NCBI GenBank assembly: GCA_002633005.1 | Contig: NMRA01000196.1 | Coordinates: 207,632-271,631 of the forward strand | Length of the DNA: 64,000 nucleotides | Reading direction: 5' to 3' | Source of the DNA: Phoronis australis | Lineage: Eukaryota > Animalia > Phoronida | The notes under the pieces: generated by a model | The model's input: the letters and a program-made list of their open reading frames with translations, nothing else | Database searches by the model: none | What the model was told of the DNA's origin: nothing | In this document: piece after piece, positions 1 through 64,000 of the stretch | Layout: each line of letters starts with the position of its first letter | Numbering within the stretch: position 1 is the first letter of the stretch | Position numbers and translations under genes: made by a program

Positions 1-730
1 ATACACTGCAGGATATCAGCATCTTCAGTTGTATTATGTCATCGTCATTATTAGTGCAATGCAACTGTTCGCGAGTGGTTTCTGAGCAATCGAGAGAATT
101 ATTCCGCGACAATACATATGGTCGTTGGAGGATGAAAATAAGAATCAGAGCTAAGTCCATGAATTTGTTCACGAGATACAGTAGGGTTCATGTATCACAC
201 GTATTAATTAGGGCAAAGCTCCGGTATTGTGACGTGCAACTTGAATCATACAAACATTTCGTCAAGTGTAATTCAAATTTAAACAAGAAAAAAACTAAAA
301 GACAGGAATAAAAACGATGACAAAAAATCACATTTGTAGACAAATTGTAAAATCATCAATGTAGCTCACTATTGTACTGTTCGATGGGAATACACTCTAA
401 GGAAAGGGTTTATGAGAATCGCATCCTGTTTTTAGCCAAAGCGGCAACAAAATCCTGCAGAACATAGAATTTATTTCACTCGCTTCTTTAGACTGCTTGT
501 GCAAAGATCACGTTTAATTTGTTAACGATGTAGAATTAGTTTCAGAAATGTATTGTTTTACTTGGACCTCCCCTTTCGTAAAAAGCTGGATCTGCTTATG
601 AACGTGCATATTCTCGTTTCCAACTGCGTGGTTGTAAGTGTGACGTTCAAGCAAAGCAACACGTACTGTATGCTGTGACATGTGCACTTGTAGAACGATT
701 TGCCAAGATGAGTTAAGCTGTCAAAATCAG

Positions 731-1128
731 GGCCCGGGTTCTAAGCTTTTACTCGAAATGGAACTCTAAATTATGTTTGGCATTTTCTACTCTATTTTCG
801 TGCGAACTCAAGATAACTGTCTATTATTATATGCTCGAGTACATGATGGCTTACGTGGATATTTTTTAGTCCTAGTTTGCAGTTGATAAACCCATCAATA
901 GGGCTAAAAGTTGGAGATTGAACTCGAAATTTCCAGGTTTTACTCGAGTTTGTAGTACGGATAAGGGTCATCAAACTAGGACCTGAAACTCATATGACTA
1001 AACTATAAGGTATTCGAGCACAGTCTAATAACCACTTACACGTATCTTGAGTTCGCACAAAAGTAGCAGAGAAATAACCAAAGAAAATTTATAGTTCGTT
1101 TGGAAGAAAAGATTTTAGATTCCAGGCT
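731..1128. mobile_element. PIF/Harbinger-type MITE (degenerate foldback)
   Basis: About 85-bp degenerate TIRs (GGCCCGGGTTCTAAG...GTGCGAACTCAAGATA and TATCTTGAGTTCGCAC...TTAGATTCCAGGCT), flanked by CAG on both sides (3-bp TSD). Confidence 0.65.
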
Positions 1129-1180
1129 CAGATCAAAGAATTGGTGGCAAACAAATACGACGTCAAGTTACATTGTATGT

Positions 1181-1186
1181 TTTATT
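1181..1186 (-). terminator. Candidate polyadenylation signal (AATAAA) of the YeeE-family gene
   Basis: TTTATT on the + strand, about 45 nt downstream of the TAG stop. Confidence 0.45.
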
Positions 1187-1231
1187 TTTTCCTATAAAAA
1201 CGTTATCACGATCGAAAGTGTTCTACATCGC

Positions 1232-4200
1232 CTATGACAAAACCGCATATCCAGCGTAGTACATGTCCAGGGCGTCGCCAATGTCCAGCAGAAATGCAGC
1301 AACAAAACCGCCAATATACATCGAAGGGACGGCAATGAACGACAACCAAGCCAACACTGCCATACCGGATAGGAAATTACCACTGTAAAGATACAAAAAT
1401 GCCTAAAACCAGTAGGTGTACCGAGGTACTCAGTTTCTTTGGGCGTAGCCTTTCCTTTTTCTTGTGTATTGAATGTGTTTCAAATTCTTTTAAGATTACT
1501 ATGCAATATTTTTCATTTCTTAAAATGAAGAACGCTCCTAATCCCCCCAGTTATACACAGAACCCAAGACCCGGGGCCAAAAAAGAATCACTTTCCAAGA
1601 TATCCATGTATATGTACATGCATTTCGGGGCAACAAGGTAAAAGTTGAGAGTTTTCTTGAGTTTTACTCGCGCTACTAAACACAGCATGCCCGTTGATTC
1701 TGATCCGGAAGTGATGCCAAATGGCTTGAAGTACAATCTGAATTTTGTCCAAAACAACTACATTTACCTCAACGTGTTGTTGTATGTAACACAGGAGAGG
1801 GTCACGCGAGCTTTGCTAGATCATTTTTTGTAAAAGAGCCATCCACACACTTATTCATTTTATAAATTCATTATTTATTCAATTTTTGACTAAATGTTTG
1901 TAAAGAGTCCTGTTGCGTGACACGTAGGAGGTGTAAACAGGCTGAAATAGAATGAAATCGTTGATAAACTTTAATGCAGGGCACACCTTACAGCCTCAAC
2001 GATAGCGGTGTTGGTTATGGTCTTCATAGATATACCTTATTATGGACTAATGAGTTCATCAATGACAATAAACAGGAAGATAAAAGCAGGCGAGCTAAGC
2101 GAGAAAACGTATGCTCTTGGTCAGCGGCCATGGGTAAACTTTAGAAAAAAACGGTTGCGGTCTACAGAATATGACCAACGCGTGAAACCAAAATGGGTGG
2201 AAAGAGGAAGTGCGACAATGAAAAAGATCTAACCAGGAGATCTTATAGAGAATATGGTGTTAACAGTGTAGTACCTTTCGTTCTCCTTTCGTATTCTCTT
2301 CTATTATCACACTTTGTTTTACGCACTTTGACTACATAGTACACACTCTAATCAGTCGGCTGTTTTACTCTTCCTGACTGGTTTCAAGTTGCGCAGTACA
2401 CTTTTCAAATTGTATACTCTCAAGACACTAGTCGGCTGTTACCAGTTACATACTGGCGTAGGCTCCAATTGGTCATTTTTAACAAAACAAATAACGTAGA
2501 AAATATATCTGAAACTAAATAAGGCGATCCAGATCCTCCCAAGGATACTATTGTTTCGTGAAATGAAGAATATAAATCGGTAAATAAAACAACAAAAATG
2601 GATCAACTGAAATTTGAAATTTTCGGAGGTAACAACTTCCTTTATCAACAAAAACAGAAATAAAGTAAAATCAAACACAAAATGTCATTTTCAAATTTCA
2701 GTTGATCCATTTTTGTTGTTTTATTTACCGATTTATATTTAACAAAACAACCACTTGTATGTACATAATTTACGTTGAGCTCTTTTCTTGTCGCTGCAAT
2801 ATTCTAATTAATACTTCGAAGACATGAAATTTAAAACCTGTGGAATTCGTATGACTGTCATTGCAGTCGTCGTTAGGCCCCTGTCATATCAGAGTTATTC
2901 TCCCAACGTGCAAGTCTACAAATTACACCCATTCTGAGGTTGAAGCAGGTGTTTCTAAAGTTTAGTTTGGTCCTTATGTGGCATTGAATCATTGTGTCAT
3001 AACTCCTGGGAGCGTCATGAAAACTACCTACGGTGTACATGTACATGAAAGTGTGAAAGGGCATGGCATTTTTACGTACGTTATGCAGCCAGCGCTCACC
3101 CTAGCTCCGGTTAGCATGAGAACTCCTCCCGACAAGGCTGCCGCTGGGTGGACACCTTCAGTGGTTGTAAACGAACCCGACAGTAACGACGATGTCAGCG
3201 CTCCAAGTAAAATGCCAAGGATATAAAACATCTGAAAGCCGAGGAAGTGCTACAAGTATACACTGACCGGTTTGTGAATATTTCTTTTAAATAAAACAAC
3301 GATTTCAGACAATTTTAAAGCAATCAATTTCGTTTTCCGATAGCGAAGGAGCGTATCTTTGAGGATATACGTATGTAGACCCCTTGGAAAATGTCCAAAT
3401 TTGGAACGCCGTATCTCAGAAATAACTGATCGGATTCACTAAACTTCAATGCATAGTTCTCCAAAAAAGCTGCTGGGAATTGCTTCTCAAATGTACAACT
3501 TCTGTATGACGCGCTGTCAAACAAAATCCACCTTACGCCTACCTTTGAAATGCGTTCTTGGCTGCATTGCAAAGGGGCGATGACCTTAATCTTAACTACA
3601 AGAGCAACGCGGAGCGTTGAACTGCGCCCACAAATGCACCCCAAACGGTGTGCTTCTAGTTTTGTTTATTTGTTTCATAAAAATGGTCACTAGAAGGCGC
3701 AAGAACGTCCAGTCGATCTGAAAACTGGACATGCCATCTCTTCTTTAATAAAAACCTATTTAACGCAGTTTCTAAAAATCTGTCAAGGAACTTCAAAGAA
3801 ACGAAGGGAAACGGAAAAACGAAATTACTACTATGGGGCACAGCGTTCGTTAGCTCCACCTGAAAGGGGTCGTCTTCCTTGTTAGCGTCATAGAAATAAA
3901 ATTACTAAATTCAATAACGATCCTGCATTCGGTTTAGGAGACTAAGCTATGGGCCCAAGACAAAAAAACTACCACTACGAGGTACCACAGTAGTCGAATT
4001 CGCTATCGTCAACCGTCCTCTTCACACTGAGAACATATATATGTATGCCAATTTTCAGTCGTCCTTAGAATGGTTTGCTTGATAGAGGGACGGACGCCAA
4101 AAACAGACTCGAAAACAACAAAAAGGCACTAGGTGGCGCAAAGTACCTCGGTTTCATCCGAAAACAAGAGGAAGATAGCATCATCTCACCAATAGATGCC

Positions 4201-7200
4201 TAAATTCCATTTTTTCTGAAAATCCGATGAAGACCTTTGAAGATACCGAGGCAAACCTAAAAAACTACTAGTAAAACCTATTTGTCAATTTTTAAGAAAA
4301 TCCGCCAAGGATGAGCACTGTAACGTCAACATAAAACCATGAAAATTTTGAGATATCCAGTTGAGAAAACAGATCAAGTTTGAGTCTTATACTGGGATAA
4401 AAACTTTCAAAAATTAGTGACGTTGCGTACGCATCTCACGGACTTCTGCTTGGCTTGTGACGTTATCGTTATTCTAGCTAATTGGTGGCGTTTTGACCAG
4501 ACAGCTCGCCATTGACGTCAGAACACCATCCCATACGTGTCACGGTGACAAATCGAATCTTAAACCGCCTCTTTTTTAAAAGAAGGACTCTCAATGCGCT
4601 CACGGAGAGATTCCTTTACACCCCTTCTGAACCAGTCTTCCTCAAAGTCTAGGATAGTGACATCATATGTATTGAAATCATGTCCAGTGGCGCACAGGTG
4701 GCTAAAAATAGCCGAATCATAAGTGTCCCCGCAACTAGGACGACGATGTTGTAACAACTGTACGGATTTTTATGGACTATTTCGTTTCACCAACGTAACT
4801 GTCTGAGCTTTGGAGATCTTCACACTGGACTCCATAAACAACACATGATTTATTACGCTTGGGGGTCTTGTCTTTGACTTAACCTGTTGGCTGCAGAGAG
4901 AATTAAACGGTTTGTGGATAATAGTTAAGGAAAGCATGGCAAAAAAACGTTACCGTCATATTTGCTTGTAACATTAGCGAACCACTGGTTGTACATGTAC
5001 CATAGATTAAAGGTATATTAATACGTGTATATGGTTGCAATAAACATGCAATAAAGATTTGCTACATGTATAATGCGTCTTCGGTAAATTTCATAAACTA
5101 CAATTTCTTGCTATTTTGTTCCCGAAAAGACGACCACGACCTACATATGACGAGCACACGCCGGTTGATTTGCGTGTTGTAATTACACGTTCATTCGTTT
5201 TATGCCAACACTTGGTAATCACTGCACAGAAGCTTTTCTGTTGAAACTGAACCAAATAATTTTATATTTTTGCTCGTAGTTCTAAATCCCGGTACGTAAA
5301 GAGCACTGATAGACATTTTCTTGTTTTTTAGAATGAGACGGAATGATATTTTGCGTGATGACAGAAATACGCAGAAGCGCTGGGCAGGGACTGATGAAAT
5401 GCCAACAAACAAAATCAAGAGTCATTGCCAACACAAACGGGTCAACTCGAACCGAAAGCGACAACACTAAGGACCAGAAAATGAAAAACAATAAAGACAA
5501 ATACTTTAGGAGAAAGTGTTCTAAGCGTTCCCAATGTTTTTGGTAATAGGAGCCTGATCGGAAATTCCCTGGTAAAAGGCCAAAAGCTTATCAATGGTGT
5601 GTTTTTATACCTTGCCTACAGCTCAGTGATTGAGTTTATATATGGCATTTTTAAAACACTGTCTTACCTGCCACCAGTTTTTGAAGCCCCACCTCATCTG
5701 TGCTAGCCGGGGGAACATACTTTGCAATTTCGTGGTAACAAGCCATTGCGAAACTATCGTGACATAAGACCTCGTGATTTCGAGAGTGTCCATTGTTGTG
5801 AAAGTCGTGAGCAGATGTAGCGCCCCCATAGTGCATCCTGCGGCGTAAACCGGCCATACTTTCATGTGCAGTACGGTAGGGCTTGTTTTTGATAGTGTTG
5901 AATTAAATACCTGTGTAAACATTAGTGTTTGTATGGCAAGGTCATTGAACAGGTTACCATGTAACAGTAGCGGAGATTTTTTTTTAAATTTGCCGTACTT
6001 CTGTTAGAAAGAAAGCAACAAAAATCCTAGTTCAAAAACACAAACTAGCACTTCAGCATTTATAGGATCTCGTACCGATACTAAGTCATTTGTTTCTGTC
6101 AGATGAGATTCTTCTGTGTCTAACATTACAAAGAGTACAGTGTAGCCTTAAATTTCTCCAAAAAAGGAAATTTTCTTTTAGGCAGGGTTGGGTGTTGGGA
6201 CATTGCTCTGAGTATTTGCATTTAAAGAGGCATGGAACGCGATAAACTGACTAAATTGCGAATATTAAAAGTGGTTTTCTGCATAGGTCAACTGCTCGCC
6301 ACAAGGAAAAGCGGTATGGCAAGAAATAGACGTAGTCCATTTCCTTTATGGGAAATATGACCTTTGACCTCAAGCGACTTGATAAGCAATGCCAGAGAGT
6401 GTTTGCGCAAATTTATCGTACTTGGGAGGAAGATCAGAAACTCTGTGGTAATCACAGAGTTTTTTCTTCCCACGTATTTTAAAAATCGTGAATTTTGTGG
6501 CTTTTTCTGGAAATTTTCTCATTGCGAGATGGTATTTTCGTCAGGAATTGTTTAAAAGATATTTTTGACGAGCTTTCGCATGGTATGCCTCTTTAGGGTA
6601 GGTTGTCAATTATGATGTACAAACGTGATTCACTCACCACCTGAGAGTCCTGTCGGTCATATGTTTGCGGGTAGAACACCTCCATTGTGTAGACTGTTAA
6701 TGACAGACATATGGCCATCGGACAAGCGAACAGTGCATACTGTAAGTTGAACTTCTGAAAAATTCTGCAATATAAACGTGTGGAAGGTGTGGCAAATGTA
6801 TTTGTAAGGGCGACACGTCTTCCTGAAAATTTGGCTCGTTATCTCGTACCATTTTTACAATAAGTAACATGTACATGTATATTCATTTATGTCGGCGGTA
6901 GTTTTACAAAGACTACCGTATTGCAAGCTTAGCTGAACATTTGTGATAGAAAAAAGCGGTTAATAACGATATTGTACTAACGTTTGGAAAACGAGACCAC
7001 CCTCTGATTTGTCTAGACTTCCAAATTTGTCTAGCAACAGCGTGTAGACGAGCGCTGCAAAAAGAGCTCCGACGATGGCGAAACCTGAAAGGAAATTTAA
7101 TGGAAGTGGCGTGATCAGGGTCAGACTTACGTGCCACATTTGGAGTTTGTCTCAATACTCCGAACATTACGTAGATCAAATAGGTAAAAGAAATATTTAA

Positions 7201-10200
7201 AGGACATTCTTGTCATGCGTACGATTGCCTATCATGTAAATTATGTAGCAATTTACTCAACCATGCGATATGTACGTGTACATGTTTCAATCCTTCGGTA
7301 CCATGGCACAAAATAAAGTCCTTCTCCAAAAGAAATCATTCAGGGCATCTAGAGGAAAAGATATTGTCAAACTAGAGCGATATTGATCGGCTAATCCAAC
7401 TAAAGAATAGTACATGGACAATGGGCCGCCAACAGTGTGTAATTTCATTGCATGATTTCAAATCTGTGATCATGTGAACACCCCACTCTGACCACTGACC
7501 ACAGCGTCTAAATGCGTTTTACTATCTTTACTTCCAAGAAGAACGCTGTATGGGCAAAATCTCGTTCGAACAAAGAGCGTGGCATGGGCGCACCCGGGGG
7601 GGGGGAGGAGGGCTCGGGAAAATCGGGCAAAAAGGTCCGCATCAGCGAAACAAGAAGTCCTAGTAAACGAGACAGAAGTCCACCAAGTCCACAGGAATCG
7701 TGCGCGGATGCACAATTAGTTGGCCTGATCCTGGTGGCCCGTTTTTTGGTCCTCGTTGATTTTTTTCAATAAAAGGTCCGTATACCGAAAAATTCGAGCC
7801 TCCTTATACTTTGGGCTGGGTTCGCGCATGCGTGGTGCTAAAAGGTTGCACTGCATGAAATAACAAGTCACTAGGTGCTTTACCGCTAGGTGAATGTCTA
7901 TATTGGGTGAATGCTGTGGCGTAATGGCGGGGATGTTATTTGACCAGTTTTTATTCGGATTTACCGATGAAAACAAAACGGCAATACTCAGTCTTTACTC
8001 TTTCTCAATGATGCTAAATTGCAGCCAGCACAGCAGCTTGCCATGTGATAAAAATCATAGCTCATATGATGTTTATTGCCAATACGGTGCTCATTTTGCT
8101 TGTACAAAAATCGCAGTGATATGGCATTTAGTCAACCAAAACGATCGATTTTACTCACCTGTTATTTGCTTAAAATAATCGATAAGCACTTCTTCTTCTG
8201 CCCTTGATTATATGTTCAAACGAATGAATTTCCGCACTATGGCCCAAACGACGCTTAAATTAGTTTTGAGAAAATCGTGCTACGAACTGCGCCGTGGAAT
8301 AAAATTTGCGACTTACCACGTAAATTTGGGTTTATAATCTGTGAAGAATCAGTAGCAGGATAATCACAAGGAGCTTTCTCGGTGCTCTCTAAAACTTCAT
8401 ATTCTCAAAGACCCTTAGTGTATGTATAGTTAATCATCTAATTCACAAGTCACGTCTTTAATTTATACCAGCAGCGTCATCAGATAGCTGTAAAGCCTTT
8501 GGTCGACTGGGTCCAGTACCTTTTGCGGCGTCTGCCCACCGACTTGAAGCAAAGTTAATGAAAAGTTTTGATTACAACTACTCCGAGTTGATAACCACGA
8601 ACACACAAATGGAAAGTGCAGACCTAATATAGGATGCAAGGGCGCGAAAGCATGCGTCTTCGGGAAAGCAGTACAGACTCAAAGTAGAGGAAACGAGAGC
8701 TTGGGAATAGGAAACAAGTGGTTCAGTTAAGCACGCGGCTGAGAAAGTATTACTTATGTTGAGTATATAAATACGCCATTCTACTTCAAGCAACCGATTG
8801 ATGAACATGCCACCACTGATTCCACGTCATTGATTTTAAATTTGGCTTATTCTTAAATGGAATCCTGAATCTCTTCGGACGGTAGGAACCGATTACTGAC
8901 GTGGCAAAAGGAACTTTAAGTCAAATTTCTGAGATTTATTTCTTGTTTTTAATCATTCCGTCGTAAAATAGGTGATTTCATGATTTCGTCCACCTGAACC
9001 GTTCAGTTTTTGGCTTTTGCTGATTAACTCGTCTCTTGTTAAATTCCGATAGAACGTTCAAGTTGCCAAGAATGTCTCATTGGACAAATGCATTGATGAT
9101 TTTTATCCTTTTTCTCATTTTTTTAAATTAAAAACAAAAACAAGAACTATACTTACTTTAGAGTAGTTTGATATTGATCGAATGCTTACTTGAATTGGTC
9201 ACGCCCGTTGCCACTTGGATCAATGCGAGGCTGGGACACTAAATAAGTCAAACACAGAAGATTTTTAGTTGGTGTGTATGTTTTGAAATCCAGTGCTGCA
9301 TTTAAATAACTAGGCGTGAACAATTGTCCTATTAGAAGCTGAAAATATAGAAAATTCTGTTAGCCAGTATGCCAGGCATGGCAAAAAACAAGTGAAGGCA
9401 AAACATAGGTTTACAAATGGAAAATTAAACTGTAAACTTTTGTGATTGTTCACCGTTTCACAATAATTCACAGATGACGACGTGGCTCGCGGAGGTGACT
9501 AACAAATGTCAGTTAAAAATTTAAGTTGCAGTATCCCAAAGAGTGCCACGCGACCGACCAAATATCGTTTGGCGGTCACGGTCACATGTCAAATTTGTAG
9601 TTTCTCTTCTGTCTGAGCGCTATCTACTCGTGGTAGTAAACATTTTCGATGTAGTAATGATTTGCATCATAGCGAAAAGTCGCGTTCAGTGCTCTTTTGA
9701 CAACTGCTATTTTGCTTCATGCAATAGCGTCACTATAGATACGAATGACGAAGAAATCTTAACCTTACGTAAAATTTAAAGTAATGTGCAGTAGATGTAG
9801 CTATTCAATGGTAGATTAGGTGAAATATTACCGATCCAGAGATAACCATGCCAACCCCAAGAATGAACGGTCCAAGAAAACTTTGGAACGCTCCCTTTCC
9901 AGTGAAATTCGAGGCAAAGTTGTCGACAAGGGCAAAAAAGGATGACTTGGCCGCCGGGATGAGTGACGCCACGCACAGGATAACCTGAGCTAAGAAAACA
10001 AAGAAACTGAAAAGTGTGGTTTCGAAAGTTGTTGTTAGTTGCAGTTGTTACTTTTTAAAAATAGTCAATTTTTAATTAATTTGTAACATTGACAATAGTT
10101 TCAAACCCATTGGTGACTAGATCGATTATACCAAGCCAAGAACACTCTCCAACTGCCTTATGTTTAGTTTTCACGCAATAGTTGTCGGTAAATTAATGTA

Positions 10201-12905
10201 ATACGGCAAAGTAGAAGTTTGGTGTAATCGCAGTTTAGTGTACAAATAACACTGGTGCTCAGCGTTAACTCAGCTACCCTCTAAAGTGTTACACATCAAA
10301 CTCGAAGTGACTGAGTGTAAATGTTATAGTGTAGCACCCGTTCAACAATAACTCTGGCAAGGGGTTTGTTTACACCAAATTCTAGTCTACTTACTAGCGC
10401 GACGTTTCGAGCAGTCGCTTCTAGGACCATTTCCTGGACAGGTGGAACAGCGTTAGTAGAAGAACGGGCTTGGGTGTCTGTTACACTAGTGGTGGGTACT
10501 TGGGTTGTGTTTTTCTTGGTTCACGGCAGGTTTTGAACCTGTCAGTCCAAAGATAAGTTCTACGAGCAGACCTAGAGAATGCCAAAGGGTTCACTACCAT
10601 AACCAACCTTAGCTAACCAGTACATGGGCAAGCTTGAGCAAACAGCCCTCTCGGGTCAACCAGTAAGCTACATCACTAATAATGGACAGGATAGAAGACC
10701 CTACGCAACACACGACGTGCCTCCCATGTATACAGTGGTGTACCTGGAATCGCTGAATAATAGGACTCATGTGCTAAGAATTCAGAACAAGAACGTTATG
10801 CCGTAGCTTGGATATCGTGGGTCAACGGCTGACCAAAGCCTAACCAAGACAGGCATGGGGGAAAACGTCGTTTATGACCCCGTACTGAATGTGGCAAATC
10901 CTAAATGTATATAGCGGTGAAAGACAGAAGTAACTGAAAATCAGGATTGTTGATCCCAAGAAATAGTTGGGAGAAAACAACAACTAATAGGGAGTACATG
11001 TATGATGCCAGGGCATGGTCAATACAGCAAGTACAGTACTAGGATAGCATCCGAATATTTCACAGTCAAACAGGTTAGGACTAAAATAGCGAACGTAGAA
11101 GATATGCACATGAAGCTACACGACAATGTCTAAAATTAACCTCTCATGCAGCCAAGCGATAACATGGCCACCCCTCCTTAGGTAATAAAGAAGATATGGG
11201 TATAAAAATGTATCCAAGACTTTACGGATGATTCGGTTGAACTTACAGTCACAAGCCTCCAGGTTCAAACTCCGCCGTCCACTAGGAAAATATAATCCAA
11301 ATGCCCAACCGTGAATGTTCCAGATACCCGTGCTCGTTCATCTAAGAACTTTGTAACACAAGATGATACTAGGAGGAATAATCGACCGAAACGTCTTTCC
11401 AAGATAATCACGCTTATTAGTTAAAACTGATACGTCTAGGAGAATCAACAAACCGTATATTTTATTAACAATGACATGAAAAAGGTTGCCTTTATCGTTA
11501 AGGTTAGTGTAAACAGTCTAATAGATTTTAGAAATGACGTGACTAATGCGTTGGAAAAGATACTCCACAATGAGTCAATGGCTTCTCTTTGTAGCACTGT
11601 GACCAAAACAAGGTTGGCATATTTACTTCAGGTGAAGAGAACAGAAAAAAATAACTACTTTACCTGCGGCAATGGACGTGAGATGAAGTTTCATTAGAAG
11701 GAAATTGGAGAAAGCAAACTGTTCTCTTATTGCTCGAGGTTTGTAAACTGTAAGAAACACACAATAGCCTTTGCTAATTGCATAGGTCGTGAGTTGGTTT
11801 CTACGACATCTGCTAGTGCTTTACATATACTCCAGGCACACCAGTTTGCAGTCAGACAGCTACATGTATGTATGATAAGAAAAACTATGTACCAAGGCTA
11901 TCTTGAGTTACGTGGTAAAGTGTGGGACACTGCAGGAGCTCTTTCGGTGATAGCTTGGTTAATCGTGTAATGGAGAGCCCGAAGTTCACTAGGTGTCGCA
12001 AGTGAAGCAAGAGACATTCGCATAGAAATTCTTGCATTCGTGTAAATTACGTGAGCCCTTTTCACACGAACACCTGATGCTATAGTCGGTAAACCAGCCC
12101 TAAGCCCAAAATGAATTGGCTTTTTATGTCGGTAAACTGCTTTCTGCTCTCAGTTTATTCAGATGCCAAAACTACATGTACACTGTAGCAACACATAGTG
12201 AATGTCAATGCGCTACTTTACGTTTGCAGTGTACATTGCACATTTATGGAACTTCGATTTAGATTTGGTTTGGTTAAATTAAGGCAAAACCCCAGTCTTC
12301 TCAGAGCCAATCTTAAAAACCAAGTGTTAATGGCTTACAATAGGCTAAGAATGAGCTACCTGGCTAGGCATCGGTTCCCCTAATAGACCGTTCTGGACTC
12401 TGTACAAATACAAAATGTGCGAAAGAGTTAGCTACGAACTCAAACACTCCAGCCTGTGTAAACATAGACTATATACATGTATATGAAATCAGTGATCTAT
12501 CTCAGAAAACGAGCAATATATACCTTTTGACTTTTCTGCGCAAAGACCGAATAGGAGACCTATAACACAGCTCAAAAGGAATAGTATTATTGACTTCCGC
12601 CAGTCTTTTGTAATGCGGCCAAACGCATTTTTCTCAATCTCAGAAAGCGAAGTTCTTTTATCTTCTTCTTCTTTCGGCAAGACAGTTTCTCCTGGTTTTG
12701 TAAGACTGCGGCTGCTAGCTTGGCACTTTATTTGATTCACCGGGTTAAGCGTCAGCTTGGAACATGCCCCTTTAATTAGACCCTTCTCCGGAGGGCACTT
12801 ATGTTTACTCGCAATGTCCGGCAAAGACTTGAGGCCTCCGGCGAAATACGTGCTTGATTTCGTCGCTTTCGAGGGTAGAGCGGGACTAATTTTGTTTTTA
12901 ACCAT
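1232..12905 (-). CDS. YeeE/YedE (TsuA-like, Sulf_transp) sulfur/thiosulfate transporter family membrane protein; 9 coding exons, ~482 aa
   Basis: Minus-strand GT-AG exons with consistent phases: 12905-12524, 11747-11664, 9989-9832, 9238-9190, 7084-6982, 6764-6638, 5910-5668, 3231-3080, 1382-1232 (1449 nt, ends TAG). The spliced protein includes GLLFGLCAEKSKVYKPRAIREQFAFSNFLLMK, GPFILGVGMVISGSCPSLALIQVATG, WPVYAAGCTMG, NWWQMFYILG and GGVLMLTGARVSAGCITGNFLSGMAVLAWLSFIAVP. These match the YeeE/YedE motifs G-x-G-M-x-x-x-G-x-C-P and G-A-R-x-x-x-G-C-x-x-G. The start ATG is the first Met in the open exon and is less certain. Confidence 0.88.
2569..2739. repeat. Perfect 51-bp inverted repeat with 69-bp spacer
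   Basis: 2569-2619 is the exact reverse complement of 2689-2739. It lies in a segment bracketed by the 13-bp direct repeat TTTAACAAAACAA (2478-2490, 2738-2750). Confidence 0.85.
3324..3659 (+). mobile_element. Non-autonomous Helitron-like element
   Basis: A|TC start, subterminal hairpins (CAACGC-GGA-GCGTTG; GCACC-n6-GGTGT), CTAG|T end, no TSD. Confidence 0.55.
4340..4900 (-). mobile_element. Penelope-like retroelement remnant (GIY-YIG endonuclease C-terminus and 3' region)
   Basis: Disrupted translation KDKTPKRNKSCVVYGVQC...YVGETK then HRRPS...SAIFSHLCATGHDF...ILDFEEDWFRRGVKES, typical of PLE GIY-YIG. A decayed hammerhead-like stem lies downstream near 4420-4450. Confidence 0.75.
6223..6595. 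mobile_element. Kolobok-like non-autonomous DNA transposon
   Basis: Termini (T)TAAAGAGGCATGGAACGCGA and TCGCATGGTATGCCTCTTTA(G): TTAA-type target site with purine-initial TIRs. Confidence 0.55.
7583..7830. mobile_element. GC-rich MITE with 5-bp TSD (CATG...CATG termini)
   Basis: CATGGGCGCACCCGG and CTGGGTTCGCGCATG termini with exact TSD CGTGG. Internal sequence is shared with 20286-20537. Confidence 0.75.
10380..11410 (+). mobile_element. Highly decayed Penelope-like element
   Basis: Remnant NVVY...CGKS...YSGE..K*LKIRI (GIY-YIG-like) at about 10865-10960. Hammerhead-like ..GATGAT...CCGAAACGTC near 11360-11396 and an inverted GACGTTTCG copy at about 10400. Confidence 0.4.
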
Positions 12906-13554
12906 TTTGCTTTTGAGGTAACCAGATGTTAAAATGTATAAAACTAAACGTGTTGAAAATGTGCTAAGCGAGTTCTCACTTGCACTGCACGCGTGGACGC
13001 CGATTTTCTGAGTCAAAGTGATGTAAACTTAGATTCGAAAAATGCGAGAAGCGTTATGGTGTAACTTTTGTTTTTGTTGCATTTTCAAATATGATGAAGG
13101 ATCGAGTTGGTTAACGAATCTTATATTGGGTTCTCTCACAATATTTTGCCCATATAAACTTATATGCAAATTATTAAACTACCTCTGCTTGAAACCCCTT
13201 TAATATATCCTGCACAAACAACTTCGACAATACTTTTAAAGCAGTTTTATTTGCTATCACAACCTAAACAACAGACCAATTAGAAATTATGGTTCGCCAG
13301 ATTTCTTGAGAACTTTTATCACAAAATACTCGTTCAAGATTCCATTGGGCAAATCAATCAAGACAGCTCTCTGTTTTAAACACCCTCTTCGGTTCTGCAT
13401 AAGATAAACACCCCCCTCACTAACTTTCGATATATCACCAGAACACAATTTTAGTTATTTATTTACTATAAAATGACTCCAGCTATTTTTCCTTAAAGCC
13501 CTTTTAAGTCACTATTGGTTTGCTGATTGCACAAGTTAATAAACGCATTATGCC

Positions 13555-13705
13555 TCTCCCTACTCCTCTCCCCCTCCCTTCCTCCCTCCATCCCTCTCCC
13601 TCCCTCCATCCCTCTCCCTCCCTCCATCCCTCTCCCTCCCTCCATCCCTCTTCCTCCCTCCATCCCTCTCCCTCCCTCTCCCCCTCTCTCTAACCTCCCA
13701 TCTTT
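13555..13705 (+). repeat. Polypyrimidine minisatellite, 18-bp unit CCCTCCATCCCTCTCCCT
   Basis: About 5 tandem units inside a C/T-rich tract. It explains the spurious PPSIPL ORF. Confidence 0.9.
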
Positions 13706-14874
13706 CCCCGTTGGTCAAACCAAAACTTGTATCAAGCAAAATAGTAATTTACAATCCCACTTCAACTCTACTTTATTCTAAAATAAGACCCCGAATTTAT
13801 ATCACCAAAACTTTAAAATAGTAAAATAAGGACGCAAACCTATGCACAAAATGAAAAAGGCACCCATCTTCACACTACATACTAGACTGGTATACGGGTT
13901 GTCAGGAGTGGGGCATGTAAAGTCACCCTATCATTCTCACGCTGGCGTGTTTGTAACATATCACAGAACTTGACCGAGAAGCTTAAGTCAGCTTATTAGA
14001 CAATTCACAGTCTGATATAAGTGTGAATCTGCAAACGAAGTACTAATTTGCAAACAATCCCAGTTCCCCCAGTGTGCCGGAAACCACCCGAGAACCAGTT
14101 AACACTACAAGCTCGTCTAGTCTAGTTTTGCAAGACTAAATGCAAGAGAGTATGGTGATATTTCATCATGGCAGTCGAACACCCGATGACGGCAACTCAG
14201 ATTCTAGCCTTGGTATAAAGCTGTATACTAATTAATATACAACTTTGCACCGATGTGGGTAAAAAAGTGGCAAGATAAAATCTGACACAAAATTAGTGTC
14301 ATTATAAACTATAGCCTTCCTTGAGTAAACTAAATTATTTAACGGTGTTGCAAAAATGGCGTTCTACCGTTATTCTGCTGCTAAAATTGTGGAGCGATCT
14401 TTAGCGACGGCTTTCGGCGCCATGAAATAATGCGTCACCTATTGGCCAGTTTCTTTTTCCGCAGATTCTTCAATCAACTGCTCTTTATTCACAAGGCTGC
14501 GTACACGTCACAACAATTTATCGGAACTGGTTTCACTTCATTATAAGTTTTTTTAGAATTTTGATATCGAAAAACCGAATTTGCTGCTGCCAAGCTATCG
14601 TCATCTCCCGAGAGATGTCGCAAAAAGTTAGTAAATGGCGCGTGCGCGTGACACTAGCGTATTGTTTTCAAAACGACGACATAATTTTCATTGTTAGAAA
14701 AAGCCGAGAGTTAGGCAAGAAAATGACGTTTTATTGCATTTTTTCACTTAAACGGCTGTAAAGGGCAAGGTGAGTGTCGGTTGATTCCCAGATTTTGCAT
14801 GCACCCGGTCCGGTCTTTAGCTTTACATGTTGATACAAGTTTCACGGCGAGGTGACGAGCAGAACTACTTTGGC

Positions 14875-15183
14875 CAGGGACGGATCCAGGATTATGAGTT
14901 GGGGGGAGGCACAGGAATAACCAGAATTTCGGCAGATAAATTGTGGGGATGCAAGGTTCTCGAATTTTGGGTTTGCGTACCTGTTGACTAAAAAAATATA
15001 AAACACGGTAAACGGGGTTTGCTCAGAGCCTATGCATTGTTTATTCACTTCATTCACGCCTCGAGCCCCCTTGGTTGAGCGCATCTGTTAGCCAGCATTT
15101 CGCATCCGAACTTCCAAGTGGTATATGGTAGAATTTTAGGGGGGGGGGCATGGCCCGCCCTTGCCCCCCCATTTCCGCCACTG
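14875..15183. mobile_element. GC-rich MITE(s) of the CAG(T/G)GGCGGA type
   Basis: CAGGGACGGATCCAGG...G-run, and G-run...TCCGCCACTG. Same terminus type as 23020-23172 and 55756-55946; may be two fused or truncated copies. Confidence 0.5.
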
Positions 15184-15460
15184 CTGGCTGTGTGCAATTT
15201 CGGGGTCTACGGAAGAAATACACACTGCAGTGGCACCTAGCTGTATTTTGACGACAGTCTTTATTCAGCTAGCTGGCTAGCTACTTAGATTCCGACAGTA
15301 GCTGCAAACAGATAGCGAACTGGCGTTACATTTGCTCACATGTCTCGTCCACATTTTTAGGACTATACGGGAAACCCTGAGCAACCCTCGCAGCATTGCC
15401 GTTACCCTAATAAAACAAGGCACAGTTTTCATTATTTGTTGATTTCACTATCAAATAAAT

Positions 15461-16070
15461 ATAGGTTATACAACGTACGTGTTTGTACCAGTGGTTATTA
15501 TGTTGAGATTCGTGATATGCAAAAGTATTTGAACGAAGGAGAAGCCCGAGTTCAAATACTGTTGCATATCAGGAATCGAGATATAATAACAAGCTGGTAA
15601 AACACGTACGTTGTATAACCTATTTATCTTATGCGCCCCACTGAGGATTCTTTAAAGAAGCGGGTTTACACAGATTGCTCCGCTTGTTTTGGTGTCATCT
15701 GTCATCTTTTATCAATGACGATCGCAGATCGCGTGACACTTATACGTGCAGGCAAATTTTTATGAATGCATTTTTCGCAGCCTGCATGTCACGGCAGTCA
15801 AGTTGTACTTTCCACCAGCTACAGGCTTGGGGCCGGGTGCATATCTGCGATTTTCGGTATTTTCGTCAGAGTTTGAATTGAGCTAAATCTATTTCTAAGT
15901 TAAAGTTAGCTTACATTTCCGACGATTTTCTTGGCTTCGTTGAGTAATTTATGTGCTAGACACCCAGACGTTGTTGCTGATGCACGCTTCTTAAAAATGC
16001 TCCTTTCGCGCGGTTCTTGTCATTTTTAGGTAGAAAGTTTTCCTAAACTTGTCGTAAAATTGATAACTAT
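15461..16070 (+). mobile_element. Crypton-like non-autonomous element with ~160-bp terminal hairpin
   Basis: ATAGGTTATACAACGTACGTG...CACGTACGTTGTATAACCTAT hairpin (15461-15623) with a central GAAGCCCGAG. A half copy is at 41155-41228. The right boundary is approximate. Confidence 0.5.
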
Positions 16071-16072
16071 TC

Positions 16073-16810
16073 TTATACCACAATATTAGCCTCGAATGGC
16101 AGATACAACCGTGTAATAACCCATAAAGTTATCTCACTAGTGAGATAACATTTTGGCGGGAAACCGAGGCCGGATTCGAAACCGGGACTCAAGAATTTCC
16201 AGTCGCCGTATTTACCACTACACTACTCAGCGGCTGACGTCATCAAACGTGAAAATTGAATACTTAAATGAGCATGCGAAACAATCGCATGTTCAGCAAA
16301 GGGCATTGCACCGACATTTATACGCTATGAAAAATAAGACGCATAATTTCCATAAAAACAATATTTTAATTCAGTGAAATTTTTCTCTCGTGTTCTCTCT
16401 GACTTGTAAATCACAGATATCCAATTTGAATGCGGGTATCGTGTAGTCGGGATCCTTTGACTTGAGCATTATTCACCTGTCAGTTACTAGTGGTAACCTA
16501 CTTTAGCAGACGATATTTTCCCGGTCGAAGCTTGACGTGATAAAATGTGTAGTAAGCTACATGTATAATAGCTGCTATACCTTAATTTATAGATTCACTT
16601 CATTTCTATTTTCTTTAAATTTCCAATTGGTTTTGAGTGTAAGCATTTTTTGACAAAAATAGCTCGGCTTTTCTTAAAAGTTCACGACCTCCGACCCTGG
16701 GTCTCTGACATAGAAAGTAGTTGCAAAGCCGAGGCGAGTCGAGAAAGGCAGTTCGATTCATTGCAGTGTTTCTCGTTTAGTATGTGGTATAAATAGATAA
16801 CGCCCCTCGA
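16073..16810 (-). mobile_element. Crypton-like non-autonomous repeat containing a tRNA-like segment (copy 1)
   Basis: Aligns in reverse complement over about 700 bp with 54405-55109. TTATACCAC / GTGGTATAA inverted ends. Confidence 0.7.
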
Positions 16811-16879
16811 CTCAATATTACCCGTTTTTAAATGAATGGAAATGAAAAATTATTAATTATGTTTTTAGCAAGGGTACGA

Positions 16880-17760
16880 GTTGGCTTGGGTGCGAATTCG
16901 CTAAGGTAAGAACTGACTGGAAAGCCCTCATATGCACAACTGGTAAAAAGACTGTTCCCTGGACTCGGTGTCTGGCCTGCTAGTGTTTGAATCGAGCATC
17001 CAGGTAATTCACTGAAAAAAAGACCCGTGTGATGGCAGGTAGGACACATAATCCAATAACAAGATGAATATTTTCCTCTGTGTACATTGTTCTCGTCTCA
17101 GTAACCATAACTCTGGCATGGTGTAAGATATCTATCAAAATTATACTTTTTGTAATGTCCAAGGGTGGGGGAGAGCTAAATCTCCATACTAGAAGCTCAG
17201 CTCGAAAATTGACCAATTGCATGCCACAATTCCAGTAAATTCAATTGTATTGTGCAGTGTGGATAATTAGTCTTTGAGTATGAATTTGTAGATTACACCC
17301 TGGGCCCAGGTGATTACCCATCAATATAATTATTGACTAGAGAATGCACCTATATCTGGAGCACCACCTTTACATTTTCAAGCTACTTTTACTCACAGGT
17401 TTTGCTAAAAGGTGAATAGGTGCCTGAAATGCTTAGGAAGTGGCTCGCGGTAGTGAAGAATGAAAAGTATATGTACGCTGTACATGGCAAGTCTGATGCC
17501 GTGAAACATCTCCGTGTCTGTCTGTGGCCGGCAGTCGTCGACTGTGAGTCTGACGAATGCCGGTTTACCCGGCAAAGAACTATCCACACATTCCGTTGCC
17601 TGTGCATGTTCACGGCGCCTCTCTAGTATTTCTTGATCACTGTATTGCGGCTCGAACTGATAGCTTGTGAAACTTAACGATCCACCTGCGAACGGTCTTC
17701 GTCGGATGAGCTCTCGTCTAAGTCGGGATTGCGAGTTGCCATTTTGACGTTTATTAATTA
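16880..17760 (-). pseudogene. Possible decayed P2X7-C-terminal-like (Kolobok accessory) ORF
   Basis: MATRNPDLDESSSDED, then frameshifted SYQFEPQYSDQE; later fragments VMVTE, ITRVFFSVNYLD and SCAY..FP resemble this domain in order. Many disruptions. Confidence 0.35.
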
Positions 17761-20285
17761 TTCTGCGTTCTGTTTCAAAATAACTTATTCTCATCTAACC
17801 AAAGCGTATATAAAACTGTCTCATTCGATATAATTTGTAATGACTTTGGAGTATTCGTGAGTGCAGATGGTTTGAGAAACCAGCTATGAATAAATCACTG
17901 AGTTACCGACTTCAGATGCAATAAGGGTAATTGACCGGGCACCGAAGCCGTGAGAGGGCATGCTAATTCAGTGTTTGCTGACAGAAAGCTGTTGTGAAAC
18001 AATAACTCGATTTTATATGCTATTGTCTCATGTTAGGGGAATCTTTATTTAGACAAACAAATGCATTATTTACATCAGTGTTAGTGTACAACTTTTGCCC
18101 TTACGTTTCTGTAAAAGCGCAACTCAGTTGACTTCGCGGCTCCCGACAAGTACTGTAAGTAGATCCGCAGTTTCGTGGTTAATTCCTCTAAATAATTACG
18201 CGCACATTATTTCTTCGAATCACTAGTGTAGTCTTTTCGTGACAGGAGGTTTAGTTTCCAACCTACGCTGGTTTATGTTCGTGATGTCCAGTCCCGGCGG
18301 CCGCGACGGCCCTGAGTGGGTTCCGAGGCATTTTTTTAATGTTTATTACGAAATCTTCAGAATACAATGAATATACATGTACATAACCCAGAAAGCGCCA
18401 AGAGGCATTAGATCCGAGGCATTGGCTGGGATAACAAGCGTTTTGTGTGTTTAGAACTGAAAAAATCGTAAGTCTAAAATTACAACACAGAGGTATCTCT
18501 CATGTCTGTATTTCATGGAAAAATGATTCGAATTTATCACCAAACAGACCCAAACTCCCACTGTCGACCATGAAAAATTGGCCTACCGAAGTTAGTAGGA
18601 GTCAACACTCATTTACCGAACTCTGTAGGTTGCCGTACCATTAAATATCCGGTCCTATATATGTAAATCCATAACAGTGAAATAAAACAACAGGTTTGTT
18701 CAAGAACTCGATGTACTTTTAATGGTTTTACATCGGAATTTGATGATTTACTGGTGTAAAACGATGCATTCAAGCGATAAGTTGACACCAGTAAGCGTGT
18801 TGTGAACGTACGGCTGAACAGACTGTGTTCGAACCGATTACGTCATTGTTTAATTTCAACACCGCCGTCAGGTGTCAGGTAAAACAACTTAACATGCTGT
18901 TATCGAGTGGAACTACTCGATCTAAATTAATACAAAATAGGTTGATGTTTGGGTGGCATTCTCCTTTAAGTGTATCAGTTGTGAGCTTTCCTTTAAAACT
19001 GCAATTTGTTTACAATTTGTTTCTTTTCTCACTTGCTACAAATTTAAATATTTACAGTTTTAATGACACATAGCATCTTTAAGACTGACAAAAAACATTA
19101 CTAAACTGTCGCTGTTTCCTAGGGTACCTGTGCAATGACGCTGGTGCACAACCACATTGTCGGCTGACTAACACGAGGGGGGTGGCAGTAGCTGATCCGA
19201 ATAGAGCCGGTCTAAGGGTTTGGAACATGTTTAGCTTCGTCTTGCCACCGCTAGGACTATTACTAAGGCAGGCGACTTTGCGCTGATAAAAATAATGCTT
19301 GTTTTAAATAATATTCACTTCCGTATGTAAAAGTTGACCGAATAAACGATCATCTAAGAAACACATGCACACACACAAGCTCACGTATCCCGTTTCCATC
19401 ACTGGGCAAACACTTCGTGACCTTATTGCGTAAACTATACGGGGCTGCCGCTACAACGTAGACGTATTCTGGCCTTTCTGAATTAGATCCATCCAATGAC
19501 TGCAATATGTGTTTGATGACGATGTTATATAAAAGTCCAATGTTTCTCAGTGCTACCCTTTCAACTTTGACTTAATCGATTTGCAAGAAGGTCAACTTTA
19601 CGTTGACTTTAGACGCCGTTATCAGTAGGCCTCTCATCGCTACAGCTTATACTGTACATGTACAGTTTGTACAAGGACATTACAGAATCATAACTGTGCG
19701 TGTCAGGTAGGTCCTGTTCAAATCTAAATGATCTTTACATGCCAGCTCTTGCGTGTTATAGAATACACCATAGACATGGTCTGAAACATCTTTGTATTTC
19801 TCGTGGGCTGGTCAATCGCTTTCTACACTGTATACATTTCCACTTGAGAACTGTGCAGATTGCATGGCCAAAAACTAGACTACGCCAACTGAGAAGAGAT
19901 CAGTAGGCCTACACTTTTAGCTGTAATTCGCTCAGTGGCCTTGCCTTAAAAAGGGCCGACTTTACTACTTGCGTAGCTTAGGCAGCAAAAATGTCTCACA
20001 AACTTTTCTAATTATTTCGCTGTAAATGTAGGCCTAGAAAAAAAAAATCAAAAGTAAGTGACAGTGCAATTTTGTGTTTCACGATCTGTGTCTACATTGG
20101 GCATTAGGTAGACACAGTGAGTCAACGTTTTGTTGTGGCCATGTTTCATCCTGAACTGTGCTGTTTTCTGCTCTCCAAACACTTAAAACCTTTCAACTGT
20201 AGGTAGGATCATCACACGTTGCAAAACACATTTCAAAACAAAAATTTTGTGATCTGCGATGACATGCTGTAGCCTACATCTGTAA

Positions 20286-20537
20286 TATGCGCACACCCAG
20301 GGGGCGGGCTCGTGTGGCTCTAACGAGCCCCCCCACTTGGTGAAGTGGGCAAAAAGGTCTGCCTCAGAGAAAATCGAACTCCGAAAAACTAGGAAACGAG
20401 ACAAAAGTCCACTAAAAAGGCAGGAGTTACCAAAATTCGGCAAATTCATAACTCTTAACGTTCACCATGAATCATAGTAAAACGTCCACATTCTCAAAAA
20501 TTCGAGCCCTCCATTTCTTATGTTGGGTGCACGCATG
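20286..20537. mobile_element. GC-rich MITE, same family as 7583-7830
   Basis: Shared GGGCAAAAAGGTC...AAACGAGACA.AAGTCCAC and AAAATTCGAGCC blocks; termini ATGCGCACACCCA and TGGGTGCACGCATG. Confidence 0.7.
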
Positions 20538-23019
20538 TTTACAGACTGTAACCTTGGTCAGATTTCAGTTGAGGGTAGGTCGGCAGTTTTAGCGGCAGGT
20601 TCCAGTGAGATGTAGGCCCTGCAATTCTGGTTTGCTTGTGTTTGTGAACTTTCCAGGTATCAGAAAAATCCACTAGTCGGATTCTAAATGCATTTTTTTC
20701 AGGATAGCGGCCTCCTTTAGCATTTTTGATTTTCTGGGAAGCGACTTAGAAATCTTCTGCGATTTCAGGTAAGCCTTAAACAACCCAACATTGCAAAAAC
20801 CAAGCTGGATGACAGCACCTTATTTCTGGAATCTGTAGGCAATGTGCCTTCAAAATCGACTGTTGGCTTATGTCAATTTTGCGTTGTAACCACTTATTTC
20901 GGCCGAGCCCTTTCGGATGGTTTGAAAGAGTCAAAATACATGCAAACTACAGAATAATGCTTGTGTGGTCATGTGTAGCGCTTTTGATGTTAAATGTTAA
21001 ATTTTCCTTTTCTTCATACTGTCGACAAAAAAATAAAGGCAACGAGTCCTGCGATGTACATGTAGGCTCTGCTAGGCAAAGCACAGTGAAAACTGTGCAG
21101 TTCGGTGCCTCCTGGTGCCATGTGTACATGCAGTTGTTATCCAGAGCACAAGCTGGGTGTAACGGAAACAGCTCTTGACGAGCTTAAAAATTTACCGTAA
21201 CGTATGTCAGTAGCAAGGAATTACAATTAGTCTTTGTGAGACTCATGCTATGCAATGTCGTGTCTTTGCATGTAAACTACAGTGTAGGTGGACTCTTGAT
21301 ATGGCGACGCAGCCGAGTTATTTTAGGGTCTCCAGTGGTTTGACGTTGACTCGCCGAAAAGCATGAAAATGTGTGAGCAGATAGGTCAATGTCTTAAATG
21401 TAGCTATTTTTACAGTGTATTTAGATTTAGTAACATAGGTTGTTGAACGTTGTTGTCGCGGAGAACACAACATTTTCATTTGATGTCATGAATGACATTT
21501 GTAATTGGGCAATTCCGTGAAGAAGGTCCACCCAGATACAAAAATTGCGACAATATTAAAGTTTCTGGTCTTTTCTGAAAGGGCAATCTCCCTAGTATCA
21601 GGACCCATGACTGAATTTTCTACAACATTCTTGTTTCTGTACGGATCCATTTTGGAACTCAGGGGGCCCAAACATAATTACCCTTACTTTAACGTGTGTT
21701 CCTAATTCTTGTAATTGATAAATAAATAAGTAACGGAAATACCATTACATTGTGCAATCACATAAGCCTAAACCATCCATAAATATCATTTGCACCCTCG
21801 AACACCATCGTCGACTTCTCAGGCGTCAAAAGCCAACTCATGAATATCATGGTGACATACATGTACGTCCGTCACCAAAAAGTTTTCAATCAAAATGAAA
21901 ACAATTTCAGATTCTCTTAAATTTGTTACTCAATACTTTTGATCAACATTTTGAATCCCAGAGAGCCTTCGTGAAGTCAGGAATCGCGTTAAAAATGTAT
22001 ATGTACATGTAATTGTACTTGCAGGTCCGCCACACACGTTCGTTACGCCGTCGATCACACATCTTTCGTCTGATAAAATATACTTAGTTATCATTTTACT
22101 TTGCAGGCTTACAGAAGACAAAAGTTGCCTTACATTTAAGAATAAAAAAGGATAGAATATTAAGGAGACAAATACAAAACCAATTTAAGAATTTAAACTA
22201 AATGTACATGTACCAACCTTTCTCTGTAGAAAAATAATTGCTGAAAGTCATGCGTTACCATGTGTTCTTCCTACATTTAAAGTTCTTAAAATTGGACAGT
22301 TAGACTACATTTCAATATAAATGAAACAACATCTATTTCAATGAAGTCATTGGTTGTTCTTGTGTTACTGTCCCTAGTTTTTGGAAATTGGTGAAGCAGA
22401 AAGTAAACAAAAGTTCATGAAGAGCTCTGGAATTTAAAATTATAAAATTCCTGAAATGAATTCAAAACATGTCAAGTTGCTTTCCTGCTAGAACCAATAA
22501 GCTACTCCTTATCTGACCTGGATGACATGCTTTATTTTGAAAACCTGAAGCTGAGATATTTTAAATGGTAGTAGTGTGTGATGTGCTTCTGTATTTTTGT
22601 CCAAGTTATATTTAAGTGTTTGGTGTGCAGATTGTATGAAATGGTGTCTTAGCAAATTATTTACACCATCAGATTTTGCATATTTTTGCAAAACAAGAAC
22701 AGTGGACTAGCACCCTGAGCTGAGCTTCCAGGAGATTGAACCAACAAAAACTAGAGGGAATTGTTGGAGACCAAGGGAATAATTGATGTCAAATCAAGGA
22801 GGAATGTATAATCTACCGGCCGGGGTGATTCGTGAAACTCGAAAAACATAATATTGTGGTTTGAGAAATTGATAATCGGACTTACAAGAACCGTGATGCG
22901 AACAGTCATCCTTCAAAACATTTTTTAGAATTTCAAATGATGATTGATTTGATTTGATTTAAGCTGCTGAAGCGTATGGACCAACATCTGATAATTTCAT
23001 TAGCTATATATATTGATGT

Positions 23020-23172
23020 CAGTGGCGGACTTAGAGGGGAGCCAAGGGGGCATGCCCCCCTAAAATTATCCCAGATTTCGTTTAGCAGTTCAGGGGTGCG
23101 AATGTCTGACGGCAAAATCCTGGCTAATACTCTGCCCTGCCCCCCTAACTCAAAATCCTGGATCCGCCCTTG
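23020..23172. mobile_element. MITE with 5-bp TSD
   Basis: CAGTGGCGGA ... GATCCGCCCTTG termini with exact TSD GATGT. Confidence 0.75.
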
Positions 23173-23676
23173 GATGTTATTTAATGTATTTACCTTCCCA
23201 CTTCACGATCACACCTATATCTGGCCGGAAGTTGAATGTCATAGGTCGATGTTGTTAACTATACCATGTTGAACAAATTGTTTGATGGACTCTTTGTTCA
23301 GAAGACGTCTAACAGTTCTGTTCTACTGAAGTCCTGTTAAAAACTTAATTATTATTTACGTGAACACGCATAAAAACCATTAGCGACATGGCACAGACAA
23401 TAAGTCTGCACAAGCGTAGCGGGAGTACTAATTCAACAAGAAGACAATGGAGTGTTACTTAACATGCTATTATTTAGGAGAGCCAAGTTTATTTTAGCGC
23501 CGAATTTGTATACCATTTACTGTCCACATAAAATTGTTTTCCTTAATGTCAACGAGTCTCAAATGTAAACTAATTATCTCATTCTGAACCGTTTTTTACC
23601 ATCTTTAAAGTGAGGTGAAGATTATTGGAAATTGTTTTGCAATTTAGCTAAAATTGTTCAAAACTAGTATCCTACC

Positions 23677-24518
23677 CACAGGCGCTTGGGTTTATCGCAA
23701 ATGGCGTCACAATATATATATATAAGAAAACATAAAGGTTGGACACTCAAAATCTGTTTAGCCGATGCTCCCAACTTCAACCGTCCAAAATCCAAATAAA
23801 ATCTGCGTGCACCTCCCTTAGCCTGGTATTGCATAAACATTCGAAGCCTTATCTTTCCTAGATCCCATTAACTGTCTTCGTGAGTGGTGAAGTGGCGATG
23901 GAATTTCCAAAACAATCTCAAAACTCTGAATTCAAGGACCTGAAATAGTAAACATGGCGGATTTCAGTTGTGCTTCAACTTGTACGCCTGACGTAGGTGA
24001 AACTTCGAGTTTGAGCAAGCAACCTATATTTCAAATTCAATAATTCTAATCCAAAACTCAACTAATTGAGAACGTTAAAGTTAGTATTTTAACGCTTATT
24101 TGTAACTTAATTCAACTGACGGCTCATTTTAGCCCTTAACTTAGAATTTATTACATAAACTGGCGTATCTTGTTTCTCATCTTGACATCACACACTTTTT
24201 TGATTGAAGCACAACACACACTCGGCCAGGAAACGTAGTCCGTGCAAGTATTACAATGCGCGTGGCCGACGAGTTAACTCAATGGTTTTGGCCTTTGGCA
24301 TTCTTTTGGCATTTTTGTCGCCAAATCACCACTCGAAGGCAATTTGAAGAGATCAAATGAAAGAAGGTATTCTAAGAGTTGTCCGATGCTAGTTTCGTGG
24401 AGTTCCATGCACATTTGAGTAGAAAATTTTTAGGAAACAGATTTCGAGTGTCCAACCTTTATGTTTTCTTATATATATTATTGAGTGACGTCATTTGCGA
24501 TAAACCCAAGCGCCTGTG
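23677..24518. mobile_element. Non-autonomous TIR DNA transposon (P- or hAT-type), 842 bp
   Basis: About 80-bp near-perfect TIRs starting CACAGGCGCTTGGGTTTATCGCAAATG. TSD ATCCTACC / ATCCTACT (7 of 8 match). Confidence 0.85.
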
Positions 24519-25277
24519 ATCCTACTATAAATACCCAACAAAGTCTTATCTAAGGTGATGATTTCGCATAAAGGGCAAATTATTGTAAAAAACGTGTTTT
24601 CTTGTACTAGTTTAATTATAAACCAGTTGCAAAAGACCTAAGAACCCAAATTGAGAGTGTACGTCCGTCACGTACACCCGTCACACTACCAAAACTTATA
24701 CATGTATAACGTTGCCTCAGAATTTTTTCCGAAGGTATCATCAAACACATTGTGTGTTCTACTTCACAAACATTGCACTAAACCAAGGTAAAAATAAACA
24801 ATTTTGACATTTCACAATTCACAGAAAGTCAAAGTTAAAAGGAGTTTTCAAAAACTCAAATTCTTTGCTTGCATCCGTCACACCTTTAAAGGTAATTTTC
24901 TCGACAATCAAAGAAAAATTGATGCATGCATTGAGAAATATCAATAAGACCTGACAATCGATGTCATGTGTTAATTATTTTCTAGGTTGAAACAATGTTC
25001 TGCGATGTTATGTCGGTAAGAAATAGGAATTGCACGAGAAGTTATGGGAATTCTCGAACCAACAAATTTATATTCTCGCATTGATATCAAAGGAATATTA
25101 AACAAAAACGTTCACACAGAATAATGACTTATCAACTTCGCTTATACCTGTAAGAATCTAGTGCTTCTGTCAACAAAACACTAGACCAGATTTCAAATCT
25201 CGAATAGAACTAAATATACCCGGTACTTGAAATTCGATAACGAATCAGACGTTTCTCCTACAGGCGACAAGCTGCAA

Positions 25278-28200
25278 ATGTCTGACCACGAAAGGGCAGC
25301 ACTGCTGGGCGATGGGAAGCGCAAACCTCAGTCCAACGGCAAGCCGGATCACAGTTACGAATCCCTCTGCAGATCTGACCCAGAAATTGTAGTTCACGGT
25401 ATCTACTTTTGAAGTCATGTGACATATTCCATGTTGTGTAACTTCAACAGATTTAATTAACACATATTGATAGAAGTGTTTTGTGTTTTTCCAAAAGCAC
25501 TGCTAGTAAAGCATACCAATATGGATGAAATGATTTTTGCTAGAATTTTCTGTAAACTAATTGTGCCAGAGTCACACCCACATGCATTACCTGTAAGTAA
25601 TTTTAATATATAACAAAATACTGCACATCAGCAAAACCTTGAGTCATTAGCTATTACACTTGATGAACCTGAGTGCTGAGCATGGAACTCATTCAGCACT
25701 GCGCACGCGTTTCATTTCCAGGACAATCAAACGGTGCAGTACGAAAGAAACGAAACATGAGTTTCCACGAGAACATCGACAAGATTACACTTACTTGGAA
25801 GGACATCGATGTGTTCGCTCCGCCCCCTAGCCGGGCCTGCTGCCGTGGCCCCGCTCCAGGCTCACAGCCGAAGCAAATATTAAACAACGGTGAGGCTGAA
25901 CTAGATTCTAAATAAATCTTTGGCTGGAAAATTTGTCATTAGTTTGCAGGCTACAGGAGATTTTTAAGGCCCTAGGGAAAATCTAAATAGTGATGGTAAT
26001 CTTAATTAAAGAAAATGCTAGGGACGAGGTACAGTATATGTAGGGCCGTTTGTCTTAAAGTAAAAAACCAATTCGGTGTTTTGAGAAGTAAATGTCTCAC
26101 GATGTCTAAATTCGCTCGTACATTCGTTGTTCATCGTAACGTGAATTCCCAGCCAGCATGTATAAAGGCCTACGACGGAATCATCAAATTTTCGTGACTA
26201 TGGTCTCAATTCTCCCAGTCGAGAGCATGAGGACATACATGTAAGGAGTTTTCATGGGTGATACCTTGATTTTTACATGCAGGAGAAATTCGTGCGCCAA
26301 GCTGTGAGAGCCTAGTTAACGACAAAGAAAGTCAGTGATAAGTTCGGACAGTTCCGCTGATGTCCGCCGAAGTATACGAGTGTGCTCGCTTGACCCACCT
26401 GCACCATTATCCACAGAATGGCCGGTACTTGGAAATGAGCCTGCCGTGGTTAACGACTGTATATCTGAGCACATAAACTTGAGCGAAAATCCCGCAAAAG
26501 ATAACCTTCCTTTTGTTTTAATCGACTTTTTAGTTTATATGTGCTTTACAAAATGTTCGGAGGAATTTTCAATGAATGCCGACCACAATGCCGCAGCCGA
26601 TGTACGAATAGGAGGACTCCGAGTCACTCAGTGCCGACACAATACCTTCATTTTTCCGCTTCACCGAAGCAGCAATTCCATCTTAATGAGAATACTTGGG
26701 TGAATTGTAAATATCGGACGTAAGACTCCATTTTAGAAAGGCGATGGGGCTATTGGTGGAATGATTAAGCCAAGTAATGAAATGTTTTTCTATAGCATCT
26801 ACCTCGACACTTGTATTTTACATGTAAATCATTCGGAAATTTCAAATTAGTCTGTTTGAATGGAAACAAGAAGTGTGTACTATCACTTTGATCCCACTAA
26901 TCTCACTTGTTCAAGCGAGAAGCGCCCTCACAACATAACTGCCTTTGCACCTGTAGTCGTGTTTTTCCAGTGACTACCTGTTCACCGTGTTGTACGTGTG
27001 AGGGCTTAGAATGACTTGTTAAAAAAATGGGGTAAAATTTACCTGTTGTTTAGTGATTTAGCATTTCCAATTGTATTTGAAATATCAGGCCTGCCCGGCG
27101 AGTTGTGTAACTGGTTTCGTAATCTTCGTTACATAAGTGTCAACTATCATAGGTCTTTGTCCGAGGTCAATATCGAGGACTACATGCAAAATATACTTGC
27201 AATGACTGTATCAGTGTTTGCTTAAACACTTATCAAAAGAGGGGTCATGTGTGTCAGTATCAGACAATGTAGCTGAAGTCGCTTCCTTGCGGATATCTTT
27301 TTAAATTTCTTGCGCGGCATCAACAAAATGGCCGCCTGCACGCCTACAGATATGCAGGTGTATGTTGTACGGTATTTCTCAACTCACAAATTACAAACAA
27401 GATAACTAACAAGCGGCCTACATTTCAGTTAACGGCGTTGTGGAGCCAGGCACACTCGTAGCAATGATGGGAGCCAGGTTAGTGTTATGTGGTACATGTA
27501 AATATTTCGAGTTTACAAAAAAGTATTTGTTCACTTATTATTGTGGCTTTTTTGATAAGAATCTGCTTCCTTTACTCAAGGTCGTGGCTTCGAATCCTAC
27601 TGGACCACACCACAGGAGCCTTGTGTCAAGTTTCTAGCTTCTCAGCTCGGTTTTAGCTATATATTTATAAGGTATGAAAATAGTTCGAGGTGATCAGAGC
27701 AATTGGCCCACCCAAGTGGCCCGCGCACGTCTGGTATAAGAACCAACTGGAATAATTTATGTATGGAAGACGTTCAAAGTTTTTTTCAAGTACGACATTT
27801 ACATGCAATCAAGCAAGTTCTGAAATAGCAAGAATATTTGTTCACTTTTCAGTGGAGCTGGGAAGTCAACTCTTCTCAACGTGCTTACAGCTCGTAACCT
27901 TGGTAATCTTGTTGTCACTGGCGACGTGCGTGTGAATGGCGTTAATGTTGGTCGTGGCATCAGCGCCATCTCGGCCTACATTCAGCAGGATGACTTGTTT
28001 GTCGGAACCCTCACCGTGAGGGAACATCTGATTTTTACGGTAGTACCGTGGTTTTTTACGCGCTAGTGATCTCTGAACTTTAAACACATTGTGCTTAACT
28101 CGATAGGAAGAAGGTAGCTGTACCGCGATAGTTCCACAACTTTGTGTGTGGATATCTGTATCAGTATGTTTTATATTCGCAGTGTACAAAGCAAAGTCCG

Positions 28201-31200
28201 TGGAACAACACAATTCATTTTTACCACGATTTAGCCACCATTGAAAAGGATTCTAAACAAAAAGAAATGAACATTTGGTAACAGTTTCATGCGACAACAC
28301 TTTGTTGAGTTTTGATGTTGCCGAATTGGTTATGAAAACTACATGTATAGCGTGTACTCTTTGCACTTGTGACATTTAAGCCTCAAACTATTTTGTTTAT
28401 CTCCTGTGGTGACATTCTGATTTACATCTGTGTACACATTTCCCAGGCCAATCTCCGGATGGACAAACATTTGTCGTATGAGCAACGAATCCACCGTGTA
28501 GACCAAGTAATTGGGGAACTTGGTCTAGAGAAATGCCAAAACACTATCATTGGCATTCAGGGCAGAATGAAAGGCATATCCGGGGGAGAGATGAAGAGAC
28601 TGGCCTTTGCATCAGAGGTGATTAGACTAACATGGTGCCATGTGTAGGCTGTTAACATGTGATTTACTCGAATTACTAAATGTTAAAGTTTAGCAATTAA
28701 TCAGCGGACGTGGGCACAGTCAATTGCTTTTGTTTGCTCACTGTGTGGCTAAGTTCGCTTGTTCTTATTCGTTCACTGCCAGCAAGCGCTTTGAATGACT
28801 AGGTTCTGTTATGAAATGATAGAATAAAACAGTGCCTAGTATCTACATATGTCTGTACATGCCTAAAATGTTTGAATTTAGATTTTGCGAAATCCACCCC
28901 TACTATTCTGTGATGAGCCTACCTCTGGTCTTGACTCGTTCATGGCTGAGAATGTAGTGAAGACTCTCAAGAAAATGGCTAACAAAGGCATGACTATCTT
29001 AGCAACCATACATCAACCATCTTCAGAGGTTTATGCACTCTTTGATCGGTAGGTTACAGAGTTCACAATTCCTGACGTTAAGATGAAAATGTTCATGTCG
29101 CGTGACGCTATACTTTCAGACAACTACAAATGTTGGAGTTTCAAGTACAGTAGCCATTACCCGAAATACAAAATAACCATTTCTGGTTCTACTGTCCATA
29201 TCCACATTGTTGTGGAGGAATAGACGAGTTGTTCACAGTTGTATACATGTATGTACATGTAAATTGTTACCGTACGAATCACGATTTAACAGCTAAATTT
29301 GACACCTCGAGTAGGGGTACAATACACTGTTATTCGATCGTCTCGACGGTCAACCTTTTTTGAAAACACCTCCCCTCATACAATACGATGCATTTTACAT
29401 GTATCTGTACGAAAAAGAAGATCCCTAATTTATTCGATTCATCAGCCTCTGGTGCGTTGCATCTGAACCATTCTAGGGCAGGCGGCGTCAAATATGTATG
29501 TCTACGTCTGGGCCCTTTGATGCAACATAGTTTTAATAACAGTCGACGGGCTATCCAAATTAAAGAAATAACAGTAATCATCAAGCTCCTTGACATGCAC
29601 TACTCTGACGAAATTCGTGTACTGAACATTTTGAACTGTTTCAGAATATTACTCTTGGCAGAAGGCAGAGTAGCTTACATGGGATCTTCCAAGGGGGCAT
29701 TTACTTTCTTTGAAAGGTAAGACCATTGTGCAATGTGACTCGCGGCAGATATTATCATCAATGCTTATCCAGACTGTTTTGCCTGTCTCGGCGTGGGTGG
29801 CAAACGATGGCCTCCTCATAACCTCTTATACGTTTGCAGTTGACATCAGCCTTCAATTTCGTTAATGGAATGAAGGTTTTTCGGAAAAAGTGTGGTGGAT
29901 TACGAGCGAATTTGTTGAAGTTGGAGGGATTTTTAGACTCCAACTGGCTCTCAAGGTGTCCAGTTGCACTCGGACTGTACACACAGTGACCTGATTTCAT
30001 TAAGTCAATCCGGGTTGTGTTATACATTATACATATGGGACCCTAATGAGATTCCAAATTTGATAATTTCGGAGTATCATATCACAGAAACGGTGGCCCA
30101 GACTCAAATGAAATGTTTAGTTAGTATGCTTTATGAACCTTTCTCCCAAATCTCATGCAATACATTTTCTCTACGCACGAGCTACGGCTGACTTTGAGAC
30201 GCAACAGACCATTCAATTCCAGCAGTGTGTTTTATTGTAAGGACGGTTTACTTTCAGCCCCACAATCAGTTTTGCCGCCTATCGTATCCTTGGCGTTTCA
30301 TTGTGCTGTGACCAAATGCAGTTTAAGAAAATACCGTCGTGTGTGAAGAAACTTGTTTATGGCATCCGCACACGGATCATAACGGTTTTAACCTACAGCT
30401 CACCGTCGACACTGTTGCATAAAACGATTGTCACGTACTATTGAAAAATGAATTGCGACAAATGATCGTCCTTTCCAGAGGGAATTAGAAGATTTTCATC
30501 AGCTCACGTCACTGACACCGGAAAATCTAATGAGCCTGATCGCTCTTGAATGATACAACCTTTTTTGTTCCTGTTGTTGAACACTGTAGTCCAGCCAATA
30601 TTGTTTTTGTGTGAGAACTTCCTCGAAAATGTTCAACCTCTCTCTTTAAGCACCTCACCTCACTGTTAACGACACATTAAATTAACAACAAACTAGCAAC
30701 CTACAGATATTTAACTGATATTCTATTTCAGCCTGAAAGTTCCTTGTCCGCCCAACTTTAACCCTGCTGATCATTACATTCGGGTGTTGGCCATTAGGCC
30801 GGGCCAGGAAGACGACTGTAAAGCTAACGTAAAGGTAATTAATGAAGCGCAAAAGTACTGACCCATTAGCGGCGCAGCACTGAAAAAAGTGAGGGCTAAA
30901 GCCCCCATAGCCCCCGTGTAGTGCACCGCCTATAGACCATGTGCGGCGTAGCACTGAAAAAGTGGGAGGGGGGCTATAACCCCCAGCCCCCTATGGTGCG
31001 CCGCCCATGTGACCGTATTCAGTTGAAACTTTCACACATTGTGCGTTACGATGTCTTCTCTGATACGCTGTTGGGGATTGTTTTTAAAATGTTCCACTTT
31101 TGAATGAGGGACTGTAAAAGTAAAATAGGATTTCTCATAAGGAAAACTCACAAATCGTATCAACCGAAACCGAAATGATAACTTAGAAAGCTGTAGCAAA

Positions 31201-34200
31201 GCTGTTAAGATTTCATCTTGAAGGCTTACGTGAAATGAAATTTGGTTATTTTATTGATTTCTTTGTTTTGTTAGGCTTGTGCATTCCCTTTTTATAAAGT
31301 TCAAGAAAATACATGGTCACACGTTCCACTTGATGTTAGGATAATCTATTAATCAAAAAGAAATTTGACAGGCTTTCTGCTTTTAAAACATAATTATGAG
31401 CAATTACCGAAATAAAATCTGTAGTTTTGTAGGTACACTCCCTGTACATGGCGTACTTGTCGACAAGGTCCTACATTTACATAAACATGTAGATGCGCTT
31501 CATTTTTGTAAGCTGGTTGTTCACTTTGGAACACACTGCAAGGTATCAATGGTTCAGTAACCTGCAGCATGTAGCCTGTATCAGACGAAACATCGTATAC
31601 ATGTGCATACACGCTAATATTTCAGAACTTTTAATAATGTACAGTACATGTATTGAATGAACTTGCTTTGTGTTGGCTAACTTTGTAATCCTTATTAAAA
31701 AAACTATTCGAAGTATTTATGTACGGCTAAAATTTATGTAATCACTTGAACTAAACTAAACCCTGTTTTGATGATTTCAACCAAGCCTCATTCTGTTACC
31801 TGCTAATGCATCACTGGTGTCTATCGTGAAAGACGAAAGCAGGAACCAACTAAAACCTCAAACCTGCTATGCTATCTTACAACTTGGACATCATGGTCCT
31901 TGGTGTGTGGTCTTTTCCCACAGTTGCTGCGCACTTCGCTTGAACATTAGGTCACACTTGCCTGTTTAGCAGAAGTTTTCAAATTTTCCTCCAAACTTCT
32001 GAGTGTTGACGAAGTTTACATAGCATTAGTTTATTCAGTGAAAGAATTGGATGGGAAAGTCGTTCTTAGTATCTGTTGCTGGGCCAACACCGGTTTTGAC
32101 ATCCTCAATTTAGCTAAAGCCACTGTCAGTTGAACATGTTTGAGTCGTGCAAGTGTTGTTTCCAGTTCATCACTGAGTTTGTTACTAACACGTGTATTTT
32201 GAAATTCAAAATGTAGTAGATCACTACATGTAAGCCTGGTCTGTACACGCCATATTACCTGTTGACAACATCATGTAACGAAATGGAGCCAACAGGTGGC
32301 GTGCAGATCGGAATTAAAATGCTTGTGATCTCAGTGTGCTTCCACGGCGGTTCAAAGATTCATGTCTTTATGTAAACTCGTAGTATAGACTCTGAACGTA
32401 CTACTTGCAGAGCATATGCGACGCCTACGACACATCAGAGTTTGCACGAGGCATTGAGAAAGGTTTGGATTCCTACTCCGTGGCCGATAACAACGTAAAT
32501 GTGAGTCTTTCACCAAATGAATGCGTTCACAGTTGCATCCTTTTAGAGGTGATGAGGCCGTATATCGGTCGCGCTATTTTAACAGCTCAGACACCTCTTT
32601 AGGGACATCCGGTAGATGGCATTTACTAAATTTCTCCACCACCCCTTCTTACTTTGTACGGAAAGTCGACGAAGAAGTTTATAGTTTAGTGCATTGAATG
32701 CTAAGCCTTTCCAATCATCTCATTCGGTTGATTTTTGAATCATTGCTGTGCACATAAACAACACCCCCTTTTGTCCGTGCTTGTTTCACAGTTGAAGAAA
32801 CTTTAAAAATTGATGTTATGTATTCTTCCTTCTAGTTCGACGAGATTTCCCGCATTGATAGAAACCCGTATCAGGCCAACTGGTGCCAACAATTCAGAGC
32901 TGTACTTTGGCGCTCGTGGTTGTCCTCGTGGAGGGACCCCCTTGTCATTAAAGTCCGATTTGCTCAGACTGTGGTAAGTTGCACATCGGTCTGGCTGCAT
33001 TTATTTCTAACCTATCAGTGCCCCCGACGTCATTTATGGGTCTGCTTGCTTTTAGTGTCATAGAAATATCACACACCACTACTTGTATCGAATGTTTCAA
33101 TAAGTCAAGCAGTTGTCGGAGGATCTTCGTAATCTCTCTTGTCTTTATTTTGTTTTAGTTCATAGCTGTCCTACTAGGTCTAATATACCTACAGCAGACC
33201 TACAACCAAGCCGGAGTACAGAACATCAACGGTGTGATATTTTTAGTTCTCACCAACATGACCTTCGTCAACCTCTTCGCCGTCGTAAACGTAAGTAAAT
33301 TAAGATGAATTGCAAGAAATCGCATAGGTTTTGAAGTAATGAAATATTACAGCATTATTCTAAGTTGTGACAACCATATACATGTAATATCAAAGCTTTT
33401 CCATCACTGTTGTTAAAGTTATCAAAAATGAGACCAGGTCTGACCATTTCATTAGAAACATATTTCATAATGGTAAGTCACTTCAATCAAAAGTTTGCTT
33501 TTGTGACGGAACACTGATATAAAGCCACTTTATGAAACCTGCAATAAACCAAAAAAATGGTTCAATTGTCCAACAACCAGCATTCTTTTAGTCAGAACAG
33601 ACTCAAAAATCAAAGGAAGTGTAATTCTAAGTCGCAACTCTTTAACAAAACTCAAAATGCCCAACCAAATCAGCAGCCACCAATTTCTAACGAATTTAGG
33701 GTACTTAAATCCAGCGATGGATCAAAAACTATTGAGTACCACCTTTCCGTTTGTGCTCCTTTACATACATGTATTTGCTTTGCACAACGACATCTGACAA
33801 GTTTTCAACTCACTGAGCAAAGATTCCGTGCGAAAGCCTACACCCTTTGGTTTTCGGCTTCTAAGATTGAATCCCTAATGAACGATCTATGATTCCATTT
33901 TTGAACGAGGGGATATCTTGTATTACAAGACCAAGCATGTTATGACCACGCTGGGTATTCATAACTTTTCACTTAACGCTGCATTGTTTAGCTGCATGGC
34001 TAAGTACGAAACTCAAATTGGGCCTTTCGTTATCATAACATCGAACCCTAGTATTCCTTAGCGCAATATCATTCCTTTCCATTTACCAACAACACCATCG
34101 AAACCATCAACGAACCAGACTGTCGACGTTGGCCAATCCTAAAATGCGAATTTGAACATGGTGCATGTACACATTGTTCATTTGACAGCAATTCAAGATC

Positions 34201-37200
34201 GGATAAATGTGGTAATATCTTGAAACCACAGTTAAAGCGTTTCGGTTAGGAATTCGACTGGCAAAATGCATCTGGCTTTGAACGTGACGTGCTAACATTT
34301 AGATGGAATTTATTGCCAAAGTTGTGTTTGTCAGAGCTGGGATAGCCTTCGGTCAGCGAAATGTTTAAGTACCAAAGTCAATTTCAATAAGAAATTTTAC
34401 ATGAGATTATTTGTTTGTAGTTTCCTCTGAACCACCATTTTATCTATTTGAAGGCTTTCCCCGCTGAACTACCAATATTTCGAAGGGAGCACTTCAACGG
34501 CATGTATCGCACAGACGTTTATTTCCTTTCCAAAAACATCTCGGAACTACCGTCGTTCGTGCTCACGCCGATTCTCTTCACGGCAATATTATACTACATG
34601 GTCGGTAAGTAGGCGAAGTGCGTTACTGTTGCATACAGCTGTATGTTATTTAGAGACAAAAGGGCACGCTAATTGGAGTCAAGAAGTAAAATTTGTTTTA
34701 CGGTACATGTAAAGTGAACAAAGGATCTTCAGATTTTGGTCTCTCACTCCTTGGGACTGATGGAAATATGTTCTCGAAGAACTCTTTCAGGTATTTGAAC
34801 TCTTTAAGAATCTCAAACGAGCATAATTCTTATTTTCAGGTTTATACAATTCCTTGGAAGCATTCCTTATTGCGACTGCCATAATAACACTTGTTGCTAA
34901 TACGGCGCTGTCATTCGGTAAGATAATTGCGTTTCATATTTAATTTAGACTAATGCAGTTATCATTGAAGGCTAAATGTCTTCTAAGAAATGTTTGTTTA
35001 TTTTTCTCAATACCTCGAAGTATCACATTAACATCCATGGTACTATGCTACCCATACTTGTTTACGTGTGAATTATCTTTTGAAACTTAGACTAAAGGTT
35101 CGGCTTGAGAGAATACATACATGTATATTGATCCTTAACTGGAAATTGAGGAGCTTTTTCTTCTTTTCAGGTTACGTCATATCCACGGCCTCAAGGAGCG
35201 TCACCATGGCGCTGGCAGTGGGGCCACCATTTTTAATCCCATTAATGTTATTTGGTGGATTCTTCTTGAACACCGGAGCTGAGTAAGCATTGCAAATATT
35301 ATGAAAATGCATGACCCATGTTTCCCACCCTTTCCCGGCAAACAGCTTACAGACATCTACGATCACTTTCTGCTGGATCAAAAGTGACTTTTTAGTAGCA
35401 TATTTTGTCTTCAGTAGGCATATATAACAATTTTTACAAAATACGTACGCTCTCATCACTTTCACGATCTTCGCCATGCACGTTTGAGTTACAGAATCAT
35501 CAACACTTTTACTGAATACTTTGAAAGGCGAATAATATTTTTTCAGTACCCCCGCTTTCGTTGTCCCCATTGCGTTTCCTGATGTTCGAATTCTCTTCGT
35601 CTCCACAACCTGTTGCTTTACAACAGATAGACATTGACTGTGCTTGATTTACTCAGCCGGTTTAACCAGCTAAGACACGTAATTGGTTTTCGTTCTCAAC
35701 TTCTGGCTTACAAACCAATCATATTTCTTAGCCGGTTGACACTGCTGACTAAATCAAATGCAGCCATTCTTTTTATTCTAACTGGTTTGTTTAATCTTTT
35801 TGCTTTCGCTGTTTGGGGTGAGGTTGCTTCGTTCTAATATGAATAATTCCTGTATTTGAAATCAGATTGTTGTTAAGCGGAGCGAGCAAAATTTATTGGT
35901 ACATAATATGTATATAAACCCCAAAAAAGTTTAACTGTTTTTTTATATCAAGCAAGTTTGATGTTAGCATAAAATATTTTGTTAATATTGGAATTTGTGT
36001 TCTTGGTCGATGACGTACATGTATATACAGTTATCATATATACGCATCTTTTGTTTTGCAGTTCTGTTAAGGACTACTTTGTATGGATCAAATACCTGTC
36101 CTGGTTCCAATTTTCTAATGAAATCTTATCCGTTAACCAATGGAAAAACGTCGAAAATATCAGTAAGTATGTGATATCAGAACAAACCCGTATATTAATT
36201 TCGTACATTGAGCCCATGTGAACACACGTGAGAGTTCAGAAAGTGAGTTGTAGAAATTGATCTGGCAGTCTTAGATTACATGTAGTATCTCAACTCAGCA
36301 AATGCCATTGGCTTGCACTATTTTCTGAGAAGTTTCACTTCTGATAGTCGAAAAGCTACACATTCGAGGCCTTATATGTTATATACATACTGCATTCCGA
36401 TACAACTGTGCTATGGGAGAAAAGCCTGGTTGCAACTATTTCATATTTGACTGTTGGTTCCTCTTACATGTATATTAAGACATGTAGAATAGTGCCAGAA
36501 ATGAAAAGTTGATCGATAGGCTACTGTGTCTTAGTTTTCTTCATTGTAGTGGTCTCAAATGTTAATGCAGGCATGAGGACCAGCGACGTCTGTGACGTAC
36601 ATGTAAGCATGGGAAGTGAAGACCCTGTCGCTTACAAGTTTAAACTTTAGGGACTCATGATCCGAACACCTGAGTATCGCTTATCAGATTTGTTTCATTT
36701 TCTTTTCTCCAGTTTGTGACAACAGCACCAGCTCGAGTTCTACCATAATGAACATGTTTTTCGCCAGTAGTGCAGGTCCTCCCAGTGATTCGCGTTGTTT
36801 CCAAAACGGCAAGCAAGTCCTAGCAAGTCTCAGTTTTTCAGAGGTACAGCACTTGTTTTCAAAGGATTTCAGTAACAGTGTTGTAGTGATTACTTATGAT
36901 ATGTTTGAAAACAGAATTATGATTCCAAAGAGTAAGGTATCGAAGAAAACGGGAAATCTGCAAAACCAGGGTAGGGTTCAATAACGTTAGTCAAGAACTT
37001 ACGCTGGGACCTGGCTAAGAGCAAGACTTTTCGAGATTACGCATTTTAAATGGAAACACGCGGTTTTGGCTAGATTTTTCTTGCCGCCAGACAAATACTG
37101 AACTCTACCTGATTTTTCAATGGCGAACAGGTCTTTGTTCTCTTTGAACTATGAAGTTTCAAAATATAGCTGCACGTTCGGTACCTACGATCGTTCAGTT

Positions 37201-37788
37201 GAAGCCGCAATTAATGACGCCCACGGCGTCATGCTTCTAATCTTACTTTGAATTGAAATTGGACACATTAATACTATCGGATTTCGCCCCGCGACCGCGA
37301 CTGAAAGTGACCCGACGAGTACATGTTATGGGCGTGGTGACAAAAATGTGATATCCTCTTAAGACTAGACGTTAACTGTAAATGTTTCTAATTTGAGAAA
37401 TTAAGGAGAAATTAGAGATCGGTTCAGCTCTGTAAGTTGTCAATAGAATGTTGTGTTTTGACAAGAGCTATTGGTGTATTGTCCTTTAAAATGTAATCTT
37501 TTCAAGCTGGAAGTTTTTGGATTTGTTGCCATTTAAATACTACATATGTACATGTATACATTGGTCACTACAAGAAAGAGAGAGACAACAATGGCGGATT
37601 TTTGGTTATGTGACAACCTTTTTCATATCACCTCTCTATAGTTCGTACGAAGTGCCCTTTGCAATCGTCTTTTATTCATGTTTCAGGACAATTTTTGGTT
37701 GGATTTTGGTTTACTTTGTGGATTAATGGTTGGGTACAGGATCCTCTCCTACATCATTCTACTCATCAAAACCTACATCCGGGACTGA
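25278..37788 (+). CDS. white: Protein white-like ABCG half-transporter; 17 coding exons, 690 aa
   Basis: GT-AG exons: 25278-25398, 25722-25889, 27429-27477, 27853-28039, 28447-28617, 28882-29048, 29645-29716, 30732-30834, 32411-32500, 32836-32973, 33159-33290, 34454-34604, 34840-34917, 35171-35282, 36062-36162, 36713-36843, 37687-37788 (2073 nt, open). Motifs: Walker A GASGAGKST, Q-loop YIQQDD, signature [14 protein letters not shown], Walker [17 protein letters not shown]-loop TIHQPSS, NPAD, then an ABC2 membrane domain ([39 protein letters not shown]). Confidence 0.95.
27575..27745 (+). mobile_element. Decayed tRNA-derived SINE fragment
   Basis: B-box-like GCTTCGAATCC followed by a GCCTTGTGTCAAGT core-like segment; no intact A box. 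Confidence 0.35.
30864..31009. mobile_element. Two tandem ~70-bp mini-MITEs
   Basis: Two related units (CAT..GCGGCG.AGCACTGAAAAA...GC.CCGCC.AT) flanked by the TSD TGACC, with GACC between them. Confidence 0.7.
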
Positions 37789-38430
37789 GGTATTAATCCA
37801 TGAAATAGCTCGTCGCCAACTGCTTCTACTATAACGGAGCAACTGTGATGTTGACAGGACAGCTTGGAACGTACAACCGTTGAACCCTTAGCCTCACGCT
37901 TCTTGAAAGCCAGACGAAAATGAAACACATGGGATACAAAAACAGTACTTGATTTTCATAGATTTCCTGCATGTATTTTGACAAACGAGAGTAGTGGTGT
38001 GTGCTGGTTACGTACAGTTATATACAGTGTATTTAGAATCCTTTTCAGGTGCCAGGACAATGTCACGCCCCCATGTGGAGCATATCATCAAAAGGGTGTA
38101 TCATCGCCATTTTACTTTGAGTACCTAGTTCTTATTGTAGACTTTTCGTGAACGTAATTTATTTTGAAACAGACAGAAAAGTTCACAGGAGCGGCGTGTC
38201 ACTGATAAAAATGAAATATCCGGAAGTACTAGTATTGTCTGATGACACTGAAACAGACAACAATCATGGTTCCATATTCTTGGATTTATTAACACATACG
38301 CGCAGTGCAGAATAGTAGCCTCAGCTATAAACTTGGCTACATATAGCACAAAATTAACTGATAAGAGCTGAACTCGTCAATGACTCAAAAAGGCTACAAG
38401 AGCGTTGAGCTACTCCACATCTGTCCTGAA

Positions 38431-38436
38431 AATAAA
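38431..38436 (+). terminator. Candidate polyadenylation signal of the white-like gene
   Basis: AATAAA about 640 nt after the stop; another lies at 38756-38761. Confidence 0.35.
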
Positions 38437-38899
38437 TTAGGCATAATAACAGTGTTTCAGGCGAAAGATATCTGTTGGCGTAAGGGAATTGTTTGTTATT
38501 ATACATTGAATCAAGACTTCATTGTATCATGTCATTAATTAATGTGAGACATTTCATCATAAAGATTGAATTAAGTGAGACACGGCTTGATCATTGAGAT
38601 TTGTGTTATCATCAAACGTACTGACAATAGACACCAATTGAAAATTGTTTGTTGACAACATCAGGTAAAGAAATGACCGCACGCAGAATGTTTGGATCTT
38701 GAAGTGGTTTAATATTGGTTCTCAAACAAAAAATATTGCGTTGAATGAAATTACAAATAAATTATTATCACATAAGATACTTAAACGTCGCGTGTTAGTT
38801 ACAAAAATCAACTATACATGTTTTTGCGCAGACTTAACGGCGACAGAGATGTAGGAATACAAAGAACGACGAGACTTGACAAATTAGGATTTTTGATAA

Positions 38900-40830
38900 A
38901 GCAGTTGGTTCACTGTAAAAGTTGCCAGTTGATTTCGATTTGGAAACGTGAGACATGCTTGGTTTGAAAACCTGCGTCAAGCATTTTCATGTGCAATATT
39001 CTATTAAAACTCTTCCCATACAAGGTGCATTCGTTGGGACTTTCCCCTCTACAGGTATGTCCCCTGAGATGGGATTTTATACGATGTTCGTACCACATTC
39101 TGAACATACATTTGGCAATTTAATACGCAAACATTACAAAGTTTTGTTTTAAGTGCTCTGGGTGATTTGGTCCACGAATAAATAGTTAAAAGGTTCTTAA
39201 GTAGGTAGGTTTCTTTCATCTTCCCGTCGAATCCACGGACTTGGCGGACGTTTGGGAGACGCCAGTGATTCTAGTAGTATTGGGTCAATCAGAGCCATTT
39301 TTGGCTTACTCCATGTTAGCAGTTTCCTCCAAACAGAGACGGAAGAACTGTACTCCTTACACAGCTGAGTGGCACGAGAACGGCAACCAGGAATCCAACT
39401 TTGAGGAGACAGTGTGGCTCAGTGGTTTGAGCTCCGGACTCTCGTTTGGGAGAACCGGGTTCGATTCCTGACTTTACTGGCTGATAATCGAGAAGTGCAC
39501 AAAGGTGTTTCCTACTCCTTTGAGCTCCGTCTTACTAATGAATGCATGAAAGGGAGTGAACGAGAACCTGGATATAATGGGAAAGCGATTTCCGGGACTG
39601 TGCTTATATTTTACTATGCTGGAGTATTTGTTTCTTTCTCTCAATACTCGTTTCTTTCCTGACCGAGGTTCTCAAAGCCGCTTTGTGTCTACATACTTTC
39701 GTTTTGTAATAGTATCTTAGAGGTACGTTTCCTCTTAGAACGTTGAGTGGAACCATCGAAAGACACAATATGAGAACTCGATCCCCGTTTTAATGATAGT
39801 CTTGGCTTCATTGGGCTTTGATGAAGCTGGATGTCGAATACAATCGTAGATTCGTTGTGTCTGCCGACTCTAGGTGATTGCACCTTTCATATTTGGACGG
39901 CAGAGAACAAATGGCAGTAGTAAACGATATACATGTAAGGTGTATTTAATTGTTTGGGACACGTAGAGAAACTATGTCTCGTCAAGGAAACGCAAGTTCT
40001 CCGTAGTATGTGCTGTGAGGTGTTTTGTTTAAGGTCCACGAATAGATGGCCGAAAGGTTCATTGGTGGCGTCCGCTTATACTTTCTGAAGAAATTGCCCG
40101 TGACCTGCTTACCCGAGCTGCAGCCTGCGTGACATCTTGGGGATTCTTGAAAAAGACTTGATACTGCGCGTTCAAAGTGGTGGTGCTCACTTCCTTGTTT
40201 TGGAAAAACGTTTTATACCAGCAAAATCAACGTCATGTTCCCATGGTGGTTCCTTTTTCAAACAGTCTGGTCACACATCGAACTATGGTTGTTCGCACAG
40301 GTACACTGTAGGAGTTGGTGGTTGATATCAATTCACTTTTAAGTTACGACGAATTATTCACAGAGATAGTATTTCGAAGTCACTTCTTCGCTGATGCGAA
40401 GTACTATGCCATGACCTTGAATTTTACTTCAAGAACTTAAAAGTTCAGAATCTTTTCTTGCGTAAGGATTAGAGATATGGCACTATTCCACTCATGGTCG
40501 TCGTCATAAAGCTGCCACTGATCTATCGATTAAGACGAAACTCACGAGCTCCCAAACGCCTAAAGACGTTGCTTTTTCGAACTCAAAAAAATTGACGCTC
40601 AACTCGTGCTCCGTGACCTTCATACATGTTCATACATGTAGCTATGAGAGTATCGTATACCACTGAGAAGAGACAAGTCACCATGAAAAAATCCACAAAA
40701 GACCACAATATCTCGGTCTCACCAATGAGTTTCGGGTAGCTAGAGATTCGCGAAGTATCAGATCAAGTTGTCACCATGTCGACCGAGACGACCAGACCAT
40801 TGTCGGTGTTCCCGAAATGATCCTTTCTAA
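38900..40830 (-). mobile_element. Decayed Polinton/Maverick fragment (packaging ATPase plus C2H2 zinc-finger remnants)
   Basis: Frameshifted translation at about 40280-39950 reads RLFEKG.HHGNMTLILLV*NVF...TTTLNAQY.VFKNP.D...LGKQ...DATNEPFGHLFVDLKQNT...RRT...YVP, matching the Polinton ATPase C-terminal half. A second EPFNYLFVD copy is near 39170-39200. PNVCSECG and HLRGHT.GESPNECTLYGKSF are C2H2 remnants at about 39115-38980. Confidence 0.65.
39408..39660 (+). mobile_element. tRNA-derived SINE
   Basis: A box TGGCTCAGTGG (39415-39425) and B box GGTTCGATTCC (39458-39468) at tRNA spacing, but no full cloverleaf. The 3' end is approximate. Confidence 0.6.
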
Positions 40831-41054
40831 CATCGACTAAGGAGACGAAATGGTAGTCCAGTATTAAGTTATCTTTAGGGAACAAACAATAATGAACCCT
40901 ATGAGTTTGCGATCCGATATCAAATGCACGACTCATGCTGGCCATTAACCCGTCGTTGCATGCTTACAGCAAGTCATTTACTGGTTCGACATGTCTGGTG
41001 AAATCACATTATGAGTATACATGTACATGCACATACACATATACCTACAGCTGT

Positions 41055-41087
41055 ACACACACACACACACAGACACACACAGACACA

Positions 41088-41148
<61 letters not shown>
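41055..41148 (+). repeat. (CA)n microsatellite
   Basis: About 95 bp of CA repeats with a few CAGA interruptions. Confidence 0.97.
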
Positions 41149-41151
<3 letters not shown>

Positions 41152-41868
41152 TACATAGGTTACACAATGTATGTGTTTGTACTAGTGGTCGTTATATGGA
41201 GATTTGCGATATGCAAAAGTATTTCAACAAGGGCAAATTGCCTGAAATCTTGAATACGCATGGTGTTCCAGGTTACCCCTGACAGAAAATTGGAACGGAA
41301 GCTTAAATGGATACCAAACCCGATTTTGTTCTATTAGCAGATACGAGTACTGAAACGACGTTCCTATCTAATTCTCTGAAAACTAATGCTCTACAACCCT
41401 CTTCAACCCTCACTTTTTGACGGAAAACTTGATAACCTTTTCAAAATCTGCTAAATGGTAAAGCGTGACATACGATTTTAGCAACTTACACGGCAACTGT
41501 GCAAAAAGACCACCCACCAAGGACCGCAATATCTAATGGGGGAGATAGGGAGATTTGCCTTTTTAGTTGATTCCTGCTATTTTATTTGAAGATGGATACC
41601 AATGGTTCATTAGTAGTCGACAGAACGATGATTGGTTGAAATCACCTAAACATGATATAATGTAATTTTACCTGTGCCGGATCCACCTTGATCCGGTCAA
41701 GGCGACTGATTTACTCAGCTCTTCCAACTCGACTACTTACGTGTACATGACTCATTAATCAGAACAGTTGCCAATAAGCAGAAACACCATTTATCTGACA
41801 TCTTATCCCTGACATTGTCATTGGTGAGGGTGAACTACAGTACTGTGCGCAGGTCAGGAATTCAAGAT

Positions 41869-44800
41869 ATTCGCATGTGGCAGGTCCTTTAAAAGCAAGT
41901 TGACTTTCCCTGGCAAGAGCAAGGCTAATGAGGCTATGCAGACTTTTGTAAAAAAGGCAAAGAACCTTCTTTGGGAAATACTGAACTTCTCGAGAGGATC
42001 AATTTCTTACCCTGCTGAGCGCACGAGCTCCGTTATTAAACAACTCTTCAAACAATGTGCAAAGAAGTACCACATCGGCTATAGTACGTCCACCAAAGCA
42101 GCAGTGCGATGAACGCCATGTGGTGTCCGGCAGGAAGTCGAGTTGGGCTGATCAACTAGATAAGTGTAACAAGGGCTTTCAAAAATCTAAGATTGGTCTC
42201 ATACATGTATGGTAAGTTAGTCGAAATTAAGAAAGACGTTAATCTAAAGCTCAAGCCACACTTAACATCTCTTTCTTGGAACGGACTAAAGACTAATTAA
42301 AGTTTGATCTTACATTTGACTGAAATTTAAGATTTGTCTTAGTTAAGTTAACTTTCTTGAAACAGACCCCACGGCTCTTTAATCGCGTCAAACAGGTGAT
42401 GCAGTACACACTGACATGCAACCTTTACAGAGAGGAGATGAACACTGGTCATTTGTAATGGTATTCAGAAAAGCAAGCATGGGTGTGCAAGATGATTTTG
42501 GACGCTAAAAGGAAGTTGTGTTGCCGCCTGAGATCGCAGAAATAATGATGAATCGCACTTTCGACGGGTAATCCTGCATTTACACCAGTTCGTGATTTTA
42601 AATCGTGTTCACATGTGACAAGAATGTAGTTGCAAGTGTGTTAAAATCGCATTTGCACAGTCTCAGAGGTGGTGAAAACAGACAACCAAGTTTACATGTG
42701 GTTTTACACTCTAGTGTATTTGCGGTTATGCATTGTACAGTGTATGACTTAGATGCGTAGAGCTCACAGCCAAGTGCAAACGTGGTTTTACAGTCAATTT
42801 TTCTCCGGGCCAAGTTCATTTTCAGCAGTAGGAATTATCTCTACCATTGGGATTGCAATGATGGATTTTCCCAAATATTAGTTGCTATAGTTGTGCATGC
42901 ATATCACCTAGCTCCTGGGGATATTTCTCTGACATCCACCTTCTACATCGTAATCGAAACTGCAAGCATGGAGACTACAACGCTAAAGGTCGTATGCCTC
43001 TGCCATCTATTTTGCACAGTTACAAAAATGCAGCTGCGCCCAAATGTAAAGAAACTTACAGAAATGCGCAAACTGGCAGTCAGCTACTGATCTTCATTGT
43101 AGAGGCGGACATCATGTGCAAAGTGCAGATCATCTCTAATGGACGACAGTAGACATGGTCATCACCTAACTCTGTATCTATTTACTTGTACATGTACGAT
43201 ACGAACCAGGTATCAATCCGTTTTAAACAGTAAGGCGTCAATTGTGAAATACGCCTGTTTTGATGAGAGGGGCATTTACATGCATACATGTATAGGCGAA
43301 AAATGACTTTCTGATATCATCCCTAGCCCGAAATCGATCCTGGAAACCCTGTAGTCGCGGCTAAACACTAAGCTGGTGGAGTGAAATCCCACTTCATTGG
43401 CGACATAGTATTTTAAGCGTGTTTAACTGATAAAAGTCACTGGCTTTGATTTCTGCGAGACGTCTGGATAAAAATCGGGATTTTGTTGTTAGCTCTAGTC
43501 AAAGTAAATAACTCCAAGAAATTTGTCCTGTCTTTTGATAAATCCAAACCTTTGATTTTAGTCCGCAAAATCTCTTTCCACAGCGCGCTGTCAGTTGGAT
43601 AGTGTGTTTTGCTGTGGGATGCGGTTCATTAACAATCCGTCAGCGACTGCAGTGTATGTGGCTGAATTATCGTCAAACGTACTCTCCCAGAAACTTAAAT
43701 TATGTGATCACAAAAGTATGGATAGAGATAAAAATTGTCGGTGATTACTAATCGCGATGTTGCAATACATAAGCCATATGGCAGTATAATTGAGGACGCT
43801 CCGTGTTGAAACTGTATGACGGGTAATACAACTGTACGGCAGCAAATCTCGAGAATAGATTGCTATGAGGGAGAATGAAACTAGTTAGGCAAGTGTTATA
43901 ACCCTTTTACATTTTTTATTCCTTCCCGTAATTTCCTGAAACAATTCACAAAACGAAATTTCACGCAAACCAAGTAGTCAAAACTTACCAAATGCGGCGT
44001 TTCTTCAAGGTGGTGGCAATAAAATGAACAGAATTTCATGTATCGTTTTTTATTTCTATTTTTGATTTTATNATTCGCATGTGGCAGGTCCTTTAAAAGC
44101 AATTTGACTTTCCCGGGCAAGAGCAAGGCTATGCAGACTTTTGTAAAAAAGGCAAAGAACCTTCTTTGGGAAATACTGAACTTCTCAAGAGGATCAATTT
44201 CTTACCCTGCTGTGCGCACGAGCTCCGTTATTAAACAACTCTTAAAACAATGTGCGAAGAAGTATCACATCAGCTATAGTACGTCCACCAAAGCAGCAGT
44301 GCGATGAACGCCATGTGATGTCCGGCAGGAAGTCGAGTTGGGCTGATCAACTAGATAAGTGTAACAAGGGCTTTTAAAAATCTAAGATTGGTCTCATACA
44401 TGTACATGTATGGTAAGTTAGTCGAAATTAAGAAAGACGTTAATCTAAAGCTCAAGTCACACTTAACATCTCTTTCTTGGAACGGACTAAAGACTAATTA
44501 AAGTTTGACCTTACATTTGACTGAAATTTAAGATTTGTCTTAGTTAAGTTAACTTTCTTGAAACAGACCCCAGGGCTCATTAATCGCGTCAAACAGGTGA
44601 TGCAGTACACACTGACATGCAACCTTTACAGAGAGGAGATGAACACTGGTCATTTGTAATGGTATTCAGAAAAGCATGCATGGGTGTGCAAGATGATTTT
44701 GGACGCTAAAAGGAAGTTGTGTTGCCGCCTGAGATCGCAGAAATAATGATGAATCGCACTTTCGACGGGTATTCCTGCATTTACACCAGTTCGTGATTTT

Positions 44801-46272
44801 AAATCGTGTTCACATGTGACACGAATGTAGTTGCAAGTGTGTTAAAATCGCATTTGCACAGTCTCAGAGGTGGTGAAAACAGACAACCATGTTTACATGT
44901 GGTTTTACACTCTAGTGTATTTGCGGTTATGCATTGTACAGTGTATGACTTAGATGCGTAGAGCTCACAGCCAAGTGCAAACGTGGTTTTACAGTCAATT
45001 TTTCTCCGGGCCAAGTTCATTTTCAGCAGTAGGAATTATCTCTACCATTGGGATTGCAATGATGGATTTTCCCAAATATTAGTTGCTATAGTTGTGCATG
45101 CATATCACCTAGCTCCTGGGGATATTTCTCTGACATCCACCTTCTACATCGTAATCGAAACTGCAAGCATGGAGACTACAACGCTAAAGGTCGTATGCCT
45201 CTGCCATCTATTTTGCACAGTTACAAAAATGCAGCTGCGCCCAAATGTAAAGAAACTTACAGAAATGCGCAAACTGGCAGTCAGCTACTGATCTTCATTG
45301 TAGAGGCGGACATCATGTGCAAAGTGCAGATCATCTCTAATGGACGACAGTAGACATGGTCATCACCTAACTCTGTATCTATTTACTTGTACATGTACGA
45401 TACGAACCAGGTATCAATCCGTTTTAAACAGTAAGGCGTCAATTGTGAAATACGCCTGTTTTGATGAGAGGGGCATTTACATGCATACATGTATAGGCGA
45501 AAAATGACTTTCTGATATCATCCCTAGCCCGAAATCGATCCTGGAAACCCTGTAGTCGCGGCTAAACACTAAGCTGGTGGAGTGAAATCCCACTTCATTG
45601 GCGACATAGTATTTTAAGCGTGTTTAACTGATAAAAGTCACTGGCTTTGATTTCTGCGAGACGTCTGGATAAAAATCGGGATTTTGTTGTTAGCTCTAGT
45701 CAAAGTAAATAACTCCAAGAAATTTGTCCTGTCTTTTGATAAATCCAAACCTTTGATTTTAGTCCGCAAAATCTCTTTCCACAGCGCGCTGTCAGTTGGA
45801 TAGTGTGTTTTGCTGTGGGATGCGGTTCATTAACAATCCGTCAGCGACTGCAGTGTATGTGGCTGAATTATCGTCAAACGTACTCTCCCAGAAACTTAAA
45901 TTATGTGATCACAAAAGTATGGATAGAGATAAAAATTGTCGGTGATTACTAATCGCGATGTTGCAATACATAAGCCATATGGCAGTATAATTGAGGACGC
46001 TCCGTGTTGAAACTGTATGACGGGTAATACAACTGTACGGCAGCAAATCTCGAGAATAGATTGCTATGAGGGAGAATGAAACTAGTTAGGCAAGTGTTAT
46101 AACCCTTTTACATTTTTTATTCCTTCCCGTAATTTCCTGAAACAATTCACAAAACGAAATTTCACGCAAACCAAGTAGTCAAAACTTACCAAATGCGGCG
46201 TTTCTTCAAGGTGGTGGCAATAAAATGAACAGAATTTCATGTATCGTTTTTTATTTCTATTTTTGATTTTAT
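41869..46272 (+). repeat. 2.2-kb near-identical tandem duplication around a single N (probable assembly artefact)
   Basis: 41869-44071 (2203 bp) and 44073-46272 (2200 bp) are separated only by 'n' at 44072. The differences I could see lie in the first ~820 bp. Confidence 0.95.
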
Positions 46273-46912
46273 TTTTATTTTTTGAATTCTGGCCACCAAC
46301 CTTAAATATTGTTGCCAGTGTTACGGTAAGTTGAACTTCTATGCACGTTTGGACACTAAGACGGAAATATATCAGAGTCTTTATATTTGAAGAAAGGAAT
46401 TGTTACCGCAAACAATTTTATGTAATAAATTGCACGTTATTTTCCTTTATATATTCAAAATCACCTTTGTTAGTATTTTTCGTTCGAGATTCTCATTTGA
46501 AATGAGACGGCGCTGACAGTATGTACCTGTTGTCTGTGCAAATGTCAAATATTTTATGCGACGTGTGGTAAACCTAGAGATCTTATGAAACATCATCGGT
46601 GAAATATGTCGATATGACAACGGATTTGCCTTTATGATACGGGAAGGGAGATATCCGCCAGTCCGTTTACTTTTCACTTTACCGACATGCACGGTGTGTT
46701 TTATCGTTGTTTGACAATCACTCACGTTTCCTTGTTGAAAGCTCCGGTAGTCATTGCCAGTACACTTATAAAGGGGTTACCATTGGGGGAGCCCAAACGC
46801 ATGACCATAACAATATCGAGACCATACAGAATTGATGATGAGTTCTTAAATGATTTGTGGGTACTTGACCACCAAACTTTATCAAATATTCGACTCGATA
46901 ACTGAACATCAG

Positions 46913-47064
46913 GGCTGGGTTGCATAAAACTTCAAAATTATACGCTGGATAGGTTTGATTGTTGTGTGACGTCAGGTGCACTGTTTAACAATAACAACGT
47001 GGCGCGTGATAATGCTACTACGTCATTGTTGCAATGCAGCGTATAACTGTTATGCAACTGGGCC
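46913..47064. mobile_element. Harbinger-type MITE
   Basis: GGCTGGGTTGCATAA and TTATGCAACTGGGCC termini, internal TTATACGCTG/CAGCGTATAA, CAG TSD. Confidence 0.65.
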
Positions 47065-49515
47065 CAGATGGTGTGAAAAATGAAAGATTATTCGAAGCGT
47101 GCCACAAGTCAGGTCTCGAATAAAGTTCTTGCGGTTAAAAATAGGGCCTGAGTAATATTTAAATTCTAACTTCAAATTTCTTTTGAGATTTTCGGTTCAA
47201 CTTATTTACGAACTTAAAAATGTGAATTTCATTATGTGCTTGTGGTTTACCTGTTTTTTGAATGTCTACACGTATCTCTCGCCGGTACCTGATCATGAAC
47301 CCAGCGCAAAAGCTGAGACCGAGTTTATACTCGATATCTAGAGTTTGAATCGGAGTTTGTAGCTCGAGTCCAGCTATCAGTCATGTGCCAATTCGAACAT
47401 GGAATACTAAAACTCATTTGTGTAAATCTTTAATTAATTACAAAGTGAAATATTGTTTACCCGGAAAGCGATTCGTTACGGTTATATCCAGGTAATAATA
47501 TTACACGAAATGTCAACTATTAATATGAAATAATGAAGATCAATAATACAAATGAATTACATTTAATGAACAATCACAAAACAAAGCAAAAAACAGAGAC
47601 ATAAATGTATTTATATGTACAATACACCAGTCGAATTACTTGATAAGTGATTTTAAGACATTGACTAGCTACCAAAGATAGATGTTCACATATAAATTAT
47701 GAACACTGTGAACTGAAAATTATGAAAAACTTGGTGACTGTTAAAGACAAACTCACTTTTAAGAGTTTGATATTAGATTGATAGAATAAATTATTTGATC
47801 CATATCAAAATGAAAACGCGCTCAGACAAAGGCATACATATACAAGTAATTACGTTTTGATATCAGTTACGGATTCCAGGTTAAGAAAGAAAATGGTTCG
47901 TTTATGCGTAATTTAAGCACGCGCATTAGGTTTGTACTATAACAGCCGGAACATTAAATGTGGAAAACACTTCGTGGTTCCGCACCGCGGGCCCTAAATT
48001 GCTCTCAATAATGTGAGGAATGGCTCGCGAAGTGGTCCCCGAAACTTTTGTACCTTCAAACTGACAAGATTTCACACTGGGTTGACTAGCGTTCCCCTTT
48101 CTTTATAGAGGTGGGATCCGATCCCAGGGTCATTGGTCCAAAAAGAGATTCCCATAGGCAATAGTCTGAGGGGCCGCCAGTCGGAAGGGATCATAGTCTG
48201 AAGGGCCGATATTCCCGAGTGACAACTCTTGGGTTCATTAACATTTCCCAACGTTGTGACTTTCTTGACTAGCGGTGGGTTCAAGCTTGTTATCTCTGAT
48301 AGAACAATTGTGTGGTGAAGAATGGATACGTAATCTTCCAGAACTAGATGGGATCATTGAATGCCAAAAATTTAAACTGTTGAATTCTGAATGCCAGTTT
48401 CTTCAAACATGATTTCCTTTTATATTTTTAAAATATTAACACTGTGTATGTACAACGTAATCAAAATACTCTACTGTATTACATCGATCACGACCGTTTG
48501 TTGAAATTAAATTTCATTGTTTCGCAATCGAATTAGGCATCCTGATTACTCTTTTTGAAAGTAATTAAGTTTGGGATTCCTCTCTATAAGAAAAAAAAAA
48601 TGAAAAACAAGGTCATAAAACAAAATCAAAATGCCACCGCGGTAAGAAAATCAATCCAAACTTCAAAGTTTGCCTCTGTGCTGTGAAATTTTATCTACAG
48701 GTAGTACTGTAATTCAAAAATTACAGTATTCCGCTCCTTTGTTATTTTGGACTTTTGACGCTTCGGAATAAAGGTCCTTCGTACTCACGACTCTTCAGAC
48801 TAACTGATTAAGTACCTATTGAAATAACAGAACAATAAATTGCCTGTTTCGTTTAGTCCGAAGGGACATTATACAAAGAAAATATTTTTTCTGAGCCTAC
48901 CAGCCCTTCGTAAGAATGGCCAGTCGATCTATCGACCTAAATCCCGTGAATAACTTGTGATCGTTTGCAAGATGGCAAACTGTTGTAACGGTCCAAAGAA
49001 AAAAGAATTGTGAGTTGAACAAGTGACGTGTTCTGACCAACCAGAAACTATGGAAATACGTTACACCTTGGAAAGTACACACTTGAGTTATTGGACTAAC
49101 TCAAGCATATTTTAAACGTTATTATCACAGGGTGGTTATTTTAAGGTTATGGATACCCTGTAATACGATGCTTACCTTTAACAATCTCCTTTCAAAATAA
49201 TTTTCTTTCAGTGATCAAAATTATCAAAAGCAATTTAGTGGTCACTTGCCTTTAAATGAAACACTCCAAATTTGGAAGGATTGGTCAAACCTCTAAGTTT
49301 GACTGATTTTCCATGTTTTTACGTGTCAACGATATGAATAGACTACTTGGGGATGGAGACCAGTTCGTGTTTAATAACAGATTACCATTTGTAGCCTCAC
49401 TACGGTTCATATCAAATACCCCACAGTTATGCGCTATCTTGTGAATGACACATAAGTCCAACAATGCGCAATCTGTGAAATACAACAATAGAAACAACCA
49501 TATCACAGTGTGTTG

Positions 49516-49521
49516 TATAAA
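49516..49521 (+). promoter_or_regulatory. TATA box of the serine protease gene
   Basis: TATAAA 57 nt upstream of the signal-peptide ATG. Confidence 0.5.
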
Positions 49522-49572
49522 GATTCTTCAATCGTAACGGTAGTCGTTCATCGTGGAGATTGCCGGGTAATC

Positions 49573-52500
49573 ATGGAGACAAAGAAAATATCTTTTGTTG
49601 GACTTCTCTGTATAATTATAGTTTGTTTAGGAAGAGTTCAAGGTGAGTTATTCTAGGACACTTAAAAGTCTGTTAATTAATGCACAAATTAGGAAAGACG
49701 CAGTTTTTTCTACGGTTTTCACTCTTTCGTCTTTCACTTTGAACTCTTCTAAATTTCGGTAACAGTTCGTTTCCAATGTTTTATCAAATTACTACCGTGA
49801 CATCTAATGTGTGGTTTTAATTTAATGTTGCAGATGATTATACATGTATGTACGTTATTTGTTCATGTATGGGCTGGGTTGCTTATTGGATAGAAACGCT
49901 AAACATCTAAGTAGCAACACTCATTATCCATCACCCTAGCGGCGCAATCCTGATAATAGCCATGTGACCGTCATTGCTTGGCAAAAATAACGTTCTAAAA
50001 CCAAATTTAATAGTACAATGGCTGCCATGAACTTGAAAAAACGCCATGCTTTTGTTGTCTTGTGAATAGATCGTTATTTCCCTGGACACGAACTGTTTTT
50101 GTACATGTACCGTGGAGGCAGATGTTTAACTTTTTGAATGTAATCACCCGCGTATAATTCGTCTATTTTGAATCCCAAACGGCTTCCATAATTTTTACTG
50201 TACATAACCTCTACCACGCCAGTCCATTCCACAACAATGGGTAAACACTGCTGCATGATGTACAAGCATTAGCTTTGCCTGAGATGGAAGTTCAGGTGGT
50301 GAAATCTTAATGGCGCAGTACATTGGAGTGTACTGTAGTTATTTCAAAATAACAACAGCTGCCGGTAACAACGAATAATATGAGTCAAACACGCCCAAAA
50401 CTGGATTTTAATGGCATGATGTAAACTCATCATGTTTTAAACGAGGCCATGCTTTCAAGATACTGTTGCAAACAGAGTCTTAAGACGTTTCGTCGACGAC
50501 ATGGTGTTCTGCCTTCTGTAAAAGATAATAATGGAGTCGCAAGTGATCCATTCGATCGCTCCATATTTCTTTCATTAAGTACATGACAAATTGCAGTGAT
50601 AGCTGGTAGAAATATAGGCAGTGGCAGTGAAGTCCATATATTTTCCCCAATGTCTGCTTTTGATTGACTTTGCTGATTCCACCGACAACACCCGATTGGT
50701 TCTCCATTTCTGGTACTGGCTTACGAACCAATCACGTGTCTTAGTCGGTTGACCTAGCGGAAACGGCAATGCCAACCAAGTTCAGTCAATTTTGTACAAA
50801 CATGTGTATGTGTAAATACAATTGCAGGGAAACCGGCTGAACGATCAATGGAACGTGCGAGGCGCATCGTAGGCGGTCACGTGGTGCCTGTTGACCATTT
50901 TCCATATCTAGTATCAATCCAATACAATGGACAAAATATTGCGGACACAGCGTCGTCGCAAAGGACGTTAGGTGCGTGGATGCACTTATGTGGCGGAGCA
51001 CTCATCGCACAGATGTGGATACTTACGGCTGCACACTGTTTTGAATTTTAAGTATTTGTTATAGAAGTCACTGATGTGTGGAAGAACGCGTATGATGTCA
51101 CAGTAACGATTGTTTTTTGTCCAGGGTCTTTCATCAACCTTAGTGGTAGCCCTTGTCGTTTCTCTCATACAGATGTGTACTAAGTTATTTTTTCCGCCCT
51201 TACCTGCTTCAATTTTTGTTATTGGCATCACTTGGGAGATAAGATTTTTGGTTTTTAAGAAAAATTTGGAATTGTGCAGTGCTTATTGTCATGGTCGTCA
51301 ACATTATCATCATCGTTGTTTTAGCTATTACCGTCGCCATGGACGTCTTCATTATTTTGAAAGTCATTTTCTGTTTCTATCACAATCGAAGCTATGACGA
51401 GAACATTCGGCTTTCAACAAGGCGATGGATCAAAACTGGTTGCTCAATTTTCTTAATGGTTTTTCATGCAGTTATCTTTTAACGTTTTAATATCATATTT
51501 TGGCATTTTAAATCGTAATTTGTAAGTTCCTCAGTAAAAATGTATTATGTCAGGTTATAAGATTACTACAGTTGTATATTTCAATTAACTTTTAGATGTT
51601 CACAATTGTTATTGCAGAGACGACAATCCAAACAATTACCAAGTAGTGTTCAAAGTCCAGAATTTGATCAACAATTTGCGCTCTCCATCCACACCTATTC
51701 AACGATTTGTGAAGGTATGGACGTCGATCTATGTCCACGGGCAATGTTGCCTCCCAAGTTTCATATGACCTGATACGCTGTAGGATCGATCTATAATATT
51801 TTAATTTGTTTACATGACAATTGTTTTTTTTTGCCTCTCATTAGATTAAATGGTATTATTTATATATGTTTCTCCCTTCGTGGTCATGAGTTATTGTTTC
51901 TGTACCACGTAGAAGAGATCTTGGCGAATTCCGACATCTAGGGTCCTCGCAACAAGAATGGAAAGTAATATTCCACAAGAGGTTAGCGAACATTAGGGTA
52001 CATCGGAAGTTATCGTATCGCGCTTGGACCTATCAGACGAGAAAAGTATCAGTGCACGTGTAATGAAGTGTAATACATATATATGCACGCATATATATAA
52101 ATTCAATCACAACCGTGGGTATTGTATCTGACGTTTTTAAAAGCAGCTAGTCTTCTTCAAGATCAAACCGAGAATCTGTAGTGAAGAAATTGGCGATACA
52201 AATTTAAAAATAAACTAAATCCTATTGAAGTGACTTGTTTGCTTTTCATGCAGCACGAGGAATATAACTTCACAAGACCTGGTTTTCCCAACGACATTGC
52301 TCTAGTGAAAATAAGACCTGGAATCAAACACTTGGACCCAATTGATCTGCCAACTGCGAGAAATGTCAGACGGAGAGAACAGGCTTGTTTTACACTGGGC
52401 TGGGGCGATACAGTTGGTAAGTCAGATGTAAGCGTTATGCAAAATTGTGTGTGCACAATGTTATGCCTTTTGGAGGAAAGGCATGGTCGTGACGAAAAGG

Positions 52501-55500
52501 TGGAAGTAGTATTCTAGCAAGCCTGCAGCCAATGTAAGTCAACACCAAAAGGAAACTTGTTTAAGCCTGGTACTGATTTAGACTGGACTCAATTGGTTCC
52601 TTGCGTAGAATAAAAGTGATTTTTGCCGGAGCTTCAAGATAAATTGTCAAAGACTCATTGCTTGAGACCACGCTCAGTAGACGCCGAGATCAAAGTCCTC
52701 GAGCATGGTCTCAAACAATAAACTGACGAACTGGTGAACCTTTCGAGGCCCAGACTCATTTCGCATTCGAGTAATGATCAACAGCATTATAGAGGCAAGG
52801 TATCCAAATCAGACGTTTCTTTCTCTGAAGGTAGGCGAATTCGCTTGAAGCTGGTGACGCGTGCTACAGAGATATTTCGATAGTTCCCCATAGACGTTGT
52901 AGTATATTGTCACGCACTCAGTTCAGTGGGTACAATTCTGTTGGTCTTTAGGCTATCTCTTGCACTGAATCTCCTGGACGGAGAATAATACATGTATGTA
53001 AAGCCAAGATGCTTCACAAATATTCTAAAATGCACGAAATCGAAAAATTTGATGACCACTGGCGTTGCCAGAATTTTCAACAATGGGGGTAAACGCGCAT
53101 CTGATCGTGACCTGGGTCAAACCTAAAACTGAAACTGGTGTCGATTGTTTGAACCCAGTTGTTTGCTTTTAACTGAATGTGCATGACCATCTTCATTTGT
53201 CTACGCCAGCTGATGAGTGTACAAGAACGTGCTCGTAAGACACAGGTCAATGTTTGAAGCAGGTGTTTATGGTTTGCGCACGCCCGACGCAATGAGATTT
53301 TTTGGACTAGTAATGGGCGTCATCCAAAATCTATTTGCACAAGTTAAAGAAGGGAACATCAAAATATCCATGCTACATGCAGCTGTATTCAAGTATATGT
53401 ATATAATGCATCTATGCTTGGAACTTCCAAACCGTCTTCCATTTACTTTTAGGCAGTGGTTTACAGAAGGACATGGGAAGGTTGACAGCTACAGGAATAC
53501 GGTTGATAAGCAATGACCGGTGCATTGGCATGTGGGCGAATGAAAGACGGGCTAGAGTGACGTCACGGCAGCTGTGCGGTCAACCAGGGCGTCATGCTGC
53601 ATGCGACGTAAGTGTCTAAATGCCTTTCTTGCACTGCCAAAGAGATCACAAAGAAAGCATGCGCATTGTAAGCAAGATGATAATAGGTATGGCTGCCTTT
53701 CTATCCACAATGGCCACAAATTAGGCTTAGCAGAGAGAGGTATTCCTCTTTGATTCTTGCCGTCAATGAATCGTTGTAATAGTCGCTACTACGTTTCAAA
53801 TTTTGTTTCACTTTTTTCTTGAAGTTGCAATTACGTCGTCGAATTTTGACCTTGGTCTCTGCTCACTGCGCATGCCTGGACGTCACCACTGTGAAATGTG
53901 CACGTAACCGAACTTGAAAGTCGTTCAAGCCTTTTTATTTCATCCGCATATTGACGACACATTTGATGTAAAATAACCTTAGAATATAAACCACCATGTG
54001 AATGCAATCCCGCATATCAAGGCATCGCAGTTTTAATCATTACTCCAATGCACAAAAAGTGTGTTTTGAAACACGCTTATTTGATATTCATTAATTTATG
54101 AACGGTTATGACGTACGCATATAGTAGAGTTTAGCTTCTGCAATGGATTTCCCTCCAAATTCTACCCTCGTGTTTTTAACGGAATTGGAAGGCAATGAAA
54201 TATTTTTTCGCAGTCATAAAACCATACAGGCGTATGTTTGGAAGATAAATATAGATTATTACATAGCGAAGTCGTTATCCCCCGTATTCTAGAGCCCGAG
54301 TGGATTTTGGAGAATTATCGCCAGATGGGCGTCAGCCCCGAGGGCTATAATTCTCCAAAATACGAGAGGGCGCTAGATAAGGGGATAACGAGTGAGAGCA
54401 TGAAATAATCTATTTATGCCACACACTGAACGAGAAGCATTGCAATTAATCTGTCTACCTTTTCTCGACTCGCCTCGACTTTGTAACTACATTCCTTGTC
54501 AGAGTCCCGGTGTCAGAGGTCGTGACCTTTTCAGAAATGCCGAGCTATTTTTATCAAATAATGCTTTTACTCAAAACCAATTGAACATTTAAACAAAATA
54601 AAAATAGAGTGAATCTATAAATTAAGGTATAGCAACTAAGATAGCTTAATTACTACACATTTTATCACGCTAAGCTGCGAGCGGGAAAACATCGTCTGCT
54701 AAAGTAGGTTACCACTGGTTACTGAGTATAATGCTCAAGCCAAACGATCCTGACGACACGATATCCGCATTCAAATTGGAGATCGGTGATTTACAAGTGA
54801 GAGAACATGAGGGAAAAATTTTACTGAATTAAGTTATCGTTTTTATGGAAATTAGGCGTCTTATTTTTCATAGCGTATAAGTACAGTACAATGCGGTTTG
54901 TTGAACGTGCGATTATTGCGCGTGCTCATTTAAGTATTCTATTTTCAAATTCGATGACGTCAGCTTGTGAGTGGTGTAGTGGCAAAGTCGGCGACTCGAA
55001 ACTTTTGTGGACCGGGTTCGAAACGGGGCCTCGGTTACCGCCAAACTGTATAACTAAATATGTTATTACACGGTTGTATTGGCCATTCGAGTCTAATATT
55101 GTGATATAAAGGAACTAGAAGAAATAAAACTCAATATTATTGTTAAAAGCAGAAAAACAATGTAGTCGCTTGGCATTGTTATTGGCCCCGATACTACAAA
55201 ACCAGTGTGTGAATATGCTGCATGTGGTGTAAATATGCAGGCACCTCAAACTGAATATTACTGTATGATAACATGCGCTACTATTGGCTTACGATGTACA
55301 GTACACCATGGGTACTATAAAATCATACTCACGAGCATCGCATTTTACGCACGAACCACCTACAAACCTACGAATCATGCACACGAACCCATGAATCATG
55401 CATACGAACTCGAAACTCATGCGTACCATAAAAAACCACGCGCACGAACCACAAAAGCACGCATACGAACACATATAATACGCACAAACTTTCGAATCGC

Positions 55501-56241
55501 ATGCGCGGACCACCTGGTTATCAGCTAGTGCTTGTGGGTGATTCGATGTTCGTGTGTATGTTTTTGTGTTCGTATGCCTGTATCATTCTTGTGGTTAGTG
55601 TGCATTATTTTGTCCGTGTGCTTGATATTTGGGTTCGTATGCATGATTCATGGGTTCGTACATGTATGCATGATTCATAGGTTCGTAGGTGGTTCGTGCG
55701 TAAAATGCGATGCTCTTGCGTACATGTATTTATTGTACCCCATGTACTGTATATACATAGGCGGATTTAGAGGGGGGGGGGTGCAGGAGGCCCGCCCCCC
55801 TTGGCTACCGATTGATTTTATTTGGACATAAGGTTCACATCCCCAGCACTTTTTAGACCGGTTGTGCACGTGATGCGGTGGCGCTGTGCCCAATTCCTCG
55901 AGGCAACATTTTGGGCCCCCCTTATGGTATCCTAGATCCGCTACTGATTTGCAACGTGTTGTCGTACGGAACTAACTGAATTATCAGCAACAGCGATGGT
56001 AGAAAATTGTCTATAATTACTTCTGTTGTTGTTTCAGGGTGACTCTGGAGGGCCGCTTGTGTGCATTCACAACGGAAAAGTGCGTGCAAGCGGCATCGTT
56101 TCTTGGGGACAGGAAGGCTGCAGCGACCCCAGTCGGCCAGACGTGTTCACAAACGTCAGAAGTTACATTTCTTGGATTCGGAGTATCGTGAATGAATTCG
56201 AGGAAAAAGGCATCCGTAACAAAAGTCGACTTTTAGTCTGA
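49573..56241 (+). CDS. Secreted S1A (chymotrypsin-fold) serine protease; 6 exons, ~302 aa; intron-2 donor non-canonical, so possibly a null allele
   Basis: Exons 49573-49642 (signal peptide METKKISFVGLLCIIIVCLGRVQG), 50828-51047 (RARR|IVGG, HLCGG, WILTAAHC), 51618-51714, 52254-52416 (NDIALVK, TLGWG), 53453-53607 and 56038-56241 (GDSGGPLVC, GIVSWG). The catalytic H/D/S triad is intact. Phases fit only if intron 2 starts at TTAAGT (51048). Confidence 0.88.
54251..55109 (+). mobile_element. Crypton-like non-autonomous repeat with terminal hairpin and tRNA-like segment (copy 2)
   Basis: Hairpin ATAGATTATT...AATAATCTAT (54251-54413), end GTGATATAA, homology to 16073-16810. A box at 54972-54982, B box at 55015-55024. 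Confidence 0.7.
55297..55751. mobile_element. Foldback MITE with TA target (Tc1/mariner-like)
   Basis: TA|CAGTAC...GTACTG|TA termini. Long arms contain ~20-bp subrepeats (ACGAACCCATGAATCATGCA). Confidence 0.8.
55756..55946. mobile_element. GC-rich MITE (CATAGGCGGA...TCCGCTACTG)
   Basis: Termini and G/C runs resemble 23020-23172. Confidence 0.6.
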
Positions 56242-58022
56242 CTCCTGTAATTTGCAGTAAATATATCTGCTATTGTGTGGATACAAATCGATTCGCACGA
56301 TGCAGTACGATTCACAATGGTATTTCTCAGTAGACCTAAAGTTGTGATTTCTCATTTCACTCCATTGACAAGTTGTTATTTAGTCTCATATTGCTTGTGT
56401 ACCTCAAATAATCAACTGTTGCTGGCGACACCTCATCTCGAACGCACCTATCCGTAATAGGTCGTGGGCCGTAGCTCTAGTTGTCGTGTGGTCATGTCAG
56501 GCACGGTCAGTTCATTTACCTTGCATGGGTGGATATAATTTCAAGCAGCTGATATTGGAAAAGTCCTCGCATTTTAAGTTGGTACACTTTTTTAAGCTCC
56601 CCTGAATAGGATTATTAGCCCATCACAAGGTCATAAATTAAGAAGGTTTACAAGGTCATTTTCATTTTAACATACATATAATTAATGATGAAAAAATGGT
56701 AATTGTAATGGGACATTTTCAGCTTAAACTTGGGCGTGTTACTTGCAACTGTTTCAACAGCACTGATTTTCTTTGAGTTACATAGTTTGCATCAAACTTT
56801 CTGCTGTTCACTCAATGGTCTTGATTGCTATATTTCTAAATTTTGTTCACTTTTGATTGTTAGAAAAACATGTGATCACGATCCGTCAGTATATAATAGT
56901 CATTTTCATCCATTGCGCACACTGTTAATTTTTGTCATAATGTGAAGCATACTTCGTCCAGAAACATCTCCAGCAAGAAAGGTTTAATCGGTTTTTGAAG
57001 ACCATGTCCATTCATTTGTTTACTGGATTTGGTTAAATGGTCAGTACCACAGCCAATCAACAAATTGTGTACATGTAAATAACAAAATCGCCAAACTTGC
57101 AACATGCTACCTTAAAGTCACTGACACAGCAAATCACATCACTTAGACTTCAGCTTTGAGAGTTATGCAAATACTTTTTCTGTTTTATTCAGAAATGCTT
57201 TTGTTATCCTTATCCAGTTTTCGGTACTTATGTATTTTCCTCATCCACAGTTCCCCTTCTTAGTATTCGCTCTCTTGACTCTCAGATGCACGCTCCCGTT
57301 TTGCTCAATTCCCAATTTCCCCCCTCCCCAAGGCTGGAATCGTCTTTTACCTCCAATTACTAAATTACTTTCCCACCCACTAGAGGTACAGCGGTGCATG
57401 CCTCCTGTTTGTTGCTAAAAAGCTATGTCCCCGCCCCCATATTGCATTTATCTCGTTTATTGAAAATTTCCCCCTCGTTGTCGTTCAATCCAATTCGCAA
57501 ATAATGTATCTGGCCACATTCACCAGGGGCACAGCAAAAAGTTCAGCAGAAAACAAATTGACAGGTAGAGGGATAACCGGGCTTGGGGAACATTGGTTTC
57601 GTAGGACACAAGGCTGAGGGGAAATGGTGATAGAGGAACAGCGAAATGGGTATCATCAGGAGGGAGAAGCGTCATCCTGAGAAGCAGTTGGATTGCAGAA
57701 TTGAAACGCTGGGGATTTAGGGACAATGCATGCTGTCACTTTGGAAACTCAATCAGAGATAAGCCTGAATGTCCAGCTATATATGGCAGGCGAGAAAAGA
57801 ATGAAAACTCACCCGGCTGTTGAACAACATCTGAGAAACTACCTCAACATTACTGGAAACACCTCCATGTCATTCCCAAATGGTCATTCGAGGAGGTTAC
57901 AGCACCTCTCACGTGCACTCAGAAGATTGGAACTTTACAAGTTCTTTTAAGCTATCTTTGATCCGCATAACCATCCCCCTTGTTGGCCATTGTTACTGCA
58001 CACCAAACATTTGATGAAGTCA

Positions 58023-58878
58023 AAACCCTCTCGACCCCCACACCCCACGACTCCATCGACCCACGACACCCTCGACCCACAACCCCCACGACACACGATC
58101 TGTGGCAATAGATTATCTTTGCGCTTAGTTTTACACATTTCATAATCACATTTAATACGTAGCAGAATGACTTTCCCGTAAGACTTACCTGTACGTAAAT
58201 CTGCTCTGGCTCAAGTCTGGTGGTTAAAAACAGAATGTGATGTTAGAACTTTGTCTGAAATAGCGAATGGTAGCGTGCTAACGTTGTCACGGAAATGGTT
58301 CCATGAGCGGCTACCAATAGCGCTGTTCTACTGAACCTAGGGAAATAGTACGTTAACGTAAATTGTCATGGTTTCACATTATTATTGTTTGCTTTCTCTT
58401 GTATACTCGTTTACAATATACTCCATGTAAGATTGAGATATTTTTTTGATTAATAGTTTGTTTTTTCGAACTGTCTATTTAATTTACTGAATGAATTAGC
58501 CTAGTACACATTCGTCGCTTCCGCGCACTATCCCAAAAAGCTTGTATCTGCCATTCTCTGAAGACGATTACACTGTGCTGGGAATGACATTTGTAACGTT
58601 GGTAGGTCTTTGATTTAATTTGGTGGCGTTGTTTTTTTTTCGTTTTTTGGTTTTAAACTTTCCGAAACGACTCTCCCTAAAATGCAAAAAAAAAAACAAG
58701 GAAAAGGCAGTCGAGCTCACGGCCCGACTCGTTGGTCCTGCAAGTCAGCGCTTGTTTTATGTTCATATCGAGTCGAGTTTGCGTAAACTGGGGTCGAAAG
58801 GGTTGTGGGCCGTGGGTTGAAGGGGTCGTGGGACGTGGGTCGAGGAGGTCGTGGGTCGAGGGGGTTTTAGAACAATCC
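58023..58878. mobile_element. MULE-like non-autonomous element with subterminal CGACCC repeats
   Basis: AAACCCTCTCGACCCC...(CGACCCAC)n faces (GTGGGTCG)n...GGGGTTTTAGAACAATCC. Flanking direct repeat TGAAGTCA at 58015-58022 and 58879-58886; the left tip is deleted. Confidence 0.6.
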
Positions 58879-58926
58879 TGAAGTCACCTCGTCGATAAAC
58901 TGAACTACATGTATTTGATAACCAAC

Positions 58927-59360
58927 TAGACAGTAACACCGTCTCAAACCCGCAGTTAAGACAGTGGCCATTCCCGCCGGAAGCGAATTATGCCTCACAC
59001 TGATTAAAACAACAATGTCATGTTTCTACATGTATAATTATACACCTTTTGCCCTTAGGCGGCTGTTGATGTCTTTAATTCATGATTCCACCTCGAACAA
59101 ATACACCGTAATAAAACTTGTTTTCAGACAGTCGTTCGTTCCGAGTTTCCCAAACGGCAACTGAACACGTTAACGCGGTTGGCGCCAGGATATGACGTCA
59201 TATCCCGTGGCATCTACGGCCTCCTAAGGTGTCCCTGTATGCGCAAGAATGTACTTACATGTATATAGCAACATGGTTTAATCGGCGTGAGGCATAATGC
59301 GCCGTTTGGAGGGCCTATGGGATGGCCACTGTCTCTGCTGCATGACGGTGGTACAGTCTA
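58927..59360. mobile_element. TIR MITE with TAG...CTA termini (Academ-like)
   Basis: About 80-bp imperfect TIRs: TAGACAGTAACACCGTC...AGACAGTGGCCAT...ATTATGCCTCAC and GTGAGGCATAAT...ATGGCCACTGTCT...GACGGTGGTACAGTCTA. Confidence 0.65.
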
Positions 59361-59629
59361 ATGAATAACCGTTTCTCAACACTTGTAATGTAAGCTTTTT
59401 CAGTAAATAAATCTAAAGACCTGTACAAAATATGTTGTCTCGCCAGATCTCGCCTAGTCTTTTATTTGTTTTGTCGATATTACAACGGGAATTTACGAAA
59501 ATATGTGCATGGGCGGATAACTGAAAAAAGCAAAATGTAAAAAGAGATGGTATATTTTCGGAAACTGTGTCAAACATTTTGTGATCCAGTTTAAAGCAAA
59601 GTCCTTTTAATGCGCTCATATATTTACAT

Positions 59630-60500
59630 GTGTGCCTATTATCCCGTCATCTCACAGTATCACTCCGTCAGTCTGTCCACCCGTCCGTACGGCGTCACTT
59701 GCTCTATCTCCGAAACCCTTCAATGCATGTTGTTTACATTTTGAATGTAAGTTTCTTTCATGGATAGCACGGCATCACCGAGTTTTCGGACGAATCGGAC
59801 TACCGGTGTGCACCCTAGTGGCAATTTCATTTTTTACGTTTACCGTTGTATCTTCAGTGGTCCTTAACAGATTTTCATGAAATTTAGCAAATAAGTGTCT
59901 ATTAGAGAGTTGACGCTGCCTCCCTGTTTTCAGATAGATTTGACGTTTTTGAGCCATCTAGTCGCCGTTTTTACTGTTTTTTACTCTATCCACAAAACCA
60001 TTCTAAGGGCAATTGTGAAAATTGGCATGTAGTATGTTCTTACCTGCAAAGAGGACGGACGATTATGATTTTCGAATGATTTCGTCTACTGTGATGCCTC
60101 CTAGTGGCAGTTTTGTTTTTTTGAGCCCGTGGCTGCATCTTCTAAACCGTCTGCAGGACTTTATTAAAATATCATGGCAGGTGTGTTCCTATGCAGCTGA
60201 ACTCAAATGACGACGAGTGACGGACCGATCCGGAATACCGATGTGCCCCCTACTGGCAATTTTATTTTTTCTTCGTTTGCCTCATTATCTTCGGAGTTCC
60301 TTATTGAATTCTCTTAAGATTAGGCAAATAGGTTTTTAATAAAAGGAGACAATGATGCAATCCCATTTTCGGACGGATTCGACAGATTTCACGCCACCTT
60401 GTGGTCATTTTTGTGATTCTTGCTTCCGTTCTCTGGCGTCCACGTCTCTATCTGCCATACCGCTCAGATGCGTTCCTGCTGAGAGCCACGACTGATTTTG
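59630..60500 (+). mobile_element. Helentron-associated (HINE/DINE-like) non-autonomous element
   Basis: 5' CCGT/CTGT tetramer tract, then degenerate ~150-bp tandem units (TATCT...AAATTT.GCA...TTTTCGGACG.ATCGG...CCCTAGTGGC), then a 3' GCTC...GAGC hairpin before a T-run. Confidence 0.55.
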
Positions 60501-60579
60501 ACTCATTTTGAGCTTCTATTGAACAAAACAGTAGCCTATTTCTTTCCGATTTCTGACATCTTCGCTAGTCATTTGAATG

Positions 60580-60850
60580 CCATAATGTTGTTCATAATCG
60601 CCACTATAATAATCATCATCGTCGTCGTCCTCTCCAGCGTCGTCGTCCTCTCCATCGCCGTCGTCCTTTCCATCGTCGTCTTTCAGTTAATTTCGCCAAG
60701 TGTCGCTAAAGACTAGCCTATTACTGATTTCCTACATCTACCGTTAGTCATATGAATGTCATGGTGTTATTCATACTCGCCACCTTTATCACCAAAACCA
60801 TCATCGTCGTCATCATCTCCACCGTCGTCTTTTTGTTCCTCCGAGCCCTC
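60580..60850 (+). repeat. Low-complexity (GTC/ATC)n tract in two diverged copies
   Basis: TGTT.TTCATA.TCGCCAC...CATCATCGTCGTC occurs twice. Confidence 0.6.
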
Positions 60851-63044
60851 TTGTTATGTTACTTAAACACCCATAGCCAGCACACCGTCTGCGGTGCTGT
60901 TGTGTGCGCATTTCAATGCTTGCGGTTGCTCTTATATATGTACATGTACATGTATTTGTATCTTGTCCATACATTCAGCAAACAGCGCGTTAAAGCTAAT
61001 CCTTCATACTGTGCATGGTAGTTACCAACACAGTCACGCAATCTCTCGTCAAATGATAGTCATTTGAGTGCACTAACCGCGATCCCAGAATCTAATATTT
61101 TGCTAAAATAAACAAAATGTTAGGTCAAAACATATTACATACGTGTTTTAGAACAATCTATCACATTTTTCAAAAGATGCAAACAGTTACCGACAATACG
61201 CCCATGGGTGTAATTTTGGAAAAATTTCCGAAAATACGCCGATGGTAGTACTTTTGGGAGGGCAATCAGGAATTACCCGGTATGCACAAGAGTACAGTGG
61301 GTGTACAGTACATACGCAGTGTTTTGTATTGACCATGAATAGGTTGACCTGCCAACATACATAAAGAAATTCAATCTGTAACACTGAATGATAGTAACGG
61401 ATATAATTTCGAGTGACGGAATAAGTTACCACGTCATTCTTAACGTATTATTTTTAAATAAAATAAAATTTCAACAAGGTGAAAACGAAATATAATTTCA
61501 CCACACAAAGACACAACATACAATAATTAACGTAGACCTTTATGGGTAACATGAGGTAGAACTACATTATACATAAATGTTTGACTAGATTAACCAAGTT
61601 TACACAGTGGTAGCAGTTGGTTTGCAGTAACTACGCAATCGAACTTTTCATTAAGAACAACATACACGGTTCACGTACACCAGCAGACTGTATCAAAAGA
61701 TAAAGCTTACCCAACCACTTCAGACTTGTATGAAGAAATTGACTAACTGTACAACAAGACAACATTTAGTATATTTAAACGCAACTGCTAAACAATCTCA
61801 ATTTTCATCTTGGGACATCGTTTACAACTGTTAAAGTATTAATGTGCTCAGCCCACGGTGAAATTTGACCTTAACTTGCCTAATTCTAGGACCATGAAAT
61901 AGGCTCATAATTTTACAGGTTAACTTTTTAATTTCATTATTTAAAGCTTCACTTCATCTATACTTTCGTGAAATCGATAAACACGACTGTTAGGGTTGCA
62001 TGATAGTAGAACTAGAAGTTCACACCTTTACATTTTACTCACGTACAGTATTTCATTGAAAAACAATCTAAAAGTTTTGTTTTGCTATAAGATAGTGGCA
62101 GTCGTTCGTTCAATAACGTTATTACCCTGTACCACCGAACATCCATGCTTCAAAGTCACAAATCAATTGCATGTATAATATATAGCCTAGTACGTGATTC
62201 AAAAGTAGTTCCCTGTGTTTTAATTCTTTCGAGATTCGCGGACCTGTAAACTCAACTTACTAACTCAAAAAGACTACGCGCACTCATTAAACACCGTCTA
62301 CGTAGCCCAAATCATGGCTTATTGTCTCATTACTGAAAATGAAGTGCTTCCCTCTGTGAAGAGTAGCTTTATGTCCGTAAGCAGCGTTTTTTGAGTGCTG
62401 AGAGGTGTTAGAGTTTAAAGGTCCACGAGCCGTGTTCATGAATGCGTGAATGTGTCGTTCGTGTAGTCTGATTCTGCCTCAATTTCGCACGAACGCCATG
62501 GTGAGGTCACTTAATCGGGTTAAGTGAATTTTCAATCGTAGGCTGTTTCATTATACATCGGTGTAGACTGAATATTTATAATTCCTAATGGTCCACATCA
62601 ATGAAAAAAATCTGACGTCCGAGCCTTAGTCTCCGCACCTACCCTCTCTCAGTATACGAAGTCATACACCTCAGTCACTGGATTAACGCCTCACGCTGCG
62701 TGAACCCCATAGCGCCTTTCATGGGGTGGCCAGTCGAGGCGGGCTATAAGTCCAAGACACCTTTGCACATACATGAACATTGGGATTTCCACAGAACCCA
62801 AAATTGTCAATTGCAGTTGGCTACACTTCGTAGGACATTTGATCATTTACTGGACGCACCTGTACATGCATGATCAACGATGTTTCTGTCACCTGCCTTA
62901 GGAAAAACTAAATGAGTTATTTAGCGAGCTAGTCGAAGACATTTTACATGCCAATGATCACACGGCAGCGGCACTAAACTTTCCACTCGTGGATTTTTTT
63001 TTCGATCAACTTTGGTAAATGCACAAATATGTATTCCCTGAACG

Positions 63045-63122
63045 TCATACTTTCGTATCAAACGGTATATCCTCCGAGGGTTTCGTGTTAGAATTCACCA
63101 GTTTGTCTCGAGCTGAGTTATT
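63045..63122 (-). CDS. Possible terminal coding exon of a gene extending beyond the window
   Basis: Acceptor TCTTGCATTTCAG, then NNSARDKLVNSNTKPSEDIPFDTKV*. No homology recognised. Confidence 0.25.
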   Translation of the reverse strand, partial: NNSARDKLVNSNTKPSEDIPFDTKV

Positions 63123-64000
63123 CTGAAATGCAAGACAGACTGTTATCACCAAGGTAACGATGAGGGTAATTCACAGCCATTAGTCTGCTCGGGAATGTGT
63201 CTAGGAAATGTTAAAATGCATGTTTTAGATGAGCGAGAAAATTATCGGTCGTTTTGTCTGTCGTTCACCAGAAACTTTGTAGGGCTGACGCTATTGCATG
63301 TCCATATTGTCAACATGTGTAAATGGGAGAATGATACATGTATATGAAAAATGGCACTTGAATCGATCTACATTGATGGAGTTACCAGGCTTCAACGTTA
63401 ATCCCCTGCTAAATAGGACCTACTCTCTAAGTGTCTACTGTGCACTACGAGTAAGTACTTTGCATGCAAGCGATTGGTTAATTAGTCGAACAGCTAATAT
63501 GCTGGTATACCTACTGGTCAGTTAATGATTTATCGAATAGGGACATTTCTCGCAAAATGTGACTACAGAGCTTAAAAAGGACTTTAATTGTCAATCATCA
63601 TGACGTCACAGCACCGTTTAGCTGTGGTAAATTCCCACAAGACATCCGACTAGAGTCAACTTTCATCACACGTAGACGAAAACGTTCATGTAATTCAGCT
63701 AGGACTAAGTTTTATTAAAGACAGCAGGCTTATATCAAGAACCAGGGACTCGTTGTAGATGCTACTGAAAGCTAAAGAGATTGCATGCCTCGCTAATGTA
63801 AAAGATAGGGGCCTTTTCATTCAAACTGTAGTCCACTGAATGCTACTGATGTCAGGTTTCTTGAAAGATGTCAGTTTTAAATCTATGTATGTGCAGCTTA
63901 ATTACAACATAAACTCAACTTCTAAGAATAAGCGTGTTGTTGTAATTTACGTTTCCAAAAACAATGTCACAGCGAGAAGATCAGCCACAGTTTTCGAAAG

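What the first reader, a model, noticed from the sequence alone, without database searches (positions are those of the whole stretch)
1232..12905. Intron-containing animal YeeE/YedE (TsuA) sulfur-transporter gene
Seen: nine GT-AG exons with matching phases splice to an open ~482-aa polytopic membrane protein carrying both YeeE Cys motifs (GMVISGSCP; GARVSAGCITG). Established: YeeE/TsuA is a characterised prokaryotic thiosulfate uptake protein that uses membrane-embedded cysteines and works with the TusA-like partner YeeD. I know of no functional study of an animal member. Inference: eight spliceosomal introns full of host transposons argue against bacterial contamination, so this animal probably has a resident, uncharacterised transporter for inorganic sulfur (thiosulfate, persulfide, possibly selenium species).
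Basis: partly seen in the sequence, partly recalled or inferred. Interest (0 to 1): 0.8.

Follow-up and report, generated by a model that had tools for sequence, protein, structure and literature searches.

The report
Divergent, likely flipped animal sulfur channel
This is a real, spliced and expressed animal gene for a YeeE-family membrane protein that keeps two of the three bacterial channel cysteines; its family is predicted to sit upside down in the membrane and would then likely move sulfur out of the cytosol rather than in, and this copy has rewritten gate motifs, so it is likely retuned or decaying.

Summary
Observation confirmed: nine GT-AG exons on the minus strand give a 482-aa open frame; all 8 junctions are read in 2 of 4 same-species runs; exon 8 passes the PF04143 cut-off; an ortholog's model matches bacterial YeeE (Z 34). 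It is not unique: 100 relatives, many named from molluscs, annelids, echinoderms, sponges and algae, are already auto-annotated, and this scan met the family before in Naegleria and an alga. 'TsuA' is the wrong subfamily: the first cysteine is missing family-wide, TsuA models score far under cut-off, and the nearest bacterial relatives are two-gene half-transporters. Two things are added. (1) Loop charges are reversed against bacterial YeeE in every animal tested (39 of 39; 0 of 5 bacterial controls), predicting an inverted channel, likely an exit route for sulfane sulfur or thiosulfate. (2) This copy changes 13 of 48 near-invariant positions (median relative 0), including CTSGHG to CITGNF, and 12 of 33 reads at the last junction splice out Cys431; yet the frame is intact. 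Retuned paralog or decay cannot be separated. No transport was tested.

The parts
12524..12905 (-). exon 1: start codon, 100-residue hydrophilic tail without signal-like stretch, helix H1 (aa 1-127)
11664..11747 (-). exon 2: loop LA without cysteine (KVYKP; family RVFEP), H2, start of H3 (aa 128-155)
9832..9989 (-). exon 3: H3, basic H3-H4 loop, H4 (aa 156-208); alternative acceptor at 9984 shifts the frame
9190..9238 (-). exon 4 (49 nt): loop LB with Cys209 (codon 9238-9236; equivalent of C91), H5
6982..7084 (-). exon 5: H6 (aa 225-259)
6638..6764 (-). exon 6: linker helix H7 (aa 259-301)
5668..5910 (-). exon 7: H8, altered loop LC (DTLEITRSY; family DTLGGSSSY), H9 (aa 302-382)
3080..3231 (-). 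exon 8: H10, H11, loop LD with Cys431 (codon 3087-3085; equivalent of C293); competing donor after 3100 removes the cysteine
1232..1382 (-). exon 9: rest of LD (TGNFLSG; family SGHGLSG), H12, H13, stop codon
10395..10520 (-). cryptic exon in intron 2; donor after 10395 joined to exon 3 in 7 reads; its 5' end was not determined
2569..2739 (.). MITE-like element in intron 8: 51-nt perfect inverted arms, many multi-copy reads

Best explanation
This is a spliced, expressed nuclear gene for a two-cysteine YeeE-family membrane protein that is predicted to sit upside down relative to bacterial TsuA and likely lets sulfane sulfur or thiosulfate out of the cytosol along a Cys431-Cys209 relay, with gate loops likely retuned in this copy. 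Shown: gene structure, splicing, family, loss of the first cysteine, retention of the other two, motif changes, reversed loop charge. Inferred: fold (from an ortholog's model), orientation (positive-inside rule plus a long tail without signal), substrate (from characterised bacterial relatives), direction (from orientation), and that the protein is still made and used (from the intact frame). In bacteria the substrate enters at the C293 face and leaves past C91 and C22 to YeeD; in the inverted protein the C293 face is cytosolic and the C22/YeeD face looks outward, where neither would be needed. Animals turn sulfide into glutathione persulfide and thiosulfate (PMC12170894), and do not build cysteine from thiosulfate (recalled), so release into a lumen or out of the cell fits better than uptake.
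For: Junction reads. PF04143 hit. Spliced protein 38-42% identical to the four best relatives, E about 1e-92 to 1e-95 within the 100-protein set. Model of ortholog P0015 (pLDDT 88.4) matches S. thermophila YeeE: Foldseek E 9.9e-09, VIA Z 34.1, rmsd 2.5 A, 307 residues, next unrelated Z 5.7. C91 and C293 are essential and C22 dispensable in S. thermophila YeeE (PMC7449682); two-cysteine YedE1E2 imports zero-valent sulfur (PMC10812762). Lys+Arg are more numerous on the N-terminal face in 39 of 39 animal rows; with two loop definitions 17 of 17 animal relatives, 17 and 18 of 18 other eukaryote-clade rows, and 0 of 5 bacterial full-length controls (E. coli TsuA 3 against 19), whose known topology the method recovers. 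Tails of 25-166 residues in 17 of 18 animal rows, only 1 with an 11-residue hydropathy above 1.5. Still selected: simulated neutral drift to 27% changed residues left no stop in 14 of 2000 runs; match to consensus falls from 0.73-0.74 in conserved to 0.12 in variable columns; Asn and Phe after the LD cysteine also occur in working transporters (E. coli GCSIGNG; S. thermophila GCNIGHF).
Against: No transport, localisation or protein detection. In this copy the charge bias is thin under the first loop definition (8 against 7; 21 against 8 under the second, which includes tail residues), and the rows share ancestry, so 39 of 39 is not 39 tests. Glycosylation sequons do not separate the two faces. 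A channel may pass substrate both ways, so orientation need not set direction. The entry arginine of E. coli TsuA aligns roughly with a conserved aspartate in animals (register uncertain), which speaks against thiosulfate. The characterised short YedE1/E2 type scores little better against the animal profile than TsuA halves (45 and 17 bits against 35 and 20); the truly close bacterial pairs are uncharacterised as far as found. 13 of 48 near-invariant positions are changed, and splicing is leaky, as decay would also give.
Confidence: 0.36

Rival explanations
1. The copy is a decaying or weakly constrained duplicate: it was released from selection fairly recently, is still transcribed, and no longer transports much.
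For: 13 of 48 near-invariant columns changed; next worst of 89 relatives 6, median 0, 57 of 89 with none. The fast-evolving bryozoan relative keeps 0.98 of them. Longest end branch in both full-length trees (1.76; 2.27). Non-productive splicing: 12 of 33 reads at the last junction use a donor that ends the protein at 427 aa without Cys431; at the exon 3 acceptor region 12 of 56 reads shift the frame and 7 of 56 come from a cryptic exon. No close relative found in two searches with single exons.
Against: Frame and 16 splice dinucleotides intact; 14 of 2000 neutral simulations stay stop-free, and indels were not even modelled. Both cysteines, both CP/GC contexts and 16 of 19 near-invariant glycines kept. 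Expression differs about 70- to 95-fold between runs. GC3 0.50 against intron GC 0.39.
Confidence: 0.28
2. One reading: a TsuA-like importer that takes thiosulfate into the cell in the bacterial orientation.
For: Same fold and the two essential cysteines; S. thermophila YeeE works without C22 and moves thiosulfate alone in liposomes (PMC11073785); residues after Cys431 resemble TsuA proteins.
Against: C22 is essential in E. coli TsuA and absent family-wide; TsuA models far under cut-off; reversed loop charge; no YeeD-like frame in the window (best E 2.9) or fused in the 100 relatives; YeeD is essential in vivo in E. coli.
Confidence: 0.14
3. The copy has taken on a different job: another substrate (selenium species, a small thiol) or a redox-sensing role without bulk transport, with the cysteine-skipping splice form as a switch.
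For: Changes fall in or beside all four pore loops while the scaffold is kept; bacterial relatives include selenium transporters and the signalling SoxT1B (PMC11582611); the short form ends in the last exon and should escape nonsense-mediated decay (inference).
Against: Clustering of changes in LD is not more than relaxed selection could give (hand estimate, not a tool result); selenium-type models score no better than TsuA models on the orthologs; the competing donor is simply explained by a weak normal donor (AAC|GTACGT) next to AGG|GTGAGC.
Confidence: 0.2
4. Bacterial contamination or a recent horizontal transfer.
For: The family is best known from bacteria.
Against: Eight spliced introns; nests among animal rows in every tree; the nearest bacterial relatives are two separate genes in the opposite order; an unnamed genomic fragment P0004 appears to begin and end at the same exon 8 boundaries (read from its protein ends only).
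Confidence: 0.01

Closest known systems
Auto-annotated invertebrate 'thiosulfate transporter TsuA-like' / 'UPF0394 YeeE-like' proteins (e.g. Ruditapes P0015, Owenia P0021, Lingula P0024)
   Same: Single chain, hydrophilic tail, nine-helix layout, two cysteines, no LA cysteine, reversed loop charge; 37-42% identity to these three.
   Different: They keep CTSGHG (100 of 100 hits, partly by how they were found) and the glycine-serine LC loop; this copy has CITGNF and LEITRSY and the longest branch. None is characterised in the papers found.
TsuA/YeeE of Spirochaeta thermophila (PDB 6LEO, 8K1R) and E. coli
   Same: Fold (Z 34.1 for the ortholog model); C91 and C293 equivalents.
   Different: No C22; no YeeD seen; about 20% identity; predicted opposite orientation; far under NCBIfam cut-offs.
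YedE1/YedE2 (PmpA/PmpB) two-gene zero-valent sulfur importer (PMC10812762, PMC11582611)
   Same: One cysteine per half; the CTSGHG and CPG motifs of the animal family are seen in 143-145-aa pairs from Sphingobium and Cupriavidus metallidurans.
   Different: Two short genes rather than one chain; low profile scores (45 and 17 bits); import direction shown there, not here.
Longer two-gene half-transporters (about 171 + 206 aa), mostly Alphaproteobacteria (L002-L081)
   Same: Best bacterial matches: about 150 bits per half; share the RVFEP loop A without cysteine.
   Different: Split in 79 of 80 genome loci (the 80th is cut by its contig end), C-half gene first; no function found in print; trees do not resolve them as the sister of the eukaryotic clade.

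Membership tests
YeeE/YedE family (Pfam PF04143 Sulf_transp) | Profile hit above the curated cut-off | tested here: met
   Exon 8 frame alone 35.5 bits, cut-off 27. The spliced protein was not scanned against Pfam.
YeeE/YedE family (Pfam PF04143 Sulf_transp) | YeeE hourglass fold with nine membrane helices and four buried loops | tested here: inconclusive
   Met for ortholog P0015 (42% identical over 367 columns); the window's own spliced protein was not folded.
YeeE/YedE family (Pfam PF04143 Sulf_transp) | Cysteines in loops LB and LD (C91, C293) | tested here: met
   Cys209 and Cys431 align with them.
TsuA thiosulfate transporter (three-cysteine subfamily) | Third cysteine in loop LA (C22/C25) | tested here: not met
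   Tyr129 aligns with E. coli C25; 0 of 85 relatives have a cysteine there.
TsuA thiosulfate transporter (three-cysteine subfamily) | NCBIfam NF041049 / NF052577 cut-offs | tested here: not met
   Orthologs P0015, P0024: 39-48 bits against 645 and 400; E. coli control 711 bits. The window itself was tested by two exons only.
TsuA thiosulfate transporter (three-cysteine subfamily) | YeeD/TsuB partner | tested here: inconclusive
   None in the window or fused to relatives by a single-sequence search; no genome is held.
TsuA thiosulfate transporter (three-cysteine subfamily) | N-terminus outside, C-terminus in the cytoplasm | tested here: inconclusive
   Charge bias and tail predict the opposite for the family; a prediction, thin for this copy.
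TsuA thiosulfate transporter (three-cysteine subfamily) | Thiosulfate uptake | not testable with these tools
   Needs complementation or liposome assay.
YedE1/YedE2 (PmpAB) | Two adjacent genes of about 140 aa forming a heterodimer | tested here: not met
   One 482-aa chain.
YedE1/YedE2 (PmpAB) | One essential cysteine per half; zero-valent sulfur transport | tested here: inconclusive
   Cysteine pattern matches; activity not testable.
Eukaryotic single-chain two-cysteine YeeE clade | Groups with eukaryotic members in trees | tested here: met
   C-half 25 of 25 rows one clade (96*), N-half 24 of 25 (98*), quick trees; the careful tree gives no starred set of up to half the rows that holds it.
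Eukaryotic single-chain two-cysteine YeeE clade | CTSGHG in loop LD and glycine-serine loop LC | tested here: not met
   CITGNF and LEITRSY: a variant of the clade, not a canonical member.

The most novel reading that the evidence does not exclude
Eukaryotes flipped a bacterial sulfur importer: after fusing two half-transporters they insert it with the entry cysteine in the cytosol, making it an export channel for the products of sulfide detoxification in marine invertebrates, and this animal carries a neofunctionalised copy with rewritten gates and a splice switch that removes the entry cysteine.
Probability: 0.2. Interest if true: 0.8.

Novelty: new variant of a known kind. Interest (0 to 1): 0.48.

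Why it matters
No animal member of this family has a described function in the papers found, although it is widespread in invertebrates that meet sulfide. If the predicted inversion holds, the 'TsuA-like uptake' label on these genes is wrong in direction, and there is a concrete, testable candidate for how such animals release sulfane sulfur or thiosulfate. This copy is a natural multiple mutant of the pore loops and would show which residues set specificity. If it is merely decaying, it is an ordinary divergent paralog of an already annotated family.

Tried and rejected
No whole genome is held, so a canonical paralog, YeeD-like partners and SQR/ETHE1 genes could not be sought in this animal; the window holds no second copy. 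Exon 7 word search: 9 candidates, none scored; ESM Atlas on exon 7: best 0.89, uninformative; exon 8 against PDB sequences: only chance antibody hits; exon 8 against 1.84 billion representatives: 6 weak hits, 3 of them real relatives. No RNA holder was listed by the index; runs came by species label. pN/pS could not be measured: 1 coding difference among 12 listed places. A search with an exon of the neighbouring ABC transporter gave one unnamed hit, so the lineage-wide rate and the phylum could not be checked that way. Alphaproteobacterial or mitochondrial origin: suggested but not resolved by the half trees, and the loci were picked by patterns from the eukaryotic alignment. Gene neighbours of the bacterial pairs: sulfur-related domains in 6 of 30 loci (sulfide dehydrogenase-like flavoproteins in L035, L045, L056, L058, only L058 named as such; rhodanese-lactamase in L079, L080), from 144 frames of 90 aa or more: weak. 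Glycosylation sequons did not mark a luminal face. Paper searches were swamped by a general term and add nothing. Selenocysteine: both cysteine codons are TGT/TGC.

Full report
Observation. I rebuilt the gene from the sequence. Nine exons on the minus strand between 12905 and 1232 give 1449 nt and 482 residues with no inner stop; all eight introns (217-2436 nt) are GT-AG. Of four runs with the same species label, X1 and X2 read all eight junctions (218 and 148 reads; 17.1 and 13.1 per million records), X3 has 2 reads at one junction (0.18 per million) and X4, contigs, none. The reads are strand-specific for the minus strand. The two junctions around the 49-nt exon 4 carry the tool's flag 'between: not known'. 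Only one coding difference from the window is listed (12545, all reads in both runs). The gene is real and its expression differs strongly between samples.

Family. Exon 8 passes the PF04143 cut-off. A relative found with exon 8 (P0002) led to 100 proteins, all with PF04143, named where named from annelids, molluscs, a brachiopod, a bryozoan, echinoderms, hemichordates, sponges, a choanoflagellate and cryptophytes, many as 'TsuA-like' or 'YeeE-like'. No named hit is a vertebrate, arthropod or nematode; the search is word-limited, so this is weak. The spliced protein matches the best of them at 36-42% identity, where canonical members compared in the same call match each other at about 36-59% outside one close pair. 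A model of ortholog P0015 from 73 aligned relatives matches S. thermophila YeeE. Trees put the window among animal rows: inside a 22-row, mostly lophotrochozoan set at 98* in the quick tree of 45 rows (44 of the 100 hits); in the careful tree of 26 rows (19 rows dropped for run time) it pairs with an annelid at 89/93, unstarred. The host is probably a lophotrochozoan; this is not proven.

Not a TsuA. Tanaka et al. (PMC7449682; I read parts 1-3 of 5 of the text; supplements not seen, and their alignment figure may bear on eukaryotic members) describe three cysteines C22, C91, C293, N-terminus outside, entry at C293; C22 is essential in E. coli but not in S. thermophila. Ikei et al. (PMC11073785, passages) show YeeD is needed in vivo and note in one clause that YeeE-like proteins occur in eukaryotes. 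The window keeps C91 and C293 equivalents and has Tyr at C22, and none of 85 relatives has a cysteine there. TsuA models give animal orthologs 39-48 bits against cut-offs of 400 and 645. The closest bacterial loci are pairs of half genes: in 79 of 80 genome loci both halves are separate frames, C-half first, about 150 bits each against 54 bits for whole E. coli TsuA. These loci were picked by patterns from the eukaryotic alignment, which favours them. Both half trees (56 and 55 rows; 24 bacterial pairs of 160 loci) recover a eukaryotic clade but not its bacterial sister. The characterised two-cysteine system is YedE1E2/PmpAB, which imports zero-valent sulfur and needs both cysteines (PMC10812762 and PMC11582611, passages); short pairs of that type share the CTSGHG and CPG motifs but score low on the animal profile.

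Orientation. Using helix limits from the ortholog model, I counted Lys and Arg on each face. E. coli TsuA has 3 on the N-terminal face and 19 on the other, as its known topology demands; four other bacterial full-length proteins agree. All 39 animal rows are the other way round, and so are 17 of 17 animal relatives under both loop definitions and 17 and 18 of 18 other eukaryote-clade rows. The animal proteins have hydrophilic tails without a signal-like stretch, and the model has no extra helix before H1. By the positive-inside rule (established knowledge, recalled) the tail and loops LC/LD with the C293-type cysteine face the cytosol. For this copy the count is 8 against 7, or 21 against 8 with wider loops. 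The rows are kin, sequons gave no independent support, and the compartment is unknown. If the relay keeps its polarity, the protein releases sulfur from the cytosol. Animal mitochondria convert sulfide to glutathione persulfide and then thiosulfate and sulfate (PMC12170894, passages); that sulfide-tolerant invertebrates accumulate and excrete thiosulfate is recalled, not from a call.

This copy. It differs from the family consensus at 13 of 48 columns that are at least 95% conserved among 89 relatives of 320 aa or more (11 shorter hits dropped); the next worst has 6, 57 have none. CTSGHG, present in 100 of 100 hits (partly by ascertainment), reads CITGNF; the LC loop reads LEITRSY. At a looser 85% threshold it has 18 of 74, and three distant or broken rows come close (16, 15, 14). 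Against decay: the open frame (14 of 2000 neutral runs), the gradient of conservation, both cysteines, and precedent for Asn and Phe at these places in working TsuA proteins (E. coli N306A stays active). For decay: 12 of 33 reads at the last junction use a donor 20 nt upstream and end the protein at 427 residues without Cys431; 12 of 56 reads into exon 3 shift the frame and 7 of 56 come from a cryptic exon. The Ser-to-Thr change at codon 433, which spans the intron, leaves a weak donor, a likely cause (inference). Without a genome or sister species the two readings stay open.

Print and earlier notes. Ten searches listed no study of an animal member; two of them were swamped by general terms and the library lacks most subscription journals. 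A fission yeast review mentions YeeE only as bacterial (PMC8310684, passages). Other listed papers were seen as search listings only. Two earlier notes of this scan describe the same eukaryotic family in Naegleria and an alga; none was found on inverted topology or in this genome.

Verdict. A confirmed, expressed member of a known and widely auto-annotated family, mislabelled as TsuA; a divergent variant in its pore loops; and a family-level prediction of inverted orientation that is directly testable. Interest 0.48.

Noticed in passing
window 26300-37000, + strand: Exons of a likely ABCG/white-type ABC transporter (signature-bearing exon 28447-28617; 79% to an unnamed PF00005 protein; the exon alone gave no Pfam hit). 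Not modelled.
   Followed up: partly
window 50758-52514, + strand: Exons of a trypsin-like serine protease (PF00089).
   Followed up: partly
window 41931-46400: A tandem duplication with spacing about 2200 nt, 97-98% identical, around the single N at 44072; likely an assembly artefact or a very recent duplication.
   Followed up: no
window 748-1110: Inverted repeat (73-nt arms, 74%) just downstream of the stop codon with many multi-copy reads on both strands; the 3' end of the transcript was not fixed; AATAAA/ATTAAA at 1186, 518 and 475.
   Followed up: partly
window 16148-16746 and 54461-55049: A dispersed repeat in two inverted copies, 79-91% alike.
   Followed up: no
window 13563-13694: CT-rich tandem repeat upstream of the gene.
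   Followed up: no
window 12545: All reads of X1 and X2 (32 of 32, 30 of 30) differ from the window here; it falls in codon 121 of exon 1.
   Followed up: partly
P0024/P0067, P0052/P0062: Lingula and Ptychodera each have two canonical copies on different branches, so the family duplicated early in animals.
   Followed up: no
P0087: A 735-aa relative whose match to the window starts at residue 346: a fusion or a doubled protein.
   Followed up: no
L132:2627-3604, L146:7980-8966: Single-chain 326-329-aa members on metagenome contigs that group near bacterial split pairs in the N-half tree yet show the eukaryote-type charge bias: possibly a second fusion and flip.
   Followed up: partly
L154: Two separate pairs of half-transporter genes within 5 kb.
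   Followed up: no
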